Made by a program: the position numbers and the translations under genes | Shown: one piece after another, positions 1-43,856 of the stretch | Layout: every line of letters begins with the position of its first letter | Position numbering within the stretch: the stretch's first letter is position 1 | Notes under the pieces: model-generated | Database searches by the model: none | What the model saw: the letters and a program-made list of their open reading frames with translations, nothing else | Told to the model about the DNA's origin: nothing | Sequence record: PQ850603.1 | Origin: Escherichia phage GertrudWoker_Bas73 | Length of the DNA stretch: 43,856 nt | Direction: 5' to 3' (one strand)

Positions 1-585
1 GTGCGCTCTGATGGTCAGACGCATATGCAAGGGGATTCTATGAAGCTGAAACTCAAGCAGCCATCACCAGAGGTGGTACAAGCTGCACATGAAGAAGCCG
101 TTAGCGCAAACCGTCGCCGTAAACGACCGCGCGGTAAACAGAGCATTTATCAATCATCCCGTAATTCCGCCGCGTTGTGGGACCCGGACTATTGCGATGC
201 ATTGATTCGTTTCTTCGACCGCACGTCATGGGAGCTTGTACCTACGTCTAAGGGTGACGAACGCCCGCTGATTCAGGACAAACCGCCGTCGCTGGCCCGC
301 TTCGCATTACACATCGGCGTCACTATCCCGATTATTAAGCTGTGGCTGCGTGAGATTCCCGCATTTGCCGAAGCCTATGAAACCGCGCAGGCGCTGGAAG
401 ATGCTTATTTCACTGAGACAGGGGCCGCCGGTATCTCGGCTACGTTTGCTGCCGCTAAGCTGGGCCTCGGCAAAGAGAAACCAGTCGAATCCGCCGAAGA
501 AACAGCACCGACTGAGATTATTTTCAGTGTTGCAGAGCCTGTAGGTAAAATCGTAACAACGAATATGGGCGAGGCAGAGGAATGA
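1..585 (+). CDS. putative terminase small subunit (start uncertain at window edge)
   Basis: ORF immediately upstream of and overlapping the large terminase by 4 nt; Arg/Lys-rich N-terminal region; alternative ATG starts at 25 and 43. Confidence 0.4.
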   Translation: MRSDGQTHMQGDSMKLKLKQPSPEVVQAAHEEAVSANRRRKRPRGKQSIYQSSRNSAALWDPDYCDALIRFFDRTSWELVPTSKGDERPLIQDKPPSLARFALHIGVTIPIIKLWLREIPAFAEAYETAQALEDAYFTETGAAGISATFAAAKLGLGKEKPVESAEETAPTEIIFSVAEPVGKIVTTNMGEAEE

Positions 586-1832
586 GTATTCAGCTATCCG
601 CACCACAGGCGCTGTTCCTGAATTGTGATAACAAGTACAAAGCTTATGTCGGTGGGTTCGGCAGCGGAAAGACATTCGTAGGCTGCCTTGACCTGCTTAC
701 GTTTATGCTCAAGCACCCTGGTACGCGCCTGGGCTACTTCGGCCCGACATACCCGGCCATACGTGACATCTTCTACCCGACATTCGAGGAAGCGGCTAAC
801 CTCCTCGGCCTCGATGTGCTGGTTAAATCCGGCGACAAAGAGGTCGTTGTTACGCGAGGCAAGACGGTGCTCGGTACGGTTATCTGCCGTTCAATGGATA
901 ACCCCGGCTCGATAGTTGGTTTCAAAATCGCTGCGGCGGTCGTGGATGAACTGGACGTATTGAGCCGTGAGAAAGCCGAGCTGGCGTGGAACAAAATCGT
1001 AGCCCGCATGCGTCTGGTTATCCCGGGGGTAATTAACCACATCTCCGTCACCACGACTCCGGAAGGGTTCAAGTTCGTTTACGCCAAGTTCAAGGAGAAC
1101 CCGACGCCGAGTTACTCAATGGTGCAGGCGTCCACTCACGAGAACGCCAGATTCCTGCCGCCGGATTACATTAGCTCGCTGACTGAGACTTACCCGGCGC
1201 AACTGATTAACGCGTATCTGAACGGTGAGTTTGTCAACCTGACATCCGGAAGCGTGTATTACGCATACGACCGACGCAAGCACCGCAGCAAAGAGACAAT
1301 TCAACCGGGCGACACGCTGTACATCGGGCAGGACTTCAACGTTACGAAGAACGCCAGCGCCGTGTATGTGCAGCGTAAAGATGGATGGCACGCGGTTGCA
1401 GAACTGAAGGGCCTGTTCGATACGCCGGACACCGTGCGCGTAATTACCGAGAAGTGGAAGTCACAAGGCCACCGCATCGTCGTTTACCCCGACGCTAGCG
1501 GCAAGAACCGTAAGACAAACTCGGCGTCAATCTCTGATATTGCATTACTCCAGCAGGCGGGTTTCGATGTTCGCGCTAAATCAGCCAACCCCCCGGTTAA
1601 AGACCGCGTTTTAGCCGTGAACACCGCGCTGGAAAAAGGTAAGCTGTGGGTTAATGACCACTTATGTCCTGAGATAGCCAAGACGCTGGAACAGCAGGCA
1701 TACGACGATAACGGAGAGCCGGCTAAAGACGGCGTCATTGACCATATGGCTGATGCTCTCGGCTATCCTGTAGTTTATGAGATGCCGGTGGTTAAACCAG
1801 TAATCAACATCCCGGTGACTTTCGCACTTTAA
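582..1832 (+). CDS. terL: terminase large subunit
   Basis: 416 aa; Walker A-like 'GGFGSGKT' near N-terminus; sits directly before the portal gene. Confidence 0.8.
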   Translation: MSIQLSAPQALFLNCDNKYKAYVGGFGSGKTFVGCLDLLTFMLKHPGTRLGYFGPTYPAIRDIFYPTFEEAANLLGLDVLVKSGDKEVVVTRGKTVLGTVICRSMDNPGSIVGFKIAAAVVDELDVLSREKAELAWNKIVARMRLVIPGVINHISVTTTPEGFKFVYAKFKENPTPSYSMVQASTHENARFLPPDYISSLTETYPAQLINAYLNGEFVNLTSGSVYYAYDRRKHRSKETIQPGDTLYIGQDFNVTKNASAVYVQRKDGWHAVAELKGLFDTPDTVRVITEKWKSQGHRIVVYPDASGKNRKTNSASISDIALLQQAGFDVRAKSANPPVKDRVLAVNTALEKGKLWVNDHLCPEIAKTLEQQAYDDNGEPAKDGVIDHMADALGYPVVYEMPVVKPVINIPVTFAL

Positions 1833-1844
1833 GAGGATTATTAA

Positions 1845-3326
1845 ATGTTAACTATGAACGGTCAGAATCAGGGTGTTAAGACAAAACACCGGGAATGGCT
1901 GCATCACTTCGATAAATGGCAGAAGGTACGCCACGCGCTGGAAGGCGACCTTATTCGCTATCTGCGCAACGTCGGGAAGAACGAACCTGACCCGACCTAC
2001 GCAGCCCAGCGCCAGGAAGAATACGAGAACGGTGCTATCTGTTACAACTTCACTAAACGTACCCTGGCGGGGATGACGGGGTCAGTGATGCGCAAAGACC
2101 CTGAGCAGATTATCCCGCCTGAACTTGAGTACCTGTTGCACAACGCTGACGGTTCGGGTGTAGGGCTGTGGCAGCACGCGCAGGATACGTTAATGGAGAT
2201 TGACTCGATAGGCCGTGGCGGGTTGCTGGTGGACGCCCCGGAAACAGCCGCAGCAACGGCGGCAGAGCAGAACGCGGGATTATTAAACCCGGTAATCGCA
2301 TTCTATACCGCGGAGAACATTATCAACTGGAGACTCACCCGCATCGGTTCAGTGAACCGCGTGACGATGGTTGTATTGCGTGAGGCATGGGAATACTCGG
2401 AACCAGGCGCTGAGTTTGAAACAAAATTCGGCGAGCAATACCGCGTCCTTGACCTGATTGACGGTCGCTACCGCCAGCGCATCTACCGCTTCGATGCCGA
2501 AGGTGGCGCACAGGATGAAGTAATCGAAATCTTCCCGGAACTCGGCGAACAGTTGCGCGGTAAAATCCCGTTCACGTTCATTGGCGCAAGCAACAACGAC
2601 GCCACTATAGACGATGCGCCTTTACTGCCGTTAGCTGAGCTAAATATAGGACACTTCAGAAATTCGGCCGATGTGGAAGAGGCCAGCTTTATAGTAGGTC
2701 AACCGACACTGTTCATTGCCCCCGGCGAGAACATGAGCATGGAGCAGTGGAAAGAAGCCAACCCACACGGCATACGCATGGGGTCGCGTTCAGGCCACAA
2801 CATCGGCTCCGGCGGAAATGCGTTTCTGGTTCAGGCGGCGGAAACTAACCTCGCCAAACAGAATATGCTGGATAAAGAGAATCAGGCCATCCAGATTGGC
2901 GCGCAGCTTATCACCCCGACGCAGCAAATCACCGCGGAATCGGCCCGCCTGCAACGCGGCGCCGACACGTCAGTCATGGCAACAATAGCACGTAATGTAA
3001 GCATGGCGTATACCGATGCGTTGCGCTGGGTTGCGGGTATGCTTGGGCTTAGTGAAGATACTGAGATTGAGTTCAAGCTGAATATGGAATTCTTCCTGCA
3101 ACCTATGACAGCTCAGGACCGCGCTCAGTGGATGGCGGATATTAACGCTGGCCTGCTACCCGCCACCGCTTACTATGCTGCGTTGCGCAAGGCAGGTGTG
3201 ACTGACTGGACAGATGAGGACATTCAGAACGCTATTGAAGACGCACCTCTGCCGTTGGGTTCTGTTGCTCAGGTAGCGGGAGAGATTCCGCAGTCGGCGC
3301 AGCAACAGGACACCACTCAGCAGTAA
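1845..3326 (+). CDS. portal protein
   Basis: 493 aa ORF directly after terminase with RBS-like 'aagaggatt'; size, position and acidic C-terminus typical of portal proteins. Confidence 0.7.
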   Translation: MLTMNGQNQGVKTKHREWLHHFDKWQKVRHALEGDLIRYLRNVGKNEPDPTYAAQRQEEYENGAICYNFTKRTLAGMTGSVMRKDPEQIIPPELEYLLHNADGSGVGLWQHAQDTLMEIDSIGRGGLLVDAPETAAATAAEQNAGLLNPVIAFYTAENIINWRLTRIGSVNRVTMVVLREAWEYSEPGAEFETKFGEQYRVLDLIDGRYRQRIYRFDAEGGAQDEVIEIFPELGEQLRGKIPFTFIGASNNDATIDDAPLLPLAELNIGHFRNSADVEEASFIVGQPTLFIAPGENMSMEQWKEANPHGIRMGSRSGHNIGSGGNAFLVQAAETNLAKQNMLDKENQAIQIGAQLITPTQQITAESARLQRGADTSVMATIARNVSMAYTDALRWVAGMLGLSEDTEIEFKLNMEFFLQPMTAQDRAQWMADINAGLLPATAYYAALRKAGVTDWTDEDIQNAIEDAPLPLGSVAQVAGEIPQSAQQQDTTQQ

Positions 3327-3336
3327 GTTCACCTAT

Positions 3337-3358
3337 AGCCCCGAAAGGGGCTTTCTTA
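3337..3358 (+). terminator. rho-independent terminator-like hairpin after portal gene
   Basis: 'agcccc gaaa ggggct' stem-loop followed by 'tttctt'. Confidence 0.5.
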
Positions 3359-3362
3359 TAGT

Positions 3363-4439
3363 ATGCTATTAACTTTAGCGCCACAGGGTTTATCTATGAG
3401 CTTACTTACATCCCTAATCAGCCATCAGATATGGCTGCAACGCACCGCATCCGGTGAGGTGAAAGACCTCACGCCGTTCATTCAGGAGATAAGGGATGAA
3501 ATCAAACGGCAGGTGCTGTTATTCGGTGACGACGGTCGCAGCACTGCGCGACTGAATAAACTGTTACGCGACCTGGAAGAAGCACTAACCGGTATTACGG
3601 GTGACTGGCAAACAAAGCTAACAGACGACCTTAAGGAACTGGCGGCGTACGAGGCTGAGTGGAACGTAAAGACACTGACCGCCAACGTAGACGCGGAATT
3701 TGTTACGCCTACCGCTGAGCAGGTATGGGCCGCTGCCGAGTTTCAACCATTATCATTGAGCGACAAGCCCGTTGATTTCACCAAGCTGATGTCTGGATGG
3801 GGCGAAACGGAAGTAGCACGTCTTGTAACTGGAGTTAAGATGGGCTTTGTGCAAGGCCAGACAACACGGCAGATTGTTAAGAATGTTGTTGGCGCTGGTG
3901 GACTAGCCGACATCTCAGAACGTAACGCGACTACGGTAATCCGCACCGCGCTGTCCCACGTATCCAACGAGGCCCGTAACGAGACGTACCGCCAGAACGA
4001 CGACATCATCGAGAAATATGAGTGGGTGTCAACTTTGGACAGCCGTACCAGCACGATTTGCAGGGCCAGAGACGGAATGACGTGGGAAATCGGTAAAGGT
4101 CCGATGCCGCCAGCCCATCCTAATTGCCGAAGTACCACTGCACCGGTAATCAGTTCAGAGTTCGACTTCCTCGATAAAGGCGCAAAACGGGCGGCTAAGG
4201 GCGCTGACGGCGGCACTCAGGTAAGCGCGGACACAACATATTACGAGTTCCTTAAACAACAACCGGCATGGTTCGTGGATGAAGCACTCGGGCCGACCCG
4301 CGGTAAGATTTTCCGCAACAGCGGTATATCGCCGGAGGAGTTTCGCGTAATATCTGTAGATGGTTTCGGGAATCCGCTTACGCTTAAGCAGATGGCGGAA
4401 CTCGATAAACGTGTTGCTGATTATCTGAAAGGGGATTAA
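3363..4439 (+). CDS. head morphogenesis protein (SPP1 gp7 / Mu F-like minor head protein)
   Basis: 358 aa between portal and capsid genes, as in this family; alternative start ATG at 3396. Confidence 0.55.
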   Translation: MLLTLAPQGLSMSLLTSLISHQIWLQRTASGEVKDLTPFIQEIRDEIKRQVLLFGDDGRSTARLNKLLRDLEEALTGITGDWQTKLTDDLKELAAYEAEWNVKTLTANVDAEFVTPTAEQVWAAAEFQPLSLSDKPVDFTKLMSGWGETEVARLVTGVKMGFVQGQTTRQIVKNVVGAGGLADISERNATTVIRTALSHVSNEARNETYRQNDDIIEKYEWVSTLDSRTSTICRARDGMTWEIGKGPMPPAHPNCRSTTAPVISSEFDFLDKGAKRAAKGADGGTQVSADTTYYEFLKQQPAWFVDEALGPTRGKIFRNSGISPEEFRVISVDGFGNPLTLKQMAELDKRVADYLKGD

Positions 4440-4900
4440 TGATGGGCTTTTTCAAAGTAACTGATGTGCCGTCACGTCGCGTAGTCCAGTACGCTCGGGT
4501 GTCTGGCTCCGGTGAGAACGTAACCTACGTTGAGGATGAAAGTGTACTAGGTACACCTGTAGACGAGATGCCGTACGCAGACAAGACAGGTATCGCACTC
4601 TCTGCCGCTGGTATGCTTTATGAAATTCCGTATCTGGCGGACGCTGGTGACGTGTATTTCTCTGTGCAACCGAAAGACACTGAACTTACAGATGACAGCG
4701 CAACTATCACTGTCGAAGTTAAGGCGGGTAAAGCACCGTATGCCCTGACCTGGTACAAAGACGGTAAGGAAGTGGTAAACGCCCCGGAAGAGGCCTTGTC
4801 TCTGACGGTTAATGCAGTTGGTGAATACTTCGTTAAAGTTACCGATGCCGGTGGCGTAGAGGCCGTCAGTAAAGCGGCGAAGGTCGCTAAACCAGAATGA
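4439..4900 (+). CDS. hypothetical protein with C-terminal Ig-like segment
   Basis: start overlaps upstream stop (ATGATG); C-terminal 'YALTWYKDGKEV...GEYFVKVTD' resembles Ig-like beta-sandwich domains. Confidence 0.4.
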   Translation: MMGFFKVTDVPSRRVVQYARVSGSGENVTYVEDESVLGTPVDEMPYADKTGIALSAAGMLYEIPYLADAGDVYFSVQPKDTELTDDSATITVEVKAGKAPYALTWYKDGKEVVNAPEEALSLTVNAVGEYFVKVTDAGGVEAVSKAAKVAKPE

Positions 4901-4903
4901 TAA

Positions 4904-4930
4904 AAGGCCCCATTAAGGGGCCTTAGTTTT
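4904..4930. terminator. bidirectional hairpin terminator between convergent genes
   Basis: 'aaggcccc attaa ggggcctt' with T-run 'agtttt' downstream and A-run upstream. Confidence 0.6.
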
Positions 4931-5133
4931 CAACGGAATCTTGTGTTTAAATCCTGCTCATGGACAACCCTCAGAACAGTGTCATAATCCCCGTATCTTC
5001 CAGGTTCAAATATATCTAATGCCTTGTAAGCAGACATTGCGTCAAGGAAAACCTGCAGAACCTTTTTAACCCGGCACAAGTCACCGTCGAACTCTTCATC
5101 GAACTCTTGAACTACTTCGCAAATTGCATACAT
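4930..5133 (-). CDS. hypothetical small protein (67 aa)
   Basis: minus-strand ORF with GGAGG RBS (complement of 5140-5144) and its own promoter at 5161-5189. Confidence 0.5.
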   Translation of the reverse strand: MYAICEVVQEFDEEFDGDLCRVKKVLQVFLDAMSAYKALDIFEPGRYGDYDTVLRVVHEQDLNTRFR

Positions 5134-5160
5134 TTTTCACCTCCTGTTTAAGTTAACTGA

Positions 5161-5189
5161 ATAGTACCCTATTATATTGGGGTGTGCAA
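5161..5189 (-). promoter_or_regulatory. sigma70-like promoter TTGCAC-N17-TACTAT with embedded AATAGGGTACTATT palindrome
   Basis: minus strand reads 'TTGCACaccccaatataatagggTACTATtcag' about 25 nt upstream of the 4930..5133 start. Confidence 0.5.
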
Positions 5190-5241
5190 ACTATTTATTT
5201 ACGTATTCCAGTTATTCCACCGAATTGTAAATGTTGGAATA

Positions 5242-5257
5242 AACTATTCGAATAGTT
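5242..5257. repeat. perfect 16-bp palindrome AACTATTCGAATAGTT
   Basis: self-complementary; overlaps the -35 of the promoter at 5256-5284; carries the same CTATTC/GAATAG half-sites as the promoter operators. Confidence 0.6.
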
Positions 5258-5284
5258 GACTTTTCACTGAAAATGTGCTAAGCT
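5256..5284 (+). promoter_or_regulatory. sigma70-like promoter TTGACT-N17-TAAGCT
   Basis: spacing fits consensus; about 225 nt upstream of the Rz start, so it drives a long leader or a short RNA. Confidence 0.35.
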
Positions 5285-5464
5285 CCACCTGAGCTTGTGA
5301 AGTATGAACAAGCGACCGCGGCGCGGGCAGGTAACGGAGCGGGACGTAAGTCCTGAGTGTAGTTACGCTGACGCGTTCGGAAGGGCCATACTCTATTGCT
5401 TGTGTAAAAAGTAACAGGTTTACTTAGATTACGCCGTTTCTATGTTTAAATGATAAGGACTAGC

Positions 5465-5490
5465 GCCCTGCTTTAAGGCAGGGCTTTACT
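5465..5490 (+). terminator. stem-loop / weak terminator in spanin leader
   Basis: 'gccctgc tttaag gcagggc' followed by 'ttt'; located 20 nt upstream of Rz RBS 'gaaagggg'. Confidence 0.35.
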
Positions 5491-5508
5491 TATCGAGAAA
5501 GGGGAAAC

Positions 5509-5895
5509 ATGAATCTTAAAGCAACTGTCGTAGCGGGAGCATGTTTCATCATCCTGGCTTACGCCCACGGCATTTACCAGTATCGCAGCGGCTGGAGCGA
5601 AGGCCGGGCGAATCTCGTTTCGCAGCAACAGCAGAAAGCGCAGGCTGAGTTAGCGAAGAAAACACAACGGCAGCAGCAGGACGAATCGAAGGCAGCCGCC
5701 GCTGACAACGAAGGCAAGACGAAATCAGAGGTGATTACCCGTGAAGTCGTTAAGTACATTAGAACGCCTGGTCGCAGCGTGTGCACTTTTGACCCTGAGC
5801 GCGTGCAGCTCAAGTCCCGCGCCGTCGCAAACGCCAATTCCATCCCCGGATATGACAATGATGCAGCCTCCGTGCAAACTGGCAGCGCCAAGTAG
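5509..5895 (+). CDS. Rz: i-spanin (Rz-like)
   Basis: 128 aa; N-terminal TM helix 'VVAGACFIILAYAHGIY' then Gln/Ala/Lys-rich coiled-coil; contains an embedded out-of-frame lipoprotein ORF. Confidence 0.6.
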   Translation: MNLKATVVAGACFIILAYAHGIYQYRSGWSEGRANLVSQQQQKAQAELAKKTQRQQQDESKAAAADNEGKTKSEVITREVVKYIRTPGRSVCTFDPERVQLKSRAVANANSIPGYDNDAASVQTGSAK

Positions 5896-6004
5896 CGACG
5901 CTGACGAGGATTTAGCTATCGACGTTCAGAACGCTGAATGCGTACGGCAGCTGCGGCTGAAAGTGTTCATGTTGCAGGATTACGTGAGGAATATTCTGGA
6001 ATAG
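5741..6004 (+). CDS. Rz1: o-spanin (Rz1-like outer-membrane lipoprotein), overlapping Rz out of frame
   Basis: GTG start within Rz; signal peptide with lipobox 'LSAC'; Pro-rich mature region 'SSSPAPSQTPIPSP'; extends 109 nt past Rz stop. Confidence 0.5.
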   Translation: MKSLSTLERLVAACALLTLSACSSSPAPSQTPIPSPDMTMMQPPCKLAAPSSDADEDLAIDVQNAECVRQLRLKVFMLQDYVRNILE

Positions 6005-6086
6005 TTGCCTTGTATGTTGGAATAATTTATTCTTGACATGTAAATCCGGGAGGCCCGGATTCCAACGTCCAGGGGACATACTGACT

Positions 6087-6788
6087 ATGAATCGTTTTTT
6101 ACGTTATCCGTTCCAGGAAGAAGCTGGAGCAGAAGATAAAGCTGGTGGCGGTGACGCTCCTAAAATGTTCACCGCTGAAGAAGTTCAGGCGCTGATTGAG
6201 AAAGAAGTTGCCGGGCTTAAGGCTAATCAGGAAGCATTGTTGGCGGAGAAGAAAGAAGCCGCTCGCAAAGCAAAAGAGGCCGAAGAAGAACGGCAGCGCG
6301 CGCACCAGGAGGCGTTAAAAGCCGCTGGTAAGATGGATGAGTTCGAAAAGACGATTCGTAGCCAGTACGACCCTGTGTTAGCCGAGAAAGACGGTCGCAT
6401 CTCCAGAATGGCAGAGCGTATCCTCGGCAGCGAACGTAAAGCGGTGCTAGGCTCTTTCGCGGGTGACTTTATTACCCCAGAAGCAGTGGACATTCTTGCG
6501 CCGTTCGTTAAGACTGAGTTCGAAGGCGATGATGTGGTTACTAAGTTTGTTGGTGCAGACGGTAACGTAATCACGACTGACCCGGAACAGTTCCGCAAAT
6601 ACCTGCGCGAACACAAGGCGTTTTCGCATTTGATCAAAGCAAATGCAGCTTCCGGCGGCGGGGCTTCCGGTAGCAAAGGCGGCGGGGCCGCACCAGCGTT
6701 TAAAGACATGAGTGAAGCAGAGCGTTTAGCCCTGTATAAATCGAACCCTGCCGAATTTGAACGGCAACTTAAAGCCCTGAGGAAATAA
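6087..6788 (+). CDS. scaffolding protein (putative)
   Basis: Ala/Glu/Lys-rich predicted coiled-coil protein immediately upstream of the major capsid gene; track ORF starts 6033, ATG at 6087 preferred. Confidence 0.5.
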   Translation: MNRFLRYPFQEEAGAEDKAGGGDAPKMFTAEEVQALIEKEVAGLKANQEALLAEKKEAARKAKEAEEERQRAHQEALKAAGKMDEFEKTIRSQYDPVLAEKDGRISRMAERILGSERKAVLGSFAGDFITPEAVDILAPFVKTEFEGDDVVTKFVGADGNVITTDPEQFRKYLREHKAFSHLIKANAASGGGASGSKGGGAAPAFKDMSEAERLALYKSNPAEFERQLKALRK

Positions 6789-6790
6789 TA

Positions 6791-7840
6791 ATGGCAATTA
6801 CCACTATCGGCGATATCGTAACTGGCAACATCCCGGTCCTGGCGTCTTATATGACCGAGGACCCGGTAGAAAAAACCGCGTTCTTCCAGTCCGGTATTCT
6901 GACCCCGACTCCGTACGCCGCTGAGATTGCCCGCGGCCCGTCCAACGTCGCTAATATTCCTTTCTGGAAAGCGATTGATACCTCTATCGAGCCGAACTAC
7001 TCGAACGACGTATACCAGGACATCGCCACCCCGCGTAACGTGCAGACCGGCGAGATGATGGCGCGCGTTGCGTACCTGAACGAAGGTTTCGGTCAGGCGG
7101 ATTTGACCGTTGAACTGACCAGCCAGAACCCGCTGCAATCCGTAGCGTCACGTCTGGATAACTTCTGGCAGCGTCAGGCACAACGCCGTCTGATTGCTAC
7201 CGCGCTCGGGCTGTACAATGACAACGTAGCCGCTACCGACGCATACCACGAGCAGAATGACATGGTAATCGACGTGTCTGCTACTCTGGGCTTCGATGCG
7301 GGCGCGTTCATCGACGCTACCCAGACTATGGGCGATGCTCTGATGGGCAACGGCGGTGAAGTGCTGGGGGCTATCGCGATGCATAGCTTCGTTTATGCGC
7401 AGGCACGTAAGCAGCAGCTTATCGACTTCATCCGTGACGCGGACAACAACACCATGTTCGCCACCTACCAGGGCTACCGCGTGATTGTTGACGACAGCAT
7501 GACCGTAGTCGGCACTGGCCCGACCCGTAAGTTCATCTCCATCATCTTCGGCAACGGCGCTATCGGTTACGGTGAAGGTTCTCCGTCCAACCCGCTGGAA
7601 TACGAGCGCGAAGCGTCCCGTGGCAACGGCGGCGGCGTTGAAACCCTGTGGACCCGTAAGACCTGGTTGCTACATCCGTTTGGTTACAGCTTCACCAGTG
7701 CAGTAATCACTGGCAACGGCACCGAGACTACCCCGCGCTCTGCTTCCTGGCAGGACCTGGCGAACGCCTCCAACTGGAACCGTGTGGTTGACCGCAAGCA
7801 CGTACCGATTGCCTTCCTGGTAACTGGTGTCGGTGCTTAA
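6791..7840 (+). CDS. major capsid protein
   Basis: 349 aa directly after the scaffold-like gene, followed by a strong terminator; size and position typical of HK97-fold capsid proteins. Confidence 0.75.
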   Translation: MAITTIGDIVTGNIPVLASYMTEDPVEKTAFFQSGILTPTPYAAEIARGPSNVANIPFWKAIDTSIEPNYSNDVYQDIATPRNVQTGEMMARVAYLNEGFGQADLTVELTSQNPLQSVASRLDNFWQRQAQRRLIATALGLYNDNVAATDAYHEQNDMVIDVSATLGFDAGAFIDATQTMGDALMGNGGEVLGAIAMHSFVYAQARKQQLIDFIRDADNNTMFATYQGYRVIVDDSMTVVGTGPTRKFISIIFGNGAIGYGEGSPSNPLEYEREASRGNGGGVETLWTRKTWLLHPFGYSFTSAVITGNGTETTPRSASWQDLANASNWNRVVDRKHVPIAFLVTGVGA

Positions 7841-7855
7841 GGTTAAGCTATAATC

Positions 7856-7884
7856 GAGAGGGACTTCGGTCCCTCTTTTCATTT
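7856..7884 (+). terminator. rho-independent terminator after capsid gene
   Basis: 'agagggac ttcg gtccctct' followed by 'tttcattt'. Confidence 0.6.
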
Positions 7885-7899
7885 ACTAAGAGGTAAATT

Positions 7900-8199
7900 A
7901 TGGCTAAGACCGGAAAAGGCTTGCCGCGCAGCCTTCAGAATGTCGACTTCGGTGACTTTGATATCCCAGTCACGCCTGCTACTACCAGCGTAGCTGGTGG
8001 GGTTAAAAAGTCAGCTCCTGTGACTGCACCTGGGGCCATTACCGCCGCCGCCAGGGTGCAGTCCGCCGCGGCACCGACTAAGGAAGAGTTCGACGCCCTT
8101 GTAGCGGAGTACAACACACTCCTAACCAATGTTACCGCGCTGCGCGTTACCGTAGTAAAGCTGGTGGCTGCGCTTAAAGACGCAGGAACTGTAAGCTAA
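7900..8199 (+). CDS. hypothetical Ala-rich protein (possible head decoration)
   Basis: 99 aa, RBS 'aagaggtaaatt'; follows capsid gene. Confidence 0.4.
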   Translation: MAKTGKGLPRSLQNVDFGDFDIPVTPATTSVAGGVKKSAPVTAPGAITAAARVQSAAAPTKEEFDALVAEYNTLLTNVTALRVTVVKLVAALKDAGTVS

Positions 8200-8211
8200 A
8201 GGAGCTTAAAA

Positions 8212-8562
8212 ATGGTTGATGTAATCAAACGTCGCATTACCGGTGTTTCTGATGATTCTCCTGCCGATGGTCAGGTTGAAATCGATATGGCGAATATCTC
8301 GCCAGCGTCTTTTTCTGCCGCGCTTGCGGCTACCACCGCAGTTACGGTGGGGCAGACTATGGCTCTTACCGTAGTGGTAACTGGCGGTCTGGAGCCGTAT
8401 TCCTACCAGTGGTACAAAGATAACAACGCCATCGACGGAGCCACCGCAGCTACCTATGCGAAGGCGTCCACTACTACCGCAGATTCAGGCACGTATAAAG
8501 TGGTTGTTCACGATGTGTATGGTAATATTATCTCCAGCAGCACCGTAGCAACTGTGTCTTAA
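8212..8562 (+). CDS. Ig-like domain protein (possible capsid decoration / Hoc-like)
   Basis: 'YSYQWYKDNNAIDGATAATYAKASTTTADSGTYKVVVHD' matches Ig-like beta-sandwich pattern. Confidence 0.45.
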   Translation: MVDVIKRRITGVSDDSPADGQVEIDMANISPASFSAALAATTAVTVGQTMALTVVVTGGLEPYSYQWYKDNNAIDGATAATYAKASTTTADSGTYKVVVHDVYGNIISSSTVATVS

Positions 8563-8598
8563 TACAACGGCCCTTCGGGGCCGTAATAAGGAAAGGTC

Positions 8599-8778
8599 AT
8601 GGCAGATAATTACGTAATCCGCGAAAAGTATACCCACGTTGATATCGTTGACGGACAGGTGATGCCTGTTCGCGGTGTGGTAGAAGCGGATGAACTGGTT
8701 GCAACCCAACCAGACAATGAAGAAGCGCACAACAACGGCGGTGGTACTAAGCGTCGTCGCCGTAAGTCAGAGGAATAA
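8599..8778 (+). CDS. hypothetical small protein (59 aa, below ORF-track cutoff)
   Basis: ATG preceded by 'aaggaaaggtc'; ends with basic tail 'GGGTKRRRRKSEE'; fills the gap between flanking genes. Confidence 0.4.
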   Translation: MADNYVIREKYTHVDIVDGQVMPVRGVVEADELVATQPDNEEAHNNGGGTKRRRRKSEE

Positions 8779-8781
8779 TTT

Positions 8782-9294
8782 ATGCCGCTAATCGTGGAAA
8801 CTGGGGTGATCGTCCCAAATGCCGACAGTTACATTAGTCTGGCTGACGCCCGCGCGTTAGCGGCTAATTATGGCCTTGAGCTGCCGGAAGACGATACCGC
8901 AGCAGAGGTGGCCTTACGCAACGGTGCTACTTATGTAGGGCTTGCAGAACCGCAGATGTGCGGTCGTCGAGTATCCGCCGAACAGTCTCTTGCATACCCC
9001 CGCACCGGCGTTACGTTAAACGGGTTCCCGGTGGTCAACAACGCCATTCCGAAACAGGTGATTCTTGCGCAGGTAATCGCTGCCGCTACATATGGCGAGG
9101 GCACCGAAGTCCGGGCTAACTCAGACGGTCGCGCCGTGCAGACTGAGCGTGTCGAGGGTGCAGTAACAGTGACCTACTTCAACAATGGCAACAGTGGCGC
9201 TACGACCGCGATTACCGCTGCTGACGACGCTTTACGCCCGTTATTGTGTGGCGGTCTTAACAATGGTTTCTCGTTTAACGTGTACCGGGGTTAA
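8782..9294 (+). CDS. putative head-tail connector/adaptor protein
   Basis: 170 aa in the head-to-tail joining region of the operon; tightly packed with neighbours. Confidence 0.35.
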   Translation: MPLIVETGVIVPNADSYISLADARALAANYGLELPEDDTAAEVALRNGATYVGLAEPQMCGRRVSAEQSLAYPRTGVTLNGFPVVNNAIPKQVILAQVIAAATYGEGTEVRANSDGRAVQTERVEGAVTVTYFNNGNSGATTAITAADDALRPLLCGGLNNGFSFNVYRG

Positions 9295-9296
9295 AA

Positions 9297-9911
9297 ATGG
9301 CGAAGACTAAATCAGAGATATTCACGCTAATCGGTTCCGAGCTACCGGACAACACGACCGGACTTATTACGCCTGCGAAGTTGCGCGGGGTATTAACCCA
9401 GATGGCTGACTCACCTATTTACGCCACTCCGGGTGTTAAAGAGGTTGAAGTTCTCCGCGCTGCGTCGACAGTAGCGCAAGCGCCTACCGCAGTAGATACG
9501 GCGTTGCAGGTATCGTTCGGCTCTGCTCAGGGTAGTGCATCCGGCCCGGTAATGATTAATGCCGCTGGCCTGGTTACATTTAACACCGCTGGCAACTACG
9601 CCGTTCGCATCAAGTTACAGGCGGGGCGCACAGGGGTCAGCGGCACGTCCATCCTGTTATCGCGCATTCTTCTTAACGGAGCTCAATACGGCTCACCAGC
9701 TGCCACGAAACTGGTAAGCGCCGATGTAACAATCCCGATTGAATCCCGCGTCGTTATTAACCCGACCGCAGGCCAGACGTTTGCCGTTCAGATTATGCGG
9801 GATAGCGCCGGGAGTAACTTCGGCGGCGTATACCTGCAAGCGGCTACGGTAACTGCATGGGGCACAGCACCATCTGCGCTACTGGTTATTTCGAGACTGG
9901 AGGCTGCGTAA
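9297..9911 (+). CDS. hypothetical structural protein
   Basis: 204 aa; starts 3 nt after upstream stop; Ala/Gly/Thr-rich. Confidence 0.4.
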   Translation: MAKTKSEIFTLIGSELPDNTTGLITPAKLRGVLTQMADSPIYATPGVKEVEVLRAASTVAQAPTAVDTALQVSFGSAQGSASGPVMINAAGLVTFNTAGNYAVRIKLQAGRTGVSGTSILLSRILLNGAQYGSPAATKLVSADVTIPIESRVVINPTAGQTFAVQIMRDSAGSNFGGVYLQAATVTAWGTAPSALLVISRLEAA

Positions 9912-10042
9912 TGCGTAAAATAATTAATATGTGGATTAACTCTGATTTTTTGTGGAAGTACGAATTTTTGGTATCAGTGTTTGCGCTGGTATCAACAACA
10001 GCTCTAATTATATTTTTAGCGGTTTGCGGGGAGTCAACATGA
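9911..10042 (+). CDS. possible small membrane protein (43 aa)
   Basis: ATG overlapping upstream stop (TAATG); hydrophobic segment 'FLVSVFALVSTTALIIFLAV'; lies in an AT-rich gap. Confidence 0.25.
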   Translation: MRKIINMWINSDFLWKYEFLVSVFALVSTTALIIFLAVCGEST

Positions 10043-10398
10043 GCACCGCTTTCAGCAAACGTATGCAGGGCGTGGGTACACGCCTGCTAACCAAATTCGG
10101 TAGCACGGTAGCTCTGGTTCGCGCTGGCTCGAAAGTGTGGGATGAAGTTCTCGGTGAATACGTCTGGTCTGCGGATGAAGCGCTGCCGTTGAAGGCCGTT
10201 CCGGTTCCGGTAAACGCTGGGCTGGTAAACGGTACGACGATTCAGGCTGGCGACATGATTGTTAAAGCGGATTGTAGTGTCGTTCCGAAGATGGAAGACA
10301 AGGTGCAATTCGACGGCGGGCAATGGTCTGTCGTAGCCATCGAGAAGAAGATGGTTAATGGTGATGTCGTGGCATACTTTATTCAGGTGAGAAAATGA
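10039..10398 (+). CDS. putative head closure / tail completion protein
   Basis: track ORF starts 9952; ATG at 10039 with RBS 'gcggggag' preferred. Confidence 0.4.
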   Translation: MSTAFSKRMQGVGTRLLTKFGSTVALVRAGSKVWDEVLGEYVWSADEALPLKAVPVPVNAGLVNGTTIQAGDMIVKADCSVVPKMEDKVQFDGGQWSVVAIEKKMVNGDVVAYFIQVRK

Positions 10399-10895
10399 GT
10401 TTCGCGCTTGATGTCTCTAAGTTCGTGGAAAAGGCGAAGAAGAACCCCGAGAAGGTGATGCGTCAGGTGTCTATCAAGCTGTTTTCCGCTATTATAAAGG
10501 CGAGTCCGGTAGATACAGGCCGGTTCCGAATGAACTGGATGGCCTCTGGCAGTACCCCCGCTTCCGGTACAAGCCGCGGTACTGACCCTAGCGGGGCGAA
10601 CGCAATAAGTGCCATGGTTTCTACCGTGTCTGGTTTACCCGACTGGAGCGAGTTCACCCTGACAAATAATCTGCCGTATGCGGAAGTTATAGAGTTCGGG
10701 GGTTACGCTACCGGCTTCCATGGCCCTAAGCGTCCTTCTAACTTAGGCTCTAAATTTGTTGGCCCATTGAGGCCGAAAGCGCCCAGCAGAACAACCACAG
10801 ACGGATATTCCCTTCAGGCTCCGCAAGGTGTTGTCCGGGTTAACGTTCAGCGATTCAATAAACTGCTCGAAGAAGAAGCGAGGAAGTATAAATAA
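10395..10895 (+). CDS. hypothetical tail-associated protein
   Basis: 166 aa; start overlaps upstream stop (ATGA). Confidence 0.4.
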   Translation: MSFALDVSKFVEKAKKNPEKVMRQVSIKLFSAIIKASPVDTGRFRMNWMASGSTPASGTSRGTDPSGANAISAMVSTVSGLPDWSEFTLTNNLPYAEVIEFGGYATGFHGPKRPSNLGSKFVGPLRPKAPSRTTTDGYSLQAPQGVVRVNVQRFNKLLEEEARKYK

Positions 10896-11308
10896 TGGGC
10901 TACTTTGAGGACTTAACAAAAGCGTTCGATGTTCCGCTGGTAGCCTTCGGAACCGCCAACGGCATCAAGGTTGCGCTTGAAAACATCGACGCGCCGACGT
11001 CAACCGATACGCCGTATCTGGCGAGTTACATGCTACTGGCAGATACCGAGCAGGCGGATTTGTTCTTCACTGAGCAACGCTCTGGTATTTATCAGGTAGA
11101 CATTAACTACGCATCGGTGAAAGGTAGCGCGCCAATCAATAAAATGGCAGACTTACTTAACACGGCGTTTAAAGCAGGTAAGTCATTTTCGCGTAACGAC
11201 ATCTGCGCCGAGGTTCAATCGGTTAGCCTGGGGCCGCTGATTGTAGAAAACGGATGGGCCAAACGGCCATTGTCAATTAACTTTATAGCATTCACCAAGA
11301 GGCTGTGA
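10895..11308 (+). CDS. hypothetical tail-associated protein (possible tail terminator)
   Basis: 137 aa; overlapping start/stop with neighbours. Confidence 0.4.
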   Translation: MGYFEDLTKAFDVPLVAFGTANGIKVALENIDAPTSTDTPYLASYMLLADTEQADLFFTEQRSGIYQVDINYASVKGSAPINKMADLLNTAFKAGKSFSRNDICAEVQSVSLGPLIVENGWAKRPLSINFIAFTKRL

Positions 11309-12477
11309 ATATGGCTACAACTCCTTTTAAGGGCGCGAATACCGCGCAATTCTATGTGGCGGAAGTGACCCCGGGTGTAACACCGACTAACCCGGTCTGG
11401 TCACCATTACGTAACACGGGCGGTGTTCCTGCCATTACCCGTGACACACTGACCTCCAACGAACTCGACGGCAGCCGTGAAACTACATCCATCCGCACCG
11501 GTAACAAACAGGTTAGCGGTGAATACGCAATTGAGCTTAGCTCTAAAAGCCAGGATGACTGGTTGGCAGGTGCTTTAGGCTCTACGTGGCAATCCGGTGT
11601 TTCTCTGCCAGGACTATCGATCACCGTCGCGCCCGCGGGCAAGACGTTCACACGCGCTACCGGCAGTTTTATCACTGACGGAGTTGGGGTAGGCGACCTG
11701 ATTGCGTTTACCGACTTAACAGGCGATAACGCAAAACCATTTATTGTTACCGCAGTAACGGCTACCGTTGTTACTGGTGCAGGCATCCAACACACCCTGA
11801 CCACCGAGACAAAAACTAGTAAGGCTAAAACTGGCGACACGCTGGAAACCGGTAACACATGTAAGACGTTCTCTATTCTCACCTGGTACAAAGGACAGTG
11901 CGGCGGGACTGACGCATACACACTAACCAAAGGTGTGGAAGTTTCCGGTTTCACCGTTGAGCAGGCCGTTAACGCGATGGTTACAGGTAGCTTCCCGTTC
12001 ATCGGGCGCAGCCAGGAGATTCTTACTACGCCGCCGTCTGGTTCCAACTTCTCCTCTGTCACGTTTGGTGATGAGCCATTCTCCTCGGTTGACGTTTCTG
12101 TGTTTGACGGCTATACGCCGTTGCGTTGCGACAGCCTGACCATCACCAACGACAACAGCGCATCCGCGCAGTTCGAACTCGGCAACACTAACGTAGCGTT
12201 TGTAGAACGTAGCCGCGCGGCTAACACCTTCTCCATCTCCGGCAAGCTGTATGACATGGCGATGATTCAGAAGTTTATCAACGAGCAGCAGGTAGAGATT
12301 AACTCTATTCTGGCGGGGGTAAACGGGGCTATGTCTTTCAGTTTGAAACGTGCGGAGCTTACGGCAGTTACCCCAGAGATTGGCGGACCTGAGTCAATCA
12401 CTCAGTCCATTGAAGGCCAGGCTACTGGCAACCAGTACCAGTCGTCTATTGTTATTCAGCGTATCACCTACGCATAA
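11305..12477 (+). CDS. major tail protein (putative)
   Basis: 390 aa Thr/Gly/Ser-rich; last large gene before chaperone/tape measure; followed by strong terminator. Confidence 0.55.
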   Translation: MNMATTPFKGANTAQFYVAEVTPGVTPTNPVWSPLRNTGGVPAITRDTLTSNELDGSRETTSIRTGNKQVSGEYAIELSSKSQDDWLAGALGSTWQSGVSLPGLSITVAPAGKTFTRATGSFITDGVGVGDLIAFTDLTGDNAKPFIVTAVTATVVTGAGIQHTLTTETKTSKAKTGDTLETGNTCKTFSILTWYKGQCGGTDAYTLTKGVEVSGFTVEQAVNAMVTGSFPFIGRSQEILTTPPSGSNFSSVTFGDEPFSSVDVSVFDGYTPLRCDSLTITNDNSASAQFELGNTNVAFVERSRAANTFSISGKLYDMAMIQKFINEQQVEINSILAGVNGAMSFSLKRAELTAVTPEIGGPESITQSIEGQATGNQYQSSIVIQRITYA

Positions 12478-12482
12478 AACTA

Positions 12483-12506
12483 AGGCCCCGAAAGGGGCCT
12501 TTTTTA
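12483..12506. terminator. bidirectional hairpin terminator
   Basis: 'aggcccc gaaa ggggcct' followed by 'tttttt'; between convergent genes. Confidence 0.65.
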
Positions 12507-12737
12507 TTACTCATCAATGTTACTCCTGTACTCCCGTAACTTTTCCAGACTTTCAATTGCTTCCGCTAAGTCGGTTCCGGTGTCCTTGTGTCCACGTAAA
12601 CCCATGCACAATAGCTTCTTCAATGCGTGCTGTAACGCCGGGTCGCGGATGTCGAAAGCGCGGAGCACATCATAAACGTCTACTGTCATAGTGCTGCCGT
12701 GAGTATTTGTCATTGTGCGGTTGTATTTTGAAGTCAT
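12507..12737 (-). CDS. hypothetical protein coupled to the metallophosphoesterase
   Basis: start overlaps stop of 12734..13864 (ATGA on minus strand); no recognisable motif. Confidence 0.5.
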   Translation of the reverse strand: MTSKYNRTMTNTHGSTMTVDVYDVLRAFDIRDPALQHALKKLLCMGLRGHKDTGTDLAEAIESLEKLREYRSNIDE

Positions 12738-13864
12738 CCCAGCATCTCCGGTGAAATAGTTAAACGTGCGACCTCGCCATATTCGGCGCTATAAGTAATT
12801 ACATTTGCACTGCGGCCTGACATCCACCCGCCGCGGGAGGCATAGGCGTCTTTAGCCGCTAAGGTGCGGTGTTGCTCAACAATCATGTTACGGCTTTCTA
12901 CAATCTTCTGGTGGTGCAGGTGGCCTACGTGGGCGTAGCTATAGACACTCTCACCGAACGCTTTGCGGAATTTGGCAATCATAACCGGTTCGATAGCATC
13001 GAATCGCGCCTTATGCCCGTGGTGAAAGAACAACGTCGTTTTTCCGTGTTGCACCATCTTGTAAACATCCGGCGACGTATCGACAATCACTCGGCTGTCG
13101 TTCGAATATAAAACTGTGAACATTTCAGCCAGCCATACAGAGCCTACAGGGTCATGGTTCCCCTGTACGATAAGCAAGCGAACATTTTTATGTTTAACCA
13201 GTGCCATATCTACAACACGGCGTACCATACGAATCATGTAGCGGACGAGTTTCTGGTAGCGAGTGTCTGCGTCCAACACGTGACGCGACTCAGGTGTAAC
13301 GGCATCCAGACTATCGAAGTGCGCGAAATCACCCAGCAGGTTAATAACTCCTGTTCCTGCATCCGGTGCTTTCTGAAACGCCGCGTCGAACCAACGAGAG
13401 AACAGGTCTTCCGCAATCTTTATATCCCAGTCGTCGCCGCTCTCGTCGGCCCAGGCAAGCATACCGAGATGGAAATCAGATACCGTGTAAAGATTGAGTA
13501 GCTTGTCGTCGCGTTTGGCTCGAGTCGCTTTAGCCGGCGCAACTGGCGTAATCTCTGACTTCATGCCTTCAATCACGGCTTTCATCAACTCGACCTGACG
13601 TTCAGCGTCGGTGTCTGTCTTAACCCATTGCAACTTAGTATTGCCGAACTCGTCTACCAGAGACGACGTCCCTTTAATCTTGTAGCCGTCTGGGACAAGG
13701 TGGCTAACGTCACGCCCGTGGCCTACACCTTTCTTAGCCAGCTTCGCTTTACGGATACGAATAACTCGGTCTGAGATGCCGTATTTACGGGCGATGTCTA
13801 CATTCTTCATCCCGGCGTTCAATTCTTCCTGTAACTGTTCGTCGGTTATTTTCTTCTGGGCCAT
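12734..13864 (-). CDS. HTH-fused calcineurin-like metallophosphoesterase (Mre11/SbcD-like)
   Basis: motifs 'SDFHLG', 'GDFAHFD', 'GNHD', 'HHGH', 'GHLHH' in order; N-terminal ~100 aa HTH-like 'VDIARKYGISDRVIRIRKAKL'. Confidence 0.7.
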   Translation of the reverse strand: MAQKKITDEQLQEELNAGMKNVDIARKYGISDRVIRIRKAKLAKKGVGHGRDVSHLVPDGYKIKGTSSLVDEFGNTKLQWVKTDTDAERQVELMKAVIEGMKSEITPVAPAKATRAKRDDKLLNLYTVSDFHLGMLAWADESGDDWDIKIAEDLFSRWFDAAFQKAPDAGTGVINLLGDFAHFDSLDAVTPESRHVLDADTRYQKLVRYMIRMVRRVVDMALVKHKNVRLLIVQGNHDPVGSVWLAEMFTVLYSNDSRVIVDTSPDVYKMVQHGKTTLFFHHGHKARFDAIEPVMIAKFRKAFGESVYSYAHVGHLHHQKIVESRNMIVEQHRTLAAKDAYASRGGWMSGRSANVITYSAEYGEVARLTISPEMLG

Positions 13865-13929
13865 GCTTACTTCCTCGTGTTTAGGATTTGTCCTATTTAA
13901 CCACAGTGGATTCCTTTAAATAAAGGCAA

Positions 13930-14256
13930 CTATTTACTTTCTGCGCCTATCGCCCACCCTGTCATTACCATTTGCAGACGGGTGGCTGTCAGTAGGCTAT
14001 AGAAAGCATCTCCGTTTTTCTCTACCGAACGTATCACTGTGTAGGTTACGGCCTGCGGGGGTAGGCCCGATTTACCAACCTCCACGGCGGCCTCACACTC
14101 GCGAACTGTAGAGTCCTTGAACGCCTTTACAATAGTAGGGTCGGCTTTATCAAGCACACCAGAAGTCATAAGAACAGATTCACTAAATACCTGTTCGCAC
14201 GGGGCCCCAAAAGTAGCAAAAGACATAAACCCCAGAGCTAATACTAATTTACGCAT
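13930..14256 (-). CDS. small secreted/periplasmic protein
   Basis: N-terminal signal peptide 'MRKLVLALGFMSFATFGAP'; two Cys; first gene behind promoter 14285-14313. Confidence 0.5.
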   Translation of the reverse strand: MRKLVLALGFMSFATFGAPCEQVFSESVLMTSGVLDKADPTIVKAFKDSTVRECEAAVEVGKSGLPPQAVTYTVIRSVEKNGDAFYSLLTATRLQMVMTGWAIGAESK

Positions 14257-14284
14257 AATTATACCCTCAGTAAGTTACTGGTGA

Positions 14285-14313
14285 ATAGTACCCTATTATA
14301 TTGGGGCGCGCAA
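14285..14313 (-). promoter_or_regulatory. sigma70-like promoter TTGCGC-N17-TACTAT with AATAGGGTACTATT palindrome
   Basis: near-identical to the promoter at 5161-5189. Confidence 0.5.
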
Positions 14314-14420
14314 GTAGTGTGTTAGAATAAGTTTGCGCCTAGTGTCGCACACGAAAAGCGGGTGGTTCCCGCCTGGCGCATTAACCATAACCAGTAACCT
14401 CTTAACCAAAGGACTAAAGA

Positions 14421-14837
14421 ATGAAACTTTCTGATTTCTATTTTGCCGACCGCCACGCCGCCGGTACTAAAATGCCTATCCTTCTGCCCAGTGGTAAAGA
14501 TTCCGGTGAATGGTTGCAGGTCATCGGCCCCGATTGTGACGCTGGTGTTCGTGCGGGCCGTGCCTACACAACGGCAATTCGACGCCTTACGGAAGAACTT
14601 GCGCCATTAGATAAAGAGTGCGAGGCGCTGAATAACTGGGCGCGCTATAATGATGAGAAGGGCTGGCGGGTGATGGACCTGAACAAGCAGCTTGCCGTGG
14701 AAATCGTCACCGGTTGGTCATTCGACGAACCATTCAGCAAAGAGGCGCTTGCTAACCTGTTCGACCAGTACAGTGGGTTGGCAGAGGCCGTAGTTAAGCA
14801 TCACACCGATAGCCGTGAGAAACTCTCGGAAAAGTAA
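14421..14837 (+). CDS. tail assembly chaperone (gpG-like)
   Basis: 138 aa directly upstream of tape measure gene; downstream -1 frame stays open to 15199. Confidence 0.5.
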   Translation: MKLSDFYFADRHAAGTKMPILLPSGKDSGEWLQVIGPDCDAGVRAGRAYTTAIRRLTEELAPLDKECEALNNWARYNDEKGWRVMDLNKQLAVEIVTGWSFDEPFSKEALANLFDQYSGLAEAVVKHHTDSREKLSEK

Positions 14838-15199
14838 AAGCGCTGTATGAATTTGCGCAATGGTGCTTTGTCGACCGCCACAAACGTAAGCAATTCGACG
14901 ACATCGCGGCGGGCCACCAGGCGGCTTTGATTGCAATGGGCGTGATTAAAGAACCGCAGATGAAAGAAGCGACGGGGCCGGAATGCCCCGTTTCTCTTAT
15001 CGACGTGTTCGAGAAATACCGTGCCATTAAATTCCTACAGCGCGAAACAGATGATACTATCGTTATAATCCCGCGCGATGCGCTCAAATGGCAAGATTTG
15101 GTAGCGTTTCGTGATGTCGCCGGTTACGGCATAAGTTTGTTCGAAGCCGAGGTTATCATGGGCTTAGACGGAATATTTGAGGGCAGAGAAGATGGCTGA
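14828..15199 (+). CDS. putative -1 frameshift extension of tail assembly chaperone (gpGT-like)
   Basis: candidate slippery heptamer 'GGAAAAG' at 14828-14834 just before stop at 14835; -1 frame open from 14822 to 15199. Confidence 0.4.
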   Translation, partial: GKVKALYEFAQWCFVDRHKRKQFDDIAAGHQAALIAMGVIKEPQMKEATGPECPVSLIDVFEKYRAIKFLQRETDDTIVIIPRDALKWQDLVAFRDVAGYGISLFEAEVIMGLDGIFEGREDG

Positions 15200-17504
15200 T
15201 ACGGCTTCCCTAATTGCCAGAGTAAAAACAGAAGGCGCTGATGTAGCCGCTAAACAGCTTGACGCTATGGCGGCATCCGCAGACCGTGCGGACACATCCG
15301 TAAACAAACTAACGCCGGATGTTAATAAAGTAAACTCCGCTACGTCTAAAGCGGCTTCTGACGGTTTCGCTAAATTCCGTAACGCCGCCGGGCAGGTAGG
15401 CTTCCAGGTGCAGGACATGGTCGTCCAGTTGCAGTCCGGCACGTCTGCATTCGTAGCAATCGGGCAACAAGGCTCTCAGCTTGCGGGTGCTTTCGGCCCT
15501 GGTGGCGCGGTGCTTGGGGCCGTAATTGCTCTTGCGTCAGCAATCGGCGGTGTCCTGTATAAATCGTTAACCGAAGCAGAAGGCAGTTCAAAAGACCTCG
15601 AAGCCGCACAGAAACAGCTAAAAGATACTTTCCAGCAAACGGCGTCCGGCTCTCTCGAACTGACAGACGGCCTTATCCAGCTTACCCAAATCAGCAGAGA
15701 AGCGGCGGAGACTCAGCTTGCGCTGGCTAAGGCTAACGCGGACCTTATCGCACAGCAAACAGCTAAAGCTGTTCGTGAGGACGCAGAATCATGGGAGACA
15801 TGGAAGGCATCCACAGCATCAGCTATCAGCCAGTACGATGCACTGACCTCTAAGGGTGCTGATGTAGGTGACACGTTAGAAAAACTCGGTGGTACTTACG
15901 AGGGTAACATCGTAGGCGTCAACATGCTGGCGCAGAATATCGCGGAGCTTAGCAGTAAGTTCGGAGTTAACCGTGACCAGGCGCTGGAGATGATAGCGGC
16001 GCAGAGTGCGTTTAACAAAGAGCCAACCGCCGAGAATGCCCGTCGCATCGCCGATGTGTTTACCGACTGGCTCGGTAACACAAAACAGTTGAACCCGGAA
16101 CTTATCCGCCTGACGGACAACGCCAACAAGAACGCCACGGCACTGGAGAACGCGGAGAAGTCAGCAAACGCGGCGGCAGAGGCCCAAAAGAATCTTGGTC
16201 GCAACGTCAACTCAACCACGCAGAGATTCCAGGAACAGAACGAAGCTATCGTCAAAAACCAGCAAATCGCCATCTTAAGCGACCGTGAGCGTATCCGGGC
16301 GCAAGCTGAACTTGATAAACAGGCGTTCGCTAAACGTGAAGCCGTCACCAAAGAACAGATAGCCGCGTATAATGCGGCCCGCGACGCGGAAGCGCAGCAA
16401 GACATCGCCCGCATTGACAAGACCGAGAAAGAGAAGGCCGACCGCGAGGCTAAATCGAACGAGGAACGTCTGGCGGCACAAGCCAAACGCGAAGAAACAG
16501 CGGCACAACGTCAGAAAAAAGCGGCGGAAGATTTCCTGGCTACTGTCGACCGCACAACCGGAGACGAAATTTCACGTATCACAGCGGCAGAAGAACAGAA
16601 ACTGGCGAAACTTGAAGAGTTCAACCGCGCCGGAACGATAAGCCAGCAGCAGTACGAAAACGCCAAAACTCAAATTATGCTCACCGCCGAGCAGGCCAGA
16701 CAGGAAGAACTGGATAAGAAAAGAAAAGAGCAGCAGGAAAAGCAGCAGAAAGGCGACGACTTCATGGCCCAGATTATGGGTCAGAACGCCGCTGAGCTTG
16801 AGCTTCTCGACATCCAGGAACAGCAGAAACTGTCGGTAGCAGATAAGTACCGCGAGCAGGGTTTGATTAGTGAGAAGCAGTATCAGGCTGCGCTTAATGC
16901 CATCAACGAGCAGTACGCCACGAAGCGTGCCGACGCAACGGCAACGGCCTTCGGTAACATGGCTTCAAACATCGGTTCGGCTTTGGGCGAGGCTTCTGGC
17001 GCGTATAAGGCATTCGCTATCGTACAGGCCACTATCGCCACGTACACCGCGGCTATCGAGGCGTACAAGTCCACAGCGGCTATCCCTGTAGTTGGTCCGT
17101 TCCTGGCTCCTGTAGCTGCCGCCGCTGCCGTTGGGGCGGGTATGGCGCAGATTTCCGCTATCAGGTCCGCACGTGAACAGGGCGGACAGTTATCAGCCGG
17201 GCAGGCTTCCACCATCGCTGAACGTGGTAAACCAGAAGTTATCATGCCCGCTGGTGCGTCACGTGTACGCACCGCACAGCAGATGAAAGAAATTATGGGG
17301 CAAAACGGGTCTTCTTCCGGCCCATCTAATGTTACCATTGTAAATAATACATCGAGTCAGATTGGCAACGTATCCACCGAGCAGGATGATGAAGGCCGTC
17401 TGCGTATCATCATAGAAGAGCAAGTTGCTGCATCTTTGCAGAACAGCAACAGTAAGATTAGCAAGGCCCGCAAGGCCACAAGAAACGCGCCGGGGTTTAA
17501 ATAA
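15177..17504 (+). CDS. tail tape measure protein
   Basis: 775 aa, long Ala/Gln/Glu/Lys-rich coiled-coil regions plus hydrophobic Gly/Ala-rich segment; canonical position. Confidence 0.85.
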   Translation: MRAEKMADTASLIARVKTEGADVAAKQLDAMAASADRADTSVNKLTPDVNKVNSATSKAASDGFAKFRNAAGQVGFQVQDMVVQLQSGTSAFVAIGQQGSQLAGAFGPGGAVLGAVIALASAIGGVLYKSLTEAEGSSKDLEAAQKQLKDTFQQTASGSLELTDGLIQLTQISREAAETQLALAKANADLIAQQTAKAVREDAESWETWKASTASAISQYDALTSKGADVGDTLEKLGGTYEGNIVGVNMLAQNIAELSSKFGVNRDQALEMIAAQSAFNKEPTAENARRIADVFTDWLGNTKQLNPELIRLTDNANKNATALENAEKSANAAAEAQKNLGRNVNSTTQRFQEQNEAIVKNQQIAILSDRERIRAQAELDKQAFAKREAVTKEQIAAYNAARDAEAQQDIARIDKTEKEKADREAKSNEERLAAQAKREETAAQRQKKAAEDFLATVDRTTGDEISRITAAEEQKLAKLEEFNRAGTISQQQYENAKTQIMLTAEQARQEELDKKRKEQQEKQQKGDDFMAQIMGQNAAELELLDIQEQQKLSVADKYREQGLISEKQYQAALNAINEQYATKRADATATAFGNMASNIGSALGEASGAYKAFAIVQATIATYTAAIEAYKSTAAIPVVGPFLAPVAAAAAVGAGMAQISAIRSAREQGGQLSAGQASTIAERGKPEVIMPAGASRVRTAQQMKEIMGQNGSSSGPSNVTIVNNTSSQIGNVSTEQDDEGRLRIIIEEQVAASLQNSNSKISKARKATRNAPGFK

Positions 17505-18904
17505 TGAGCGACTTATATTTCCCACGTAGCCTTAAGCCGGTGGTATCGAAAGGCTACTCAATGACCAGACGCAACAACGTCTGGAGTGTAGATTTAGCCG
17601 GTGGCGGAGTGCGTCAAGGCCGTGACACGTATTATGATGTGTTCCCAATAAGCGTAACCCTGATTACATCTGCACTAGGGCGACAGGCGTTCCTGTCGTT
17701 CCTTGAGAAAGTGGACGGTGGTGCGTCGAGTTTCTGGATGGCGCACGACTTCGGCATGGGTATTGAGGACTACCAGGTGACAATCACGTCCACCATTGCG
17801 GAGTCCACTGAAGACGGGATTAACTGGACGATTACTTTCACGGCAACCGCCGAGAAATCCCCGTTCCAGGACCTCGAGAACCAGTGTCTTGTCAATAATC
17901 TGCCGGATTTGTATGGTTGCTATGGTGACGGGCTGGGGTGTTTCCTGAAAATATACGCGAACTATGAGACAACGTTCCCGCGAATCTGGAGTAATGAAGG
18001 CCCTGCCGGATATCCGCCGATTAACCTTCTGGCGTCGACTCTTGATAGCCGCATTGTGTATGAAGGGCCGCAGGTTTATTACATCAACCGCAACGGCAAT
18101 CTTGTGCAGTCCGCCACTAATGAATGGCCTCTTACGTTTATCGATGGAGTTGCTGTTGGGCGTGTACCACCGGAAAAGGCGGCTACCAATGTGGTAGAAC
18201 ATTCTAACAACTTACTATCTACATCATTTTCGCGCACCATAACAACAACTACGGCGAGTTCTTTGGCGTTATTCCAAGAAACTTATGCTGCTAAATTAAC
18301 CGCAACGTCGGTATCAGGTAACCATTATATAAACAAGGCAGAGGCCCCAGAACAAGAAACAAGATACTCTATTAGTGCTATTATAAAAGCAGATGAGTAC
18401 CAGTCGGCAGCGGTAGCCATCGGCAACCGAGCCGCTTTAGATAATTTCCAGTATGCCTATGTTGACTTAGCCTCCGGCTATTTGATATCAGGCGACACCT
18501 CAAGGTCGTTCGTAAGCAATCTTGGTGGTGGGTGGTATCACGTTTCAATGTCAGCGGACACTAACGACTCCGGCGGATTGATTTATTCGCAGATAAACAT
18601 GTTGTCTCCGTCTAACTCCCTCACCTTCACAGGGGATGATGTCAGTGGGTTCATTATAGCCCTAATCCAGATGGAGCCTTCAGAGTTTGCCTCCTCCCCG
18701 ATAGTGACCGAGGAGTCACCGGTAACTCGTCCAACGGCATCAGCAAAAGTGGCAATGAACGGCGCGACAAGCATCGACATTACCTATTCCGACGGCTCTG
18801 TGGTAAACGTTCTGGCGGCAGATGATTACGCAACCATCCCGCAGGCTGATTCCGCGTGGGGTAGCAAGTACATCACTCGTATTGATTTTAATGTGGACGG
18901 TTAA
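17504..18904 (+). CDS. tail protein (distal tail protein-like)
   Basis: 466 aa; start overlaps tape measure stop. Confidence 0.45.
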   Translation: MSDLYFPRSLKPVVSKGYSMTRRNNVWSVDLAGGGVRQGRDTYYDVFPISVTLITSALGRQAFLSFLEKVDGGASSFWMAHDFGMGIEDYQVTITSTIAESTEDGINWTITFTATAEKSPFQDLENQCLVNNLPDLYGCYGDGLGCFLKIYANYETTFPRIWSNEGPAGYPPINLLASTLDSRIVYEGPQVYYINRNGNLVQSATNEWPLTFIDGVAVGRVPPEKAATNVVEHSNNLLSTSFSRTITTTTASSLALFQETYAAKLTATSVSGNHYINKAEAPEQETRYSISAIIKADEYQSAAVAIGNRAALDNFQYAYVDLASGYLISGDTSRSFVSNLGGGWYHVSMSADTNDSGGLIYSQINMLSPSNSLTFTGDDVSGFIIALIQMEPSEFASSPIVTEESPVTRPTASAKVAMNGATSIDITYSDGSVVNVLAADDYATIPQADSAWGSKYITRIDFNVDG

Positions 18905-18907
18905 TTT

Positions 18908-19423
18908 ATGAGCCAGGAATCTGTAGAAGCCGCCTATCGCCGTAAGCTGGCCTCAAATCCCGACGGCGAGATGGACTACATCACGTTGCAAATCAGCCAC
19001 CCGTTGTTGTCAAAGACGTACTATCTTGTTCGTGGGCTACAGGAACTCACGGCAACACTGGAGACAGGCGAAATTATCACGTTCGAGCCAACCCCGATGG
19101 AGGCGTCGGGGGCGGCTAACAACAGTGATATGGACCAGACGACTACGTTTACTTTACCGGATATTCTCAATCAACTTGACGATGAGATGGATAAAATCCC
19201 TATGAGTAACACCGAGTTGCCGAAGTTCGTCTTCCGTCGTTACGTCAGCACAGACCTGTCTTATCCGGCTGACGGTCCTGTCATGTATGAGTTGCAGGCC
19301 ATCAACCAGGAGAAGGGCGAGTTCTCCGCGGATGTTGGTACACCTATGCTGAACCAGCGAAGCACTGGTATACTGATGACACCTAAAGAGATACCGTTAT
19401 TACGCGGCCTGTTGACCACATGA
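18908..19423 (+). CDS. minor tail protein
   Basis: 171 aa in post-tape-measure tip cluster. Confidence 0.4.
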   Translation: MSQESVEAAYRRKLASNPDGEMDYITLQISHPLLSKTYYLVRGLQELTATLETGEIITFEPTPMEASGAANNSDMDQTTTFTLPDILNQLDDEMDKIPMSNTELPKFVFRRYVSTDLSYPADGPVMYELQAINQEKGEFSADVGTPMLNQRSTGILMTPKEIPLLRGLLTT

Positions 19424-19785
19424 ATATTAACGACTACACGGGCATACCTTACGACTTTCGCAAGCGCAATTGCTGGCATCACGTTCGCATTGTACGGGCC
19501 GATGCCGGGTTAGAAACCCCGGCGTTCGACGTTACAAGCCCAACGGCGATTAACGAAGCGTTCGACGAAGGCCATCGTGACACGAAGGGGCTTACAAAAA
19601 TTGATAAGCCTGAAAACTTCTGTGCGGTTCTTATGGGGTATCGCCGTGGCGGTCGTATCGTGTGGCACGCGGGAGTTTACTTCGACGGGATGGTGAGTCA
19701 TTGCGAGCTTGCGTCCCGTCAGGTACGGCTTGACAGGCTGGCGGATCTCAGAGACACGTACACGGAGATTGAATTTTGGCGATAA
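19420..19785 (+). CDS. tail assembly protein, possible NlpC/P60-like (gpK-like)
   Basis: 121 aa with Cys/His arrangement 'RNCWHH ... WHAGVY ... SHCE'. Confidence 0.35.
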   Translation: MNINDYTGIPYDFRKRNCWHHVRIVRADAGLETPAFDVTSPTAINEAFDEGHRDTKGLTKIDKPENFCAVLMGYRRGGRIVWHAGVYFDGMVSHCELASRQVRLDRLADLRDTYTEIEFWR

Positions 19786-22343
19786 TCCTGCACTACACGC
19801 GAAACGCTGATGGCGCTTTCAACCGTACAAAACACGTCGGGATGCCGATGGAGTTTGTCGTTAACCGTATCCCGGACGGCGTTCCGGTACGCGTCTATCT
19901 TGGCGAGATTGGTGATGATACTGATGTTACAGACGACTTCGACGCGCTCAAAGACGAGGACGCCGTGTACCACATTATTGAGGGCGCTGGCGGCGGCATT
20001 GGCGACGCCATCGGGAGTGTATTCAGTTTCATCCTTAAGCCAATCGCCAAATTGTTCGGGCTAAACACAGCGGCTAACGCTAATTATTCCGCTACCAACA
20101 ATCAGGCTACGTCGCCTAACAACAGTCTCACCGACCGCTCAAACAAGCCACGACCTTATGAGCGTTCCTATGATATCTGCGGGACAGTGCAGACCATCCC
20201 CAATGACCTGATGCAGACATATAAGGTGTTTAATGCCGCGGGTGCGCTTATTGAATATGCGTACTATGACGCCGGTCGAGGGTATCTGCATATTGAGGAA
20301 GACGGTGTAACTGAGGCAGATACCCGAATCAGCGAGATAACTGGCTCGTCGGTGACGGTGTATTCTCCTTACACTTCGCCGAATAACACCAGCACACCAC
20401 AATTGCATATCGGCGACCCTATAGACCAGAAATTGTACGTTACATTTAAAAACGCCGATGTCGATGGCGCTGTTCTTCCCGCCCCTAATGATATCGCTAT
20501 AGACGTGCAGGACTACACTGTCCAGCGGCAGGGAACAACCGGCGTTGTAGTAGGCGATGACGCTGGTTTCGATGAGTTTTTGGCGGTCGGGGACCTGGCA
20601 TACTTCGATAACGTATATGCAGATACAACCCCAGGGTCTTTGGGTAATGAGGTTAACCTGGACGGGAGGTACACGGTTCTTTCGGTTAGTGAAACCACCC
20701 TTATTGTGGACGTCAGTACAAATCAATCAGTATGGAACCAGCTAGGGGCGTCTGTGTGGTTTATAGGTGAAGAGGGTAACCATCTTATAGGCCCGGCGGA
20801 CACTTACGCGGCTTCTCTCTCTGAATGGGCGTACATCACCCGCGGTACTGTCGACCGTGTTGTAGCCAATGTCGCCGCCAGCAACGGCATGTATAAATAC
20901 AACGGCGACTATAACCGCGCTTCAGTGACAGTGGAACTGCAATACCAGATGGTTGATGAGCTGAAACAGCCTGTAGGTGATATATTTACTGTACAAGGAA
21001 CCGTAACAGGCCGGAACACGGATTACACAGGTATTACTCTTTACGGAAGTTTACCAACTGCTTCCAGATTCCGCGCCCGTATGCGTCGTGTTTCCGACAC
21101 CGATAAAGATTTTGAAGGTACTGTTAGTGATGAGGTTACTTTCACTAATCTGTACGGGCAGTCTCTGGACACAACCCCACACTACGGCAACAGAACCACC
21201 GTACACTGCGCTCGTAAACAAACGCCACGTGCCGCGGAGGTGTCAGAACCGGAACTGCGCATGATTGCTACCGAGATGTGCTACAAATACTTAGGTAACG
21301 GCGTATTCGATACGGTAATGACACCGAACACTCAGGCCGTGCAGTCGCTAATCAGGCTGGCGCGTGACCCTGTGGTGGGTAATCTGGAACTGACAACGGC
21401 AAATATGGACAAGTTACTTGCCGTGCAGGAAGAAATTGAGTCGTATTTTGACAGTGAATTAGCCGGGCAGTTCTGCTACACATTCGACGACTACGACACA
21501 ACCATGCAAGACATCGTTCAGACCATCGCGGAAGCCGTGTTTTGTACGGCATACCGTAAAGGTGCGGATATTATGCTGCGATTCGACCGTCCGGTTGCTG
21601 GGCCTGAAATGGTGTTCACCCACCGCAGTAAGACGACCGGTACGGAGAAATGGACGCGCACGTTCAACGATTCGACAACCTACGATAGCCTGTCGTTCTC
21701 GTACATTGACCCAGATACAAACGTACAGGAGACAATTTACATCCCGGAAGAACTCGGTGCAAACACTGAGGAATACGAATCAAAGGGTGTGCGTAACTAT
21801 CAGCAGGCGTACTGGCTGGCGTGGCGTCGCTACCAGCGCAACGCGTTAAGTAAAGTTGTCGTAGAGTTCGAAGCTACAGAAGAAGGTGCGCTCGCTACCC
21901 CCGGCGGGGTAATCAGCGTGGTTAAAGGCTCTCGCATTGCGCCGCAAGATGGTTATGTTGTTGCCGTTAATGGGCTTACGCTGACGCTGTCGCAGCCGGT
22001 TATGTTCACCCCCGGCGACGACCACTCCATCATCCTCAAGAAGCGCGATGGCTCGGTGCAGAGTATCTCCGTTATCAAAGGAAGCCACGACCGCGAAGTG
22101 ATTATGCTCTCCGCACCTGAGGAGGCAATTTACACAGGGAATAGCGCGCTAAAAACTGAGTTTTCATTCGGCAACGAAGCAAGGCATAATGCTCAGAAGA
22201 TAGTTGTTTCTTCAATCGACCCGGGCGACGACCGCACGGTAAAGATTACTGGATACAACTATGACGACGGATTCTATAAATACGACGGCGTCGCGCCATA
22301 CGGCAGCGGTTTCTCCGACGGATTCAGCAATGGTTTTAATTAA
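19776..22343 (+). CDS. tail tip / central fibre protein (gpJ-like)
   Basis: 855 aa, largest ORF after tape measure, immediately before tailspike. Confidence 0.5.
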   Translation: MAIILHYTRNADGAFNRTKHVGMPMEFVVNRIPDGVPVRVYLGEIGDDTDVTDDFDALKDEDAVYHIIEGAGGGIGDAIGSVFSFILKPIAKLFGLNTAANANYSATNNQATSPNNSLTDRSNKPRPYERSYDICGTVQTIPNDLMQTYKVFNAAGALIEYAYYDAGRGYLHIEEDGVTEADTRISEITGSSVTVYSPYTSPNNTSTPQLHIGDPIDQKLYVTFKNADVDGAVLPAPNDIAIDVQDYTVQRQGTTGVVVGDDAGFDEFLAVGDLAYFDNVYADTTPGSLGNEVNLDGRYTVLSVSETTLIVDVSTNQSVWNQLGASVWFIGEEGNHLIGPADTYAASLSEWAYITRGTVDRVVANVAASNGMYKYNGDYNRASVTVELQYQMVDELKQPVGDIFTVQGTVTGRNTDYTGITLYGSLPTASRFRARMRRVSDTDKDFEGTVSDEVTFTNLYGQSLDTTPHYGNRTTVHCARKQTPRAAEVSEPELRMIATEMCYKYLGNGVFDTVMTPNTQAVQSLIRLARDPVVGNLELTTANMDKLLAVQEEIESYFDSELAGQFCYTFDDYDTTMQDIVQTIAEAVFCTAYRKGADIMLRFDRPVAGPEMVFTHRSKTTGTEKWTRTFNDSTTYDSLSFSYIDPDTNVQETIYIPEELGANTEEYESKGVRNYQQAYWLAWRRYQRNALSKVVVEFEATEEGALATPGGVISVVKGSRIAPQDGYVVAVNGLTLTLSQPVMFTPGDDHSIILKKRDGSVQSISVIKGSHDREVIMLSAPEEAIYTGNSALKTEFSFGNEARHNAQKIVVSSIDPGDDRTVKITGYNYDDGFYKYDGVAPYGSGFSDGFSNGFN

Positions 22344-22355
22344 AGAGGACTCTAT

Positions 22356-24287
22356 ATGTCAAGCGGATGCGGTGACGTTTTAAGCCTGGCGGATTTACAG
22401 ACCGCCAAGAAGCACCATATTTTTGAAGCCGAGGTTATCACAGGTAAATCCGGCGGAGTATCTACGGGTGCTGATATCGATTACGCGACAAATCAGGTTA
22501 CAGGGCAGACTCAGAAGACGCTCCCGGCCGTGTTGCGTGACGCCGGGTTCAGACCTGCGCCATTCACATTCGAAACAGGTGGGACTTTGGGCGTTAACGA
22601 CGCTGACCTGGCGGTGTTGTGGCCAGGGCCATCAGGCGACGGCAACTATTATGCATGGAAAGGTGCCCTGCCAAAAACCATCCCGGCATCTTCAACCCCG
22701 GCGTCTACGGGCGGAGTAGGCCAGACCGCATGGGTTGCCGTTAGTGAAGCTGCATTGCGCCGTGATTTGGCCCTAAGCACTGGCGCAGGGCTAGTTGGTA
22801 CGTCTTCGGGTCGCACAGTGCAAGGCGAGGTTGACCATTTCAAAATAGGGTATATGACACCCGATGATTTCGGCGCGGTGGGTGATGGTGCCACCGACGA
22901 CACCACGCCTTTGCAACAGGCTATTGACTATTGTTCAAGCAACGGTATCGCGTTAAGAATCCCCGCAAAATCTTATGTTTGGAATGGCGGTATTATAACT
23001 TCACCCATAACAATAATCGGTGACAGACGTCCAGATTACAATTTTAGCTCCAATTCTATGTCTAACGGGTCTGTCATAATTGGCAATTTAAGATTTTCCG
23101 CAAGCCAGGTGATTATTAAGTCACTTGGTGTGCGTAGGCCTACAGGCTCCCCCGGAGATTGTCTGGTGTTATCGACCGATAACTATGCTGGTGGGTCTTG
23201 TATTGTTCAAGATGTAGTTGCCGCGGGCCTTTCCGGTTCGGACACGTACCACAGCGTTCTTGTTGAAGGCTACGATTCCGCGCATGTATCTCAAATAACT
23301 GGCGGTTATAATCTTTTTGGCCTCGCGATTAAGTCAAGAAACGTTGTTGCCAGAGGCGTAATAACCGTAAGCTGTGATACTGGCGTTATCATTAAATCTG
23401 ATAGTGAGTTCAGCACGGCAAAAAATGTGGTGCTGGACGGGCACATTAATGTCGGTAATGGTGTTTCCAGTCAAGGTGTTTGGATTTACAGCACAACCGC
23501 ACAACTTGAGCGTATTACCTGCGCAAACTTACAAAGCATCGATTCCGCTATACATATGCGGATTAAGTCCGAAAACGTAGCTAATGACGTGCTAATTGTT
23601 GGGGCAAATTATTCAGGATCTACTTATGCGGATGTTTTAGTCGAAGGCACTTCGGCGGGCACATTGTACAATGTTAGTTTAGATAGTATAACAGCAGTAG
23701 ATAGCCAGAAATTTATGGCTGCAGGTTTCTGTGAACAACTGATGGTAACAGGATTCTATGGGTCCCTGAAACCTGGCGCTCCCGCCGATACTGCGTTTGA
23801 GGTTAGCGCCGCCGTAGGGCTTTTTAGCGGGTCAAATATCCAACTAGTCCGTCAATACGGCAGTGACCTAATGACAATGAATCTCGGTAACAGTTATCTT
23901 AATAATAGATTATCATCTGTTAAGGCGAAAGTAATAGGAGACGGCAAACCTAGACCGGGGTATAAAGAACAGAATCTTAGCGGCGCTGCGGCTTCAATGA
24001 TTGTCGGCGACAGTTTGGGTCCCTCTGGGGTTGTGTCTGTCACCGCGTTATCCACCGGCAGTTCATTCAGCAGTATTTCTATTAATGACGACTATGGTCA
24101 GCCGGTTAAGCCAGGTTTTCTTCTAATAATCCGAAACGCATCCACTATCCCGTTCGTTATGAACCATAATCCAGGGTCTGGTGGAATCGCAAATAACGGG
24201 GCGGTGGGTAAGACCATTGCGGGCGGAGACACTATAATGTACGTTTTTGACGGGACTAACTGGCGTCAGACTCCATCAATAACATAA
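22356..24287 (+). CDS. tailspike / receptor-binding protein
   Basis: 643 aa; N-terminal ~120 aa particle-binding-like region then Gly/Ser/Asn/Val-rich repetitive segment suggesting beta-helix; last structural gene. Confidence 0.6.
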   Translation: MSSGCGDVLSLADLQTAKKHHIFEAEVITGKSGGVSTGADIDYATNQVTGQTQKTLPAVLRDAGFRPAPFTFETGGTLGVNDADLAVLWPGPSGDGNYYAWKGALPKTIPASSTPASTGGVGQTAWVAVSEAALRRDLALSTGAGLVGTSSGRTVQGEVDHFKIGYMTPDDFGAVGDGATDDTTPLQQAIDYCSSNGIALRIPAKSYVWNGGIITSPITIIGDRRPDYNFSSNSMSNGSVIIGNLRFSASQVIIKSLGVRRPTGSPGDCLVLSTDNYAGGSCIVQDVVAAGLSGSDTYHSVLVEGYDSAHVSQITGGYNLFGLAIKSRNVVARGVITVSCDTGVIIKSDSEFSTAKNVVLDGHINVGNGVSSQGVWIYSTTAQLERITCANLQSIDSAIHMRIKSENVANDVLIVGANYSGSTYADVLVEGTSAGTLYNVSLDSITAVDSQKFMAAGFCEQLMVTGFYGSLKPGAPADTAFEVSAAVGLFSGSNIQLVRQYGSDLMTMNLGNSYLNNRLSSVKAKVIGDGKPRPGYKEQNLSGAAASMIVGDSLGPSGVVSVTALSTGSSFSSISINDDYGQPVKPGFLLIIRNASTIPFVMNHNPGSGGIANNGAVGKTIAGGDTIMYVFDGTNWRQTPSIT

Positions 24288-24292
24288 AACTA

Positions 24293-24316
24293 AGGCCCCG
24301 TTTGGGGCCTTTTCTC
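24293..24316. terminator. bidirectional hairpin terminator
   Basis: 'aggcccc gttt ggggcct' followed by 'tttct'; near-identical to 12483-12506. Confidence 0.65.
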
Positions 24317-24453
24317 TACTCTTCCGATAACTTCTCCAGCACAAACGCCAGTTGCGCATTAGCGGCATCTCTCTGTTGCCGTAGGCGTAGAACCTCCTCT
24401 TCGAGTTCCTTGATACGTTTTTGCAATGCTGGAATCGGGGCTATGATGTTCAT
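24316..24453 (-). CDS. possible small coiled-coil protein (45 aa)
   Basis: ATG overlaps helicase stop (ATGA); heptad-like 'LQKRIKELEEEVLRLRQQRD'. Confidence 0.3.
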   Translation of the reverse strand: MNIIAPIPALQKRIKELEEEVLRLRQQRDAANAQLAFVLEKLSEE

Positions 24454-25874
24454 TTCTTACCTCGTCTCTTCATGTAGTTAAGCAACTCTTCCTGTACCGA
24501 TTTCTTCTCGTCGGTACGCGCGGCAACAACCTCGTCCAGCGTGTCTTTAGCGACTATGTGATAAAGGAACACCGGGCGCTCGTGCCCAGCTTGTTTCTGG
24601 CGAACAGGGCCGATGCGCTCGACAACCTGCAAATAGTGCTCAAGATTCCAGCCTTGTGAAATAAACGCCAGATGATGGCCGCCGTCCTGTAAATTCAAAC
24701 CATGCCCGGCTGACGCAGGGTGTACGCATAAGATTTCTATTTCGCCGCGGTTCCACGCTTCCATCTGCTTATTACCCTTCGCGCCTTTGGAAAACGCCTG
24801 CGCCTGTGGGAATCGCTTAAGGATGCGCTCAAGTTCGTGCTTGAACTGATAGGCGACCAGCAACGGCGCGCCCTGCAACTCCTCCACAATTGACTCCAGC
24901 GCATCAAGTTTCGTGTCGTGCACTTTCTCCCATTCTTTGGTTGATTCGCCATCTGGCCCCGATACATACACGGCACCGGAGGCAATCTGTAGGCACTTCG
25001 ACGTCTTCGCCGCAGCGTTAGCCGCTTCAACTTCTCCGCTTTCCAGTTCCGCGAATAACTTCTCCTCCATATCGATGTACGCCTGACGTGCTTTCTTCGG
25101 CAGGTCGATTTCAACCGGCACAATAATCGGCGCTTCACACCCGAACCACTCGGCGGCGTCAATCGTGAGACTAATGTCCTTCATCTTCTGGTGAATTTCA
25201 TTATCCGCACCCGGGCGTGCGTGGTATTCACGGGCCATCGCAGATTTCCCTTTCTGTACCGAGTTAAACCAGCGGTCGGTGAATGCTGTGTACGATGACC
25301 CCAGGCGCTCGCCTGCGTCGATAAACCAGTTCTGCCCCCACAAGTCCTTGAGGCCGTTTGGTGACGGCGTGCCAGTCAGGTTAATGAAACGCTTAACTTT
25401 GCCAAATGCCACTTTACTAAGCGCCTTTGCCCTCTTGCTGCCTCCAGAACGGCTACGGAATGACTTGAGCTTCGTGCTTTCATCGGCGACGATAACCGTA
25501 AAAGGCCAGTCGTCTTTGCCGTAGTAGTCAATAAGCCACTCGATAACTTCGTAGTTCGTGCACACCACGTTAGCATCTGACTCCAGCGCCGCGATGCGGC
25601 GCTTCTCCAAACCAGTCGCGTCTACGACACGCAGACATGGGAAATTCCACTTAGTTTGTTCCGCCGGCCATGTGCCTGATGCAACGCGCAACGGGGCGAG
25701 GATTAACACGCGGTCCTCTTCTGTAAGCTGCCCGTTGCGGAACAGTCGGTTTAATGTCCACAGTACGCTGCCAGTCTTCCCGGCGCCCATGCTCGCCCAA
25801 ATATTACAGCGATGGTGCCGCAACATGAACGAAGTCATTAGCTTCTGGTATTCGCGCCTTTGAAACTTACTCAT
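24450..25874 (-). CDS. SF2 DNA helicase (DEAD/SNF2-like)
   Basis: Walker A 'SMGAGKTGS', motif II-like 'VIVADEST', C-terminal helicase motifs 'HPASAGHGLNLQ' and 'QVVERIGPVRQ'. Confidence 0.75.
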   Translation of the reverse strand: MSKFQRREYQKLMTSFMLRHHRCNIWASMGAGKTGSVLWTLNRLFRNGQLTEEDRVLILAPLRVASGTWPAEQTKWNFPCLRVVDATGLEKRRIAALESDANVVCTNYEVIEWLIDYYGKDDWPFTVIVADESTKLKSFRSRSGGSKRAKALSKVAFGKVKRFINLTGTPSPNGLKDLWGQNWFIDAGERLGSSYTAFTDRWFNSVQKGKSAMAREYHARPGADNEIHQKMKDISLTIDAAEWFGCEAPIIVPVEIDLPKKARQAYIDMEEKLFAELESGEVEAANAAAKTSKCLQIASGAVYVSGPDGESTKEWEKVHDTKLDALESIVEELQGAPLLVAYQFKHELERILKRFPQAQAFSKGAKGNKQMEAWNRGEIEILCVHPASAGHGLNLQDGGHHLAFISQGWNLEHYLQVVERIGPVRQKQAGHERPVFLYHIVAKDTLDEVVAARTDEKKSVQEELLNYMKRRGKK

Positions 25875-26661
25875 TTACGGCCCCCATGAACGCCTTTATA
25901 AATTCAGCGGCTACTTGCGGGACGATAGCATTGCCGTAACCGCGCAATCGTCCCACTCTGGCGGGTACCCCATTAGCCAGCGGGAATGTGCTGGGTTCAA
26001 CTGGCCTGAATTTTCCATCCCGGCATCCGAGCCAGTCAGCATCTGACCAGAACCCGTTAGGCGGATTGGCTGTGTCAGAGATGCCTCTGTTTGCAGATTG
26101 TGGCCCCCGTTCCTGCCCTGATGGCCTGCTCCCGCCGAGTTGTTCGCACACGGTGTTGGCCAGTTGCTGCGCTCCGAAGAACAATCGATTCCTTTTGTGC
26201 GGTGCGCCGACGCTACAAGCTGGGAGTACGGCAAACCCGACGGCGTAGTCTTCTCTTTCCAGGTGAGTTTGTAAATCGCACATCCACGATTTTGCAATTG
26301 CTGCCGCAACCTGCTCCCCAAAGATGACTGGAGGGTGGCACTCGCTGATGAGGTCGAGGAGCACAGGTGCGAGGTGTCTCTGGTCGAACTGTCCGAGTTG
26401 CTTTCCTGCCGTGCTAAACGGTTGGCAAGGCGGACTTCCCGTCCATATAGGCGTATCTTCAGAAACTCCCGCAAGTCTGAGCGCGAGAGGCCAGCCGCCG
26501 ATACCCGCGAAAAAATGACACTGGGTGAACCCGTCAAGGTCTTCTGGCTTAACTTCGGTAATGCTTCTTTCATCTACAACTCCAAAAGGTATGTGACCCT
26601 GTTTTATCAACTCACGCAGCCACGCGGCTGCGCCTTTATCCCATTCATTGTAATAGTTCAT
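25867..26661 (-). CDS. DNA (cytosine-5)-methyltransferase, compact
   Basis: motif I 'FAGIGG', motif IV '[13 protein letters not shown]' (catalytic Cys), motif VI-like 'FGEQV', motif VIII-like 'KRNRLFF'; only 264 aa. Confidence 0.7.
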
Positions 26662-26849
26662 TTCGCCACCAGCACCAGCTCTTTACGCCCGAACGCCGTA
26701 ACGTTACCGGTTACGTCTTCAATAACCAGTTTACCGTTCGACTCGACGAACACCGTATCAACGGCAACAGGACGACGGGTCTTAACGTTGAAAATCATGT
26801 CGCCTGGTACGATGTCACGTGCTGGTTTGCGGTCATATTCGTGTTTCAT
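26658..26849 (-). CDS. hypothetical protein
   Basis: 63 aa; stop overlaps methyltransferase start (ATGA); preceded by promoter 26884-26912. Confidence 0.45.
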   Translation of the reverse strand: MKHEYDRKPARDIVPGDMIFNVKTRRPVAVDTVFVESNGKLVIEDVTGNVTAFGRKELVLVAK

Positions 26850-27165
26850 TTCTAAATTCCTTATATTGTTGGGGTATGTGCTTACTATAATAGTCTGCTA
26901 TTAGGGTGTCAATCTGTTTTATCGAACCAACGACAAAAACATTTGCGCCACGTTTACGTATACGCTCGTGTTCCCGTAGCTGGTGCGGGTCTGGCTTAGT
27001 GTTTTCGTCTTTCTTCACCTCGACGAACCAGACGATGCCGCCGGGTAGAATTGCCAGCAGGTCAGGAGCGCCTGAACGTCCTTCGTAGGAAAGTTTACGA
27101 ACGAGGCCACCAATAGCCTCGAATCGCTCTTTTGCGTATTTCTGGATGCGGCCCTCTTTAGTCAT
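26833..27165 (-). CDS. VRR-NUC domain nuclease
   Basis: PD-(D/E)XK-like 'GAPDLLAI ... VWFVEVKKDEN'; ~110 aa. Confidence 0.6.
   Translation of the reverse strand: MTKEGRIQKYAKERFEAIGGLVRKLSYEGRSGAPDLLAILPGGIVWFVEVKKDENTKPDPHQLREHERIRKRGANVFVVGSIKQIDTLIADYYSKHIPQQYKEFRNETRI
26884..26912 (-). promoter_or_regulatory. sigma70-like promoter TTGACA-N17-TATAGT with AATAGtctgCTATT palindrome
   Basis: minus strand reads 'TTGACAccctaatagcagactatTATAGT'; lies inside the 3' end of the VRR-NUC ORF. Confidence 0.45.
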
Positions 27166-27314
27166 GACCGCAGCATCCAGGTAAGGAAAACCCAGCCTAG
27201 AATGGCAACACCGGCAAACTGAAAGAACAGGCCGTAACAGAACATAGCAGCTATTCCCGCACCGAGTAACAGTGCGAGCATGGTTACTATGGTCCTAAAT
27301 ACAAACATTGTCAT
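27162..27314 (-). CDS. possible small membrane protein (50 aa)
   Basis: RBS 'gaggggtg'; hydrophobic 'TMLALLLGAGIAAMFCYGLFFQFAGVAILGWVFL'; stop overlaps VRR-NUC start (ATGA). Confidence 0.35.
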   Translation of the reverse strand: MTMFVFRTIVTMLALLLGAGIAAMFCYGLFFQFAGVAILGWVFLTWMLRS

Positions 27315-27396
27315 AATACGCACCCCTCACGTTTCGTATGCTCAATCCCGCAGCGCGGGCAGATTCGGCAGTCTTCTTCATAAAACCAGTAAATTT

Positions 27397-27528
27397 TCAT
27401 TCCAGCACCCACATATAAATTGCGATGAACATGCCCAATATGGCAACCATCATGCCGTATTGTCCCTCGTGACAGTAGACACCGGCGGCAAATCCCGCCA
27501 GTACCGCGATAATCAGTTTACTTGGCAT
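27397..27528 (-). CDS. possible small membrane protein (43 aa)
   Basis: RBS 'gaaggag'; hydrophobic 'LIIAVLAGFAAGVY ... MMVAILGMFIAIYMWVL'; start overlaps HNH gene end. Confidence 0.35.
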   Translation of the reverse strand: MPSKLIIAVLAGFAAGVYCHEGQYGMMVAILGMFIAIYMWVLE

Positions 27529-28213
27529 CTCTACATTCTCCTTCAGGCCACCTATTAGGAAAAGACGGTATATGTGAAACTTCTCTCGCCGCTTTTATTC
27601 TTTTAATGGTGGGACCTATCTCCGTAACCATTTCAATGAATGTAAACCGGTGTCCTCTGGTAAGATTACATGTCTGACAACAAGAAACGCAGTTAGATAC
27701 TATGTGCCCGCTTGTATTATCTATGCGGTCTACCCCGACTTTTGTAGTGCTTCCGCAATAATGGCATGGCTGTGATATTAGTTTAATAACGCTTTCCAGT
27801 GTTAAATCGCAGATAAGCCCTTTTCCTGAATCTGCTCTTTTGTATCCTAACAAAAGCGCGTACGCCCGCGTCCTTTGGTCCTTATTCACCCGTTCCCTGC
27901 GTTGCTTGTTGAGACACTCCCGGCAATCTTTCCTGATATGAGAGCCATTACTTTTATTTCCTTTCCTGAAGTTTTCCTCTGTTAAAGGTTTTACCTCCCC
28001 ACACTTTCTGCATTTAACAGGCTTCCCAGTGAAAACATACCAAGGGCTTTCTCGTCTGGATTTACCTTGTAATTTAAGTTTTTCGTCATACTTTTCCTTC
28101 CTGTTAGCATTTACACACTCTTTACACCAGCGTTGCAGCCCGAGGCGCGTTGACTTTGAAAAATACTCTGTAGTCGCCGGTTTATCTTCGCCGCATCTTG
28201 AACACTTTTTCAT
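27518..28213 (-). CDS. HNH endonuclease (homing endonuclease-like) with N-terminal zinc-ribbon repeats
   Basis: 'CHYCGSTTKVGVDRIDNTSGHIVSNCVSCCQTCN' HNH motif; two 'CxxCGxxKP...CxECxN' repeats; AT-rich versus flanks; track start TTG 28225, ATG 28213 with GGAG RBS preferred. Confidence 0.7.
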   Translation of the reverse strand: MKKCSRCGEDKPATTEYFSKSTRLGLQRWCKECVNANRKEKYDEKLKLQGKSRRESPWYVFTGKPVKCRKCGEVKPLTEENFRKGNKSNGSHIRKDCRECLNKQRRERVNKDQRTRAYALLLGYKRADSGKGLICDLTLESVIKLISQPCHYCGSTTKVGVDRIDNTSGHIVSNCVSCCQTCNLTRGHRFTFIEMVTEIGPTIKRIKAAREVSHIPSFPNRWPEGECRDAK

Positions 28214-28223
28214 TAATAACTCC

Positions 28224-28259
28224 AAAAAAAAATACCGACATAGCCATTATATCGGTATT
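28224..28259 (-). terminator. terminator-like hairpin between polymerase and HNH genes
   Basis: minus strand: 8-bp stem 'aataccga/tcggtatt' with 13-nt loop followed by 'tttttttt'. Confidence 0.4.
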
Positions 28260-28290
28260 TACATTTTCTACAACGTATTTCCTAAATCTA

Positions 28291-30471
28291 CTACTTGGCG
28301 TATCTGTACATTTCGCTACCTTCTGCTACAAGAGGGAACCCCTCCGCCCACTCCGGTAATTCGCACATCAACCGCTCAAGCTCTGCAACATTGTATTCTG
28401 GCGTATCTGGTGTTTCGCAGATAATTTCGTCGTGTACGTGAAGCACAATAGGATAGCCGTTTGCTTCAACGTTCAGCAGTGCATTGGCCAGCAAATCACG
28501 GCACAGCGCCTGAGTACAGTTTTCCACGAGTTTACCAGAGTAGGTGTACTGGAAGCCCCACTGACGGGTTAACTGGTTCTCCCCCTGGTACTTGATGCGT
28601 ACGTTAGTAGACACTTTTCCATCTTCGTCTGTTTCTTTCGACACGCTTAACCCGACGCCCGGATAAGACATAACGCGACCCGACGGCAACGTCATGCGCA
28701 ACCACCAGCCGGCGACTTTGTTGCCGTTGTTGTCTGTCTCTACGTTGCGCGAAAACTTAACCCCCCTAGGCCCCGCGGTGAACTCTTTACCTGGATTGCG
28801 GATAGCGGCCATAGCTGCGTCTTCAATATCTCGCCAGAAAGCTACTGTTTCAGGGTGTGACTCTCGCCACATACGCTTGATAGCGTCACAGGTACGCCAC
28901 ACTTTCTTATCAAGAATATACGATGGTCGGTCATCCTTCTCCCCGGGTCGCGGCGGTCGCTTGGCTTCCTGAATACGTGCCCATTCATAGCCGCGTGCAG
29001 TAGCCGCCCAGATGTGGTCCGGGAAAGTACCGTCCATTGTTTTTGACATATCAACAAGGTCAAGTCCGAGGTTCTTAGCAAACTGAACGAAAGCGCCAAC
29101 ACCACCAGCGTAGCCGAGGCCAAGCTCGCAGGCTTTACCAATCTGGCGCAAGTCTTTGCGTTCCTTCTTAATGTAATCCGGCTCCATGCCGAACATCTTA
29201 CCCGCGGTTACACAGTAAATGTCCAGCCCGGCGCGGAACGTATCTAGCGCGGTTTCTTCGCCTGCCAGCCACGCAAGCCCCCGACCTTCAACGTTAGAGT
29301 AATCGGCGACGACAAACTTTTTTCCGGCTTCCGGGATAATGCAGCTACGCACCGTCGATGCCGTTAGCTTAGCGACATCGAAACGGCGATGCGCGCGGCC
29401 CTTAAGTAACGCTGAAATACCTTTATCCAGTTCATCATCGTGATAGTACCCACGCGCGAGGTTCTGCGGCTGAAATCCTTTACCGGCAAATCGTAATGTA
29501 CGCTTGGCTCCGCCGTACTGAATGCAACCACGACGGCGGTCGTCCGACGAGCGCCCTAACAGCAGCGGGTTATATTTCGTTGACGCTGTGGACGCGGCCC
29601 CGAGGCGCATTTCGATAATCGTGCGTGCGTCGTCCGGTAAATCATCATCCGCCAACAGGTCGTTAAGCGTAGACTTCTGCGCGTTGTGGATGCGGTGCGC
29701 TGGTGCAAGTTCACGCAGAATCGGCAGGAAGTCTTTACCAGTAAGCGAGCCGCCGTATTTGCGCTGTGCTTCTTCCTGTAGCTGGGCCTTGTGTTTTTCC
29801 ACGGCTTCAATCGCGGCTTCCGCCAGCGTCACATCAACCTTAAACCCACGGTCGTTAATCAACTGGTCCAGTTCCAGTACACGGTCTTCGAACTCGGAGT
29901 TACCCCAACGCGGCAGCTTATGGAAGACTTCACGCATCGCAGTGATGTCGCTCACGGCGTACATGATGAACATCGCCCACTCGTCAGGGTGAGTTTCTGC
30001 GGTGTAGCGGCGGATTTTGTAGTTCTTCGGCGTCGGTTTAGAGAAACGCTTAATCAGAGCCTTGCCGCGTTTATCTTTCGCGTTGTCTGCAGACACGCCC
30101 AGCACTTCGCACAGCGCATCAAGAGAACCCGGCAGCGCGTGACGGAACGCCCAAATCATAGTATCAATGGTGTTACTTACCGGAATATCAAAGTCCCAGC
30201 AGTGTTTCATGATTAGGCGATCGAAAAGTCCACCGTTGTGCCACACCATCTTGATGCGGCTGTTGGGCTTAACAAGGCGGCGCAGTGCGCGGTGTAAATC
30301 CCCCGGCATGTCGCTGCCGTCGGTGCAATCCCATACCCGCACAGGTTCGTCGTCAAAAGCATATGTACAGATAAGCACTTCTGTAGTTGGGTGTTCGGCG
30401 TAAGCGTAAGAGCCGACTTTCTTTAAATCGGCTTCGGAGAATGTCTCAAAGTCTAAGAACAGGTAACTCAT
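28291..30471 (-). CDS. DNA polymerase I (family A) with 3'-5' exonuclease domain
   Basis: Exo I 'FLDFETFS'; motif A 'DYSNVEGRGLAWLAG'; motif B 'RQIGKACELGLGYAGG'; motif C 'VLHVHDEI'. Confidence 0.9.
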   Translation of the reverse strand: MSYLFLDFETFSEADLKKVGSYAYAEHPTTEVLICTYAFDDEPVRVWDCTDGSDMPGDLHRALRRLVKPNSRIKMVWHNGGLFDRLIMKHCWDFDIPVSNTIDTMIWAFRHALPGSLDALCEVLGVSADNAKDKRGKALIKRFSKPTPKNYKIRRYTAETHPDEWAMFIMYAVSDITAMREVFHKLPRWGNSEFEDRVLELDQLINDRGFKVDVTLAEAAIEAVEKHKAQLQEEAQRKYGGSLTGKDFLPILRELAPAHRIHNAQKSTLNDLLADDDLPDDARTIIEMRLGAASTASTKYNPLLLGRSSDDRRRGCIQYGGAKRTLRFAGKGFQPQNLARGYYHDDELDKGISALLKGRAHRRFDVAKLTASTVRSCIIPEAGKKFVVADYSNVEGRGLAWLAGEETALDTFRAGLDIYCVTAGKMFGMEPDYIKKERKDLRQIGKACELGLGYAGGVGAFVQFAKNLGLDLVDMSKTMDGTFPDHIWAATARGYEWARIQEAKRPPRPGEKDDRPSYILDKKVWRTCDAIKRMWRESHPETVAFWRDIEDAAMAAIRNPGKEFTAGPRGVKFSRNVETDNNGNKVAGWWLRMTLPSGRVMSYPGVGLSVSKETDEDGKVSTNVRIKYQGENQLTRQWGFQYTYSGKLVENCTQALCRDLLANALLNVEANGYPIVLHVHDEIICETPDTPEYNVAELERLMCELPEWAEGFPLVAEGSEMYRYAK

Positions 30472-30486
30472 TATTTTCGACCCTTA

Positions 30487-30511
30487 GTAAAAAGGCCCAA
30501 TGAAGGGCCTT
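30487..30511 (-). terminator. hairpin terminator between SSB and polymerase
   Basis: 'aaggccc aatga agggcctt' flanked by A/T runs. Confidence 0.5.
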
Positions 30512-30530
30512 AGTTAAATTGATTCAGATA

Positions 30531-31157
30531 TTAACGGCGGCGACGTTCGCGGCGAGGTGCTTCATCTTCTTCGTCGTCTTCCAGGTCGTTGACGCTGGCG
30601 GCAACTTTAGAACCACCAAACGCTTTACCTTCGCCGACGTATTTAATTGCCAGCAGGTTAACACCGAGAACTTTGTATTTCTGGCTAAACCAGACTTCCA
30701 CGCTTACGTTGGCAACGCAGCCGCTGTAAACCTGTCCACCTTCAATCTGTTCGCCTTCAACGTTGAAGTCAGGCTCTACTTGAGTTTCACCTTTTTTAGA
30801 GGTTACAATCAGAGGCTGTTTCTGTGCCTTCGCTTTGAAGTAGAAGCCTTCCGGGAAGTCTTCGAACGGATTGTCGCGCTCGGCAATGTCTTTAATCGCA
30901 CATTTATCCATGTGCTTACCTTCGCCGTAGTTGGACTTCATCCATTTCTCGGCAGCGGCGGCGCCTAACGCTTCTTCGACTACCGCGTAAACGGTGTCGT
31001 AGAGCGCGTCGATTTGCGCGTGGTCGGACGGCAGGATAATAGTAGCGCTGTACTGACCTTTAGTGATTGAGCCATCGTCGTTTTCACGGTCTTTTTCGCG
31101 TTCGAATACGTTAACCCAGGCAGTGTTTACTTTACGCAGATTTAATTTCAGTCCCAT
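30531..31157 (-). CDS. ssDNA-binding protein (T7 gp2.5-like)
   Basis: OB-fold-like 'FYFKAKAQ', 'QIEGGQVYSGCVANVSVEVWFSQKYKVLGVNLLAIKYVGEG' resembling gp2.5; acidic 'DLEDDEEDE' then basic 'RRERRRR' tail. Confidence 0.55.
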   Translation of the reverse strand: MGLKLNLRKVNTAWVNVFEREKDRENDDGSITKGQYSATIILPSDHAQIDALYDTVYAVVEEALGAAAAEKWMKSNYGEGKHMDKCAIKDIAERDNPFEDFPEGFYFKAKAQKQPLIVTSKKGETQVEPDFNVEGEQIEGGQVYSGCVANVSVEVWFSQKYKVLGVNLLAIKYVGEGKAFGGSKVAASVNDLEDDEEDEAPRRERRRR

Positions 31158-31205
31158 TTGATTTCTCGCTTTTCAGTTTCAGTTTACTCCGGGATCTGCC
31201 CGGCC

Positions 31206-31234
31206 AGTGATTAGAACTATAATAGCTAACTATT
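31206..31234 (-). promoter_or_regulatory. sigma70-like promoter TTGACA-N17-TATAGT with AATAGctaaCTATT palindrome
   Basis: minus strand 'TTGACAcatgaatagttagctatTATAGT' ~45 nt upstream of SSB start. Confidence 0.5.
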
Positions 31235-31433
31235 CATGTGTCAAATAAAATTTTGCAATAGGGATTATGTTCTCGAAATTAAGCATATTGGCCGGTTCGA
31301 ACTCATCCTCTACAGGGTCGTATCGCATCATGGTACCGTTCAAGAACGTGAACGATTCCGAGTGTAGATACCCATCCCAGCGCCATACCATCAAAAAATC
31401 TTTATCAGTCGGCATTTCATTTACTTGAATCAT
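31230..31433 (-). CDS. hypothetical protein (67 aa from ATG at 31433)
   Basis: ATG overlaps exonuclease stop (ATGA) and is preceded by 'GAGGAGGA' SD formed by the exonuclease C-terminal codons; track start 31463. Confidence 0.45.
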   Translation of the reverse strand: MIQVNEMPTDKDFLMVWRWDGYLHSESFTFLNGTMMRYDPVEDEFEPANMLNFENIIPIAKFYLTHE

Positions 31434-32725
31434 TCTAAATCCTCCTCTGTAACTTGATTCCACTCAGGACGTGTGTCATCCGCCGTTGCGACGCATGGCG
31501 CACCGGGCTTACGGGTAATGAAGTCTTTCAGTTCTTCTTCCGGTACAATTTTAACCGCTTCGGTCGGTGTCATAAGAACTACCTTTTGCAGCATAGTACC
31601 GTACTTCTCGAATACTGCGTCGGTATCTTTCCACGCACGATTACCGGGGCGACCTTCAACCAGTTTGTATCCTGGCACTTTCTTACCTGAATGCAAAGCA
31701 GCAGCCATCGCTTTCTCAACCTTGTCGATGTGCTGGCGCAACAACGGCAGCTTCTCATACTCAGCGACGAGTTGCTCTGGCGTAAGTTCCAGCGCACAGT
31801 CGTCCTCAAGTTCTTCCGCCAGTACCGCGTTAACGGTTTTTGTACGAGCTGCGCACTGTTCCGAGAAACGACACCACTGACAACCATCTACCGACGGCTT
31901 GAAGTCCGACGCTTTAAGGTTCTTCTTGCCACGGGAATAAGCATCAAGGGCTAACAGCGCTCGTTTCCGCGCGAACTTAGCGAACAGCTCCAGACCTTCA
32001 ACCGAGATGTCCCATTCCGACGCGCCTCCAGCATACGGCTGGAAGATGACCAGACGAACCACGGTGATGTTATAACGTCTCTTGAGTCGGCGATAAACAC
32101 CGAGAGCGTAAAGCATAAGCTGCTTGTTTTCTTTCGCCTCGACACGATGCCGCCCTGTTTTCAGGTCGCCAATAATGAGCATGTGCTCGTCGGTGTTAGC
32201 CAGTTCCTGAACGGCAACAAGGTCAGCGGTTCCGAACGTCTCTAAATCATCTTCATCGCCGTCTTCGCTATCAATAGGTACTTTGTACCCTGGGTGCAAT
32301 ACCTGAGTAAGATTTACCCGCATTTCCAGCTTGGCGTAAGTCGCTACATCGATAATCGCCTTACAATAGTCAGTGTACTTGCGCACCTGCTCAATCATAT
32401 CCGCCGTAATCAGTACCGCGCCTTTCATTGGGCTGATTAGTGCCTTAATCTGGCCTTTACCCTCATCCAGCACGTAAGCACCGACTTCACGCTCTAACGG
32501 CAACGCAGTGCCTTTGATGTACTGGTTTAGGTGCATCTCCGCTATTGTGTGCATGGCCGTACCTAATACAGCAGCTTTACCCGACGTGTTAGGAATATCT
32601 TTTTCACAGGCCAGTGATGCGGCGCAGCTTAGCCACTTTTTAGCACCGGATGGCGACAATAAGGCGTGTACATCGTTATTACCGCCGCGTTCTTTAAGAA
32701 TCATTCTTCTACCCTCTCCACCCAA
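31430..32725 (-). CDS. PD-(D/E)XK exonuclease (Cas4/RecB-like, Cys cluster)
   Basis: 'IIGDLKTG' and 'NKQLMLYALG' nuclease motifs; C-terminal 'CQWCRFSEQC'; C-terminal tail 'TEEDLE'; start possibly at internal Met 7 codons in. Confidence 0.65.
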   Translation of the reverse strand: MGGEGRRMILKERGGNNDVHALLSPSGAKKWLSCAASLACEKDIPNTSGKAAVLGTAMHTIAEMHLNQYIKGTALPLEREVGAYVLDEGKGQIKALISPMKGAVLITADMIEQVRKYTDYCKAIIDVATYAKLEMRVNLTQVLHPGYKVPIDSEDGDEDDLETFGTADLVAVQELANTDEHMLIIGDLKTGRHRVEAKENKQLMLYALGVYRRLKRRYNITVVRLVIFQPYAGGASEWDISVEGLELFAKFARKRALLALDAYSRGKKNLKASDFKPSVDGCQWCRFSEQCAARTKTVNAVLAEELEDDCALELTPEQLVAEYEKLPLLRQHIDKVEKAMAAALHSGKKVPGYKLVEGRPGNRAWKDTDAVFEKYGTMLQKVVLMTPTEAVKIVPEEELKDFITRKPGAPCVATADDTRPEWNQVTEEDLE

Positions 32726-32809
32726 GCATCGTCAAAAGTATCAAAATCAGGATTATCGTATGCTGCGTACGCGTCATCTACATCCGAGTATCGACTGTGC
32801 TCGTAATCT

Positions 32810-33109
32810 TTACCGCCAATTGAGTACATAACTGCAAACATTCCGTACCTCCCACTGGTCAATTAAATGCCGTGTCTTATGGTCGCAGTGTAGGGCCCAG
32901 CCGTACATCGACTCGAAGACATAAAAGTCAGGCTTGGCGAAAGTCGTGCGCTTAATATGCGACACGTGACAGCCTATATCTTTGGGCCGCGGTACTTTGC
33001 CTAAGTACGCCATCTCTTCCATCTGGTGCGCACCTGACGGCGCACGTAACAGCCATAGCGCCTCTGTGTTATCCCGCCTGTCGACGGCGCGGTAGAGTTG
33101 GTAAATCAT
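32810..33109 (-). CDS. hypothetical protein
   Basis: 99 aa minus-strand ORF in replication operon. Confidence 0.4.
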   Translation of the reverse strand: MIYQLYRAVDRRDNTEALWLLRAPSGAHQMEEMAYLGKVPRPKDIGCHVSHIKRTTFAKPDFYVFESMYGWALHCDHKTRHLIDQWEVRNVCSYVLNWR

Positions 33110-33152
33110 AATTCAGACCCTCAGTTAAAGCGGCCCGAAGGCCGCGGGATAG

Positions 33153-33653
33153 TTATTCTTCTTCGAAATACTTGTTCTTGATTGCCGTCAGGCGTTCCAG
33201 GTATTCGGCCAGGTCTTCGTCTTTAATCGCGGCAATCTTCATCTTCTTACCGGTGAACTCTTCCAGCAGTTCATCAGAATCATCGCACGCGGCATCGCTC
33301 GGACCTTCGTTAATTGCATCGTCGATAGCCTGAATCTGGTCGCGCAGAGACTTATAGTCTACTTCTTCTTTCTCTTCTTCCGGCTCTGGCGTCGTTTCCT
33401 CTACTTTAGCTTTACGCGGCTTGCGTTTTGGCTTCTCTTCCTCCGCCGGTTTAGTGTCAACTACGTCTTCACCTTCAACCGGGATTTCTTTTGTTGCTTC
33501 TTCAGCGCACTCAGCTACCGCTTCTTTGGTGTACGATACCGTCTCTACTTCCAGCGGCGTGGCAACCTGAACAACTTGTTTCGCACTGTTCGCGGCAATC
33601 AGTTCGTGCGCAACTACGAAACGTTCCAGTAATACTAAGAATTTCTCTAACAT
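33153..33653 (-). CDS. hypothetical acidic protein
   Basis: 166 aa with Glu/Asp-rich stretches 'PEPEEEKEEVDY', 'DDSDELLEEF'. Confidence 0.45.
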   Translation of the reverse strand: MLEKFLVLLERFVVAHELIAANSAKQVVQVATPLEVETVSYTKEAVAECAEEATKEIPVEGEDVVDTKPAEEEKPKRKPRKAKVEETTPEPEEEKEEVDYKSLRDQIQAIDDAINEGPSDAACDDSDELLEEFTGKKMKIAAIKDEDLAEYLERLTAIKNKYFEEE

Positions 33654-33677
33654 TATTTATTCTCCTGTTTATTTGGG

Positions 33678-33905
33678 CTACTCGCCGTCGCCTTCTGTAA
33701 GGCTATCGTCTATTAATTCAAATTTACCGTTTGGGTGTTGAATAGCTTCTTGCCCGCAATGGTCGCAGACAACAAGTTTATCGAACCCATCAAACTCATC
33801 CCCTACTACGCAAGAAAGTACAAATTTATGTTTTGTGCACACTTCTTGCGGAGCGCCGAAAATTGCTCGAAAACCTTTAGCTATGGCCCCAGTGATTGTG
33901 TTCAT
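33678..33905 (-). CDS. small zinc-ribbon-like protein
   Basis: 75 aa with Cys pairs 'CTKH...C' and 'CDHC'; preceded by promoter 33934-33962. Confidence 0.45.
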   Translation of the reverse strand: MNTITGAIAKGFRAIFGAPQEVCTKHKFVLSCVVGDEFDGFDKLVVCDHCGQEAIQHPNGKFELIDDSLTEGDGE

Positions 33906-33933
33906 ATCTGCCCCTCTCGTTTGGTATGGGCTA

Positions 33934-33962
33934 ACTATAATAGCGAACTATTCACATGTCAA
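33934..33962 (-). promoter_or_regulatory. sigma70-like promoter TTGACA-N17-TATAGT with AATAGcgaaCTATT palindrome
   Basis: minus strand 'TTGACAtgtgaatagttcgctatTATAGT'; the same region on + strand carries 'TATAAT' facing the Cro-like gene. Confidence 0.5.
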
Positions 33963-34026
33963 TGGGCTTTTCTAAAATAATTAATATGGTACTATTCACA
34001 TATCAACTGACTAAGGAGTAATTGAC

Positions 34027-34242
34027 ATGCAACCATCTGAACTAGGCATCCGTGTAGAACAACGCCGCAAAGAACTCGGCATCTCCCAGCGCCGTTTGGC
34101 GGCCCTGACCGGCGTTTCCCAGGGCGCGATTAACCAACTGGCACTTGGAGTAACTCAGGACGTCCGCCCGGCAACGCTGTTCAAACTGGCGGAAGTTCTG
34201 GAAGTAGACGCCAAGTGGCTGGCGTTAGGTGAAGGGGCTTAA
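34027..34242 (+). CDS. HTH XRE-family (Cro/CI-like) transcriptional regulator
   Basis: 71 aa; 'ISQRRLAALTGVSQGAINQLALG' classic HTH; RBS 'aaggag'; only + strand gene in the leftward block. Confidence 0.75.
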   Translation: MQPSELGIRVEQRRKELGISQRRLAALTGVSQGAINQLALGVTQDVRPATLFKLAEVLEVDAKWLALGEGA

Positions 34243-34257
34243 AGCCCCTTTCTTTTT
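34233..34257 (+). terminator. rho-independent terminator after Cro-like gene
   Basis: 'aggggc ttaaa gcccct' followed by 'ttctttttt'. Confidence 0.6.
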
Positions 34258-34259
34258 AC

Positions 34260-36500
34260 CTATTCCAAATCCTCCTCTGTCACCACCAGCATCTCATTTG
34301 GTTCGTATAGTGTCTTCGGCCTTAATCTATCCCCTATTCTTTCGGGTATACGATATGTTCTCGGTACTACTTCGCCGTTAGCATCGCAACCAAGCATTAG
34401 TTCTCCATCTTTCAACATTTTATCAAGATGGGTGTTAGTCACAGAGAAGTCACCGGAACGAGCCACTATCTGCTGCTGAGTAAAACCGCGACCTGTGTCA
34501 TCTGACTGTTGCAGGTCTTCCAGTGCCGAAAGTATTGACTCCTTCCTTACTTCATCCCTGCCGCGTTTAACTTCTTCCTTTACTTTTTGCTTACCTTCTT
34601 TCGTCAACCCTTCTTCCCGCTCTTTCTCCTCGTCAGTTTTGAACGGCTCGAAACCCCACGGCATCAACACAAGCGCCTTGTGTGGTTCAGGAAGGTCCAG
34701 GTTTACGATTGTGCCGTATTCTTCTGTGCCCCCCAGGAACTCAACCGCACGGTACTCTTTCGGCGGCGGAGCTTCGCGGAACTGCACAGACTCCAGCACC
34801 ATGCCAACCGTTTTCTGTTGAGGACCGTGCTTAAATTTCGAGTGGTATACGTTTATTTGACGGTCGGTTGCACGTTCGATTGTCAGTTCCACGTCAACAC
34901 CCGCATACAGCGCCCCACTGCCGCGTGCTTTCTTTCCACCCTTCGGCGTATGGTGGACAACGCCTACTGCGGCTTTAGTTGCATCGCGTACTTCTTTCAG
35001 AATGGCGATAACTTTACCCATGCCGATTGCTGTTGATGAACTGTTCTCGTCGAACTTATCAATCGTCAGTGCCAGGGTCTGGTTAAGGGTGTCGAACGCA
35101 ACCATGCCAATTGGCTCGTCGCCAGCAGTTTCGCGCATTAACTTAATCAGGCTTTTAAGTTTGCCGACTTCGCCCATATCGATGACGTGTACATAATCTT
35201 TACCTTCCCCGCCATATTTAGCCGCTAGTGCATCAATACGGGTGCGTGTAGCTGCGCCACCCTCACCATCAATATAGAAATGGTGGCAACGCTGGGTATC
35301 CGCCCCCGCAAACCTGTACCCGGCGGCGCTGAGGTACATCATCCCCAGCGTATAGAACGATTTGTACGTGCCAGATTCCCCGACGATATCCCAGATACAA
35401 TCCGACGGCATGTACCCCTCAACGACGAAATCAGCCTTTACCGGCTCCGGTAACTCGTCCTCCTCTGGGTCCTCGTCGCCTTCCAGGTCGTCGAGGCTGC
35501 ATGAAACGGATTCACGTACACCCCAACCGATGGCCTCGGCGACTTCACTGAACGGCAGCCCGGTCGCATCGCACGCATACTTCCACACCTCTTTAGGTGA
35601 CATGCCTTCGGTTGCCGTAATGTCGGTGTCGTGAATCATGGTTACGTTCGGCGCTTCGTACCCCTCGCGCGGGAAGCACAGCAGGAAGTCATCCGGGCGC
35701 GGGGTCGGGTCGCTGTAGTTCTCGGCATGTTCCGGCGTAGCTGGCATTTTCAGGCCGCGTGGCGTCATGATGCCGCCGTACTCGAACGCCAGTGCTTCAA
35801 ACGCATCGGTAAACGCGGTGCGCAGTTCTTCTGGTATCTGGTAGTCAGATGCGCTGCTAACGTCAACGGCGGGGATACCTTCCAGTAGCTCATCCGGGTC
35901 AATCAGGTCGTTGCGGCGCGACCAGATAACGGTAGAGCCGACCGGAGGCAGGTACATCGGCTGGGACAGCGTAAACCCGCTGCGGTCGGCGCCCATGCCT
36001 TTGAAGAAGTGCTCCAGCAATCCATGACGAACACGGATGATGTCGCCGCCTTCGACCGGGCGGGCCAGCGGCATGACGACGCGAAAGCGCGGGGACTCGT
36101 CGGTATGTGACGCCGTGGTATATAGGCACATCGCCTGGCGGCTGCGCTTAACCAGGCGCACAGCTTCCTGATACTCTTCCGGCGTTGCACTGTCGAAGTC
36201 CAGATACGCCAGCGACGATTTGCTTACAGACGCGTCACAGCGATAGAAGAAGCCTTTACGCGCCTGCTTAAAGTCTCCAGTTTCCAGGTCTTTTACGGTG
36301 CTGTGCGTAGAGTCGCACGCGGCTGTGATATAGCCGGGGGCGGTCTTAGGGTTAACACCGTCACGAACAGCATCAAGCGGCTGGATTAACTCTTTCAGGT
36401 CGTCCAGTGTTGCCGTGTGTGTGGTTCTGACGTTTATATCCTTTTTCTCTGCCCGCGCGTTGCGACGTGACCACGAGTAGGATAAAATTACATCGGACAT
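34260..36500 (-). CDS. DNA primase/helicase (RecA-like ATPase with N-terminal primase-like region)
   Basis: 746 aa; Walker A-like 'VGESGTYKS'; 'VAFDTLNQT ... VVHHTPKGG' RecA-like core; C-terminal tail 'TEEDLE'. Confidence 0.6.
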   Translation of the reverse strand: MSDVILSYSWSRRNARAEKKDINVRTTHTATLDDLKELIQPLDAVRDGVNPKTAPGYITAACDSTHSTVKDLETGDFKQARKGFFYRCDASVSKSSLAYLDFDSATPEEYQEAVRLVKRSRQAMCLYTTASHTDESPRFRVVMPLARPVEGGDIIRVRHGLLEHFFKGMGADRSGFTLSQPMYLPPVGSTVIWSRRNDLIDPDELLEGIPAVDVSSASDYQIPEELRTAFTDAFEALAFEYGGIMTPRGLKMPATPEHAENYSDPTPRPDDFLLCFPREGYEAPNVTMIHDTDITATEGMSPKEVWKYACDATGLPFSEVAEAIGWGVRESVSCSLDDLEGDEDPEEDELPEPVKADFVVEGYMPSDCIWDIVGESGTYKSFYTLGMMYLSAAGYRFAGADTQRCHHFYIDGEGGAATRTRIDALAAKYGGEGKDYVHVIDMGEVGKLKSLIKLMRETAGDEPIGMVAFDTLNQTLALTIDKFDENSSSTAIGMGKVIAILKEVRDATKAAVGVVHHTPKGGKKARGSGALYAGVDVELTIERATDRQINVYHSKFKHGPQQKTVGMVLESVQFREAPPPKEYRAVEFLGGTEEYGTIVNLDLPEPHKALVLMPWGFEPFKTDEEKEREEGLTKEGKQKVKEEVKRGRDEVRKESILSALEDLQQSDDTGRGFTQQQIVARSGDFSVTNTHLDKMLKDGELMLGCDANGEVVPRTYRIPERIGDRLRPKTLYEPNEMLVVTEEDLE

Positions 36501-36558
36501 GTTGTATTTCCTTCAGCAAGTAATTTGGCCTCGGCGTTCACCGCGTCGGGGCTTTCTT

Positions 36559-36792
36559 TTATTCCAGGTCTTCTAAAGTAGCGGTCATTCCGCGAACTTC
36601 AGCAACAGCACTATATTTCCCGCCAACATTTTTCACGACACCGGATTTAACCAGTACCTTCAACGACCCTTCAATAATGGCTGAACTATAGTACTTAAAA
36701 TAACTACGGCGCAAGTCGATAACGCTGCACGACCCTTTTTTACGTGTTAACGAAACGACCGCCGTAAATACGCGTGACTGGAACTCGGTCAT
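36559..36792 (-). CDS. hypothetical protein with C-terminal 'TLEDLE' tail
   Basis: 77 aa; stop-start overlap with upstream HTH gene. Confidence 0.45.
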   Translation of the reverse strand: MTEFQSRVFTAVVSLTRKKGSCSVIDLRRSYFKYYSSAIIEGSLKVLVKSGVVKNVGGKYSAVAEVRGMTATLEDLE

Positions 36793-37019
36793 TTCACGTT
36801 CTCCTTAATCCACGCTTCCACTTTCTCCGGGTCAAACGTACCTGGCTGACGGCGGCCCATAATGCGAATACAACAATCCGGGAACTTCCCACTCTTTAAC
36901 CAGTTATTCAGCGTTCGACGAGTAACCCCGATACGCTCAGCTACCTCATTCTGCGTCATTCTCAAACCCTCATTATCAGTTAACGAAACAAGTATACATT
37001 GCGAATAATGGGAAATCAA
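36789..37019 (-). CDS. small HTH DNA-binding protein (AlpA/excisionase-like)
   Basis: 'MTQNEVAERIGVTRRTLNNWLKSGKFP' HTH; likely start at internal ATG (36959) with RBS 'gaggg'. Confidence 0.5.
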   Translation of the reverse strand: MISHYSQCILVSLTDNEGLRMTQNEVAERIGVTRRTLNNWLKSGKFPDCCIRIMGRRQPGTFDPEKVEAWIKENVK

Positions 37020-37306
37020 ACATAATCACACCTATTGACATTATGAAAATCTTCGTTTAAGGTGCTTCTATATCTTAGTTACTTTGATTCTTGTTCACCT
37101 TGTAAAACCGCTTAAAACGCAGCTGCGCGCAGCGCAAGCAAAGTGTTAAGCGCAAGTTTACTGAACACGAGAATTAGCGTAACTTTCCTTCCTAAGTATC
37201 TTCGGTTGCCCTGGGCAAGCTCTATTCTCATCGGCAGCATATCTCTTAAGTATCTGATTTTCTTAATGTGCCGCAGATTCGCAACCGTAAAAATGTAACG
37301 ATTATT

Positions 37307-37332
37307 GGGCAGGCTTAAGGCCTGCCCTTTAG
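37307..37332 (+). terminator. GC-rich hairpin, possible weak terminator in control region
   Basis: 'gggcaggc ttaag gcctgccc' followed by 'tttagtt'. Confidence 0.35.
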
Positions 37333-37399
37333 TTACCAAGTAATAAGAATAATGGCACAACCATACCTGAAGAATCACAACGGCAACGTAACTATTCTC

Positions 37400-37428
37400 T
37401 TGCACACCCCAACATAATAGGATACTAT
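37400..37428 (+). promoter_or_regulatory. sigma70-like promoter TTGCAC-N17-TACTAT with AATAGgataCTATT palindrome
   Basis: 'TTGCACaccccaacataataggaTACTATtcac' 25 nt upstream of the 37454 start. Confidence 0.5.
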
Positions 37429-37453
37429 TCACTTATCGAAACGAGACAGAGGG

Positions 37454-37654
37454 GTGAGGGTTATGTTTAAGAAGGGTCAGTTGGTGAAAACGATGTACGG
37501 TAGCTTCGGTATTATTGAAAAGAAATCGACAGTGTACCGAAGTTCTTATGTCGTTAGCTTACTCAGGGAGCACGGGTTAAGTTCCGCAGCGTATTACCGA
37601 GAGTATGAAATTAAACTCATCGGCAACAATTTTAAATTCAAAGGGGCGAAGTGA
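37454..37654 (+). CDS. hypothetical early protein
   Basis: 66 aa; RBS 'gaggggtgagggtt'; first gene of rightward early block. Confidence 0.45.
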   Translation: MRVMFKKGQLVKTMYGSFGIIEKKSTVYRSSYVVSLLREHGLSSAAYYREYEIKLIGNNFKFKGAK

Positions 37655-37842
37655 TGGAAGAATTAATTTACGACGTATACGTCGACGGGGTTATCTCAGA
37701 GACGACAAGTAATAAAGATTACGCAATAAAGCTGTATGTGTATTACGCCGCAGAGGTAGGAAGGATGGTCGAAGTGCGGGAGCAAACGGCATCGAATCAT
37801 GATGCTCGTGCCGACGACTCTGATGGAGGTTGCCGTGAATAA
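37651..37842 (+). CDS. hypothetical early protein
   Basis: 63 aa; ATGA overlap with upstream gene. Confidence 0.45.
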   Translation: MMEELIYDVYVDGVISETTSNKDYAIKLYVYYAAEVGRMVEVREQTASNHDARADDSDGGCRE

Positions 37843-38059
37843 TATTTTAATTGTGGGGGCTGATATGAGTCCGTATAACGAATTCCGCTTACGCCGTCTG
37901 ATTGGCGGTCTGCGCGCCGCCGAGTTTGGTGTTGAATGCTGGGAAAAGGCGAAGTACACCCCGTGGAAGTCGTGGCATTTGGCTCACGCTAAGGCGGTAG
38001 CGCAGTACCGGGGGTACAAGTTAAACAGTTTCCTTAAACACCATGGGGTTGAGTTATGA
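37835..38059 (+). CDS. hypothetical early protein
   Basis: GTG start preceded by 'ggagg'; track ORF starts 37799. Confidence 0.4.
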   Translation: MNNILIVGADMSPYNEFRLRRLIGGLRAAEFGVECWEKAKYTPWKSWHLAHAKAVAQYRGYKLNSFLKHHGVEL

Positions 38060-38199
38060 GAGAAGCATTTGAACGTTGGGCCGTCGTCGAGGGGCTGCCA
38101 GTTAACAAGGGTTCGAAGAAAGAGTACCTGAACGTTAAGACGCGTCTCGCGTGGCGGGCGTGGAAAGCGGGTGTGCAGTATGCGATGAATACGAGGTGA
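38056..38199 (+). CDS. hypothetical small protein (47 aa)
   Basis: ATGA overlap with upstream stop; below track cutoff. Confidence 0.3.
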   Translation: MREAFERWAVVEGLPVNKGSKKEYLNVKTRLAWRAWKAGVQYAMNTR

Positions 38200-38202
38200 G
38201 AT

Positions 38203-38403
38203 ATGGGTAAGTGGATTAAGTGTAGTGAGATGCTACCAGGTAACGGTAGCACTGATAAAGAGTTCCTGGTGTATGAAACGTTGAATAACGCAGTGCAGCA
38301 CGATTATTACATCGTTCCTGATGACGGGAGAAAGCCGTTCTGGAATCACTATGATAAGTACGTGACGCACTGGATGCCGTTACCTGAGCCGCCGGAAGTG
38401 TGA
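38203..38403 (+). CDS. hypothetical early protein
   Basis: 66 aa; RBS 'acgagg'; Trp-rich 'WNHYDKYVTHWMPLPEPP'. Confidence 0.45.
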   Translation: MGKWIKCSEMLPGNGSTDKEFLVYETLNNAVQHDYYIVPDDGRKPFWNHYDKYVTHWMPLPEPPEV

Positions 38404-38527
38404 TGTTCAATAGTTTGGGATTTTACCGAGTGACTTACGCTGCTACACAGCAGCGTATCATTTTTCTCATTTTTGTTCTATTTCACCAAACGCAACAATC
38501 GAAGCGACTATTGCAGGAGATGCAACA

Positions 38528-38698
38528 ATGAAACTGAATGACATCGTGACCTGGACTGGTAGAAACGGAGAAAAACGATTCGGGCTTATTGTTGCGTCAA
38601 ACGGCAACAAGTACCGTGTTATGCGATGGCGTCAGTGGGCACGCTGCCCGAGGTACTACTGGATTCGCAGTGAACGATTATCTTTAAAACGCCAATAA
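38528..38698 (+). CDS. hypothetical small protein (56 aa)
   Basis: RBS 'gcaggaga'; below track cutoff. Confidence 0.35.
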   Translation: MKLNDIVTWTGRNGEKRFGLIVASNGNKYRVMRWRQWARCPRYYWIRSERLSLKRQ

Positions 38699-38705
38699 AG
38701 TTTAC

Positions 38706-38734
38706 TTGCACGCTAGGATAGAATAGGCTACTAT
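38706..38734 (+). promoter_or_regulatory. sigma70-like promoter TTGCAC-N17-TACTAT with AATAGgctaCTATT palindrome
   Basis: 'TTGCACgctaggatagaataggcTACTATtcat' upstream of the 38766 ORF. Confidence 0.45.
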
Positions 38735-38765
38735 TCATTTACACGAACGAGAGGAGCGACAGAGG

Positions 38766-38879
38766 ATGTACAGCGAATTTGATTTGTGGGACGTGGTTCT
38801 TATATGGGCCTCCGGGGAAGATGTTGTTTGCGACGGTGACACATTAAGTATCGTATGCGAGGAGCCAGAAGATGAGTAA
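38766..38879 (+). CDS. hypothetical small acidic protein (37 aa)
   Basis: RBS 'agaggag'; stop overlaps next start. Confidence 0.3.
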   Translation: MYSEFDLWDVVLIWASGEDVVCDGDTLSIVCEEPEDE

Positions 38880-39417
38880 CAAAAACGAAGTATTCGAGTA
38901 CCTGATTGACCAACTACGGCAGCAGCTACAAGTCGTAGATGTAATGGGTGAGATTGAACGGTGGAGTATCGACCGTAGTATCGCGGGTCGCGGTAACTAT
39001 ACCGACGAGGAAAACGCCGTAATCGACGCTTACATCGGACTGGAGCACAACCCGTACAAGCAACAGTGCGAAGACCTGGCGCACGAGGTGCAGTCACTTA
39101 AGAATCAGCTACGTGATATGTCGGCGCAGATTAAGGAGTTGCATCTGGCGTTGGTCAAAGCTACGGGCGACGTAGAGGCGTACAAACTTATCCGCAAAGG
39201 TGGGTACGTTTCCGCAGGCCAGCGCTACGTGGTTGGCGAACATGCGCCTGGGCCAACGGTAAATTGTCGGTGCACCCAGACGCCTGTACCGCCGGAGCAA
39301 TCTGGTTGCCGTAAAGAGGATACCCAGGAATGGCCCTACCGTTTCTATTATGTAGTGACAGATGGCTCCGCGCCGTTCGGTACGAAAGTATGTAAAACGT
39401 GCGGGGGATACTTCTGA
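38872..39417 (+). CDS. hypothetical protein with C-terminal Cys cluster
   Basis: 181 aa; 'CRCTQ...C...CKTCGG' possible zinc site. Confidence 0.45.
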   Translation: MSNKNEVFEYLIDQLRQQLQVVDVMGEIERWSIDRSIAGRGNYTDEENAVIDAYIGLEHNPYKQQCEDLAHEVQSLKNQLRDMSAQIKELHLALVKATGDVEAYKLIRKGGYVSAGQRYVVGEHAPGPTVNCRCTQTPVPPEQSGCRKEDTQEWPYRFYYVVTDGSAPFGTKVCKTCGGYF

Positions 39418-39620
39418 TGACCAGCATCTTATTTATCTGGGTACTGTCCGCAGGCCAGATGCACCTGGCGGCATCAGAAACGTTTTACTCGATGGAGGCG
39501 TGCCAGTCAGCGGCACGCGCCGCTGAGAACGCGCACTTTCTGTTTCAGGGTGACAAGCCCAACGATTCAGAGGTACGCGCTATCTGCTCACCTAAGCGAC
39601 TTGGAAAACAGGAGAAATAA
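39417..39620 (+). CDS. small secreted/membrane protein
   Basis: ATGA overlap; N-terminal hydrophobic 'MTSILFIWVLSAGQMHLAA'. Confidence 0.4.
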   Translation: MTSILFIWVLSAGQMHLAASETFYSMEACQSAARAAENAHFLFQGDKPNDSEVRAICSPKRLGKQEK

Positions 39621-39621
39621 C

Positions 39622-39825
39622 ATGGTACAGAGATATTCTAAGTATGGGTCCGACAACCATTTCATTGACCGCCACGGGAAGTGGGTTAAGTTTGAGGACT
39701 ACCAGAATCTTGACCTAAAGCTGTTGGAAGTTGAAGCCGAGTTACAGAAATACAAGGACCAGTTCCCGGATTACGTCGAGTGCGCGAACTGTGGGTCAGT
39801 TACACATGTGGAGGGGGTGGAGTGA
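39622..39825 (+). CDS. hypothetical protein
   Basis: ATG with RBS 'caggaga'; C-terminal 'CANCGSVTH'. Confidence 0.4.
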   Translation: MVQRYSKYGSDNHFIDRHGKWVKFEDYQNLDLKLLEVEAELQKYKDQFPDYVECANCGSVTHVEGVE

Positions 39826-40118
39826 TGTCGTTAGCAACTGACATCCTGAAACGAAGCGGCCTTGCGCCGCTGTCACCGAGAGCGAAGACACGTATACACA
39901 AGCGTCGCCGTAACGTGCTGTACCCAGAGATACAAGAACGGCGTAAAGCTATCCGCGCCTGTGGATTCCAGAACGGAAAGGCCGTGAATCTCGGTGAGTT
40001 TAAAACAAAGGAACGCGCAGCTATCGCGAACCGGCTATTTAATTACTGGAAATCGCTGGGGTACGATGATATTCCGACGAAACCACAGAGACGACAATAC
40101 ATCTGGAGACATAAATGA
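39825..40118 (+). CDS. possible AP2-like DNA-binding protein
   Basis: ATGA overlap; basic; 'GKAVNLGEFKTKERAAIANRLFNYWKSLGY' loosely resembles AP2-type domains. Confidence 0.3.
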   Translation: MSLATDILKRSGLAPLSPRAKTRIHKRRRNVLYPEIQERRKAIRACGFQNGKAVNLGEFKTKERAAIANRLFNYWKSLGYDDIPTKPQRRQYIWRHK

Positions 40119-40555
40119 CTACTATCGCGTTTGACGGAAAGACAATGGCCTGTGATACCCGTGTTGTGTGCGGGAGTAACTGTTACAACACAGACACAAA
40201 GATATACGAGAACGAATTTGTTGTTATTGGGGCGGCTGGCGATGCAGGGGTTGGTATCCTTTTAGTGGAGGACGATAGTATTTTAGTGCCTAAGCACTAC
40301 GATTTTGATTTCTCTGCCTTGGTGTGGGTTAAAGACATCGAAACGTTGTGTAGGGTGGAGTTCTATAAATCTTGGGATTGTGCTCTTAGTTTGGTTATTC
40401 AGATTGCGGACAGCTTTTCCGCCGTTGGTTCAGGCGCCCCTTATGCCCTAGCGGCTATGGAATGTGGGTATTCGGCGCAAGGTGGTGTAGCAGTTGCATC
40501 GAAGTTCGACCCTGACACCGGCGGCAAGATTATTACCAAACAACTATTAGGATAA
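40115..40555 (+). CDS. HslV-like N-terminal-nucleophile hydrolase (proteasome beta-like), compact
   Basis: 'MTTIAFDG' with Thr right after Met; 'VVIGAAGDAG' and 'AVGSGAPYALAAME' match recalled HslV signatures. Confidence 0.5.
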   Translation: MTTIAFDGKTMACDTRVVCGSNCYNTDTKIYENEFVVIGAAGDAGVGILLVEDDSILVPKHYDFDFSALVWVKDIETLCRVEFYKSWDCALSLVIQIADSFSAVGSGAPYALAAMECGYSAQGGVAVASKFDPDTGGKIITKQLLG

Positions 40556-40614
40556 TTCCTACCCGTGGTATCCTCCAGTTACTGCATACTTAATACGCAC
40601 CTGGAGGATTCATC

Positions 40615-40923
40615 TTGGATAAATTTACTGAAACAGTGACAGGCTGGCTTCTGGCTGCCGCACTAGCCGGTGGGGTAATCGGACTGCGACAACATAAGTC
40701 CGCTATTTCTGGACCTATCGACGGCTTCTGCTTTATCGCAACTGGCTTCACCTGCGCCGTATTTGGTGCACCTCTCGCCGCTCAATGGTTTGGTATTACC
40801 GGCGAACGCGAGATAGCTGGCCTGGGCTTCATTATCGCTATTCTCTGGATGCCTATCTATTCCCGTCTCTCCGGTATCGTCGCAGGAGAATACATCTCAC
40901 GTCGAGGAGGCCCGGATGAATGA
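40615..40923 (+). CDS. holin
   Basis: 102 aa with three hydrophobic helices and charged C-terminus; TTG start after 'ggagg'; upstream of endolysin. Confidence 0.55.
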   Translation: MDKFTETVTGWLLAAALAGGVIGLRQHKSAISGPIDGFCFIATGFTCAVFGAPLAAQWFGITGEREIAGLGFIIAILWMPIYSRLSGIVAGEYISRRGGPDE

Positions 40924-41188
40924 GCTATTCTGGTTCGGCGGTATGCTGGCAATCGGGGGCACATCGCTGTTTAATGTATATCATCCCAGCGTGGACGACG
41001 GATTATTTGGCCGGGTGCTCTATATCCTGACTGCTATAGTCTGCGCCGCCGGATGTATCCACCTGTTACAGGGCAGCATGTCACCGACGCTGCCTGAGAC
41101 ATTAATCACAGTAGTCGCGCTGCGCCAGATTCGTCAGGCGTGGCTGTCATACGGAGGACATAAGCGTGTCTCGAAATATTTCAGATAA
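40916..41188 (+). CDS. second holin/antiholin-like membrane protein
   Basis: 90 aa, two hydrophobic helices; overlaps previous gene stop. Confidence 0.45.
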   Translation: MNELFWFGGMLAIGGTSLFNVYHPSVDDGLFGRVLYILTAIVCAAGCIHLLQGSMSPTLPETLITVVALRQIRQAWLSYGGHKRVSKYFR

Positions 41189-41278
41189 TGGACTTACCGC
41201 AGATAAGCTGCGCGAGGTTTTACACTACGACCCCGATACCGGAGTTTTCGCGAACCATAAATTACGGGAAGGTGCTTT

Positions 41279-41764
41279 ATGAGAAACATTAGCAACAATG
41301 GCATCAAATTCACCGCCGCGTTCGAGGGATTCCGCGGAACTGCGTATCGTGCTACGCCAAATGAGAAGTACCTGACTATTGGGTACGGTCATTATGGGCC
41401 AGACGTAACGCCAGGCAAGACCATCACCCCGGGACAAGGCCTCCTGTTACTGAATCGTGATATGGCTAAGGCCGTAGCTGCGGTTGACGCAGCAGCACAC
41501 CATTCATTGACACAGGCACAGTTCGATGCAGTGTGCGACCTGGTATACAACGCAGGTGCTGGTGTGATTGCTGCTACTACCGGCACGGGTAAGGCACTGC
41601 GTTCTGGTGATATTGCAACGCTGCGGGCTAAGCTGGCGATGTTCATCAACCAGAACGGCAAACCGCTACTTGGCCTGCGTCGCCGTACTGCGGGCCGTCT
41701 GGCGCTGTTCGACGGTAAACCGTGGCAAGAGGCTGAGGCTATCGGGCGCGCGGTGAAAGGTTGA
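41279..41764 (+). CDS. endolysin (lysozyme-like muramidase)
   Basis: 'FTAAFEGFRGTAYRATPNEKYLTIGYGHYG' with catalytic Glu context typical of phage lysozymes; RBS 'gggaaggtg'. Confidence 0.8.
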   Translation: MRNISNNGIKFTAAFEGFRGTAYRATPNEKYLTIGYGHYGPDVTPGKTITPGQGLLLLNRDMAKAVAAVDAAAHHSLTQAQFDAVCDLVYNAGAGVIAATTGTGKALRSGDIATLRAKLAMFINQNGKPLLGLRRRTAGRLALFDGKPWQEAEAIGRAVKG

Positions 41765-41828
41765 CACCTGAGACTAATCCGACGATACTTAAATCACCTC
41801 CTGTTCCATACCTCTGCTCTCCAGTTTT

Positions 41829-41861
41829 ATCCCGGCCCTGACCCAGCCGGGATTTTTTTTT
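41829..41861 (+). terminator. strong rho-independent terminator after endolysin
   Basis: 'atcccggc cctgaccca gccgggat' followed by nine T. Confidence 0.75.
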
Positions 41862-41883
41862 ATCTATTTTCTGCAATGACTAG

Positions 41884-41912
41884 TTGACTATTACCTACGA
41901 CCCTATTATATT
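41884..41912 (+). promoter_or_regulatory. sigma70-like promoter TTGACT-N17-TATATT
   Basis: consensus-like spacing; ~35 nt upstream of the 41946 start. Confidence 0.5.
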
Positions 41913-41945
41913 TACTCCATCGACAACGAGAACGGAGTAGAGAAG

Positions 41946-42194
41946 ATGAGTAACGTACAGACAATCGCAATAACCGAGGAACTTGAAGCCAAATGTATCG
42001 CATGGACTATGGGTAATGACCCGGTTGCTATGCGTAAATTTCCAATGAAAATCACAGATACCGAAGCATTCAAAGACGCACAACTGATGGCGCGTATCGC
42101 CGTTAGTAACCTGAGCCGCAATATCCCTGCGGATGCGTTCTGGTTCGCTGCTATGCAGACACTGAAAGCAGCTTATGCAGGAGAGAAGAAATGA
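41946..42194 (+). CDS. hypothetical protein
   Basis: 82 aa; RBS 'acggagtagagaag'. Confidence 0.45.
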   Translation: MSNVQTIAITEELEAKCIAWTMGNDPVAMRKFPMKITDTEAFKDAQLMARIAVSNLSRNIPADAFWFAAMQTLKAAYAGEKK

Positions 42195-42388
42195 AAGTTA
42201 AAGCCGCTAAAATTCTCTGGTTAGCCGCCCTTGACTATGTCACAGAGGGTAAAGTGTATGGTGTATACAACCCGACAGCTACTGGTTTCGGTTATATAGA
42301 CTCCGACGACGACTGCCATATTTTCATAGACTTTGGTAACGATGACGGTGATGGTTTCCACGGCGTTAAATGGGAGGTTGTAGAATGA
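42191..42388 (+). CDS. hypothetical protein
   Basis: 65 aa; ATGA overlap. Confidence 0.45.
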   Translation: MKVKAAKILWLAALDYVTEGKVYGVYNPTATGFGYIDSDDDCHIFIDFGNDDGDGFHGVKWEVVE

Positions 42389-42546
42389 GCGAACAAGGTC
42401 AAGTAAGCCAACCATTACGAGTAGGCCGTAAGGTGAGTCACACCCCGTTCCCGACACGCGAGGAACTGATGAAACGTAACAGTTTCCCTGGGCCGGACAA
42501 GAACAAGTATCTCAACCGCATGTGGGGAGAGCGTAAAAATGACTGA
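42385..42546 (+). CDS. hypothetical small protein (53 aa)
   Basis: ATGA overlap with upstream stop; below track cutoff. Confidence 0.3.
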   Translation: MSEQGQVSQPLRVGRKVSHTPFPTREELMKRNSFPGPDKNKYLNRMWGERKND

Positions 42547-42724
42547 CCGTGAATATGAAAAGATGATGGTAGAGGCCGTTAACGGCGGCGTAGACATTAG
42601 CCACGTGATGTGCGTCCTGAATAATAAAATCGCGGTAGCCGAGCAAATGGTGGAGTCGCTTTATGAGACGCGCCGCGAACTGATTAACCGCTTCAACCTG
42701 AACAAAGGTGACACCAATGCCTAA
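42539..42724 (+). CDS. hypothetical protein
   Basis: 61 aa; overlaps neighbours in operon fashion. Confidence 0.4.
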   Translation: MTDREYEKMMVEAVNGGVDISHVMCVLNNKIAVAEQMVESLYETRRELINRFNLNKGDTNA

Positions 42725-43016
42725 AATCACAATTGCATCGCTCGAGCGCCGTATTATGGTGCTTGAGTCGGAGAAACAGACGTTAGGCGGGCAACTGTCA
42801 ATTAACGGTGAGTTTCAACTGGAGGCGTATAAAGAACTTCTAGAGGCGTTTAAAGAGCTACAAGCCATCGCGTCTGACATAGAAAATATGATTGGATTGT
42901 TGCAATCCGGGGAGTGGGCCGAACACTGCACTAAATCGGCGTTAGGAAAACGGCTTGAGACGGAGATTACTGACATGCTGAGTTGTCTTGTTGAGGCGCC
43001 AGATGAGCACGCCTGA
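42708..43016 (+). CDS. hypothetical coiled-coil protein
   Basis: 102 aa; ATG at 42717 is the likely start. Confidence 0.4.
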   Translation: MTPMPKITIASLERRIMVLESEKQTLGGQLSINGEFQLEAYKELLEAFKELQAIASDIENMIGLLQSGEWAEHCTKSALGKRLETEITDMLSCLVEAPDEHA

Positions 43017-43185
43017 GCCGGTAGTTATCGATGGCGTCCTGTGGAAACCTTACTCGGTTAACCACATCGACGCCGATGGGAAGAAGTTCAGCTTCTACAT
43101 TTTTGCAATTAGCCGTGAGCATGCTGCCTGTGTGGTCGATGATATACGAGAAACGGCGTGGCTCGGTGATGAGATAGTGGGGTAA
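42988..43185 (+). CDS. hypothetical protein
   Basis: 65 aa; ATG at 43003 overlapping upstream stop region is the likely start. Confidence 0.4.
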   Translation: MLRRQMSTPEPVVIDGVLWKPYSVNHIDADGKKFSFYIFAISREHAACVVDDIRETAWLGDEIVG

Positions 43186-43272
43186 GAGTATGAGTCTTGA
43201 GGTTGTTATTGGCCTGGTTGGTCTTAGTTACTTCATTGGGCTATTGGTCGGTTTTCTGTGGGGTAGATACTA

Positions 43273-43443
43273 ATGTTCAGCGACATCAACGCAGCAATCG
43301 AAGAAGCAATCTGGCGCCGTTACAACGGCGAGCAACAGCGTCACTTCTGCCTGGTGCAACGTGGTAACATGGTCGCCGTGGTGCAGGACCGCGATAACAA
43401 ATATCCGAATGCGATGTGGACAACGAGGAATTTCTTAGGATGA
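43273..43443 (+). CDS. hypothetical small protein (56 aa)
   Basis: ATG overlapping stop of a 27-codon hydrophobic ORF (43189-43273); below track cutoff. Confidence 0.3.
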   Translation: MFSDINAAIEEAIWRRYNGEQQRHFCLVQRGNMVAVVQDRDNKYPNAMWTTRNFLG

Positions 43444-43676
43444 TTACCAGCATTCCTAACCTGATTAAAGAATATGGCACGATGGCCGAGACATGCCGAC
43501 AAACCGGCATCAACGAAATGACTATTGCTAAGTACAGCAAAGATGTTAACTGCGATCGCCACGTAATTTTTAACAACCGTCTGATGACGCACGTTAAGAC
43601 AAGCCCGGTGTTATTCACGCGCCGTGGTATCACTAAAACAGAGCAACGCATTGCGCGAGAGGAGAGTGGGGAATGA
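43416..43676 (+). CDS. hypothetical protein, possible HTH
   Basis: 'ETCRQTGINEMTIAKY' HTH-like; ATG at 43440 (ATGA overlap) is the likely start. Confidence 0.4.
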   Translation: MDNEEFLRMITSIPNLIKEYGTMAETCRQTGINEMTIAKYSKDVNCDRHVIFNNRLMTHVKTSPVLFTRRGITKTEQRIAREESGE

Positions 43677-43778
43677 GACTACTAGTCTTTCCGAATTCCT
43701 GGGCTATCGCCGTAGCTAACGACCATTACGGCGGCGACGGTAAACGAGCGCCACGCCACGGCCTATATAACTGATACA

Positions 43779-43802
43779 AGCCCTCTACGGAGGGCTTTTC
43801 TG
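43779..43802 (+). terminator. rho-independent terminator at end of early block
   Basis: 'agccctc tacg gagggct' followed by 'tttctgt'. Confidence 0.6.
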
Positions 43803-43856
43803 TACATCCCGCCCAATCCCCTTATATAATCCCTTTAGACGCGTAGGGCGCGTCTG

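Follow-up and report, generated by a model that had tools for sequence, protein, structure and literature searches.

Genomic context and organization of the interval

We analyzed a short interval of the minus strand in the window, that is, in the whole 43,856-nt stretch of phage DNA. A 1.7-kb query around the small ORFs of this interval matched 446 phage records, nearly all of them Escherichia or Salmonella Guernseyvirinae. The closest match, Escherichia phage SonjaBuckley_Bas74 (PQ850627; 99.6% over the full length), is a Kagunavirus in the extended BASEL collection (PMC11990801). Judging by these matches, the window is a Kagunavirus (Guernseyvirinae) coliphage. The interval belongs to a minus-strand replication/recombination operon that reads polA, an HNH gene that most relatives lack, three small ORFs (sORF-A, sORF-B and sORF-C), a VRR-NUC gene, a 63-aa ORF, a C5 DNA methyltransferase gene and a helicase gene. 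The family A DNA polymerase gene (polA; 28291..30471, minus strand) was identified from the annotation of Bas74 and other relatives and by sequence comparison. The HNH/endonuclease VII-type homing endonuclease cassette (27518..28213, minus strand) matches phrog_1035 (4.4e-30). The downstream partner of sORF-C is a VRR-NUC-type nuclease (26833..27165, minus strand), annotated as a Holliday junction resolvase (Bas74_0037 in Bas74; phrog_93 match, 1.6e-32).

The sequence-only reading placed two minus-strand ORFs of 43 and 50 aa between the HNH and VRR-NUC genes, and both lie exactly where it put them. sORF-A, MPSKLIIAVLAGFAAGVYCHEGQYGMMVAILGMFIAIYMWVLE, extends from the ATG at 27528 to the TGA at 27397 (27397..27528, minus strand; 43 aa). 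sORF-C extends from the ATG at 27314 to the TGA at 27162 (27162..27314, minus strand; 50 aa), and an alternative GTG start at 27323 would give 53 aa. The good ribosome-binding sites that were claimed can also be read from the sequence. The Shine-Dalgarno site of sORF-A, AAGGAG (27538..27543, minus strand), lies 9 nt upstream of the ATG within the 3' end of the HNH gene; that of sORF-C is the Shine-Dalgarno-like GAGGGG (27323..27328, minus strand), 8 nt upstream of the ATG within sORF-B.

This earlier observation is correct yet incomplete, as it missed a third gene. sORF-B, a Cys/His-rich ORF of 29 aa, MKIYWFYEEDCRICPRCGIEHTKREGCVL, runs from the ATG at 27400 to the TGA at 27311 (27311..27400, minus strand). 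It occupies the 83 nt that separate A from C and shares an ATGA overlap with each of them. The proposed start/stop overlaps with neighbours stand at the outer borders: A starts 8 nt ahead of the HNH stop, so that the two genes overlap by 11 nt, and the stop of C and the start of the VRR-NUC gene share an ATGA. However, A and C are not adjacent, since B lies between them. Every junction in the chain from HNH through A, B and C to VRR-NUC is either an ATGA or an 11-nt overlap. By this arrangement the interval is an unbroken run of three coupled micro-genes, and the gene order places the expression of A and C in the replication operon, not the late operon. A further 28-aa ORF, out of frame within B (27295-27381), was rejected as a candidate gene, its length varying between 21 and 43 aa among relatives.

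All three small ORFs match known protein families: A matches phrog_10404 over its full length (E 8e-32; residues 1-43 on profile positions 1-43 of 43), B matches phrog_38225 (E 2.5e-22; residues 1-28 on positions 5-32 of 36), and C matches phrog_14925, again over its full length (E 2.7e-28; residues 1-50 on positions 1-50 of 50). In Bas74, identical proteins (100%) occur in the same order as Bas74_0040 (A), Bas74_0039 (B) and Bas74_0038 (C), labelled hypothetical. Bas71 too annotates all three as hypothetical proteins, whereas older records such as K1G leave them unannotated. The description of the ORFs as unannotated thus fits the 60-aa ORF track and old records of the K1G kind, but not Bas74, Bas71 or PHROGs. 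The proteins are already catalogued, as hypothetical proteins and as PHROG families of unknown function, which gives them a name but no explanation. The finding holds, yet it is an ordinary one: these are catalogued hypothetical proteins with no unusual feature.

Evidence for protein coding

We assessed coding potential in a sample of 70 IMG/VR loci around VRR-NUC homologues, in which A, B and C were located without low-complexity filtering; dN/dS values are pooled Nei-Gojobori estimates over unique sequences. In the annotated frames, dN/dS was 0.20 for A, 0.08 for B and 0.19 for C, next to 0.10 for the C-terminus of polA and 0.14 for VRR-NUC. Read in the two remaining sense frames, the three genes gave values of 0.8-2.3 (0.8-2.1 for A and C). 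Internal stops were found in none of the 47 copies of A, 54 copies of B and 26 copies of C. In contiguous loci the junctions are always spaced alike, with 128 nt from A to B, 86 nt from B to C and 149 nt from C to VRR-NUC. This pattern of substitution indicates that purifying selection acts on A, B and C in their own frames and in no other, and that they are genuine protein-coding genes. The sequence-only reading had named lack of conservation in relatives as grounds for giving up its two ORFs; both turn out to be conserved, with dN/dS of about 0.2 and no internal stops. The 367-nt apparent gap on the 60-aa track thus holds three selected genes, an instance of phage coding below ORF-length cut-offs.

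Two other explanations of the interval were tried and rejected. An antisense gene would have to be the 92-aa plus-strand ORF at 27280-27558, which is broken by 1-5 stops in its frame in relatives. As to an RNA element in place of genes, the Rfam search gave no RNA family within the interval and one sub-threshold match (27 bits versus 55) outside it.

Distribution and interval architectures

The presence of the three genes in phages was surveyed by tblastn against 50,697 phage records. B was found in 444 records, A in at least 223 and C in at least 120, the counts for A and C being lower bounds because the low-complexity filter was on. All matches of the Escherichia/Kagunavirus group carry A. 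Among Salmonella phages, with the same filter, only about one third carry A and fewer carry C. In a large word-indexed collection (5.8 billion proteins), the relatives of A and C are all at least 69% identical. Where the contigs are long, they have the size of a phage genome (40-45 kb). The few relatives that have a name are entered as 'hypothetical' or 'TMhelix containing protein'. By these searches, A and C are lineage-restricted and have a narrow distribution.

To describe how the genes are combined, we took a census of the interval from polA to VRR-NUC in about 53 Guernseyvirinae loci. All three genes are present in 24 loci, A and B without C in 23, B only in 5, and B and C in 2. The loci with all three comprise 16 in which A-B-C are contiguous, 3 with the order HNH-A-B-C (including the window) and 5 in which a 64-aa soluble ORF stands between B and C. 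Among the loci without C, 13 have A-B only. In the others, B is followed by the 64-aa soluble ORF (3 loci), by a 165-aa HNH gene of the SETP3 type (2 loci), by a fragment of that 165-aa HNH gene (1 locus) or by an unrelated 23-25-aa hydrophobic peptide (3 loci), or else a 171-aa HNH gene precedes A-B (1 locus). The soluble ORF of this post-B slot is a conserved, Cys-containing one of 63-64 aa (MSNKPFSKKLAALVDMPEWEF...; loci L005, L024 and L034, at about 2161-2355 or 2310-2504). The unrelated hydrophobic mini-ORFs of 23-25 aa in the same slot are MTMLTTIMIIVAVFLGVAVLSKVTD and MITIIAVLVALLLGAAIFSRIIG (L029 and L053, 2424-2501; L044, 2430-2501).

The borders of the missing segments are precise. 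In phages without A, the sequence between two TGATTAT repeats is exactly deleted, so that the first seven codons of A (MLSKLII) are joined in frame to B. These codons overlap the 3' end of polA, and the fusion product is a 33-36-aa variant of B (L014, L019 and L050, Jerseyvirus-type, at about 2254-2508). In phages without C, B is joined to VRR-NUC at the same ATGA, with microhomology ATGA(C) at the junction. Taken together, the loci show B to be the core that is conserved between polA and VRR-NUC, and A and C to be independent, dispensable modules with their ATGA junctions as borders.

The HNH gene upstream of A is rare, being found in only about 3 of the 446 related records and in 3 of the approximately 53 loci. 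In relatives without it, the last 11 nt of polA overlap the start of sORF-A. Here the insertion is flanked by a 10-nt repeat, ATGCCAAGTA. The repeat copy at the polA end has ACG in place of the ATG of A, whose start and Shine-Dalgarno site are recreated by the final codons of the HNH gene. Sequence comparison shows the HNH gene to be a mobile insertion that separates the polA stop from the sORF-A start (region 27518-28260, minus strand).

Different HNH genes occupy two other positions of the same 350-bp interval in relatives (L016, L047 and L054). At the 5' edge of the HNH insertion, just downstream of polA, there is a terminator-like 13-bp AT-rich hairpin followed by a T-run (28230-28260, minus strand). 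It overlaps the sub-threshold Rfam match mentioned above, to STnc240 (27 bits versus 55), which is probably a chance match.

More distant relatives of C were found in an exhaustive profile search with the C alignment against 1.84 billion representatives. It returned two diverged homologues, P0154 (49% identical) and P0155 (43% identical), which lie on metagenomic phage contigs (L075, 318-470; L076, 532-678). Each overlaps the directly preceding polA by an ATGA and has a VRR-NUC-like gene downstream. Identity in L075 and L076 is 72% and 61% for polA and 52% and 46% for VRR-NUC; the other content of these contigs differs, with an N6 methyltransferase and an HNH gene in one and a Mom-like gene in the other. 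Since the diverged homologues hold their place after polA, the C family must predate the subfamily and has kept its position.

These data bear on the possibility that the frames do not encode functional proteins at all and are either chance ORFs or spacers over which ribosomes pass from polA to VRR-NUC. Such a reading would suit the viability of relatives without A or C, in which B joins VRR-NUC directly through the same ATGA. However, a mere spacer would not conserve amino-acid sequence, whereas A and C are under frame-specific purifying selection near the level of the flanking enzymes and contain invariant motifs, and the C homologues, even at 43-49% identity, retain both length and hydrophobic pattern. 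We therefore regard the spacer or chance-ORF reading as highly improbable.

Sequence features and predicted structures

According to the sequence-only reading, the two ORFs encode almost entirely hydrophobic peptides, and their composition bears this out. Their GRAVY values of 1.64 (C) and 1.30 (A) exceed those of every other ATG ORF of 40-60 aa in the six frames of the window, which number 62 with A and C included. Their hydrophobic stretches span 15-24 residues. In A, two such stretches (approximately residues 5-19 and 26-42) flank a polar turn, and C is hydrophobic from residue 8 to residue 48. The prediction of one or two transmembrane helices agrees with hydropathy and with the AlphaFold2 helices, which form a hairpin in A and a long helix in C.

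Four residues in the turn of A, Y18, H20, G22 and Y24, do not vary across the family alignment; C19, E21 and Q23 are conserved at 90% or more, and G25 at 70% or more. The AlphaFold2 model built from this alignment (pLDDT 94.6, pTM 0.68) has a helix at residues 2-20, a turn and a second helix at residues 23-42. Accordingly modelled, A is a predicted two-helix membrane hairpin with a near-invariant polar turn.

C has an invariant small-residue motif, L15-L16-L17-G18-x-G20 (LLLGxG); position 32 is K in the family and Q in this phage. Its model is a single continuous helix at residues 2-49 (pLDDT 91.7). Because this helix is too long for one membrane span, C likely forms two spans hinged near residues 27-32 (Y27-K/Q32) or else an oligomer. 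For both proteins, membrane insertion and topology are read from hydropathy and from the AlphaFold2 helices (pLDDT 92-95), with the proviso that single short hydrophobic peptides come out helical in AlphaFold2 almost by default; A and C are almost certainly inserted.

Structure and profile comparisons gave nothing specific. A Foldseek search with the model of A against viral and PDB libraries had no match at E<=0.001 and retrieved only generic helical hairpins at E>1. No sequence relatives with solved structures were found for A, and the sequences of solved structures gave C only a chance match to a membrane helix, that of beta-dystroglycan (E 0.26). In Pfam, EMC6 scored 19.5 bits with A (cut-off 23.3) and PufX scored 10.6 bits with C (cut-off 25), both below the gathering threshold. 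These scores are compositional resemblance among membrane helices.

Two further ideas about A and C were discarded. Neither protein looks like a lipoprotein of the T5 Llp or Cor type: the contexts of Cys19 in A (G-V-Y-C) and of Cys26 in C (A-M-F-C) do not fit the lipobox [LVI][ASTVI][GAS]C. The two proteins have a VAILG string in common in this phage, but as paralogues they obtain an hhalign probability of only 0.4%.

In B, comparison of the variants shows that C14, C17, H21 and C27 are conserved (C-x2-C-x3-H-x5-C) and that C11 varies. The retroviral-type CCHC zinc knuckle is C-x2-C-x4-H-x4-C. B has the same four ligand types within the same 14-residue span but an unlike internal spacing, and Pfam zinc-knuckle models gave no match to B at E<=1. 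Metal binding by B is putative.

Possible roles of A and C

The chief alternative to the reading favoured below is that A and/or C, which lie among replication genes, tether a replication factory, that is, anchor replication/recombination proteins or DNA to the inner membrane, with B as a soluble adaptor. A and C are embedded in the operon and translationally coupled to polA and VRR-NUC, and B is kept in essentially every relative. Moreover, C homologues at 43-49% identity still follow polA directly and precede a VRR-NUC-like gene, although the contigs are unlike in the rest of their genes. The preservation of C between polA and VRR-NUC at this level of identity could point to a replication-linked role and not to a role in conflict. 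There is also a precedent, as the phi29 membrane proteins p1 and p16.7 have been proposed to anchor replication to the membrane (PMC4974454).

Several observations speak against this tether. Relatives without A (most Salmonella phages) or without C (most of all relatives) are viable, and A and C occur independently of each other. Neither protein has a soluble domain to hold DNA or protein, the helices taking up residues 2-42 of 43 in A and 2-49 of 50 in C. Likeness to phi29 p1 and p16.7 extends to being early small membrane proteins encoded among replication genes. The phi29 proteins are larger (about 130 aa for p16.7 and about 85 aa for p1) and both have soluble interaction domains. In contrast, A and C are almost wholly hydrophobic helices, are absent from many relatives and show no homology to p1 or p16.7; they lack the p16.7-type combination of an N-terminal membrane anchor and a soluble DNA- or protein-binding domain. 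Common descent would account for the shared gene order, since polA and VRR-NUC are also homologous in the L075 and L076 contigs. On balance, we find a tethering role for A or C rather unlikely.

A more elaborate version joins all three peptides into a membrane-tethered micro-complex that localises the polA/VRR-NUC machinery or the replicating DNA at the inner membrane. In such a complex, A and C could be the hairpin and helix anchors and B a CCHC zinc-knuckle-like adaptor. The sole observation pointing to it is the C-type peptide that follows polA at 43-49% identity, and we think this arrangement improbable. If true, it would be a Gram-negative siphovirus counterpart of phi29 p1/p16.7, with all peptides of at most 50 residues.

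Membrane depolarisation was among the activities that the sequence-only reading listed for such peptides. In this case A and C would be host-toxic membrane peptides and would serve host takeover by depolarising or permeabilising the inner membrane, or by blocking cell division or another envelope process, much as type I toxins or small division inhibitors of phages do. Their small size, extreme hydrophobicity and early/middle operon position are compatible with toxicity, and small phage membrane proteins that act in this way are known, PhiNM1 Gp11 (PMC11237401) being one. However, no toxin family was matched in Pfam or NCBIfam (E<=1 or E<=10), the conserved, specific polar turn of A does not suggest a generic pore-former, and a strong toxin coupled stoichiometrically to replication enzymes would be a hazard. 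A Hok-Gef-type antisense regulator was also sought, and no Rfam antisense RNA family was found, a search that a novel antisense RNA would escape. Host toxicity as the function of A and C seems doubtful.

The suggestion that the peptides modulate a holin is disfavoured, and so, more broadly, is any part in lysis timing as holin, antiholin or holin modulator. A and C resemble such factors only in general terms, being small and having one or two hydrophobic helices. A separate lysis cassette of the phage lies on the plus strand at a distance of about 13 kb, with two holins and an endolysin at approximately 40615-41764 and spanins elsewhere, whereas A and C are grouped with replication genes. At E<=1, neither has a match among the holin families of PHROGs or Pfam, and A and/or C are missing from most relatives, many of which have the same lysis genes. 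A lysis-timing function is, in our view, very improbable, and it is likewise unlikely that A and C are part of the core machinery of either replication or lysis.

A and C are selected, hydrophobic and helical, are encoded with replication genes, are often absent and can be replaced by other tiny hydrophobic peptides, a combination that fits accessory small membrane proteins. The reading that we somewhat favour is that A and C are lineage-restricted, non-essential small inner-membrane proteins that bind a larger membrane protein and condition the envelope against other phages or host defences. The three translationally coupled micro-genes would be made together with the replication proteins. 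The hairpin of A would present the turn Tyr-Cys-His-Glu-Gly-Gln-Tyr-Gly at one face of the membrane, and C would form a 50-residue helix or a hinged helix pair with GxG/AxxxA packing motifs. Both would then bind a larger inner-membrane protein of the host or of the phage, as small membrane proteins generally do. The most plausible purpose would be an envelope conditioned against competing phages or membrane-linked host defences, which broadly follows the idea of the sequence-only reading.

The bacterial small regulatory membrane proteins AcrZ, MgrB, MgtS and KdpF offer a parallel. They have 30-50 aa and one or two membrane helices, dimensions shared by A and C, and they act by binding a larger membrane protein, the mode that we infer for the phage proteins. 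A and C differ from them in being phage-encoded and in having no sequence similarity to them in Pfam and NCBIfam searches.

Superinfection exclusion, another activity listed in the sequence-only reading, is unproven for A and C. HK97 gp15-type proteins are small phage inner-membrane proteins of superinfection exclusion. With these and with T4 Imm-type proteins (phrog_1039), A and C share small size, hydrophobicity, a non-essential character and expression before lysis, the last being predicted for A and C from gene order. Neither A nor C matches phrog_1039 (T4 Imm-like superinfection immunity) at E<=1. More generally, no significant match to characterised exclusion, holin, toxin or defence families was obtained in PHROGs, Pfam, NCBIfam, PADLOC and PDB sequences or, with the model of A, by Foldseek, and PADLOC-DB returned no families for A, B or C at E<=10. 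Published functional or expression data for A, B or C were not found in the literature on Guernseyvirinae, Kagunavirus, BASEL and Jerseyvirus omics. Bas74 has a separate Imm-like 'superinfection immunity protein' (Bas74_0023) at a different moron slot, and no Imm-like sequence occurs anywhere in the window. The presence of this gene in Bas74 and its absence here neither support nor exclude an exclusion role for A and C. The corresponding slot of the window (13930-14256, minus strand) holds a 108-aa protein with an N-terminal signal peptide, a member of phrog_14165 (unknown function).

Deletion and expression tests are practical, given that Bas74 is part of the BASEL collection and that genome engineering is done with related Kagunaviruses such as CM001 (PMC11990801). 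Should A or C exclude competing phages or counter a membrane-linked defence, the field would gain a new family of small proteins.

Additional features of the operon

Downstream of the interval, a 220-aa ORF (25911-26573, minus strand) is nested out of frame in the C5 DNA methyltransferase gene (25867-26661, minus strand). It matches phrog_1008, labelled 'DNA methyltransferase' (8e-53), and K1G annotates a second methyltransferase there. In 18 of 19 related loci the nested frame runs for at least 200 aa without a stop, also where the methyltransferase has only 60-75% identity, and it diverges faster than the methyltransferase frame. It may be either an overlapping gene or a propagated annotation artefact.

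A near-consensus sigma-70 promoter-like site, TTGACA-17 nt-TATAGT (11 of 12 matches), lies at 26884-26912 on the minus strand, inside the 3' part of the VRR-NUC gene. It sits upstream of the 63-aa ORF and the methyltransferase gene.

Follow-up and report, generated by a model that had tools for sequence, protein, structure and literature searches.

The locus considered here raises the question of why a gene with an HNH-type motif stands behind the DNA polymerase gene of one phage when nearly all of the related phages do without it, and whether this gene is, as an earlier note on this DNA had proposed, a free-standing homing endonuclease that was acquired horizontally. The window, by which we mean the whole stretch of 43,856 nucleotides that was analysed (Escherichia phage GertrudWoker_Bas73, PQ850603.1), was assigned to Kagunavirus, and the 3 kb around the HNH open reading frame (ORF) were 98.8% identical to Escherichia phage SonjaBuckley_Bas74. 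The same 3 kb matched 451 phage records, mostly of Kagunavirus and Jerseyvirus (Guernseyvirinae). On the minus strand, the gene order runs from a gene for an ssDNA-binding protein to the family-A DNA polymerase gene (28291-30471, minus strand), the HNH ORF, three ORFs of 43, 29 and 50 aa, the VRR-NUC gene, a 63-aa ORF, a C5-methyltransferase gene and an SNF2 helicase gene. The HNH gene had been described as lying between the polymerase and VRR-NUC genes, which is roughly correct, but the three small ORFs separate it from VRR-NUC. The 43-aa ORF is a resident gene (phrog_10404; 27397..27528, minus strand) whose start overlaps the polymerase stop in the empty genomes and the HNH stop in the window. 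No second member of the HNH family was found within the window.

The longest version of the HNH ORF (27518..28225, minus strand) begins with a TTG and has 235 aa, the length that had been given for it originally. The ORF itself stands; the length does not, because, judging by the sequence, translation almost certainly begins with the ATG at 28213-28211. A GGAG ribosome-binding site (28220..28223, minus strand) is located 6 nt before this ATG, the TTG lies over that site and all of the homologues begin with MK.C.RC. The coding sequence that follows from this start (27518..28213, minus strand) is that of a PacI-like HNH endonuclease of 231 aa. The windowed GC and third-position analyses bore out the claim that the gene sits in an AT-rich island, as its composition was significantly different from that of its surroundings: the GC content was 41.4% in the insert and 43.0% in the ORF compared with 51.2% in the window (z=-2.95 for the insert against same-size non-overlapping windows, with only 0.4% of the sliding windows being as low), and the GC3 was 0.40 compared with 0.54-0.63 in the polymerase, methylase and helicase genes. 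Another low-GC island, at 36853-37786, was rejected as a nuclease locus and is a regulatory region.

When the polymerase/VRR-NUC junction was compared among the relatives, as the earlier note had suggested, only three of the 451 phage records carried the insert (Bas74, KMB35 and Bas72), while the IMG/VR junctions included one that was filled (contig L007) and 29 that were empty. Such a low frequency, which is about 1% of the related records, shows that the insert has not swept through the Kagunavirus-related group. Compared with the empty relatives, the window has 773 bp of added sequence that appear as a clean gap, and the cassette is positioned exactly at the overlap of the polymerase stop and the start of the 43-aa gene. 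In the insert-free relatives, the polymerase gene ends with ...TATGCCAAGTAA, in which the embedded ATG is the start of the 43-aa gene; 34 empty sites have been sequenced (GenBank and IMG/VR) in which the stop of the polymerase gene and the start of the following one overlap, and they are exact to the base. The location after the polymerase gene that had been reported could thus be refined to this overlap, at which the insert also brings a replacement for the polymerase 3' end. The recoded end (GCAGAAGGTAGCGAAATGTACAGATACGCCAAGTAG, ...AEGSEMYRYAK* with a TAG stop; 28291..28326, minus strand) was identical in 5/5 carriers and occurred at 0/34 empty sites, which read ...GCGGAGATGAAGCGTTATGCCAAGTAA or ...CAGGAGTTAAAACGTTATGCTAAGTAA. 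The recoding concerns the last ~25 nt of the gene, which encode SEMYRYAK in the carriers vs AEMKRYAK or QELKRYAK at the empty sites, the former in Bas71 and NTEC3 and the latter in Bas70. The carrier and empty alleles therefore differ at the insertion point, as would be expected for self-immunity, and the insert in addition interrupts the junction, which together may make the carriers resistant.

The 10-mer A(C/T)GCCAAGTA flanks the insert as a direct repeat, with one copy at the polymerase end (ACGCCAAGTA; 28301-28292, minus strand) and the other in the region of the HNH stop (ATGCCAAGTA; 27528-27519, minus strand), the latter holding the start codon of the 43-aa gene (27528-27526). Owing to a TAC instead of TAT in the polymerase copy, the ATG of the downstream gene is destroyed there, and the stop is TAG. 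The HNH gene ends with ...AGAGATGCCAAGTAA, which restores the overlapping start of the 43-aa gene, and an AAGGAG is found 9 nt upstream of that start, within the HNH coding sequence. A longer duplication of the polymerase C-terminus in the HNH tail (PEGECRDAK compared with AEGAEMKRYAK) was considered and rejected; since the homologues end with ...TGETK, only the last ~10 nt of the polymerase gene are duplicated.

The extent of the mobile unit was determined from the alignment with L007 as the maximal high-identity tract that is common to diverged carriers, which gave a cassette of ~825 bp (27514..28337, minus strand). Identity to L007 was 99.5% inside this tract and ~78% outside it, with the divergence setting in from 28338 and from 27513. 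Among the five carriers (the window, Bas74, KMB35, Bas72 and L007), the cassette, including the recoded polymerase end, was 99.5-99.9% identical, while their flanks were 78-97% identical over the upstream 1 kb and 62-99.5% over the downstream 1 kb. Moreover, the 1017 nt of the window's polymerase gene upstream of the cassette were 100% identical to those of the HNH-minus NTEC3 and 99.9% identical to those of the HNH-minus Bas71, but only 97.1% identical to those of the HNH-plus Bas74, which places a breakpoint at the left edge of the cassette. Mapping of the mismatches revealed that the differences between the window and Bas74 lie directly beside the cassette edge; the downstream 1 kb of the window is common to Bas74. 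This contrast between cassette and backbone is what homing produces. These phages are mosaic, however, and ordinary homologous recombination with a crossover at the cassette edge could also be the source of the pattern. Taken together, the presence and absence of the gene, the precise empty sites, the identity of the cassette relative to that of its flanks and the breakpoint at the left edge support the initial proposal of a horizontally acquired, free-standing homing endonuclease.

Homologues with 49-64% identity were always located directly 3' of polA, in Dhillonvirus and in three other lineages. The homologue of Dhillonvirus JLBYU60 (49% identity) is situated between polA and VRR-NUC, and 26 of the 158 Dhillonvirus records have the gene, the rest being without it. 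The Dhillonvirus junction follows the same design, with a recoded polymerase end, a change of TAA to TAG and an ATGA stop/start overlap that is rebuilt at the HNH stop. Three metagenomic contigs were also found to carry homologues (60-64% identity) directly after a family-A polymerase gene and, in two of the three, the same PD-(D/E)XK / Enc34-ssDNA-binding / polA module is present upstream. In the homologous cassettes of L008, L009 and L012, the polymerase gene likewise ends with (TAC)GC(N)AAGTAG-TAG and the GC content of the HNH gene is 10-13 points below that of the polymerase gene, compared with only 2 points in Dhillonvirus. For L008, the nearest phage in the database is PhiSTP2, which appears to be without the gene, as judged from its match span, which is ~780 bp shorter than the query (54% coverage in four pieces).

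Between the polymerase stop and the HNH start there is an intergenic control region of 77 nt (28214..28290, minus strand), the layout of which is the same in L008, L009 and L012. In four lineages, the polymerase stop is followed by ~30 conserved nt that include AAATACGTTGTAGA, a strong hairpin, a T-rich run and a ribosome-binding site, and the loop of the hairpin holds TATAAT, TATTGT or TATAGT, 16-17 nt after TTGTAG. The motif AAATACGTTGTAGA (28267..28280, minus strand), a 14-mer that occurs once in the window and is kept in the four diverged lineages, contains the -35-like TTGTAG (28273-28268); 16 nt after it, a perfect but putative -10 element, TATAAT (28246..28251, minus strand), falls within the hairpin loop. 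TATAAT is also found at this position in L008, TATTGT in L012 and L009, and TATAGT in L007. The hairpin (28260-28230) and the adjoining run of nine T's (28232-28224), 1-3 of which are taken into the stem, together form a terminator-like element (28224..28260, minus strand) with a free energy of -14.1 kcal/mol for the hairpin (z=-4.35); 0/200 shuffled sequences folded as well. A hairpin with a T8 terminator had been reported at 28224-28259, and both the hairpin and the T-run were confirmed, the run being of nine T's with the GGAG next to it. A hairpin is present at the same place in each of the homologous cassettes, although its stem sequence differs by lineage. Covariation counts from RNAalifold for five intergenic sequences were rejected as evidence because the lineages were aligned out of register. 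A sigma-70 scan did not call TTGTAG-16-TATAAT as a promoter since its -35 box matches at only 3/6 positions, and the promoter-like element is proposed from its conservation. From this arrangement, we infer a terminator for polymerase read-through, with which a weak promoter that serves the cassette and the small genes downstream may overlap.

The next question is what the protein is. The two CxxC...CxxC pairs that had been read as zinc-ribbon repeats ahead of the HNH motif are real: ribbon 1 (C4/C7/C30/C33; 28115..28204, minus strand), the four cysteines of which are invariant in the close homologues and which aligns with the N-terminal ribbon of PacI, is repeated internally as ribbon 2 (C68/C71/C97/C100; 27914..28012, minus strand), with E=7e-10 and 41% identity in BLASTP. 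They are followed by a beta-beta-alpha-metal core (27665..27766, minus strand) with a C150/C153/C179/C182 zinc site and the residues D162, R163, D165, N166, H170, N174 and N183. The conserved motif, C150-x-Y-C153-G ... D162-R163-x-D165-N166 ... G169-H170 ... N174 ... C179-x-x-C182-N183, corresponds to the one noticed originally, but the histidine of 'CHYCG', which had been taken as catalytic, varies among the homologues. By contrast, the 12 zinc cysteines (three predicted Cys4 sites) and the seven core residues are invariant in homologues with 49-97% identity. The histidine at the end of beta-1, which is a feature of canonical HNH enzymes, is replaced by Arg163: D162-R163, which are nearly invariant in 35 homologues, aligned with D92-R93 of PacI. 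The best solved structure for a profile of the close homologues was PacI (E=0.0012), with GVDRIDNTSGHIVSNCVSCCQTCN opposite PacI GVDRSDSFEGYSPQNARLACFICN and ribbon 1 opposite the PacI N-terminus, and the AlphaFold2 model of the protein had a mean pLDDT of 86.4. The protein thus has the core of the PacI group 20, i.e. a beta-beta-alpha-metal fold that contains a Cys4 zinc site and is preceded by a zinc ribbon at the N-terminus, its fold being nearest to that of PacI. The enzyme had been read as an HNH nuclease, but its core is PacI-like rather than canonical.

PacI binds its metal through an Asp and an Asn, and its base is a Tyr instead of the usual His (PMC4081073, PMC5714182). D162 and N183 aligned with these metal ligands and H170 with the tyrosine, an equivalence that is based on the profile alignment, in which the PacI residue is Tyr100 by the chain numbering. 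The omega-loop tyrosine of the PacI type is thus absent from the window protein, and His170, which is invariant in the close family, stands in its place. With an E-value limit of 0.001, the wider DRxDN-G(Y/H) family comprises 63,681 cluster representatives and, among 203 motif matches in the best 148 representatives, the residue after the glycine was Tyr in 185 and His in 13. PacI (PDB 3LDY/3M7K; His-Me finger group 20, Jablonska et al. 2017) and the window protein are alike in their CxxC...CxxC N-terminal ribbon, their Cys4-stabilised core, the motif G-x-D-R-x-D ... G-(Y/H) ... N ... C-x-x-C-N and the lack of the beta-1 histidine. They differ in the catalytic Tyr vs His170, in their length (142 aa for PacI vs 231 aa for the window protein with its second zinc ribbon, helical linker and C-terminal tail) and in their location, as PacI, a homodimer that cuts TTAAT|TAA, is encoded in a bacterial chromosome and the window protein in a mobile phage cassette. 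By its predicted fold, the protein belongs with PacI apart from the tyrosine feature and, given H170 at the tyrosine position and one extra zinc ribbon, it appears to follow the PacI design in a version that has His for Tyr.

Neither Pfam nor NCBIfam placed the protein in a family at a significant level or matched it to canonical HNH (PF01844 and related), and even with an E-value limit of 10, the Pfam scans yielded just three weak hits, all of them to non-nuclease families and under the cut-offs, with Endonuclease_7 (PF02945) absent. Because of this and because the canonical HNH histidine is missing, its nuclease activity is predicted by analogy with PacI. The same results would be expected if the protein bound DNA through its zinc fingers but had lost its catalytic activity, as in the case of a hitch-hiking regulator whose HNH motif is degenerate, with 'DRID' in place of the usual 'DH'; inactive groups do exist in the His-Me superfamily (PMC5714182). 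PacI, however, is active with a motif of this very layout, DR-D...G-Y...N...CxxCN (PMC4081073). Within the close family, moreover, neither the metal ligands D162 and N183 nor H170 at the base position vary and, among the motif matches of the wider family, Tyr or His nearly always follows the conserved Gly. We therefore regard a dead protein as extremely improbable.

The names that the gene bears in databases point in yet another direction. GenBank deposits already hold it as 'endonuclease VII' or 'restriction endonuclease', and its PHROG match was phrog_1035, 'endonuclease VII' (1e-29). Both labels are probably wrong. Membership of the endonuclease VII family, which comes from PHROG, received no backing from Pfam or from the fold search, and a second PHROG match, 'Lar-like restriction alleviation' (1.5e-9), was rejected as a function because it covers only the zinc ribbons. 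If the label were taken at its word, the gene would encode a nuclease with an accessory part in replication or recombination, for instance a junction resolvase like endonuclease VII, and would be variable cargo of the replication module that is moved by general recombination with no spread of its own. Its constant place in that module, beside polA and near VRR-NUC, and the mosaicism of these phages agree with such a role, as does the name. A phage that already has a VRR-NUC resolvase and ~99% of whose relatives lack the gene hardly suits it, though, and the Pfam scans gave no nuclease family, Endonuclease_7 included. Moreover, the polymerase recoding that is linked to the cassette and the precisely rebuilt downstream start are telltale features of selfish inserts, and we consider such an accessory role very improbable.

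The likeness to PacI itself suggests another possibility, namely a restriction-like weapon, in which a site-specific nuclease of the PacI type degrades host or competitor-phage DNA and thereby acts by exclusion, not gene conversion. The nearest solved relative is indeed a restriction enzyme, it has been speculated that the PacI homologues of viruses serve as 'viral restrictases' (PMC5714182) and a carrier would also be favoured by cutting empty competitors. The fact that the gene follows polA in all five lineages and the allele-specific recoding of the polymerase end nevertheless point to the junction as the target rather than a short, frequent site, and the tandem arrangement of the zinc ribbons suggests that the site is long, which makes this reading decidedly unlikely. 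The weapon and homing roles are compatible with each other.

Several features of homing genes are found at this locus: a nuclease fold with conserved catalytic residues, presence or absence at one precise site in close relatives, and an element that is more conserved than its flanks in diverged backgrounds, with breakpoints at its edges. Based on the sequence comparisons, it is therefore probable that the locus is a self-propagating, free-standing HNH homing-endonuclease cassette of ~825 bp that consists of the polymerase 3' end, a control region and the gene of a 231-aa nuclease. During co-infection, the enzyme would cut the insert-free genome at or near the junction of the polymerase stop and the 43-aa start, and the break would be repaired from the cassette-bearing genome, by which the cassette would be copied in. 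The carrier would escape cutting, its own site being split by the insert and the final ~25 nt of its polymerase gene being recoded. In the proposed chemistry, a metal ion would be held by D162 and N183, H170 would act in place of the tyrosine general base of PacI and the two N-terminal zinc ribbons would extend the DNA recognition surface. The hairpin and the T-run would stop polymerase read-through, TTGTAG-16-TATAAT would restart transcription and the rebuilt AAGGAG-N9-ATG at the HNH 3' end would keep the downstream gene translated, which together may render the insert nearly cost-free for the phage.

In its presumed behaviour as a homing endonuclease, the cassette joins a well-known kind, the free-standing phage homing endonuclease genes, and it looks like an ordinary but unusually clean example that holds no surprise. 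Free-standing homing endonucleases of lytic phages include the Mob and Seg proteins of T4 and the F-Tfl enzymes of T5, for which cleavage and biased inheritance have been demonstrated, whereas both are predictions for the window enzyme. Like them, it is encoded by an intergenic, self-contained and AT-rich nuclease gene that lies beside a conserved gene of DNA metabolism, is present or absent in close relatives, has co-converted flanks that differ in the carriers and brings its own regulatory signals that limit the cost to the neighbouring genes. In contrast to the HNH members of the T4 and T5 enzymes, which have the canonical histidine, the window protein has a PacI-type core and, unlike the T4 Mob/Seg and T5 F-Tfl enzymes, its family is tied to the polA stop codon in several genera. 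With T4 endonuclease VII, it has in common the HNH / beta-beta-alpha-metal superfamily and a CxxC...CxxCN zinc site, but it is dispensable in a phage that has a VRR-NUC resolvase, and Pfam assigns it to no nuclease family. The terminase-associated HNH proteins of the HK97 gp74 type are also small phage HNH proteins with extra zinc-ribbon modules; they are, however, encoded beside the cos site and the terminase genes, required for packaging and equipped with the canonical H-N-H residues (PMC3592412), while the window gene is located after polA, optional and PacI-like.

Our literature searches found no description of this cassette or gene. A bolder version of the homing interpretation, which we put forward tentatively and hold to be doubtful as a whole, is that this would be the first recognised lineage of homing endonucleases built on a PacI-type core, with His for the catalytic Tyr and a duplicated ribbon that extends recognition. 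It would be specialised on the polA stop junction across at least five lineages (Kagunavirus, Dhillonvirus and three uncultured ones), and the whole unit would replace the polymerase terminus, terminate and re-initiate transcription by means of a -10 box in the terminator loop and rebuild the translational coupling. Free-standing homing endonucleases shape the mosaicism of phage genomes and the competition between phages, and few of them have been worked out outside the T-even and T5 phages. Here, the alleles of donor and recipient are known with single-base precision, and because both the filled (Bas72, Bas74 and KMB35) and the near-isogenic empty phages (Bas70, Bas71 and NTEC3) are cultured and sequenced isolates, cleavage and inheritance bias can be tested easily; the Bas phages are accessible to the community as part of the BASEL collection (PMC11990801). 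The protein also presents a case in which nature has exchanged the catalytic Tyr of PacI for His, and a 231-aa nuclease that is guided by zinc ribbons to a long site could interest enzyme engineers. For the family as a whole, a homing role would give a function to one branch of the very large and uncharacterised group of PacI-like HNH proteins.

A 51-aa ORF located between the ssDNA-binding and polymerase genes is present in Bas71 and Bas72 and absent from the window and Bas74 (site at 30472-30530 in the window, 4696-4851 in comparison sequence L002 and 5321-5476 in L005), and it is, after the HNH nuclease cassette, a second small presence/absence polymorphism beside the polymerase gene. At the equivalent polymerase-stop junction of the Dhillonvirus Opt212 (comparison sequence L017, 1213-1449), the HNH gene is replaced by an unlike 78-aa ORF, and an intein is annotated within the polymerase of Pubbukkers (NC_073068.1). 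In these phages, the gene for the polymerase and the junction on its 3' side, where the HNH nuclease cassette lies, seem to form a hot spot at which selfish elements insert.

In the wider PacI-like family, 73 of the 148 top-ranking representatives (P0035-P0182), or approximately half, carry a tandem pair of DRxDN-GY...CxxCN domains in a single protein, which is a single-chain "dimer" architecture that the window protein, in contrast to these relatives, does not have. The Dhillonvirus-type homologue of Escherichia phage bob (P0009; MN850628.1, 213-674) matches residues 1-165 only, and the HNH motif is lost beyond this point; either the gene may be decaying in this phage, or the truncation may be an artefact that stems from the linearisation point of MN850628.1.

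The region of the window at 36853-37786 (approximately 40% GC) is the only other one that matches the insert in AT-richness. It contains small divergent ORFs, including one for an HTH-like 76-aa protein, and a gap of approximately 400 nt; by its appearance it looks like the early regulatory switch region, and a mobile nuclease was rejected as its identity.

Two further ORFs are located on the minus strand. A 29-aa ORF (27311-27400; MKIYWFYEEDCRICPRCGIEHTKREGCVL) has a CxxCxxC...C pattern, and a related but non-identical ORF at the same position in KMB35 was annotated as "HNH endonuclease". This ORF is far below the length that such an enzyme needs, and the label was probably given in error to a mini zinc-binding peptide. 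The second, a 220-aa ORF (25911-26573), is nested in another frame wholly within the C5-methyltransferase gene (25867-26661), and its K1G equivalent is annotated as "Mte8-like protein".

Two near-consensus sigma-70 promoter-like sites (TTGACA-17-TATAGT, 11/12 each) were found in the window, both on the minus strand. One (31216-31244) is upstream of the ssDNA-binding and polymerase genes; the other (26884-26912) lies within the VRR-NUC gene, with the 63-aa ORF, methylase and helicase genes downstream. The latter predicted promoter would maintain the expression of the methylase and helicase also in the event that the cassette terminator is efficient.

Follow-up and report, generated by a model that had tools for sequence, protein, structure and literature searches.

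Three proteins encoded by the Kagunavirus-like Escherichia phage GertrudWoker_Bas73, a PD-(D/E)XK nuclease, a primase-helicase and a small winged-helix protein, end in the same short acidic peptide, EDLE, and this sharing is real and not a product of chance. We consider it fairly likely that the tail is a short linear docking motif, held in common with the phage SSB, for one phage-encoded socket. The window analyzed here is the whole 43,856-nucleotide stretch of sequence record PQ850603.1.

Shared C-terminal ends in the window

A sequence-only reading of the window had reported EEDLE or EDLE ends on the three proteins and near-identical 21-nt 3' ends on two of their genes. Translation gave these ends in all three cases (Table 1), and the VTEEDLE gene ends of the nuclease and primase-helicase agree at 18 of 21 nt, including an exact 14-mer, ACAGAGGAGGATTT, that is absent elsewhere in the window. 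Of the 777 six-frame stop-to-stop ORFs in the window (minimum length 30 aa), no others end in [DE]L[DE]. From the amino acid frequencies of the window, 0.0012 of about 70 genes would be expected to end in EDLE by chance, against three observed (probability of three or more, about 3e-10).

Table 1. Positions of the tailed proteins, the SSB and associated features in the window.
Feature	Position	Strand	Remarks
Family A DNA polymerase (PolA)	28291..30471	minus	Pfam DNA_pol_A; candidate receptor
DUF2815/gp2.5-type SSB	30531-31157	minus	PF10991 match
SSB C-terminal extension EDDEEDEAPRRERRRR	30534..30581	minus	acidic block, then poly-arginine end
SSB internal motif copy S-V-N-D-L-E-D-D	30573..30596	minus	translation
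Sigma-70-like promoter TTGACA-17-TATAGT	31216..31244	minus	scan match 11/12; between 67-aa ORF and SSB gene
67-aa ORF, translationally coupled to nuclease	31230..31433	minus	phrog_6314, E=6e-25, aligned from residue 1
DUF2800 PD-(D/E)XK nuclease	31430-32704	minus	ends ...NQVTEEDLE; stop TGA 31430-31432
Nuclease tail codons V-T-E-E-D-L-E	31433..31453	minus	translation
GAGGAGGA, Shine-Dalgarno within nuclease tail codons	31440..31447	minus	6 nt before ATG of 67-aa ORF
Primase-helicase	34260-36500	minus	ends ...LVVTEEDLE; stop TAG
Primase-helicase tail codons V-T-E-E-D-L-E	34263..34283	minus	translation
77-aa winged-helix protein	36559-36792	minus	ends ...TATLEDLE
77-aa protein tail codons A-T-L-E-D-L-E	36562..36582	minus	translation

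The nuclease matches Pfam DUF2800 (PF10926, E=7.8e-65) and PDDEXK_1 (E=4.8e-09). The primase-helicase matches phrog_3228, annotated 'replicative helicase-primase' (E=4e-298), and Pfam AAA_25; its stop codon is followed by a hairpin and not by a gene. AlphaFold2 (pLDDT 87) confidently predicts a winged helix for residues 1-66 of the 77-aa protein and a low-confidence tail, and a fold search returned generic winged-helix matches only, with no specific family. The idea that this protein is a copy of the helicase C-terminal domain was rejected after BLASTP gave no similarity between the two (E=1.4). PolA never bears the tail, its C-terminus reading ...YRYAK or ...YRYRKD in all clades.

Some internal look-alikes were set aside. 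A DEDDLE loop in the nuclease (residues 158-163 in the 431-aa reading from the TTG at 32725) is lineage-specific and not conserved, and we regard it as a coincidence; we also left out of the count KDEDLAEY in a 166-aa acidic protein, an internal stretch that is probably part of a helix and lies 24 residues short of the C-terminus.

The SSB matches PF10991 (Enc34_ssDNA-bd) over residues 5-198 (E=2.1e-15, 57 bits against a cut-off of 26) and, weakly, PDB 4JG2. It has a long acidic tail, as do Enc34 ORF6 and other DUF2815 SSBs (PDB 4JG2, 4KLK), and its C-terminus, ...SVNDLEDDEEDEAPRRERRRR, is acidic and then basic, as the sequence-only reading had described. The C-terminal extension is conserved in Kagunavirus and Jerseyvirus; in Dhillonvirus and the Klebsiella clade it is enlarged, with blocks of K/R alternating with blocks of D/E. 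The terminal hydrophobic or aromatic residue of gp2.5-type proteins (T7 F232; ...DLV and ...DEV in relatives) is absent from the window SSB, which ends RRERRRR, and a hydrophobic C-terminal end is likewise absent from the SSBs of all enterobacterial clades examined. AlphaFold2 modeled the full SSB at pLDDT 36 from a 12-sequence alignment; composition and family precedent suggest that the tail is disordered.

An internal D-L-E motif of the SSB had been missed earlier. Residues D191, L192, E193, D194 and D195 are invariant in homologues down to 61% identity, with the Leu 16 residues from the C-terminus. The motif lies 12 residues past the F of F-G-G, with which the folded part ends, about the same distance as the acidic-hydrophobic-acidic segment of Enc34 ORF6, where A-Y-D lies 11 residues past the equivalent F. 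The acidic-hydrophobic motif is thus internal on the window SSB (D-L-E-D) and terminal on the primase-helicase (E-D-L-E). The SSBs of Dhillonvirus and the Klebsiella clade have no hydrophobic motif at all.

Tails in related and distant phages

Conservation of the tail in homologues, set beforehand as a test that could overturn the proposal, was found in 74 related loci, where the nuclease tail is kept down to 44% nuclease identity; the primase-helicase tail is kept down to 26-32% identity. The retained core is [ST]-acidic-acidic-D-L, and since it is written in different codons (Leu as TTA, TTG, CTG or CTT; Asp as GAT or GAC), selection is on the peptide. The Leu is followed by E, S, NS, KD, SNE or EALTS and lies 0-5 residues from the C-terminus. 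Helicases with a replaced N-terminal half (31% identity) still have the tail, and it is also kept at gene ends without any gene 3'.

The tail is present across Kagunavirus, Jerseyvirus, the Klebsiella VLCpiS11a-like clade and Dhillonvirus. In Kagunavirus the nuclease and primase-helicase end in VTEEDLE and the 77-aa protein in ATLEDLE, with ATPEDLE on relatives of the last; the Klebsiella clade has SDEDLS, SDEDLNS and, on an unrelated 63-aa protein, TDEDLE; and Dhillonvirus has TDEDLSNE and TDDDLKD. Judged from these sequences, client tails covary by clade. More broadly in the DUF2800 family, a short acidic tail (median 17 aa, net charge -4) comes after a conserved C-terminal ..D(K/P)RP.. motif in 129 of 150 representatives, with an acidic-hydrophobic dipeptide in 115, and the window nuclease has the same arrangement (DDTRPEW-NQVTEEDLE). 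The activity of a nuclease homologue, Bas14 B14T, depends on catalytic residues (bioRxiv 10.64898/2026.07.14.737667). Word-indexed homologue searches with the 77-aa protein, the SSB and the helicase C-terminus returned close relatives only, and homologue diversity was obtained through locus scans and exhaustive search; the SSB search matched 955 phage records.

In 80 distant loci with the nuclease-SSB-PolA module, a bipartite tail is common to the nuclease and the adjacent SSB. The last residues of the two proteins are identical in 29 of 49 unique pairs, compared with 11.1 expected (p<1e-4, a test inflated by the shared ancestry of the sampled genomes), and paired tails include DMI/DMI, GLV/GLV and DLS/DFS. 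Nuclease and SSB tails also change together, from Y/Y in Enc34 (SSB DAYDED, nuclease GAYDDED) to W/W in the Chi-like iEPS5 (SSB DAWDED, nuclease GAWDDED). Gene conversion was rejected as the source of this likeness within genomes, as identical residues are encoded by the same codon in 33% of cases within genomes and in 40% between them.

The client set varies by lineage. Eight Enc34 proteins end in [DE][DE][DE]V, the only eight to do so among 665 six-frame ORFs, and five proteins of Ruegeria phage V18 have DLLG-like ends. The primase in distant proteobacterial loci has no tail. Small terminase and other non-replication proteins carry the shared tail in Enc34, Chi-like phages and BPP-1, which is not predicted by a purely replisomal hub. 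Among E. coli phages the tail differs by lineage, reading EEDLE, DEDLSNE or DDFDD...DLI.

A putative docking motif and its socket

The proposed docking motif would consist of acidic residues around one hydrophobic residue, with the core [ST]-[DE]-[DE]-D-L, at a flexible C-terminus. (T)EEDLE would be the local version of 'M1' (D-D-F-D-D, D-A-Y-D-E-D and similar), the first acidic-hydrophobic motif in the C-terminal tails of gp2.5-type (DUF2815) SSBs. The nuclease, primase-helicase and small winged-helix protein would then show the same plug as the SSB, so that all of them could occupy one phage-encoded socket and, by sharing it, be tethered to, or compete at, the replication and recombination machinery. 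Because E. coli phages of separate lineages use different tails, the receptor is probably phage-encoded. The most likely socket would be a tail-binding groove on the folded OB (oligonucleotide-binding) domain of the SSB, which would load the nuclease and helicase beside SSB-covered single-stranded DNA; the T7-style alternative would be the family A polymerase, and, as T7 does, the phage may use both.

The OB domain is our leading candidate, by analogy and with a slight edge over PolA, because the equivalent tail segment lies in a neighbor's groove in the Enc34 SSB crystal. The final 11 residues are not ordered there, so the traceable chain ends in ...TSDAYD, the M1 motif. This insertion into the neighboring SSB is a crystal contact of unproven biological role, and the same tail-in-groove insertion occurs both in T7 gp2.5 and in the other two crystallized DUF2815 proteins (PMC5686142).

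The likeness to the acidic tails of T7 gp4 and gp2.5, drawn in the sequence-only reading, has gained ground: the DUF2815/Enc34-type SSB family is a structural homologue of gp2.5 (PMC5686142), and SSB and nuclease tails covary in distant relatives. The T7 gp2.5 and gp4 tails (...DGDF and ...DTDF) are both acidic and end in D-F. These tails serve in polymerase docking, those of gp4 on basic patches of the family A polymerase gp5 (PMC12593628), and the tail of gp2.5 has a second docking site, the DNA-binding cleft of gp2.5 itself (PMC5686142). As in T7, the window SSB and primase-helicase share an acidic tail type with one key hydrophobic residue, and the polymerase is also of family A. Unlike in T7, the hydrophobic residue is a Leu rather than a terminal Phe, the SSB ends in poly-arginine, the helicase is of the AAA_25 type and not a gp4 homologue by Pfam, and the client set is wider, including a PD-(D/E)XK nuclease and small proteins in the window and up to eight proteins, small terminase among them, in Enc34; the T7 gp6 exonuclease is without such a tail. 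The comparison suggests that the shared tail is a wider version of the T7 gp2.5/gp4 principle.

The E. coli SSB tip, DDDIPF, is the acidic-hydrophobic end of a disordered linker and acts as an interaction hub, with the tail on SSB alone and pockets on its many partners. The window tail would similarly serve as a common address for DNA replication, repair and recombination, in an inverted arrangement in which the partners bear an SSB-like tail; the terminal Phe with free carboxylate of the E. coli tip is absent from the tails of the window and of its relatives. Sliding-clamp motifs (QL[SD]LF, PIP box) and the Hsp70/Hsp90 EEVD-TPR system also use one short peptide on many clients for one receptor, a likeness in logic only, with no sequence similarity to the window tails: these are acidic and have no Gln-Leu core or QL[SD]LF-like pentapeptide, and we identified neither a clamp nor a TPR protein in the window. 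The Enc34 paper treats the tail solely in terms of SSB-SSB contacts and DNA discrimination, and neither it (PMC5686142) nor the other literature found mentions the tail on nuclease, primase or other proteins. We found no description of a shared tail of the nuclease-SSB-PolA module in the literature searched, whose coverage is incomplete, such that an earlier description may exist.

It is unlikely that each tail instead regulates its own carrier, folding onto that protein's DNA-binding surface as a DNA mimic and tuning its affinity or specificity with no common partner. Every carrier is a DNA-binding or DNA-processing protein, and acidic tails are common on DNA-binding proteins generally, which counts against docking. 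Moreover, loss of the tail alters how Enc34 SSB discriminates single- from double-stranded DNA, and in gp2.5 the tail and single-stranded DNA compete for the protein's own cleft (PMC5686142). However, self-regulation needs charge alone and leaves unexplained both the same specific residues on unrelated folds of one genome and the joint changes between lineages (T-E-E-D-L vs S/T-D-E-D-L, Y/Y vs W/W, DMI/DMI, GLV/GLV).

We regard as very unlikely a tag read outside the replication machinery, whether by a host factor, by a protease or chaperone for timed degradation, or as a packaging or compartment-targeting signal. Such a tag would suit the small terminases with the shared tail in Enc34, iEPS5, BPP-1 and some metagenomic loci, as well as an ORF adjoining the capsid gene that also has it, and C-terminal tags are a known address to ClpXP-type machines. 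Against this, we know of no acidic degron of the tail's form, the small terminase candidate of the window (1-585) ends in GEAEE and not DLE, and phages of the same host species carry different tails; a host-encoded reader is unlikely given that E. coli phages use three different codes. The DUF2815 SSB tail is also a documented protein and DNA-mimic interaction element (PMC5686142).

Tail codons as a ribosome-binding site, and what a shared tail would mean

At the nuclease end, a translation signal is laid over the tail codons. The E-E-D codons are GAG-GAG-GAT and so double as the ribosome-binding site of the 67-aa ORF, whose ATG (31433-31431) overlaps the last codon and stop of the nuclease gene (GAATGA, an ATGA overlap), with AGGAGG 7 nt upstream. 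The sequence-only reading had placed GAGGAGGA six nt before a stop-overlapping ATG; its positions were verified, and the next gene, which is without an acidic tail, has a PHROG match. In relatives, GAGGAGGA is found at 22 of 23 junctions with an overlapping ATG and at none of 18 without one, where GAAGA(A/C)GA stands in all 18. This association between codon and context supports the dual use of the nuclease tail codons as a Shine-Dalgarno sequence.

Across relatives, the nuclease junction leads into at least five different downstream ORFs. In those without the 67-aa ORF, the promoter comes directly after the nuclease stop, and the same sequence stands right after the TAA in 18 relatives. The window junction has exactly the layout of translational coupling with a Shine-Dalgarno sequence in the upstream gene and an ATGA overlap; it differs from ordinary coupling in that the ribosome-binding site overlies conserved peptide codons, with relatives switching between GAG and GAA by need.

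A cause at the DNA level, with the peptide a by-product of a ribosome-binding site or coupling junction or of a copied recombination linker, would fit the 18/21-nt match with its unique 14-mer, the way GAGGAGGA follows the overlapping ATG, and the variety of ORFs at one junction, but as the primary cause it is largely refuted and we give it very little credence, since the peptide is kept with GAA-GAA codons before a promoter and not a gene (18/18) and at the helicase end, where a hairpin follows, the 77-aa protein and SSB are written in other codons, Enc34 tails have no Shine-Dalgarno-like sequence, and codon identity within genomes is not raised. The GAA-coded uncoupled variants and the Enc34 tails likewise rule out that the acidic tail arose from Shine-Dalgarno pressure. 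The overlay itself is a natural case of a peptide motif and a translation signal on the same bases, with both solutions seen in relatives.

The duf2800-gp2.5-polA module (described in PMC8093625) is among the commonest replication modules of tailed phages, in Gram-negative and Gram-positive hosts. If the docking reading is right, a shared co-evolving tail would give a concrete wiring diagram for its assembly. The tail would predict a replication role for small uncharacterized ORFs (the 77-aa protein here; the 63-aa and 60-aa proteins and BPP-1 bbp41 and bbp44 elsewhere) and explain why the N-terminal domains of the helicase are exchangeable when its last 20 residues do not change. It may also supply orthogonal plug-socket pairs for engineering, and bear on defense systems that sense the DUF2800 nuclease, such as retron type IX.

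More tentatively, it is possible that phages with the DUF2800 nuclease, gp2.5-type SSB and PolA module have copied SSB tail motifs onto proteins that work at SSB-covered DNA, as a lineage-specific 'tail code' read by one co-evolving socket. Its clients, up to eight per genome, would be the nuclease, the primase-helicase, small winged-helix or zinc-finger adaptors, recombination proteins and the small terminase. Because the code differs among phages of one host, it would further limit compatibility between them, and if so would decide which replication, recombination and packaging genes mosaic phage genomes can swap.

The shared C-terminal tail and its genomic setting

The C-terminal ends described in the sequence-only reading, VTEEDLE on the nuclease (a DUF2800 PD-(D/E)XK protein) and the primase-helicase and ATLEDLE on the 77-aa protein, were all correct, as were the near-identical 3' ends (18 of 21 nt common to the two VTEEDLE ends, including a 14-mer unique in the window), the GAGGAGGA 6 nt upstream of an ATG overlapping the nuclease stop (GAATGA), and the acidic-then-basic C-terminus of the single-strand DNA-coating protein (SSB). 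These three are the only [DE]L[DE] ends among the 777 six-frame ORFs of the window, and three genes ending in EDLE compare with 0.0012 expected from the window's amino-acid frequencies (P(>=3) ~3e-10). We add that the SSB has the same core internally, SVNDLEDD followed by EEDEAPRRERRRR, with D-L-E-D-D invariant among homologues down to 61% identity.

The window is the almost complete genome of a Kagunavirus-like (Guernseyvirinae) coliphage whose replication region is ~91% identical to those of vB_EcoS_XY1 and NTEC3.

Replication genes and neighbouring features of the window
Feature	Coordinates	Strand	Remarks
SNF2 helicase	24450-25874	minus	
C5 methylase	25867-26661	minus	
VRR-NUC	26833-27165	minus	
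HNH/endonuclease VII-like ORF	27518-28225	minus	235 aa; Lar-like zinc ribbons; between polymerase and VRR-NUC genes
Family A polymerase	28291-30471	minus	
DUF2815/Enc34-type SSB	30531-31157	minus	
Promoter-like TTGACA-17-TATAGT (11/12)	31216-31244	minus	upstream of SSB gene
67-aa ORF	31230-31433	minus	
DUF2800 PD-(D/E)XK nuclease	31430-32704	minus	
166-aa highly acidic protein	33153-33653	minus	phrog_3127 (unknown function); conserved in 47 related loci
Several small ORFs		minus	between nuclease and primase-helicase
Second, matching promoter-like TTGACA-17-TATAGT (11/12)	33934-33962	minus	upstream of 75-aa ORF
Hairpin	34231-34251		directly after primase-helicase gene; T-run on plus strand
Primase-helicase	34260-36500	minus	AAA_25, phrog_3228
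Hairpin	36527-36553		directly after 77-aa gene; T-run on plus strand
77-aa ORF	36559-36792	minus	
Excisionase-like HTH protein	36789-37019	minus	

The HNH/endonuclease VII-like ORF has a match in only 1 of 74 related loci and is therefore probably a mobile homing endonuclease. The hairpin after the primase-helicase gene terminates a Cro-like HTH gene on the plus strand (34027-34242); as seen from the minus-strand genes, an A-run precedes both hairpins, which may work bidirectionally. The 166-aa acidic protein ends ...KYFEEE, with KDEDLAEYLERL near its end.

Within the nuclease, an acidic loop, DSEDGDEDDLET (32237-32254; residues 158-163 in the 431-aa reading from the TTG at 32725), lies directly before the catalytic FGTADLV and contains a second EDDLE. 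This copy is missing in relatives, whose loops vary, and is probably a coincidence. The protein also has the cysteine pattern C...C-x2-C-x5-C (LSC...DGCQWCRFSEQC); none of the four cysteines varies among 30 aligned distant homologues, which suggests a putative iron-sulfur cluster of the AddB/Cas4/Dna2 type.

Conservation and codon forms among close relatives

A nuclease-based scan of IMG/VR recovered 74 loci (96% to 44% identity) in four clades, and the tail, which the sequence-only reading had proposed to follow in homologues, is kept throughout them.

Tails in the four clades
Clade	Nuclease	Primase-helicase	Small protein
Kagunavirus	(T/S)EEDLE	TEEDLE	77-aa protein, TLEDLE
Jerseyvirus	TEDDLE(A)	TEGDLE	77-aa protein, TPEDLE
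Klebsiella VLCpiS11a-like	SDEDLS	SDEDLNS	unrelated 63-aa protein, TATDEDLE
Dhillonvirus	TDEDLSNE	TDDDLKD	none found

One further small ORF after the nuclease (locus L013), different again, ends KKEDLE. Between 0 and 5 residues follow the tail Leu, so a free C-terminus directly behind the motif is not required, and the codons vary (TTA, TTG, CTG or CTT for Leu; GAT or GAC for Asp), so that it is the peptide that is conserved. The primase-helicase is mosaic (compared with L006, L015, L023, L024, L030 and L033): several close relatives align over residues 315-746 only, at ~31% identity, and others carry variants at 53% or 65%. Despite the replaced N-terminal half, the last 20 residues (IPKTIYEPNEML(T/V)VT(E/D)EDLE) are the same bar single-residue changes. 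The SSB C-terminus of the Dhillonvirus (L058-L073), Klebsiella VLCpiS11a-like (L050-L056) and L072 loci is a long polyampholyte in which K/R blocks alternate with D/E blocks, such as PRKSKKSKRSDDDDDEKPRKRRKPRDDEDEDDDEDEAPRKRRRR, with no hydrophobic motif; the window SSB end EDDEEDEAPRRERRRR looks like a short form of it.

Within Kagunavirus and Jerseyvirus the nuclease 3' end takes two forms. At junctions with an overlapping ATG the tail codons read ...GAGGAGGAT... in 22 of 23 cases, and genes ending in TAA with a TTGACA-17-TATAGT promoter directly behind have a GAAGA(A/C)GAT tail (18 of 18 loci); in the window this promoter is displaced behind the inserted 67-aa ORF (31244-31216). Because codon form tracks junction type, the earlier proposal that the nuclease tail encodes both peptide and Shine-Dalgarno holds up. 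The helicase end follows the same trend more weakly, with a strong Shine-Dalgarno at 14 of 17 coupled versus 13 of 51 uncoupled junctions, the window being an uncoupled case (TAG, then the hairpin). On these codon patterns, the Shine-Dalgarno is superimposed on the tail peptide and did not give rise to it. In relatives, at least five different small ORFs occupy the slot that separates the nuclease from the SSB promoter (31230-31433 in the window; also L002, L003, L013, L041). All of them share one ...GGATTTRGAATGA junction, and the slot appears to be a hot spot of gene insertion and exchange.

AlphaFold2 models the 77-aa protein as a winged-helix domain (residues 1-66, pLDDT above 90) with a low-confidence tail, and Foldseek returned generic winged-helix neighbours only (LexA and MotA N-terminal domains, RPA32C). 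No relation to the helicase C-terminus was found, and we discarded that origin. The protein resembles a small adaptor that binds DNA or protein, or a competitor using the same plug, and much the same can be said of the 63-aa and 60-aa proteins of relatives and of bbp41 and bbp44 of BPP-1.

Tails across the DUF2800 family

An exhaustive search gave 10,808 DUF2800 relatives. The C-terminus is intact in 129 of the best 150 representatives and shows a near-invariant ..D(K/P)RP.., behind which lies a tail (median 17 residues, net charge -4) that contains an acidic-hydrophobic dipeptide in 115 of the 129. Common forms are a first motif, M1 (D-D-F-E-D-L/V), and a terminal one, M2 (x-D-L-V/I/A). Since the window Leu lies 10 residues past R-P, the offset of the M1 Phe in distant homologues, EEDLE is best read as M1 with Leu for Phe and with M2 lost.

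In 80 more distant loci with a DUF2815 SSB gene directly behind the nuclease gene, the M1 pattern [DE]-F-x-[DENS]-hydrophobic occurs in the last 28 residues of 72 SSBs and 55 nucleases. The nuclease and SSB ends covary within genomes (DMI/DMI, EGLV/EGLV, DGLV/DGLV, DLS/DFS, DLA/DFA, DLI/ELI): among 49 unique pairs the last residue is equal in 29 (11.1 expected) and the last two in 24 (9.0 expected), both with p<1e-4 in a permutation test that ignores shared ancestry, making the p-values optimistic. The variety of matched endings is nevertheless hard to obtain from descent alone, because two different proteins must change together. Gene conversion was rejected, as codon identity at identical-residue positions does not rise within genomes (33%, against 40% between genomes). 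Beta-clamp-like ORFs (..IRTYLNGV.., 215-344 aa) in two distant loci (L099:13920-14567, L119:10786-11820) end EADCDLA and DSDVGDLV, resembling the local SSB/nuclease tail.

Named phages show further sets. Eight annotated Enc34 proteins, and no others among its 665 six-frame ORFs, end [DE][DE][DE]V with varying codons (primase, ORF3, DUF2800 nuclease, SSB, small terminase, ORF17, recombination-associated protein, ORF64), and Chi-like iEPS5 has the same pattern; M1 covaries between SSB and nuclease (DAYDED and GAYDDED in Enc34, DAWDED and GAWDDED in iEPS5). The primase, two small ORFs, nuclease and SSB of Ruegeria V18 end DLLG, ILG or LLA. BPP-1 has xxLV on its nuclease, SSB, small-terminase-like protein and bbp45, with DDFEAV on bbp41 and DDFEVVA on bbp44. 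In one staphylococcal Triavirus the ends are EDDFDKL (nuclease), EDDFDEL...EDFL (SSB) and LEDLI (primase), and D-F-[DE] is common to nuclease and SSB in Streptococcus, Bacteroides and Xanthomonas phages. In T7 the tail is common only to gp2.5 (...DGDF) and gp4 (...DTDF), with no such tail on the gp6 exonuclease.

The small terminase carries its own genome's SSB/nuclease tail in Enc34 (L155/L156) and iEPS5 (L160; DDDEV in both), in BPP-1 (L157; AGLV) and in two metagenomic loci (L076:2904-3377, DDGSDLV; L087:2888-3361, TEDDLLA); an Enc34 ORF adjoining the capsid gene has the same tail as well. These ends hint at a link of SSB-covered DNA with packaging, or at a broader role of the tail.

Candidate receptors and relation to known systems

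E. coli phages of three lineages carry three different tails (EEDLE; DEDLSNE/DDDLKD; DDFDD...DLI in vB_EcoM-606R2), so the tail reader is very probably phage-encoded. Neither the polymerase, which invariably ends ...YRY(R/A)K(D), nor the SNF2 helicase, whose end is invariably basic, is tailed in any of the loci surveyed; the Enc34 and iEPS5 SNF2 helicases have an acidic end, ...WDDEE(D).

One tentative candidate for the receptor is the folded domain of the SSB. The Enc34 ORF6 structure (1.5 A) leaves the final eleven residues disordered and has the end of the traced tail in a groove of a neighbouring SSB; similar tail contacts are reported for the two other DUF2815 crystal structures and for gp2.5 (PMC5686142). 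By the GenBank sequence, the last traceable residues are ...TSDAYD, exactly M1. Our model of the SSB monomer has an unusably low pLDDT of 36. The polymerase is the other tentative candidate: in T7, two basic patches on this family A enzyme receive the tails of gp4, and gp2.5 contacts both the polymerase and the helicase through its tail (PMC12593628, PMC5686142). We place the SSB domain slightly ahead, and both receptors may be in use.

As in T7, where the replisome reads it, the SSB tail motif is repeated on the primase-helicase, and the window SSB belongs structurally to the T7 type. Unlike in T7, the motif is Leu-based and not strictly terminal, the SSB has an acidic-then-basic end, the carriers include the nuclease and small proteins (elsewhere also primase, recombination proteins and small terminase), and the tail 'code' is lineage-specific and covarying. 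In the E. coli hub it is the SSB that is tailed; here the tail is on the partners, an inverted arrangement. The DUF2815/DUF2800 literature we found, an incomplete coverage, describes the gene module as conserved and the nuclease C-terminus as disordered, but not a shared tail.

The shared tail is real, and a T7-like common docking role, as first proposed, is supported as far as sequence comparison reaches, a weak point being that packaging and other proteins are tailed too in some lineages. The tail pattern extends across phyla, and peptides and point mutants offer a direct way of testing it.

Follow-up and report, generated by a model that had tools for sequence, protein, structure and literature searches.

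Three leftward transcription units of Escherichia phage GertrudWoker_Bas73 are preceded by promoters of near-consensus sigma-70 type that carry the palindrome AATAG-N4-CTATT within their spacers (PQ850603.1; the whole analyzed stretch of 43,856 nucleotides is referred to here as the window). We put at roughly 55% the probability that these are sigma-70 promoters repressed by a Cro-like dimer of the phage at AATAG-N4-CTATT, with a 71-aa protein as the likeliest binder. On the basis of the sequence, we infer that transcription starts at the three sites, that the 71-aa protein binds them, and that its binding represses them.

Megablast with the region from 24000 to 40000 matched 530 phage records, the top matches being the Escherichia phages NTEC3, SCS92, and the BASEL isolates Bas70-74 (90-96% identity), and the ~44-kb genome is Kagunavirus-like (subfamily Guernseyvirinae). 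Judged by these sequence matches, the window is the genome of a virulent, Kagunavirus-like siphophage. According to annotated relatives, the structural genes run rightward, a leftward replication/recombination block occupies ~24.3-37.0 kb, and a lysis cassette and small rightward genes lie beyond 37.4 kb. Neither an RNA polymerase gene nor an integrase is annotated in Bas74 (partial), SETP3, or RP180 (both complete). The Guernseyvirinae (Kagunavirus and Jerseyvirus) are among the most frequently isolated therapeutic and biocontrol phages, and Kagunaviruses were called attractive models for synthetic biology in the BASEL collection paper. As relatives, we compared 36 Kagunavirus-like IMG/VR loci with 10-kb flanks, which were retrieved by a protein scan with the single-stranded DNA-binding protein (SSB), together with RP180 (a Raoultella phage), SETP3 (Jerseyvirus; its SSB is only 76% identical to that of the window), FSL SP-031 (Cornellvirus), and one Dhillonvirus.

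A pattern search of the window for TTGACA-N17-TATAGT yielded exactly three exact matches, all on the minus strand, in agreement with the original prediction. Two of them lie precisely where they had been placed (33934-33962 and 26884-26912), while the third had been given as 31206-31234, 10 bases off its true position at 31216-31244. The end of that misplaced interval (31221-31234) is the palindrome itself. The three promoters are as follows.

33934-33962, minus strand: Pzn, TTGACA-N17-TATAGT, predicted to drive a 75-aa ORF, a 166-aa ORF, and the exonuclease block
31216-31244, minus strand: Pssb, TTGACA-N17-TATAGT, predicted to drive the gp2.5-like SSB, DNA polymerase, endonuclease VII, and the following genes
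26884-26912, minus strand: P63, TTGACA-N17-TATAGT, located where the resolvase gene ends, in its final codons, and predicted to drive a 63-aa ORF, a DNA methyltransferase, and a helicase

When one mismatch was allowed, the number of matches was still three (0.23 expected), and none of 100 shuffled sequences reached three. Each promoter scored 11/12 against the sigma-70 consensus with a spacer of 17 bp, and the three were the top sigma-70 matches found in two scans (1-20000 and 24000-43856). Leaders of ~22, 52, and 28 nt (Pzn, Pssb, and P63, respectively) lead to the ATG, with SD-like sequences present. Hexamers, spacer, orientation, distance to the gene, and conservation in relatives (the 36 IMG/VR loci, RP180, and SETP3) are all as expected of sigma-70 promoters, and a promoter homologous to Pssb is annotated upstream of the SSB gene in the RefSeq record of SETP3 (32242-32267). 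The computable evidence thus supports the reading of these sites as sigma-70 promoters for leftward replication operons. The downstream genes proposed for them, and the position of the third promoter inside the 3' end of the VRR-NUC ORF, also agree with the gene positions, i.e., the gp2.5-like SSB at 30531-31157, the 63-aa ORF (a member of phrog_4879) at 26658-26849, and the VRR-NUC/resolvase ORF at 26833-27165, which holds P63 in its 3' end. The 75-aa ORF downstream of Pzn (33678-33905), originally described as a zinc ribbon, contains four Cys and matched no Pfam family.

Three further candidates were rejected. The sequence TTCACC-16-TATAAT at 14285-14258 was judged a chance match, since its -10 falls between the SD and the ATG. 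The SSB leader hairpin (31155-31209) was discarded as a structured element, its conserved stem being no more stable than shuffled sequences (z = -0.18), and the leader motif AACGAGA showed no enrichment genome-wide (8 copies versus 5.4 expected).

All three spacers contain AATAG-N4-CTATT, so the claim that they share one palindrome holds. The palindrome spans about -25 to -12, and its final T doubles as the initial T of the -10. The window holds seven exact and four one-mismatch copies against 1.04 expected, and AATAG-N4-CTATT is the most overrepresented 5+gap+5 palindrome in the genome (7 copies versus a null maximum of 3). The other four exact copies overlap the -10 of promoters of a first family, TTGCAC (or TTGCGC)-N17-TACTAT, and degenerate copies lie at three other promoters, including that of the gene for the 71-aa protein. 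Scores from a position weight matrix (PWM) fell into a strong group of seven sites (20.9-24.8 bits) and a weaker group of four (33983, 18.9 bits; 3357, 17.3 bits; 5251, 16.0 bits; and 41879, 14.4 bits), for which the null maximum averaged 12.3 bits and reached 17.3 bits at its highest. All of the strong matches were at promoters. The candidate operators and the additional promoters that carry them are listed below.

33939-33952, no strand assigned: candidate operator in the Pzn spacer, reading AATAGTTCGCTATT on the minus strand, 22.6 bits
31221-31234, no strand assigned: candidate operator AATAGTTAGCTATT in the Pssb spacer, 22.7 bits
26889-26902, no strand assigned: candidate operator AATAGCAGACTATT, which occupies the P63 spacer inside the resolvase coding sequence and was used for a synonymous-site test
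37400-37428, plus strand: first-family promoter TTGCAC-N17-TACTAT with the operator at 37416-37429 over the -10, 24.8 bits, conserved in relatives
38706-38734, plus strand: first-family promoter TTGCAC-N17-TACTAT with the operator at 38722-38735, 23.3 bits, conserved in relatives
5161-5189, minus strand: first-family promoter TTGCAC-N17-TACTAT with the operator at 5160-5173, 23.9 bits, conserved in RP180
14285-14313, minus strand: first-family promoter TTGCGC-N17-TACTAT with the operator at 14284-14297, 23.9 bits, conserved in RP180 and SETP3
33983-33996, no strand assigned: degenerate candidate operator AATATGGTACTATT with one mismatch, over a TACTAT -10 before the gene for the 71-aa protein, 18.9 bits
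41879-41912, plus strand: promoter TTGACT-N17-TATATT with its -35 within the one-mismatch copy ACTAGTTGACTATT, 14.4 bits, conserved in RP180 and SETP3
5251-5284, plus strand: promoter TTGACT-N17-TAAGCT (TGn extended -10) with its -35 within AATAGTTGACTTTT, 16.0 bits, conserved in RP180

Of the leftward first-family promoters, the one at 5161-5189 is predicted to drive a 67-aa ORF (4930-5133), and the one at 14285-14313 is predicted to drive a 108-aa ORF and a DNA repair exonuclease. In this family, the right half of the palindrome is the -10 itself. The placement relative to the promoter therefore differs between the two families, as had been noted from the sequence (about -25 to -12 in the TTGACA family and about -19 to -6 in the first family, i.e., 6 bp apart), and because the same palindrome occurs in two registers, it cannot be explained by RNA polymerase contacts alone. 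Seven exact copies distributed across both families support the earlier idea of one shared operator. At the two TTGACT promoters, the palindrome encloses the -35, which is a possible third operator register. Both of these promoters, with their weak sites, precede late-side genes; that at 5251-5284 sits upstream of the spanin gene, and its homologue is listed as host promoter HP1 in fBC-Eco01 (PMC9825357).

To assess conservation, homologous promoters were aligned by flanking similarity, not by motif, and 100 unique sequences were counted. The original prediction had pointed to a loss of the palindrome in relatives that keep the hexamers as the outcome that would speak against it. The opposite was seen: the left half-site was exact in 97/100 and the right half-site in 98/100 (97-98%), versus 73/100 for the -35 TTGACA and 91/100 for the -10 TATAGT. 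The central 4 bp occurred in 6 to 10 variants per promoter, and the stretch between the -35 and the palindrome varied in both sequence and length (4 or 5 nt), with spacers of 17 or 18 bp in the relatives. Of the unique Pzn homologues, 31/32 retain the -35 and 32/32 the -10; the half-sites of the operator were exact in 32/32 and 31/32, around a center with 6 variants. The Pssb operator had exact half-sites in 34/35, with 8 variants of the center.

The Kagunavirus loci that cover the homologous promoters carry the palindrome, with occasional one-mismatch copies. SETP3 keeps the half-sites, and its hexamers have drifted to TTGATA, TTGCAT, and TATATT. The sequence AATAG-N4-CTATT is absent from both the Cornellvirus FSL SP-031 and the Dhillonvirus. 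A different palindrome in the Cornellvirus, TATTA-N6-TAATA, has three copies in promoter-like contexts, no more than the highest null count (3), and its spacing at the SSB promoter is different. A composite of operator and -10 was found in 55 newly fetched IMG/VR loci, 48 of which are Kagunavirus-like; the other 7 have no -35 and seem to be chance hits in AT-rich sequence.

The copy at P63 lies within coding sequence, since this promoter falls within the last twelve resolvase codons. The Tyr codons in the right half-site were TAT TAT in 66/66 cases. The codon that closes the center had C at its third position in 33/33 sequences, while the amino acid that it encodes varied among D, N, S, G, H, and R. 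Invariant synonymous positions in the half-site, together with a changing amino acid at the center, indicate selection on the DNA and not on the protein. These observations demonstrate DNA-level purifying selection on the half-sites.

The best candidate for the protein that reads this site is encoded next to Pzn.

34027-34242, plus strand: candidate regulator, a 71-aa XRE/Cro-C1 helix-turn-helix (HTH) protein (Pfam HTH_3, E=3.9e-13, above the cutoff)

No other gene of the leftward block runs rightward. The regulator gene is divergent from Pzn, starts 65 bp from the promoter at 33934, and is followed by a terminator-like hairpin (34231-34251). Its nearest solved relatives by sequence are an engineered variant of the 434 repressor (1sq8; E=4.8e-6), 434 Cro (E=8.5e-6), and the 434 repressor (E=1.1e-5), for which the match is to the DNA-binding domain; residues 6-68 align to residues 4-64 of 434 Cro, which is also 71 aa long. 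A single-sequence AlphaFold (AF2) model has the five-helix XRE fold (pLDDT 81), and Foldseek matched this model to HipB, C.BclI, 434 Cro, SinR, and P22 c2, all of which are dimeric operator binders. An HTH domain, a two-fold symmetric operator with half-site centers 9 bp apart, and an overlap with the promoter core are the features expected of a Cro/C1-type system, and all of them were found here. From this sequence evidence, AATAG-N4-CTATT is most likely bound by the 71-aa Cro-like protein.

Every fetched relative whose sequence extends over the locus has the gene, with 92-100% identity of the protein in most Kagunavirus loci (78% in L003), and more distant homologues occur in SETP3 (gp43, 48%) and in the Cornellvirus FSL SP-031 (gp15, 43%). 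In the Dhillonvirus, neither an XRE homologue nor the palindrome was found. The protein is present in 536 phage records, in which it is variously named repressor, Cro, or DicA, and its gene is left without annotation in at least one curated genome (Bas74). The degenerate operator AATATGGTACTATT (33983-33996) lies over the -10 of the regulator's own gene, which suggests autoregulation, and is invariant in Kagunavirus relatives; at the same place, SETP3 has TTGCAC-N17-TACTAT with the two-mismatch palindrome ATTACTGTACTATT. The regulator gene has a second possible promoter, TTCACA-16-TAAAAT, and the operator at 33939-33952 is centered near -40 of it.

Only two clear DNA-binding domains were detected among the small proteins scanned, i.e., the HTH_3 domain of 34027-34242 and an HTH_17 domain in the product of 36789-37019. 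The operator could thus be real and be bound by another phage protein, be it this HTH_17 protein, a NinH-like protein (43416-43676), or an unrecognized small early protein, which we regard as unlikely. The HTH_17 domain (excisionase/MerR-like) is matched with E=4.8e-7, its gene is located in the divergent early control region, and MerR-like proteins bind promoter spacers. However, MerR-type activation needs spacers of 19-20 bp and those found here are 17-18 bp, while excisionase-type HTH_17 proteins are usually monomers on direct repeats. The HTH_17 protein ranges from 64 to 100% identity among relatives, and unrelated genes take its place in one locus (L028) that retains all of the operators. 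The NinH match is weak and falls under the Pfam cutoff. An RNA-seq time course of a Kagunavirus, in which time classes are given at the gene level, reported only four early-peaking genes (PMC12645636); one of these encodes an HTH domain (K1B4_008), and it may correspond to either of the two HTH genes.

Sites of this kind have been reported previously under a different interpretation. For the Kagunavirus fBC-Eco01, seven sites detected by PHIRE (PP1-PP7; consensus, tgAATAGTa-ccTATTat-T) were listed as phage RNA polymerase promoters (PMC9825357); they have the same motif as the sites described here and lie in homologous places, and of the TTGACA-N17-TATAGT family, that list includes only the P63 homologue. 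The vB_EcoS-Golestan paper (PMC7203180) also reports seven PHIRE promoters. Neither these two papers nor the SETP3 record mentions the palindrome, the sigma-70 hexamers in which it is embedded, or a regulator.

These published promoters favor a reading in which the palindrome is a positive promoter element (a "phage-specific promoter") for an activator or for a phage-modified host RNA polymerase, as do the hexamers of the first family, which match the consensus at only ~7/12 positions and might need help, and the location of the 33939-33952 operator near -40 of the possible regulator promoter. We nevertheless hold this reading to be quite unlikely. The second family, at 11/12, needs no activator; a protein centered at -18.5 (second family) or -12.5 (first family) would occupy the place that sigma-70 must bind; and the two-fold symmetry and differing registers are unlike a polymerase recognition sequence. 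The lack of an annotated RNA polymerase gene in Bas74 (partial), SETP3, and RP180 also stands against it. The present analysis corrects the published annotation as phage RNA polymerase promoters.

The bases that flank the half-sites bear on which protein reads them. The recognition helix is SQGAINQ in Kaguna-type regulators and SQSLITH in Jersey-type regulators. In Jersey-type loci (L015, L020, L032, and SETP3), T was found outside the half-sites in 30/30 cases, giving TAATAG...CTATTA, and in Kaguna-type loci, most sites have G beside one half, giving TGAATAG...CTATTAT (134 G and 154 T). The SSB genes of L015, L020, and L032 are Kaguna-like (96-97% identity), and their SSB promoters closely match those of Kaguna-type loci through the -35 and the leader, in two sequence backgrounds; at the flank, these promoters have T where the Kaguna-type twin has G, in addition to differences in the center. 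The Raoultella phage RP180 combines a Kaguna-type protein with G flanks, so that the flank follows the regulator type and not a simple split between E. coli and Salmonella. This G-to-T covariation supports the view that the 71-aa protein reads the site. It counts as only about two independent events, and host genus is a partial confounder.

The correspondence between helix and site is not clean, given that the two helices differ at 4/7 positions with the AATAG/CTATT core common to both, and that the Cornellvirus homologue (43%) occurs without the palindrome. Nor does a simple symmetric dimer account for the asymmetry that the Kagunavirus operators consistently show (TGAATAG...CTATTAT).

The identity of the core in phages of E. 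coli, Salmonella, and Raoultella, despite phage regulators that are only 48% identical, would fit a site at which the phage makes use of an enterobacterial transcription factor of its host. This explanation is very unlikely in view of the composite of operator and -10, which was mostly confined to Kagunavirus-like loci (48/55 of those newly fetched from IMG/VR), and of the flank base, which tracks the type of phage regulator, the Raoultella phage included. To our knowledge, AATAG-N4-CTATT matches no E. coli regulator site. The half-boxes of CRP (TGTGA) and ArgR (TGAAT) were considered and rejected, as the resemblance does not extend to their second halves and the bases beside the palindrome are variable. 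The least probable alternative is that no protein reads the palindrome and that a promoter cassette of ~20 bp, marking module junctions or tuning spacer structure, was spread by duplication or recombination, as might be suggested by a conserved block that starts exactly at the -35 below mosaic upstream sequence and by the common asymmetric 18-20-mer of the Kagunavirus copies, which occurs in either orientation; invariant half-sites with a free center and free neighbors (in 100 sequences, two genera, and synonymous sites) are typical of sequence-specific recognition and unlike hitchhiking.

Under the preferred reading, i.e., repression by the 71-aa Cro-like protein, host sigma-70 would start three successive leftward transcription units of the replication/recombination module: one from the 75-aa ORF to the exonuclease; one with SSB, DNA polymerase, and resolvase; and one with the 63-aa ORF, methyltransferase, and helicase. 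An HTH dimer on the 14-bp two-fold symmetric operator would touch the -10 and block RNA polymerase; a dimer so centered in either family would cover the DNA that sigma-70 contacts, and repression by occlusion is therefore to be expected. The four TTGCAC-N17-TACTAT promoters, which have the identical palindrome over their -10, would be further targets of the 71-aa protein, and it would bind more weakly at its own promoter and at the two TTGACT promoters. A small repressor made early would in this way turn down most of the phage promoters as it accumulates, with an affinity graded by the quality and register of each site. Two further points stand against this model: the late-gene switch-on lacks an explanation if every strong promoter is repressed, and a second HTH protein exists (36789-37019).

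A more far-reaching version, which we consider doubtful, is that one Cro-like protein with its operator in three registers (-35, spacer, and -10) might constitute the whole timing circuit of a virulent subfamily without a polymerase or sigma factor of its own. Such a circuit may include positive autoregulation like that of lambda PRM, and coevolution of flank and allele might sort the module-exchanging Kaguna- and Jersey-type phages into "regulatory specificity groups." Independently of this version, the G/T swap at the flank, which goes with the regulator allele, is a specificity experiment supplied by nature.

The literature that we searched describes no transcription program for the Guernseyvirinae beyond gene-level RNA-seq classes and contained nothing relevant on MB78 or Jerseyvirus transcriptomes. 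A Cro/operator switch is textbook logic and is undescribed for the Kagunavirus-like phage family in that literature. New here is a dispersed, multi-register candidate regulon of at least seven promoters in virulent phages, with a named candidate regulator.

The predicted system resembles several known ones in part. As a functional analogy, it may be compared with lambda and P22 Cro, in which a small HTH dimer made early turns down early promoters from operators overlapping them; the fold of lambda Cro differs, and in sequence P22 c2 is matched only weakly (E ~5e-3). The C proteins of restriction-modification systems and their C-boxes are similar in fold and size (Foldseek matches, C.BclI, C.AhdI, and C.Esp1396I), in having palindromic promoter sites, and in autoregulation. 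Unlike C protein genes, the regulator gene described here does not stand beside a restriction gene, the phage methyltransferase, an orphan, is encoded 7 kb from it, and sites occur at many promoters. Lambdoid immunity regions differ as well, since neither a cI-type partner nor an integrase is annotated in Bas74 (partial), SETP3, or RP180, from which we conclude that the phages probably have no lysogeny module, in keeping with the description of the group as virulent; we found one XRE gene, and the operators are dispersed and not of the tripartite OR/OL form.

The closest likeness in sequence is to 434. The candidate regulator has the 71 aa of 434 Cro and consists of a single HTH domain without a C-terminal domain. 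The operators of 434 (OR1-3 and OL1-3) are 14 bp long with conserved outer bases and variable inner ones, and those proposed here share this length and this pattern of conservation, are two-fold symmetric, and overlap the sigma-70 core. As in 434, the regulator gene and a promoter that it would regulate are arranged divergently, and the gene's own promoter has a weaker site. The half-site, in contrast, is AATAG here and ACAA in 434, and the recognition helix is SQGAINQ here and KQQSIQL in 434. Finally, 434 operators are grouped as triplets at two control regions, whereas the candidate operators of GertrudWoker_Bas73 stand singly, scattered over at least seven promoters and in several registers.

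At the promoter of the SSB gene (Pssb, a TTGACA-N17-TATAGT promoter), the block conserved between the window and the relative loci L001-L039 begins exactly at the -35 hexamer, and the sequence 5' of it (window 31245-31300 and the homologous places in these loci) exists in at least four unrelated versions. Because conservation starts precisely at the -35 with unrelated sequence upstream, the SSB promoter-operator appears to be a boundary of mosaic modules. Three relatives (L015, L020, and L032) carry a Kaguna-like SSB (96 to 97% identity) together with a Jersey-type regulator (48%), a gene combination that provides evidence for the exchange of modules between Kagunavirus and Jerseyvirus. Further along the Pssb transcription unit, a strong terminator-like hairpin (28230-28260, minus strand; 13-bp stem followed by a T-run) separates the DNA polymerase gene from that of endonuclease VII and is a possible attenuator dividing the operon.

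In most relatives, the resolvase stop codon directly follows the promoter -10 (TAT AGT TAG/TAA). The window (at 26833-26884) and Bas74 read TATAGTAAG at this position, with one T fewer, so that the resolvase ORF gains 18 codons and overlaps the 5' end of the 63-aa ORF.

Imperfect copies of the operator (AATAG-N4-CTATT, the putative binding site of the 71-aa Cro-like regulator) and a shared leader motif were located at the following positions.

3357-3370: one-mismatch palindrome TATAGTATGCTATT, 17.3 bits
5251-5284: TTGACT promoter, -35 in the centre of one-mismatch palindrome AATAGTTGACTTTT
41879-41912: TTGACT promoter, -35 in the centre of one-mismatch palindrome ACTAGTTGACTATT
33915-33921, minus strand: AACGAGA(G/C) leader copy
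37440-37446, plus strand: AACGAGA(G/C) leader copy
38746-38752, plus strand: AACGAGA(G/C) leader copy
41925-41931, plus strand: AACGAGA(G/C) leader copy

Both TTGACT promoters are retained in Raoultella phage RP180, and that at 41879-41912 is also found in SETP3 (a Jerseyvirus), where the mismatch lies in the opposite half of the palindrome. The -35-embedded palindromes of these late-side promoters are a possible third operator register. The palindrome at 3357-3370, likewise kept in RP180, overlaps the ATG start codon of the head-morphogenesis ORF (358 aa) and is immediately preceded by a terminator hairpin; no promoter hexamers were evident at this site. The leader motif occurs 7 to 14 nt 3' of the -10, immediately before the SD, in four promoter leaders representing both promoter families. 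Since the heptamer AACGAGA is not enriched genome-wide (8 copies versus 5.4 expected), these copies may simply reflect common leader/SD context.

Bas74 encodes a regulator (L001, 13326-13541) that is 100% identical to the 71-aa protein of the window; the gene is unannotated, and the record shows only Bas74_0048 there, an ORF of 31 aa that is read from the other strand. In the intergenic region beside the regulator gene, the centre-to-centre distance between the perfect and the degenerate operator is 44 bp in the window (at 33939-33996) and 55 bp in SETP3 (L038, 34479-34547). This 11-bp difference is approximately one helical turn, which hints that the pair is under helical-phase constraint. 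The regulator gene of SETP3 is preceded by a promoter with a good -35, TTGCAC; the Kagunavirus equivalent of this promoter lacks the hexamer, with CTTTTC in its place, and a possible alternative promoter, TTCACA-16-TAAAAT (33951-33978 in the window), stands back to back with Pzn, the promoter of the 75-aa ORF (a putative zinc-ribbon gene), whose -35 it abuts.

AATAG-N4-CTATT is absent from the Cornellvirus FSL SP-031 (L040), whose diverged regulator has the recognition helix TQSAISH. At 14066, 26544, and 33280, this genome contains TATTA-N6-TAATA within promoter-like TTGACA/TTGCAA-N17-TAATAT sites, in numbers not above the null; this motif may be the operator of the diverged regulator.

Follow-up and report, generated by a model that had tools for sequence, protein, structure and literature searches.

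The OR1 operator of phage 434 (ACAAG-AAAG-TTTGT) has a 5+4+5 layout, and in lambdoid phages the cro gene is followed by replication genes. The C1 protein of phage P1, which belongs to another fold family, is the immunity repressor of a temperate plasmid-prophage and acts at asymmetric operators, and the C-proteins of restriction-modification (R-M) systems autoregulate via dyads in their own promoters. A Cro-type gene can also persist without CI, as in the lytic Streptococcus thermophilus phages of the Sfi19/DT1 type, in which it is the visible remnant of a deleted lysogeny module.

The locus described here lies in Escherichia phage GertrudWoker_Bas73 (PQ850603.1), and the window is the whole stretch of 43,856 nucleotides that was analyzed. 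The source genome is a Kagunavirus (Guernseyvirinae, Jersey-like virulent siphovirus) with 98% identity to phage Bas75 over 33000-35000; Bas75, a near-identical complete genome with 81 annotated features, was used as an annotation stand-in. The comparison sample comprised 80 viral contigs and 536 phage records. Serratia phage eta has the structural module alone in common with this genome and was not informative. Kagunavirus and Jerseyvirus are usually described in the literature as strictly lytic, and no integrase, CI-type full-length repressor, or partition gene is among the 81 annotated features of Bas75, in agreement with a sequence-only reading of the window that saw no integrase or CI-like partner. 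The related phage fBC-Eco01 was reported without lysogeny genes (PMC9825357). A Rfam scan of the whole window gave zero matches. On promoters and regulators of Guernseyvirinae, the literature searched contained descriptive genome papers only, in which no binding, footprint, transcription-start, or mutant data were found, and the transcription program of the subfamily appears unstudied in that literature. From sequence and comparative evidence, we consider it probable that the XRE/Cro-type helix-turn-helix (HTH) protein encoded at this locus, hereafter XRE, is a stand-alone, CI-less, 434-Cro-type autoregulated repressor and that it serves to shut off early and middle promoters.

The XRE Gene and Its Protein

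34027..34242, + strand: XRE/Cro-type HTH gene, 71 aa, stop codon included (open reading frame and translation)
34013..34018, + strand: ribosome-binding site AAGGAG, 8 nt 5' of the ATG (read from the sequence)
34231..34260, + strand: intrinsic terminator for XRE, formed by hairpin 34231-34251 and the T tract after it

The sequence-only reading was correct in recognizing a 71-aa XRE-type HTH gene, as the open reading frame 34027-34242 encodes a protein matching Pfam HTH_3 (PF01381; E 3.9e-13, 49.7 bits against a cut-off of 23, residues 11-65). Among solved structures, the top relatives are 434 Cro (71 aa; E 8.5e-6, XRE residues 6-68 aligned with chain residues 4-64) and the N-terminal domain of the 434 repressor (E 1.1e-5), and the DNA-binding domain of the P22 repressor is also among the best. 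The AF2 single-sequence model (pLDDT 81) has four DSSP helices, the last of which is long and less confident, and the predicted fold is compact, all-helical, and lambda-repressor-like. Foldseek searches with this model retrieved HipB, C-proteins (C.BclI), 434 Cro/repressor, SinR, and P22 C2 at TM 0.6-0.7. Codon variants over 36 Kagunavirus loci comprise 71 synonymous and 17 nonsynonymous changes, which indicates purifying selection. The gene is real and encodes a conventional, previously annotated type of regulator. RNA-seq of Kagunavirus K1B4 reported both DNA-binding genes as transcribed (PMC12645636), and XRE is probably K1B4 gene _004, of class ‘middle’, as matched by gene order only.

The protein lacks a C-terminal oligomerization or cleavage domain, and its 71 aa contain nothing obvious for oligomerization. 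Residue Q32 is invariant in all four aligned Guernseyvirinae proteins and aligns with Gln28 of 434. The Kagunavirus and Jerseyvirus proteins are 48% identical and have the recognition helices SQGAINQ and SQSLITH, respectively. Among more distant relatives (about 38-44% identity) are CI-like repressors, three of them with S24-type C-terminal domains (L077, L078, and L080), and records annotated as CI repressors.

For a HipB/HigA-like antitoxin of a type II toxin-antitoxin pair, a co-operonic toxin is absent, both neighbor genes being on the opposite strand; moreover, the XRE gene has its own promoter and terminator. For a C-protein, no R-M genes are found beside XRE, where the neighbors are the helicase-primase and replication genes. 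Likewise, no divergent CI repressor with a multipartite operator, as in a lambdoid switch, is present at XRE.

The AAGGAG sequence is conserved in Kagunavirus and Jerseyvirus. The terminator that the sequence-only reading assigned to XRE was recovered by terminator scan and folding (hairpin of -17.7 kcal/mol, then a T tract) and is also annotated in SETP3 and fBC-Eco01; in the - strand orientation, no U tract comes after this hairpin. No such terminator occurs downstream of XRE in Cornellvirus VSiA.

The Control Region Upstream of XRE

33934..33962, - strand: leftward promoter TTGACA-17-TATAGT (type B), which drives orf75, the 166-aa gene, the exonuclease gene, and onward
33938..33953, no strand assigned: O1, dyad TAATAGCGAACTATTC, perfect 14-bp core at about -11 to -26, filling the spacer of the leftward promoter
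33982..33997, no strand assigned: O2, dyad TAATATGGTACTATTC, one core mismatch, over the XRE -10 at about -20 to -5
33987..33995, + strand: candidate XRE promoter, extended -10 TGgTACTAT (-10 hexamer 33990-33995), no good -35

The leftward promoter noticed in the sequence-only reading (33962-33934) holds up as an 11/12 consensus match and is among the three best sigma-70 matches in 24-43.8 kb. Its -35 hexamer and an upstream A/T-rich block are conserved in all Guernseyvirinae-like lineages examined. The conserved element near XRE is the dyad (T)AATAG-N4-CTATT(M), which is distinct from the palindrome ATTCACATGTCAAT. In 38 unique Kagunavirus sequences, O1 has invariant arms and a variable central N4, and O2 is invariant, including its core mismatch.

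The sequence-only reading had instead proposed that ATTCACATGTCAAT, with a second weaker copy at 33978-34006, is common to two back-to-back promoters and supports an autoregulated switch. The palindrome exists (33950-33963, symmetry 12/14) and holds TTGACA on the - strand and TTCACA on the + strand, the latter giving a 10/12 promoter-like match, TTCACA-16-TAAAAT; with up to three mismatches, it occurs 8 times in the window against 2.9 expected, mildly above chance. As a control element it fails on comparison, since it is formed where TGTCAA, the -35 hexamer read by the - strand promoter, meets the non-conserved TTCACA, its centre together with TTCACA is the most variable intergenic stretch in the 38 Kagunavirus sequences, and its counterpart in Jerseyvirus SETP3 is the non-palindromic ATTATTTATGCAAG. 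The supposed second copy is the second unit of a 25-nt direct repeat, the units of which (33938-33962 and 33982-34006) are 84% identical and lie 44 bp apart. A local switch based on this palindrome, whether bistable or autoregulated, is therefore extremely improbable.

Two + strand elements were rejected as the XRE promoter. The -35 of TTCACA-16-TAAAAT is not conserved in Kagunavirus. The TATAAT of the sequence-only reading is indeed present (33936-33941), but it has no -35 and its promoter role was not upheld; it results from the overlap between the - strand -10 and the left arm of the true operator. The candidate at 33987..33995 has the same -10 (TACTAT) and dyad register as four other promoters of type A, and its SETP3 homologue, TTGCAC-17-TACTAT, has a proper -35. 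The XRE transcription start is predicted near 34002.

A Dyad Shared by Nine Promoter-Like Sites

31216..31244, - strand: second type B promoter TTGACA-17-TATAGT, dyad 31220-31235 in the spacer, upstream of the SSB/DNA polymerase genes
26884..26912, - strand: third type B promoter TTGACA-17-TATAGT, perfect 16-bp palindrome 26888-26903 in the spacer
37400..37430, + strand: type A promoter TTGCAC-17-TACTAT, dyad 37415-37430 over the -10, start of the rightward early operon
38706..38736, + strand: type A promoter TTGCAC-17-TACTAT, dyad 38721-38736 (GAATAGGCTACTATTC)
14283..14313, - strand: type A promoter TTGCGC-17-TACTAT, dyad 14283-14298, drives a leftward cluster inside the tail genes
5159..5189, - strand: type A promoter TTGCAC-17-TACTAT, dyad 5159-5174, drives a 67-aa leftward gene (4930-5133)
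41878..41912, + strand: late promoter TTGACT-17-TATATT, after the endolysin terminator, for an operon running into the packaging genes
41878-41893: late-site dyad ACTAGTTGACTA, one core mismatch, overlapping the -35 of the late promoter
36991..37063, no strand assigned: divergent promoter-like pair without a dyad, TTGATT-17-TATACT (37019-36991, - strand) and TTGACA-17-TAAGGT (37035-37063, + strand)

In an unbiased enumeration, AATAG-N4-CTATT ranks first among the spaced dyads both of the whole window (7 perfect copies) and of SETP3 (5 perfect copies). Sites with at most one mismatch to TAATAG-N4-CTATTA number 7, against 0.065 expected from 200 Markov simulations. In nearly all of the contigs compared (37 from Kagunavirus and about 11 from Jerseyvirus), the same dyad also ranks first among A/T-rich dyads. 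Nine sites were identified in total, two 5' of XRE and seven at further promoters around the genome, and each overlaps a promoter-like core, as assigned by consensus matches, in one of three registers relative to the -35 and -10. This variable register fits occlusion rather than a promoter-intrinsic element or an activator. A position-frequency matrix of the sites was set aside as uninformative for the arms because the sites had been selected on the arms.

The site map is kept between Kagunavirus and Jerseyvirus, including the imperfect O2 and late sites, which are the only ones with a conserved core mismatch; the late site is invariant in Kagunavirus and has an equivalent in Jerseyvirus. The SETP3 orthologue of the 31216..31244 site carries a promoter annotation, the 37400..37430 promoter has an equivalent in SETP3, and that of 14283..14313 is annotated there as a promoter at 15243-15271. 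The dyad-free pair consists of a - strand element that precedes the HTH_17/helicase operon and a + strand candidate promoter, with a -10 of only 3/6, that precedes a transcript without an open reading frame; the sequence is conserved in SETP3, in which BPROM annotates the + strand site.

In other lineages, the orthologous promoters carry diverged dyads, namely AATAC-N4-GTATT in L061 and TTAGC-N2-GCTAA in L076/L079, with both arms altered symmetrically in L061 and L076. The Cornellvirus dyad, TATTAG-N4-sTAATA, is poorly symmetric. TAAGA-N4-TCTTA dyads (L057, L065, and L068) were set aside as they are mostly in coding DNA without promoter context.

The nine sites leave only part of the earlier proposal of an autoregulated Cro-like protein at divergent promoters. 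Sequence comparison supports an operator-like dyad on each of the two promoters, but a local two-promoter switch is not indicated because the same dyad recurs at nine promoter-like sites across the genome. Moreover, there is no antagonist repressor, so nothing would make the system bistable.

The motif has been described before under another name. In fBC-Eco01, PHIRE found seven copies with the consensus tgAATAGTa-ccTATTat-T (PMC9825357), and seven promoter sequences were found by PHIRE in Golestan (PMC7203180); such PHIRE-based genome papers are the source of the ‘phage promoter’ label. Accordingly, the motif could be a mere phage promoter consensus spread by duplication, with no repressor acting and an unrelated role for XRE, and the overlap of the type A right arm with the -10 hexamer TACTAT fits this explanation as well as the PHIRE copies do. 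However, these papers credit a phage-encoded RNA polymerase, and none is annotated in Bas75 or SETP3; the dyad sites instead coincide with sigma-70-like -35/-10 pairs. The same dyad occurs in three registers, its left arm is invariant despite lying in spacer DNA unread by sigma-70 and, in L061 and L076, varies in step with the right arm, and the N4 centre varies freely. We regard a pure promoter consensus as distinctly unlikely and favor operators of a repressor.

Neighboring Genes and Layout Among Relatives

33678..33905, - strand: orf75, small Cys-rich gene (phrog_32657 over its full length, E 2e-52)
33153..33653, - strand: 166-aa acidic protein (‘13.88 kDa late protein’, phrog_3127), conserved first gene of the leftward replication operon
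34260..36500, - strand: replicative helicase-primase (AAA_25 domain), convergent with XRE
36789-37019, - strand: HTH_17 protein, Cox/Apl-like (‘excisionase and transcriptional regulator’)

The gene orf75 sits between the leftward promoter and the 166-aa gene, occurs in about 7/41 Kagunavirus loci, and is absent in fBC-Eco01. Neither orf75 nor the 166-aa protein has a Pfam match at E<=0.01, and both belong to PHROG families of unknown function. An overlapping + strand call, Bas75_0049 (about 33759-33980), was rejected in favor of orf75, the frame of which is better conserved as protein (91-100% vs 71-99%). With this rival call gone, XRE stands as the lone credible + strand gene between 24.3 and 37.0 kb, as the sequence-only reading had observed.

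The embedded position of the lone gene does not look like a feature of design, and the gene order of relatives explains it better. Kagunavirus and Jerseyvirus encode the helicase-primase on the - strand, and every other lineage has it on the + strand, 3' of XRE; XRE heads a rightward operon containing it in Cornellvirus VSiA, in SE1, and in Serratia phage Tsm2. In the window, XRE is not the first gene of a rightward early operon with replication genes, being monocistronic and convergent with the helicase gene. The isolation of XRE on the + strand is probably a historical accident, in which the helicase-primase block would have been inverted or replaced in the Kagunavirus/Jerseyvirus lineage relative to Cornellvirus-type relatives, and XRE would have gained its own terminator.

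The Candidate Binder of the Dyad

XRE is the only HTH protein found in all lineages with promoter dyads compared. Nevertheless, the dyads could be operators of another factor (the HTH_17 protein, another phage protein, or a host regulator), in which case XRE would act locally or at other targets. HTH_17 is encoded 2.7 kb away behind a promoter without a dyad, and Kagunavirus and Jerseyvirus have an identical dyad, with HTH_17 79-88% identical between them but XRE only 48%. Furthermore, the late site at 41878-41893 (ACTAGTTGACTA) resembles the E. coli trp operator (CTAG-N4-CTAG). On the other hand, HTH_17 was found only in lineages with a - strand helicase block; no homologue was detected in the helicase-on-+ lineages, which keep promoter dyads, and HTH_17 is thus disfavored as the common binder. 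A dyad that changes between phage lineages is unexpected for a shared enterobacterial host factor, and the densest cluster of sites (two within 60 bp) is 5' of XRE and not of HTH_17. Control of the dyads by another factor is unlikely, and XRE is our preferred binder.

The differing recognition helices of the 48%-identical Kagunavirus and Jerseyvirus XRE proteins, set beside a dyad common to both genera, tell against our model and weaken the co-variation argument. As 434 Cro and the 434 repressor share operators, the same dyad with a different XRE is possible. The poor symmetry of the Cornellvirus sites is a further point against the model.

A Proposed Cro-Type Circuit Without CI

The fold family, the gene, the promoter-like elements, the excess, positions, and conservation of the dyad, its lineage changes, and the gene order were all returned by computational tools; from these we infer that XRE binds the dyad, that binding represses, and that the operators form an affinity hierarchy. 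An XRE dimer would bind the 14-bp core AATAG-N4-CTATT, or 16 bp with flanks. The dyad fills the spacer in three strong leftward replication promoters (TTGACA-17-TATAGT), covers the -10 in five TTGnnn-17-TACTAT promoters including that of XRE, and overlaps the -35 in the promoter of the late/packaging operon. At any of these three positions, XRE should exclude RNA polymerase, which would result in negative feedback on early and middle transcription. XRE would accumulate until the perfect operators are filled, and its own and the late promoter would be repressed last because only O2 and the late site carry a conserved core mismatch. The circuit looks like one-way negative feedback or shut-off, and such a Cro-only circuit is ordinary biology with no new mechanism. 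Operators on nearly all promoters, including the late one, are an odd design for a virulent phage, and the 71-aa protein has no obvious oligomerization domain; both observations count against the model.

The same features bear on whether XRE could be an immunity-type repressor, either a relic of or serving a non-integrative carrier or pseudolysogenic state. Operators on nine promoters, the late one included, and the CI-like and S24-bearing relatives at about 38-44% identity would suit such a role. In addition, Jerseyvirus SGP-C was reported to form turbid plaques and superinfection-immune ‘lysogens’, possibly with an episome, and its gene was called Cro (PMC8790156). However, the evidence of that paper is weak, and these genera are generally described as strictly lytic. 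Integrase, partition, and full-length CI-type repressor genes are not annotated in Bas75, XRE has no C-terminal oligomerization or cleavage domain, and the weakest operator is on its own promoter, which in Kagunavirus has no -35 and would be poor for stable maintenance. An immunity function is highly unlikely. In a bolder and equally doubtful version, XRE would be the master silencer of a CI-less, integrase-less phage and hold the genome quiescent except for the dyad-free HTH_17/helicase operon, since the operators overlap essentially all strong promoters, late included. If true, such a silencer would lie behind the episomal carrier or ‘unstable lysogen’ state that one claim ascribes to a Jerseyvirus, and it would matter for a subfamily that phage therapy and biocontrol widely take to be strictly lytic.

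The favored shut-off circuit has consequences of its own for the Guernseyvirinae (Kagunavirus, Jerseyvirus, and Cornellvirus), which are commonly used in therapy and biocontrol and serve as small chassis for synthetic biology. If it is correct, one 71-aa protein and a 14-bp dyad would set most of the regulatory wiring (nine promoters, three geometries, and a predicted affinity hierarchy) and offer a simple handle to engineer expression timing. A ‘repressor’ annotation, on the strength of which at least one paper called a Jerseyvirus temperate, would then not have to mean lysogeny, and the published motif label ‘phage-RNA-polymerase promoter’ would be corrected.

Comparison With Known Regulatory Systems

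The closest counterpart is 434 Cro, which like XRE is a 71-aa, single-domain protein of the XRE fold encoded at a divergent promoter region, and the candidate operator is likewise a 14-bp dyad with a 5+4+5 layout. The likeness extends to the gene order of the Cornellvirus-type relatives, in which XRE is first in a rightward operon toward the replication helicase. Functionally, XRE would resemble lambda and P22 Cro in the ‘turn-off’ of early promoters. In contrast to the 434 system, there is no CI partner, no tripartite OR/OL, and no integrase, and the phage is virulent; single operators are dispersed over nine promoters rather than clustered, and XRE is the sole gene of its transcript, has its own terminator, and converges on the helicase gene.

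The dispersed arrangement is similar to that of P1 C1, in which one small regulator has many single operators across the genome, all of them overlapping promoters. The present case differs in its dyad operators, its XRE-family protein, and its lytic phage. The R-M C-proteins (C.AhdI, C.BclI, and C.Esp1396I) are XRE-family dimers of similar size (about 65-80 aa in the matched chains) with Foldseek TM about 0.6, whereas the locus here has no adjacent R-M genes and no tandem C-box, and the proposed regulon extends far beyond its own promoter. With the Sfi19/DT1-type phages, it shares a Cro-type gene without CI in an obligately lytic genome. Unlike in those phages, XRE is conserved across the Guernseyvirinae groups sampled, together with a conserved multi-promoter set of putative operators.

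The XRE gene and its genomic setting

A nucleotide search with the 2-kb region around the gene for XRE, the Cro-type helix-turn-helix (HTH) protein, matched 472 phage records. Escherichia phage AnnaReinhart_Bas75 came first, at 98% across the whole query; other Kagunavirus isolates were next, and Jerseyvirus (Salmonella) records matched at lower identity. These matches place the window in Kagunavirus (Guernseyvirinae), amongst the virulent siphoviruses of Jersey type. For Bas75, whose complete annotation comprises 81 genes, no integrase, CI-type repressor, or RNA polymerase is listed, in keeping with the sequence-only reading, which had seen neither an integrase nor a CI-like partner.

The ORF at 34027-34242 (+) encodes 71 aa with a Pfam HTH_3 match (E 3.9e-13), is preceded by AAGGAG, a ribosome-binding site, at a distance of 8 nt, and possesses its own terminator, a hairpin and T tract at 34231-34251; both the protein and the terminator described earlier were thus borne out. 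Homologues of XRE were found in 536 phage records, and GenBank names for the gene include repressor, regulator, Cro, or DicA. Codon variants amongst 36 Kagunavirus contigs comprise 71 synonymous versus 17 nonsynonymous changes, and XRE is therefore a real gene under purifying selection. The nearest solved structures are dh434, a variant of the 434 repressor DNA-binding domain (E 4.8e-6), and 434 Cro (E 8.5e-6), while further relatives include the 434 repressor DNA-binding domain (E 1.1e-5) and P22 C2. An AF2 single-sequence model (pLDDT 81) matches HipB, C-proteins, 434 Cro, and SinR.

As had been noted, this is the only credible + strand gene between 24.3 and 37.0 kb, the remaining credible genes there all lying on the - strand. 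The Bas75 authors annotated one + strand ORF (Bas75_0049, approximately 33759-33980 of the window) that overlaps the - strand ORF 33678-33905. The latter aligns with phrog_32657 over its full length (E 2e-52) and is better conserved as a protein than the overlapping + frame; given this, the + strand call is probably an annotation error, and the - strand ORF is taken as real. Its homologue in contigs L043 and L045 is located in the right early region with the reading strand reversed. In the window, it is a 75-aa Cys-rich gene inserted directly downstream of the leftward promoter, as in only approximately 7 of 41 Kagunavirus loci.

A conserved dyad at promoter-like sites

The - strand promoter described upstream of XRE (TTGACA-17-TATAGT) is present at 33962-33934, with an 11/12 match. 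The palindrome proposed as an operator common to this and the + strand promoter, ATTCACATGTCAAT, consists of the -35 (TGTCAA) of the - strand promoter abutting TTCACA. When 38 unique intergenic sequences of Kagunavirus are aligned, TGTCAA is fixed whereas no stretch varies more than the palindrome centre (TTCAC-ATG is replaced by TTCTGG, TTCACG, TTCGGT, and others), and the equivalent in SETP3, from Jerseyvirus, is non-palindromic, which makes ATTCACATGTCAAT an unlikely control element. What had been read as a weaker second copy belongs to a 25-nt direct repeat, of which it is the second unit, 44 bp from the first. The gene is real, as are most of the elements described, but neither the specific palindrome nor the interpretation as a "switch" is supported.

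Both repeat units carry TAATAG-N4-CTATTC, at O1 (33938-33953) and O2 (33982-33997), with the left arm of O2 reading TAATAT. When 5-mer dyads of every sequence, with gaps of 0-10, were counted without bias, AATAG-N4-CTATT came top both in the window, with 7 perfect copies, and in SETP3, with 5. The other high-scoring dyads are mainly G+C-rich and overlap one another at a small number of loci, several of them at sites that resemble terminators. Seven sites have at most one mismatch to the 12 arm positions, compared with 0.065 expected. Across the Kagunavirus alignment, O1 and O2 have essentially invariant arms and the N4 of O1 is variable, the pattern expected of a dimer-binding site.

All but one of the nine sites coincide with two kinds of predicted promoter: type B (TTGACA-N3-dyad-TAGT), in which the dyad fills the 17-bp spacer, and type A (TTGCAC/TTGCGC-17-TACTAT), in which it lies over the -10.

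Dyad sites and associated promoters
33962-33934 (-), type B promoter
31244-31216 (-), type B promoter
26912-26884 (-), type B promoter
5189-5159 (-), type A promoter
14313-14283 (-), type A promoter
37400-37430 (+), type A promoter
38706-38736 (+), type A promoter
33987-33995 (+), candidate promoter of XRE itself, type A without a -35, extended -10 TGGTACTAT
41878-41893, ninth site, late/packaging operon, one core mismatch, overlapping the -35 of TTGACT-17-TATATT

The three type B promoters all point leftward in the replication module and are the best three matches to sigma-70 across the genome's right half. The left-arm mismatch of O2 (G to T) creates the TGn extended -10 of the XRE promoter, and the equivalent SETP3 site is a proper TTGCAC-17-TACTAT. 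The ninth site, just past the endolysin terminator, heads an operon running into the packaging genes; its sequence, ACTAGTTGACTA, resembles the E. coli trp operator (CTAG-N4-CTAG), a likeness that may simply be due to the embedded TTGACT -35 hexamer.

Conservation and drift across lineages

Amongst 80 viral contigs encoding XRE relatives, AATAG-N4-CTATT is the top or tied-top A/T-rich dyad in almost every one of the 37 Kagunavirus and approximately 11 Jerseyvirus contigs. Site positions relative to XRE are the same in both genera, at about -28.9, -19.7, -7.1, and -2.8 kb and -89 and -45 nt upstream, and about +3.4, +4.7, and +7.85 kb downstream. The imperfect O2 and late-promoter sites are kept in imperfect form in both, and O1 of Jerseyvirus has one core mismatch too.

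More distant lineages (XRE 39-49% identical) have altered dyads at orthologous promoters. In contig L061, AATAC-N4-GTATT lies within the spacer of the leftward promoter, at the XRE promoter, where it covers the -10, and at two promoters directed rightward. Contigs L076 and L079 have TTAGC-N2-GCTAA; its positions in L076 are the spacer of one type B promoter, the region upstream of XRE, and two promoters of the form TTGACn-17-TAAAGT. The Cornellvirus dyad, TATTAG-N4-sTAATA, is less symmetric. Symmetric change of both arms (L061, L076) is hard to explain by sigma-70 recognition and points to a phage-encoded dimer with drifted specificity as the binder. XRE occurs throughout these lineages, whereas the second, Cox/Xis-like HTH protein (HTH_17, 36789-37019) was found in Kagunavirus and Jerseyvirus alone. 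The mechanical HTH_17 ORF (-) begins at TTG and encodes 76 aa; the start is likely the ATG at 36959 after GAGGG (approximately 56 aa), in agreement with the 183-nt and 171-nt genes of Bas75 and SETP3. O1 and O2 are spaced 44-45 bp apart in Kagunavirus, 55 bp in Jerseyvirus, 65 bp in L061, and 45 bp in L076 (counted by hand); the differences of about one helical turn keep the helical phase, which in these four lineages hints at a face-of-helix constraint.

The motif was previously found with PHIRE as "phage promoters" in the Kagunavirus phages fBC-Eco01 (PMC9825357) and Golestan (PMC7203180), and the fBC-Eco01 consensus, tgAATAGTa-ccTATTat-T, was assigned to a "phage-encoded RNA polymerase" (PMC9825357). 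No such polymerase is annotated in Bas75 or SETP3, and these phages do not appear to encode their own. Coarse RNA-seq of Kagunavirus K1B4 classed HTH gene _008 as early and the "specific DNA binding" gene _004, beside AAA helicase _005, as middle (PMC12645636); from gene order, _004 is probably XRE. For Jerseyvirus SGP-C, unstable lysogens were claimed, with XRE labelled Cro and HTH_17 labelled cI (PMC8790156). The literature searched yielded no binding, footprint, or mutant study of a Guernseyvirinae phage; the gene-level annotation of XRE is already known, and the link from protein to motif is modestly new.

The 37.0-kb region and the helicase-primase block

The dyad is absent from a divergent promoter-like pair at 37.0 kb (36991-37063), between the HTH_17/helicase operon and an ORF-less transcript. 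No other strong-looking promoters would fall outside the regulon proposed for XRE. It is conserved in SETP3, and its leftward member precedes HTH_17 and the helicase-primase.

37035-37330 (+), ORF-less unit, candidate promoter TTGACA-17-TAAGGT at 37035-37063, terminator at 37307-37327

The 270-nt RNA of this unit has a folding z of -4.85 (0 of 200 shuffles fold as well), and blocks conserved between Kagunavirus and Jerseyvirus flank a variable hairpin. An Rfam scan gave no match, and the unit may be an early small RNA or leader.

In Cornellvirus VSiA, phage SE1, and Serratia phage Tsm2, the helicase-primase gene follows XRE on the same strand, as in every contig outside Kagunavirus and Jerseyvirus with a detected helicase homologue, and no terminator was found between the two genes in VSiA. 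This order resembles that of lambdoid phages, in which cro is followed by the replication genes. The helicase block of Kagunavirus and Jerseyvirus is encoded on the other strand, with a dyad-free candidate promoter at 37.0 kb, and XRE has a terminator of its own. Between the two arrangements, the helicases share only approximately 27-34% identity, and seven Kagunavirus contigs have a helicase only 31-32% identical to that of the window beside an XRE 94-99% identical. The block (34260-37019, -) may therefore be a module replacement instead of a simple inversion relative to Cornellvirus, SE1, and Tsm2. By either route, the XRE-helicase junction is, judging from these contigs, one that recombines often, and the seven contigs indicate that the XRE terminator marks it. 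Since the - strand lacks a U tract after the terminator hairpin, leftward helicase transcripts may run antisense through XRE.

Proposed regulation by XRE

XRE would be a negatively autoregulated Cro-type repressor whose operators overlap early, middle, and late promoter cores. On entry, all promoters would fire; as XRE builds up, it would fill the perfect operators first and shut off early and replication transcription, with its own promoter and the late promoter affected last. This order is predicted because, Jerseyvirus O1 aside, the conserved sub-optimal sites are those at the XRE and late promoters. Beyond the location and conservation of the sites, we infer each step of the model.

The 434 operators share the 14-bp 5+4+5 layout of the dyad, and 434 Cro, like XRE, has 71 aa. 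XRE is most likely a conventional Cro-type regulator, in a virulent phage, with a well-conserved operator set that is unusually dispersed.

Follow-up and report, generated by a model that had tools for sequence, protein, structure and literature searches.

In bacteriophage lambda the strong promoter PR' gives rise to the 6S RNA, a non-coding transcript of about 200 nt which ends at the hairpin tR' and is followed by the lysis and structural genes. We know of no dependence of this late leader on a covarying structure. In T7, RNase III processing hairpins are located in the early transcripts that are made by the host polymerase. The PeSL cassettes of T4-type phages are promoter-stem-loops, short and numerous, which flank protein genes. 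Phage HK022 possesses two put sites per genome, putL and putR, each downstream of a sigma-70 promoter that heads a long operon, with terminators further downstream; they encode sequence-related, structured nascent RNAs of about 70 nt with two stem-loops (PMC9378689).

The locus presented here is located in Escherichia phage GertrudWoker_Bas73 (PQ850603.1). The 43,856 nt of this record, referred to as the window, constitute a near-complete Kagunavirus genome (Guernseyvirinae). Comparative sequence analysis indicates that the gap between its divergent gene blocks is an early control region which probably encodes a conserved, transcribed, structured non-coding RNA of about 260 bases. The best reading of these comparisons is that of a modular, promoter-proximal RNA, either a leader or an sRNA, which matches no described family. 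Its layout most resembles that of the HK022 put RNAs and of the lambda PR'-6S-tR' late leader.

Our literature search turned up no publication that deals with the promoters of these phages, with their non-coding RNAs or with their origins. An RNA-seq study of a related Kagunavirus, vB_Eco_K1B4 (sampled at 5, 15 and 30 min), contains gene-level data only; it lists an HTH-domain gene among only four early genes and does not specify which HTH gene this is (PMC12645636).

Genome setting and coding potential

The leftward genes of the window occupy about 24450 to 36959. Among them are a 746-aa primase-helicase (AAA_25; PHROG 'replicative helicase-primase'), a 77-aa protein without an assigned function (PHROG 5169) and, as the first gene of this replication block, a 56-aa HTH_17/MerR-like DNA-binding protein (36789..36959, minus strand; Pfam HTH_17, E 2e-7). 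To the right, a row of very small genes, again without assigned function, starts at 37463. RBS and ATG of the first of these early genes are at 37450..37465 (plus strand); a homologous CDS is annotated in phage XY1 (PHROG 12538). Most likely, the HTH gene starts with ATG 36959, which is preceded by a GAGGG RBS and yields a 171-nt CDS as annotated in K1ind1 and XY1. With this start the non-coding gap comprises about 36960-37462 and is wider than the 37020-37453 delineated in the initial annotation. The gap between divergent blocks was recognized correctly; its left edge at 37020 has to be abandoned because it assumed a TTG start of the HTH gene. The 76-aa ORF which starts with this TTG is probably too long, and its extra 60 nt (36960-37019) contain the leftward promoter.

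Phages such as K1ind1 and NTEC3 share 91-95% identity with the region from 36500 to 38100; for the gap alone the value is 95.6% with Klebsiella phage D1. A query of 434 nt matches 446 phage records, including those of Salmonella Jerseyvirus at 70-81% identity.

We considered whether a small protein gene is hidden in the gap. ORFs do exist, e.g., a 51-aa ORF on the plus strand (37143-37298) and a 106-aa ORF on the minus strand (37112-37432), and some records carry hypothetical proteins at this position. Yet place, frame and start codon of the ORFs of at least 30 aa, including that of 106 aa, shift among 26 homologous regions, even between close relatives. Three Jerseyvirus copies are devoid of any ORF of at least 30 aa, and the indels among relatives are not multiples of three. 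We regard a protein gene as extremely improbable. No frame is conserved among the 26 regions, in line with the initial annotation, in which the 106-aa ORF was considered non-coding. To judge from these alignments the gap region is non-coding, and the calls of hypothetical proteins in it should be dropped. A search of the whole window against Rfam 15 returned no family at gathering score, and relaxed thresholds gave hits at chance level (E at least 0.9). A tRNA/tmRNA search with ARAGORN found none.

Predicted promoters of the gap

The region was initially viewed as a regulatory hub, and the divergent and tandem promoters bear this out. On the minus strand the promoter scan located P_L, TTGATT-N17-TATACT, at 36991..37019; in Jerseyvirus both hexamers are kept and the spacer varies. 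A promoter-like site of opposite direction, P_A, is located at 37035..37063 (plus strand). It consists of TTGACA (37035-40), a 17-nt spacer, and TAAGGT (37058-63). The underlying pattern TTGACW-N17-TAAGNT is rare, with two occurrences in the 43.9-kb window against 0.06 expected. One is at 37035, directly before the hairpin H1 described below, the other at 5256, i.e., the copies stand at the heads of the two non-coding units dealt with here and nowhere else in the window. In 27 sequences from two genera which share the 5' module of the window (type A), no variation is seen in CCTATTGACAT, in the -35 hexamer, in TAAG-T, or in the T, the A and the last T of the -10 of P_A. Type B modules, which are unrelated to type A, keep TTGACT-N17-TAAGCT plus a TGn extended -10; the Jerseyvirus form of the type B site has TACGCT as its -10.

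A generic promoter scan did not call P_A, because TAAGGT matches TATAAT at three of six positions. It is therefore the conservation of the site which argues for its activity, with a transcription start predicted near 37070-37072. The TTGACA-N17 promoter suspected near 37035 in the initial annotation is thus present as a conserved site.

The rightward early promoter P_R is at 37400..37428 (plus strand), with TTGCAC at 37400-05, N17, and TACTAT at 37423-28. It is preceded by an AT-rich spacer (37337..37399, plus strand) which includes GTAACT at 37388-93, noted in a count of WAGTTAC words. A promoter had been marked at exactly the position of P_R; it is conserved and recurs twice elsewhere in the genome, as a 19-mer across P_R is found again on the minus strand at 5160-5178 and 14284-14302 (0.02 expected). 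The full block TTGC(A/G)C-N17-TACTAT with its conserved spacer exists in three copies, 37400-37428 (+), 5160-5190 (-) and 14284-14312 (-). The spacer is the conserved CCCCAAYATAATAGGR, which itself contains TATAAT or CATAAT. Every copy lies about 40-60 nt ahead of a start codon. The minus-strand copies precede small, separate minus-strand genes embedded in the plus-strand structural region; consequently, the block behaves as a stand-alone promoter class.

The 5' hairpin H1

Downstream of P_A the covariance model and the folds predict H1, an irregular hairpin of 108 nt (37073..37189, stem 37077-37184, plus strand). It is built from P1 (AGUUAC/GUAACU), P2, P3 (UUCA/UGAA), a bulge, P4, P5 and a variable tip. 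P1 shows no variation and the bulge is nearly invariant, CCUU or CUUU. The tips belong to five sequence classes which fold independently into one and the same architecture. Between Kagunavirus and Jerseyvirus the sequence identity of H1 is 48%.

The covariance model R1 (alignment A3) was seeded with 11 Kagunavirus sequences from three tip classes. It scores 117.9 bits at H1 of the window and found each of the 29 type A copies, among them 15 from Jerseyvirus and 3 from Kagunavirus outside of the seed. In an alignment which was itself fitted to the structure, and with which independent single-sequence folds agree, 95.2% of the pair cells form a standard pair compared to 23-48% when the partners are slid by 1-3 columns; 14 of 32 pairs are changed on both sides (at most 5 when slid), and the covariation score is 0.408 (at most 0.079 when slid). 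Not one of 500 shuffles matched the observed percentage paired or the covariation score. A long-range helix CGGUUGC/GCAACCG seen in a single-sequence fold was dropped; it is absent in Jerseyvirus.

Which strand is read? G-U/U-G cells outnumber A-C/C-A cells 56 to 10. Folding of the plus sense yields z-scores of -4.0 to -7.3, that of the complement -1.8 to -5.4, and the plus sense is better in all five classes. The G-U excess and the better folding point to plus as the functional strand. The signature of kept pairing at low sequence identity points to H1 as a structured RNA read from the plus strand.

Two elements of the initial annotation find their place here. The GC-rich palindrome gcagctgcgcgcagc at 37119-37133 is the tip of H1, and its sequence varies in relatives. 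The repeat AGCGCAAG has two copies, at 37131 and 37149, in the 3' arm of H1; they are unconserved and on their own within chance. Both palindrome and repeats are present, but as parts of a single hairpin rather than as independent elements.

Linker and two-tier 3' hairpin

H1 is followed by a linker (37185..37294, plus strand) which stands out by its sequence identity between genera. It contains UUCCUUCCUAAGUAUCU, a predicted small hairpin at 37207-37217, a second copy of TAAGTATCT at 37247, and AGAUUCGC. A helix of CGGCA (37232-36) with UGCCG (37269-73) is possible. In the predicted helices of the linker the changes are one-sided only, and the 3' half of the unit offers hardly any variation for testing pairing. 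The entire 3' half of the unit (37179-37341) shows 87% identity between genera and outdoes the neighbouring proteins, i.e., the N-terminal region of the primase-helicase with 59% aa identity and the 77-aa protein with 69%. TAAGTATCT at 37193 and 37247 together with TTAGTTACT at 37075 make up three of seven matches in the window, where 2.4 are expected window-wide. These words are conserved in relatives, and the repeated taagtatct motifs of the initial annotation are therefore present and conserved.

Two further candidate roles found little support. When the linker was paired with phage mRNAs the best duplexes had z-scores of about -5 to -6 among 17,500 windows, near the expected extremes and at SD-rich sites. 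A comparison by eye with type I-E and I-F CRISPR repeats, considering mimicry, gave short word matches only.

A terminator-like match and the consensus fold define the two-tier 3' hairpin at 37295..37336 (plus strand). The outer tier pairs GUAAC (37295-99) with GUUAC (37332-36). The inner, GC-rich tier, GGGCAGGC-TTAAG-GCCTGCCC, spans 37307-37327 with 8-9 bp (37307-15 with 37319-27) and shows a change of C-G to U-A in one pair. UUUA (37328-31) sits between the tiers, and the DNA after the inner helix reads TTTAGTT. The GC hairpin with subsequent T's which had been noticed at 37307-37332 is conserved and represents the inner tier of this larger structure. The GC stem with its UUUAGUU may act as a terminator, but the run of U's is short, and UUUA forms the internal loop within the conserved two-tier structure. 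For comparison, a clear intrinsic terminator is present at 43780-43805, GCCCTC-TACG-GAGGGC followed by TTTTCTGT; its full U-run contrasts with the UUUA of the two-tier hairpins.

The short non-coding transcript that was proposed initially thus gains comparative support: conserved P_A, covarying H1 with a plus-strand G-U bias, a conserved 3' hairpin, and no conserved ORF.

Recurrent AGTTAC words

AGTTAC/GTAACT words are located at 37076, 37179, 37330 and 37388, in alternating orientation and within 320 nt. Two of them form the invariant base of H1, one contributes to the outer tier of the 3' hairpin. The Jerseyvirus type B units reuse UACGCU/AGCGUA in the same manner. The words could be alternative pairings or protein-binding sites. 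The latter are suggested by type B loci, in which AGTTAC words occur outside of the transcribed part.

This leads to the proposition that control is exerted at the DNA level only. AGTTAC/GTAACT and TAAGTATCT would then be operators to which the neighbouring HTH protein binds, and the hairpin would result from inverted operator repeats or be a linker for recombination. The invariance of P1 fits, as does the clustering of 4 of the 15 WAGTTAC copies of the window within 320 nt (37076-37394). In mosaic relatives AGTTAC words are found at module junctions, and in type B loci upstream of the promoter. Operators leave unexplained, however, the 14 covarying pairs, the five different pairing tips and the G-U strand bias. 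As the sole explanation, DNA-level control appears rather improbable to us; operators as such can be compatible with the RNA explanation.

Modular build of the gap in Guernseyvirinae

We compared 47 distinct copies of the gap from IMG/VR and GenBank. The order of modules is leftward promoter, 5' module, 3' module and conserved P_R block. The 5' module exists in at least three unrelated versions, A as in the window, B with TTGACT-N17-TAAGCT, and C, and each starts with a promoter-like site. Of the 3' module there are four or more versions (a to d). All have a GC-rich hairpin, which is clearly two-tiered in a to c, and variant c has no U-run. Some phages carry two 3' modules in tandem. In most copies a junction word, AAGTnnnTGA, is located at a distance of about 270-290 nt from the start of the HTH gene, whatever the 5' module.

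The exchange extends into the leftward genes. HTH variant and 77-aa gene change along with the type of 5' module. Phages with type B or C modules (L020, L025-L047) lack the 77-aa gene (36559-36792 in the window) and have other small genes between HTH gene and primase-helicase; their HTH protein is 79-86% identical. The N-terminal region of their primase-helicase remains 95-97% identical to that of the window. According to these alignments, this whole stretch is a mosaic hot spot.

This bears directly on the replication origin which the initial annotation had considered. In such an origin, iteron-type or transcript-primed, the primase-helicase or the HTH protein would recognize DNA, and the P_A transcript or hairpin DNA would help in opening or priming. 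The region adjoins replication genes, AGTTAC words are clustered in it, and phages with the type A module also have a particular HTH variant as well as the 77-aa gene. It further has the lowest GC content of the window (the lowest 60-nt value in the region, 30%, is at the two promoters), coincident with the minimum of the cumulative GC skew. An argument against an origin is that unrelated modules can take the place of the 5' module although the primase-helicase hardly changes (95-97% identity). Iterons, tandem repeats and DnaA boxes (TTWTNCACA) are absent from the region, in which short repeats have two copies only. A unit of like design is located in the structural gene region (5256-5508), G-U bias and covariation fit an RNA, and public records have no origin annotated here. 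The GC-skew analysis recommended initially yielded a minimum near 37000-37430 and a turn near 37430; both coincide exactly with the flip of the coding strand, so that they are uninformative on replication, and origin predictions from GC skew should be distrusted at this locus. Altogether, we consider an origin in the gap to be highly improbable. P4-like iterons were also looked for and rejected: TGTTCACC, which we take to be the P4 origin repeat, is found once in the region, in H1, and its copies in the window are four and scattered, compared to 1.2 expected.

A second unit ahead of the spanin gene

The second TTGACW-N17-TAAGNT site heads a type B unit at 5256..5508 (plus strand), recognized by the promoter pattern and by covarying helices. 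TTGACT-N17-TAAGCT is followed by a structured leader and then by a two-tier hairpin. Only a few bases separate this non-coding stretch of about 215 nt from the i-spanin gene with its RBS and ATG (5509). In the 3' hairpin, GAUAAG (5452-57) pairs with CUUAUC (5489-94) as outer tier, the inner helix is at 5465-84, and again UUUA is in between. Of the 181 matching phage records, which come from both genera, 180 have the unit with at least 90% identity. It is homologous to the type B module at the HTH locus of other Kagunaviruses, and Jerseyvirus has a diverged form of it ahead of the spanin gene. In this form the first hairpin, the core helix and both 3' tiers are kept by compensatory changes (AUACG/CGUAU; GCCCGGC/GCCGGGC), and the U-run is reduced to UU. 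Type A and type B units thus have in common the type of promoter and the layout of the two-tier 3' hairpin, and their sequences differ. No promoter exists between the type B unit and the RBS of the spanin/structural operon. Given this arrangement, the type B RNA must form the 5' leader of the operon that follows, except when it is terminated.

The i-spanin gene (5509-6004) has an embedded o-spanin with a lipobox at 5741, and structural genes are next. The spanin gene is about 8 kb away from the endolysin gene (about 41279-41764 in the circularly permuted window), beside head genes.

Relation to described systems

With HK022 put the units share the number of two per genome and a promoter-proximal structured RNA at operon heads. 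Unlike put, the unit of the gap is made up of a 108-nt hairpin, followed by a linker and the two-tier hairpin; its 5' domain is unrelated to that of the second unit, and sequence similarity was not found. Because the put definition comprises about 70 nt, two stem-loops and sequence-related copies, the unit does not belong to the put family. The lambda PR'-6S-tR' arrangement matches the layout of the type B unit well; the type A unit differs as it has a further promoter after it. Neither an antiterminator-like nor a Q-family antiterminator gene was detected among the 10 neighbouring genes whose proteins were scanned. By analogy, the unit may work like HK022 put or the lambda late leader, yet it appears to be a member of neither family.

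Like the T7 RNase III hairpins, H1 is long, irregular and promoter-proximal, with internal loops. An RNase III site is characterized by a duplex of at least about 20 bp that is interrupted by internal loops, and H1, with 32 modelled pairs and a paired tip, has such a duplex. Type B, interchangeable with type A, has no helix of such length. PeSL cassettes are resembled by the repeated early-promoter blocks, the hairpins at borders of shuffled modules and the short conserved junction words; here, unlike in PeSL, the shuffled cargo is the structured non-coding domain itself.

A possible leader or small RNA

How could the gap operate? P_L and P_A would be back-to-back promoters of host type (sigma-70). 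P_L would drive the HTH and primase-helicase genes leftward while P_A would fire rightward and start a non-coding unit of about 260 nt (approximately 37071-37336) composed of H1, the conserved linker and the two-tier GC hairpin. About 65 nt past this hairpin P_R would serve the small early genes. Of the polymerases starting at P_A, some would stop at the two-tier hairpin and the rest would read on with the leader, which in turn would set read-through, stability or translation of plus-strand operons. P_A activity, start and end of the RNA as well as any cis mechanism are what we infer from the comparisons described above.

We give an even chance to a promoter-proximal structured RNA which acts mainly in cis on rightward transcripts. 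A cis role is suggested by the second unit, which shares the type of promoter and the layout of the 3' hairpin. It is further suggested by the fact that the type B unit runs into the RBS of the spanin/structural operon without a promoter of its own after it, and that type B replaces type A at the HTH locus in related phages. At the early genes a cis leader is not obviously needed because P_R serves them.

A free-standing early sRNA acting in trans is possible, though we view it with some doubt. The P_A RNA of about 260 nt would end with the 37307-27 hairpin plus UUUAGUU, and its conserved single-stranded linker would bind a host factor or RNA common to E. coli and Salmonella. The UUUAGUU after the 3' hairpin fits a terminated sRNA equally well. 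Further, a terminator-like hairpin is present, and with P_R downstream the early genes can do without P_A. The higher conservation between genera of the 3' half (87%) than of the primase-helicase (59% aa) fits a conserved host partner, and swapping of modules is typical of accessory cargo. On the other hand, the sister unit of type B meets the RBS directly, without a promoter in between. The U-run is short, down to UU in Jerseyvirus type B and absent from 3' variant c, and UUUA is an internal loop within a conserved two-tier hairpin. Neither unit has any similarity in 5,426 E. coli genomes, and outstanding complementarity inside the phage genome is lacking. Weighing these points, we favour the cis-acting leader over the free sRNA.

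An extension of the cis-acting leader appears unlikely to us but is worth spelling out. The units may constitute an undescribed family of Guernseyvirinae RNAs with an interchangeable 5' domain and a two-tier 3' hairpin, heading early and late operons as nascent-RNA read-through switches. If true, a virulent phage without a polymerase of its own would govern its passage from early to late expression in a put-like or riboswitch-like manner. The helix words AGUUAC/GUAACU here, and UACGCU/AGCGUA in Jerseyvirus type B, would then be the alternative long-range pairings of the switch.

Kagunavirus and Jerseyvirus phages have been isolated widely for therapy and biocontrol, with E. coli K1 and Salmonella as targets. 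A conserved structured RNA which heads both plus-strand transcription units would be a candidate for the timing of expression with host polymerase alone, and it would add a new RNA family to Rfam.

Distribution in IMG/VR

A 17-base word from the 3' domain of type A was found in 21 IMG/VR stretches, 18 of them on contigs already sampled. The core pattern of type B was found in 62 stretches, 13 on further contigs. Twelve of these 13 are chance-like, either GC-rich coding sequence or an unrelated UUCG terminator, and one (L153) is a further type B copy. No copy of the type B core was seen in IMG/VR outside of Guernseyvirinae-like contigs.

A minor observation concerns the linear GenBank records of Salmonella phage blauehaus (MT074473) and also of phage dunkel (L005, L119). 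They end and begin inside the gap, about 10 nt past the junction of the 5' and 3' modules.
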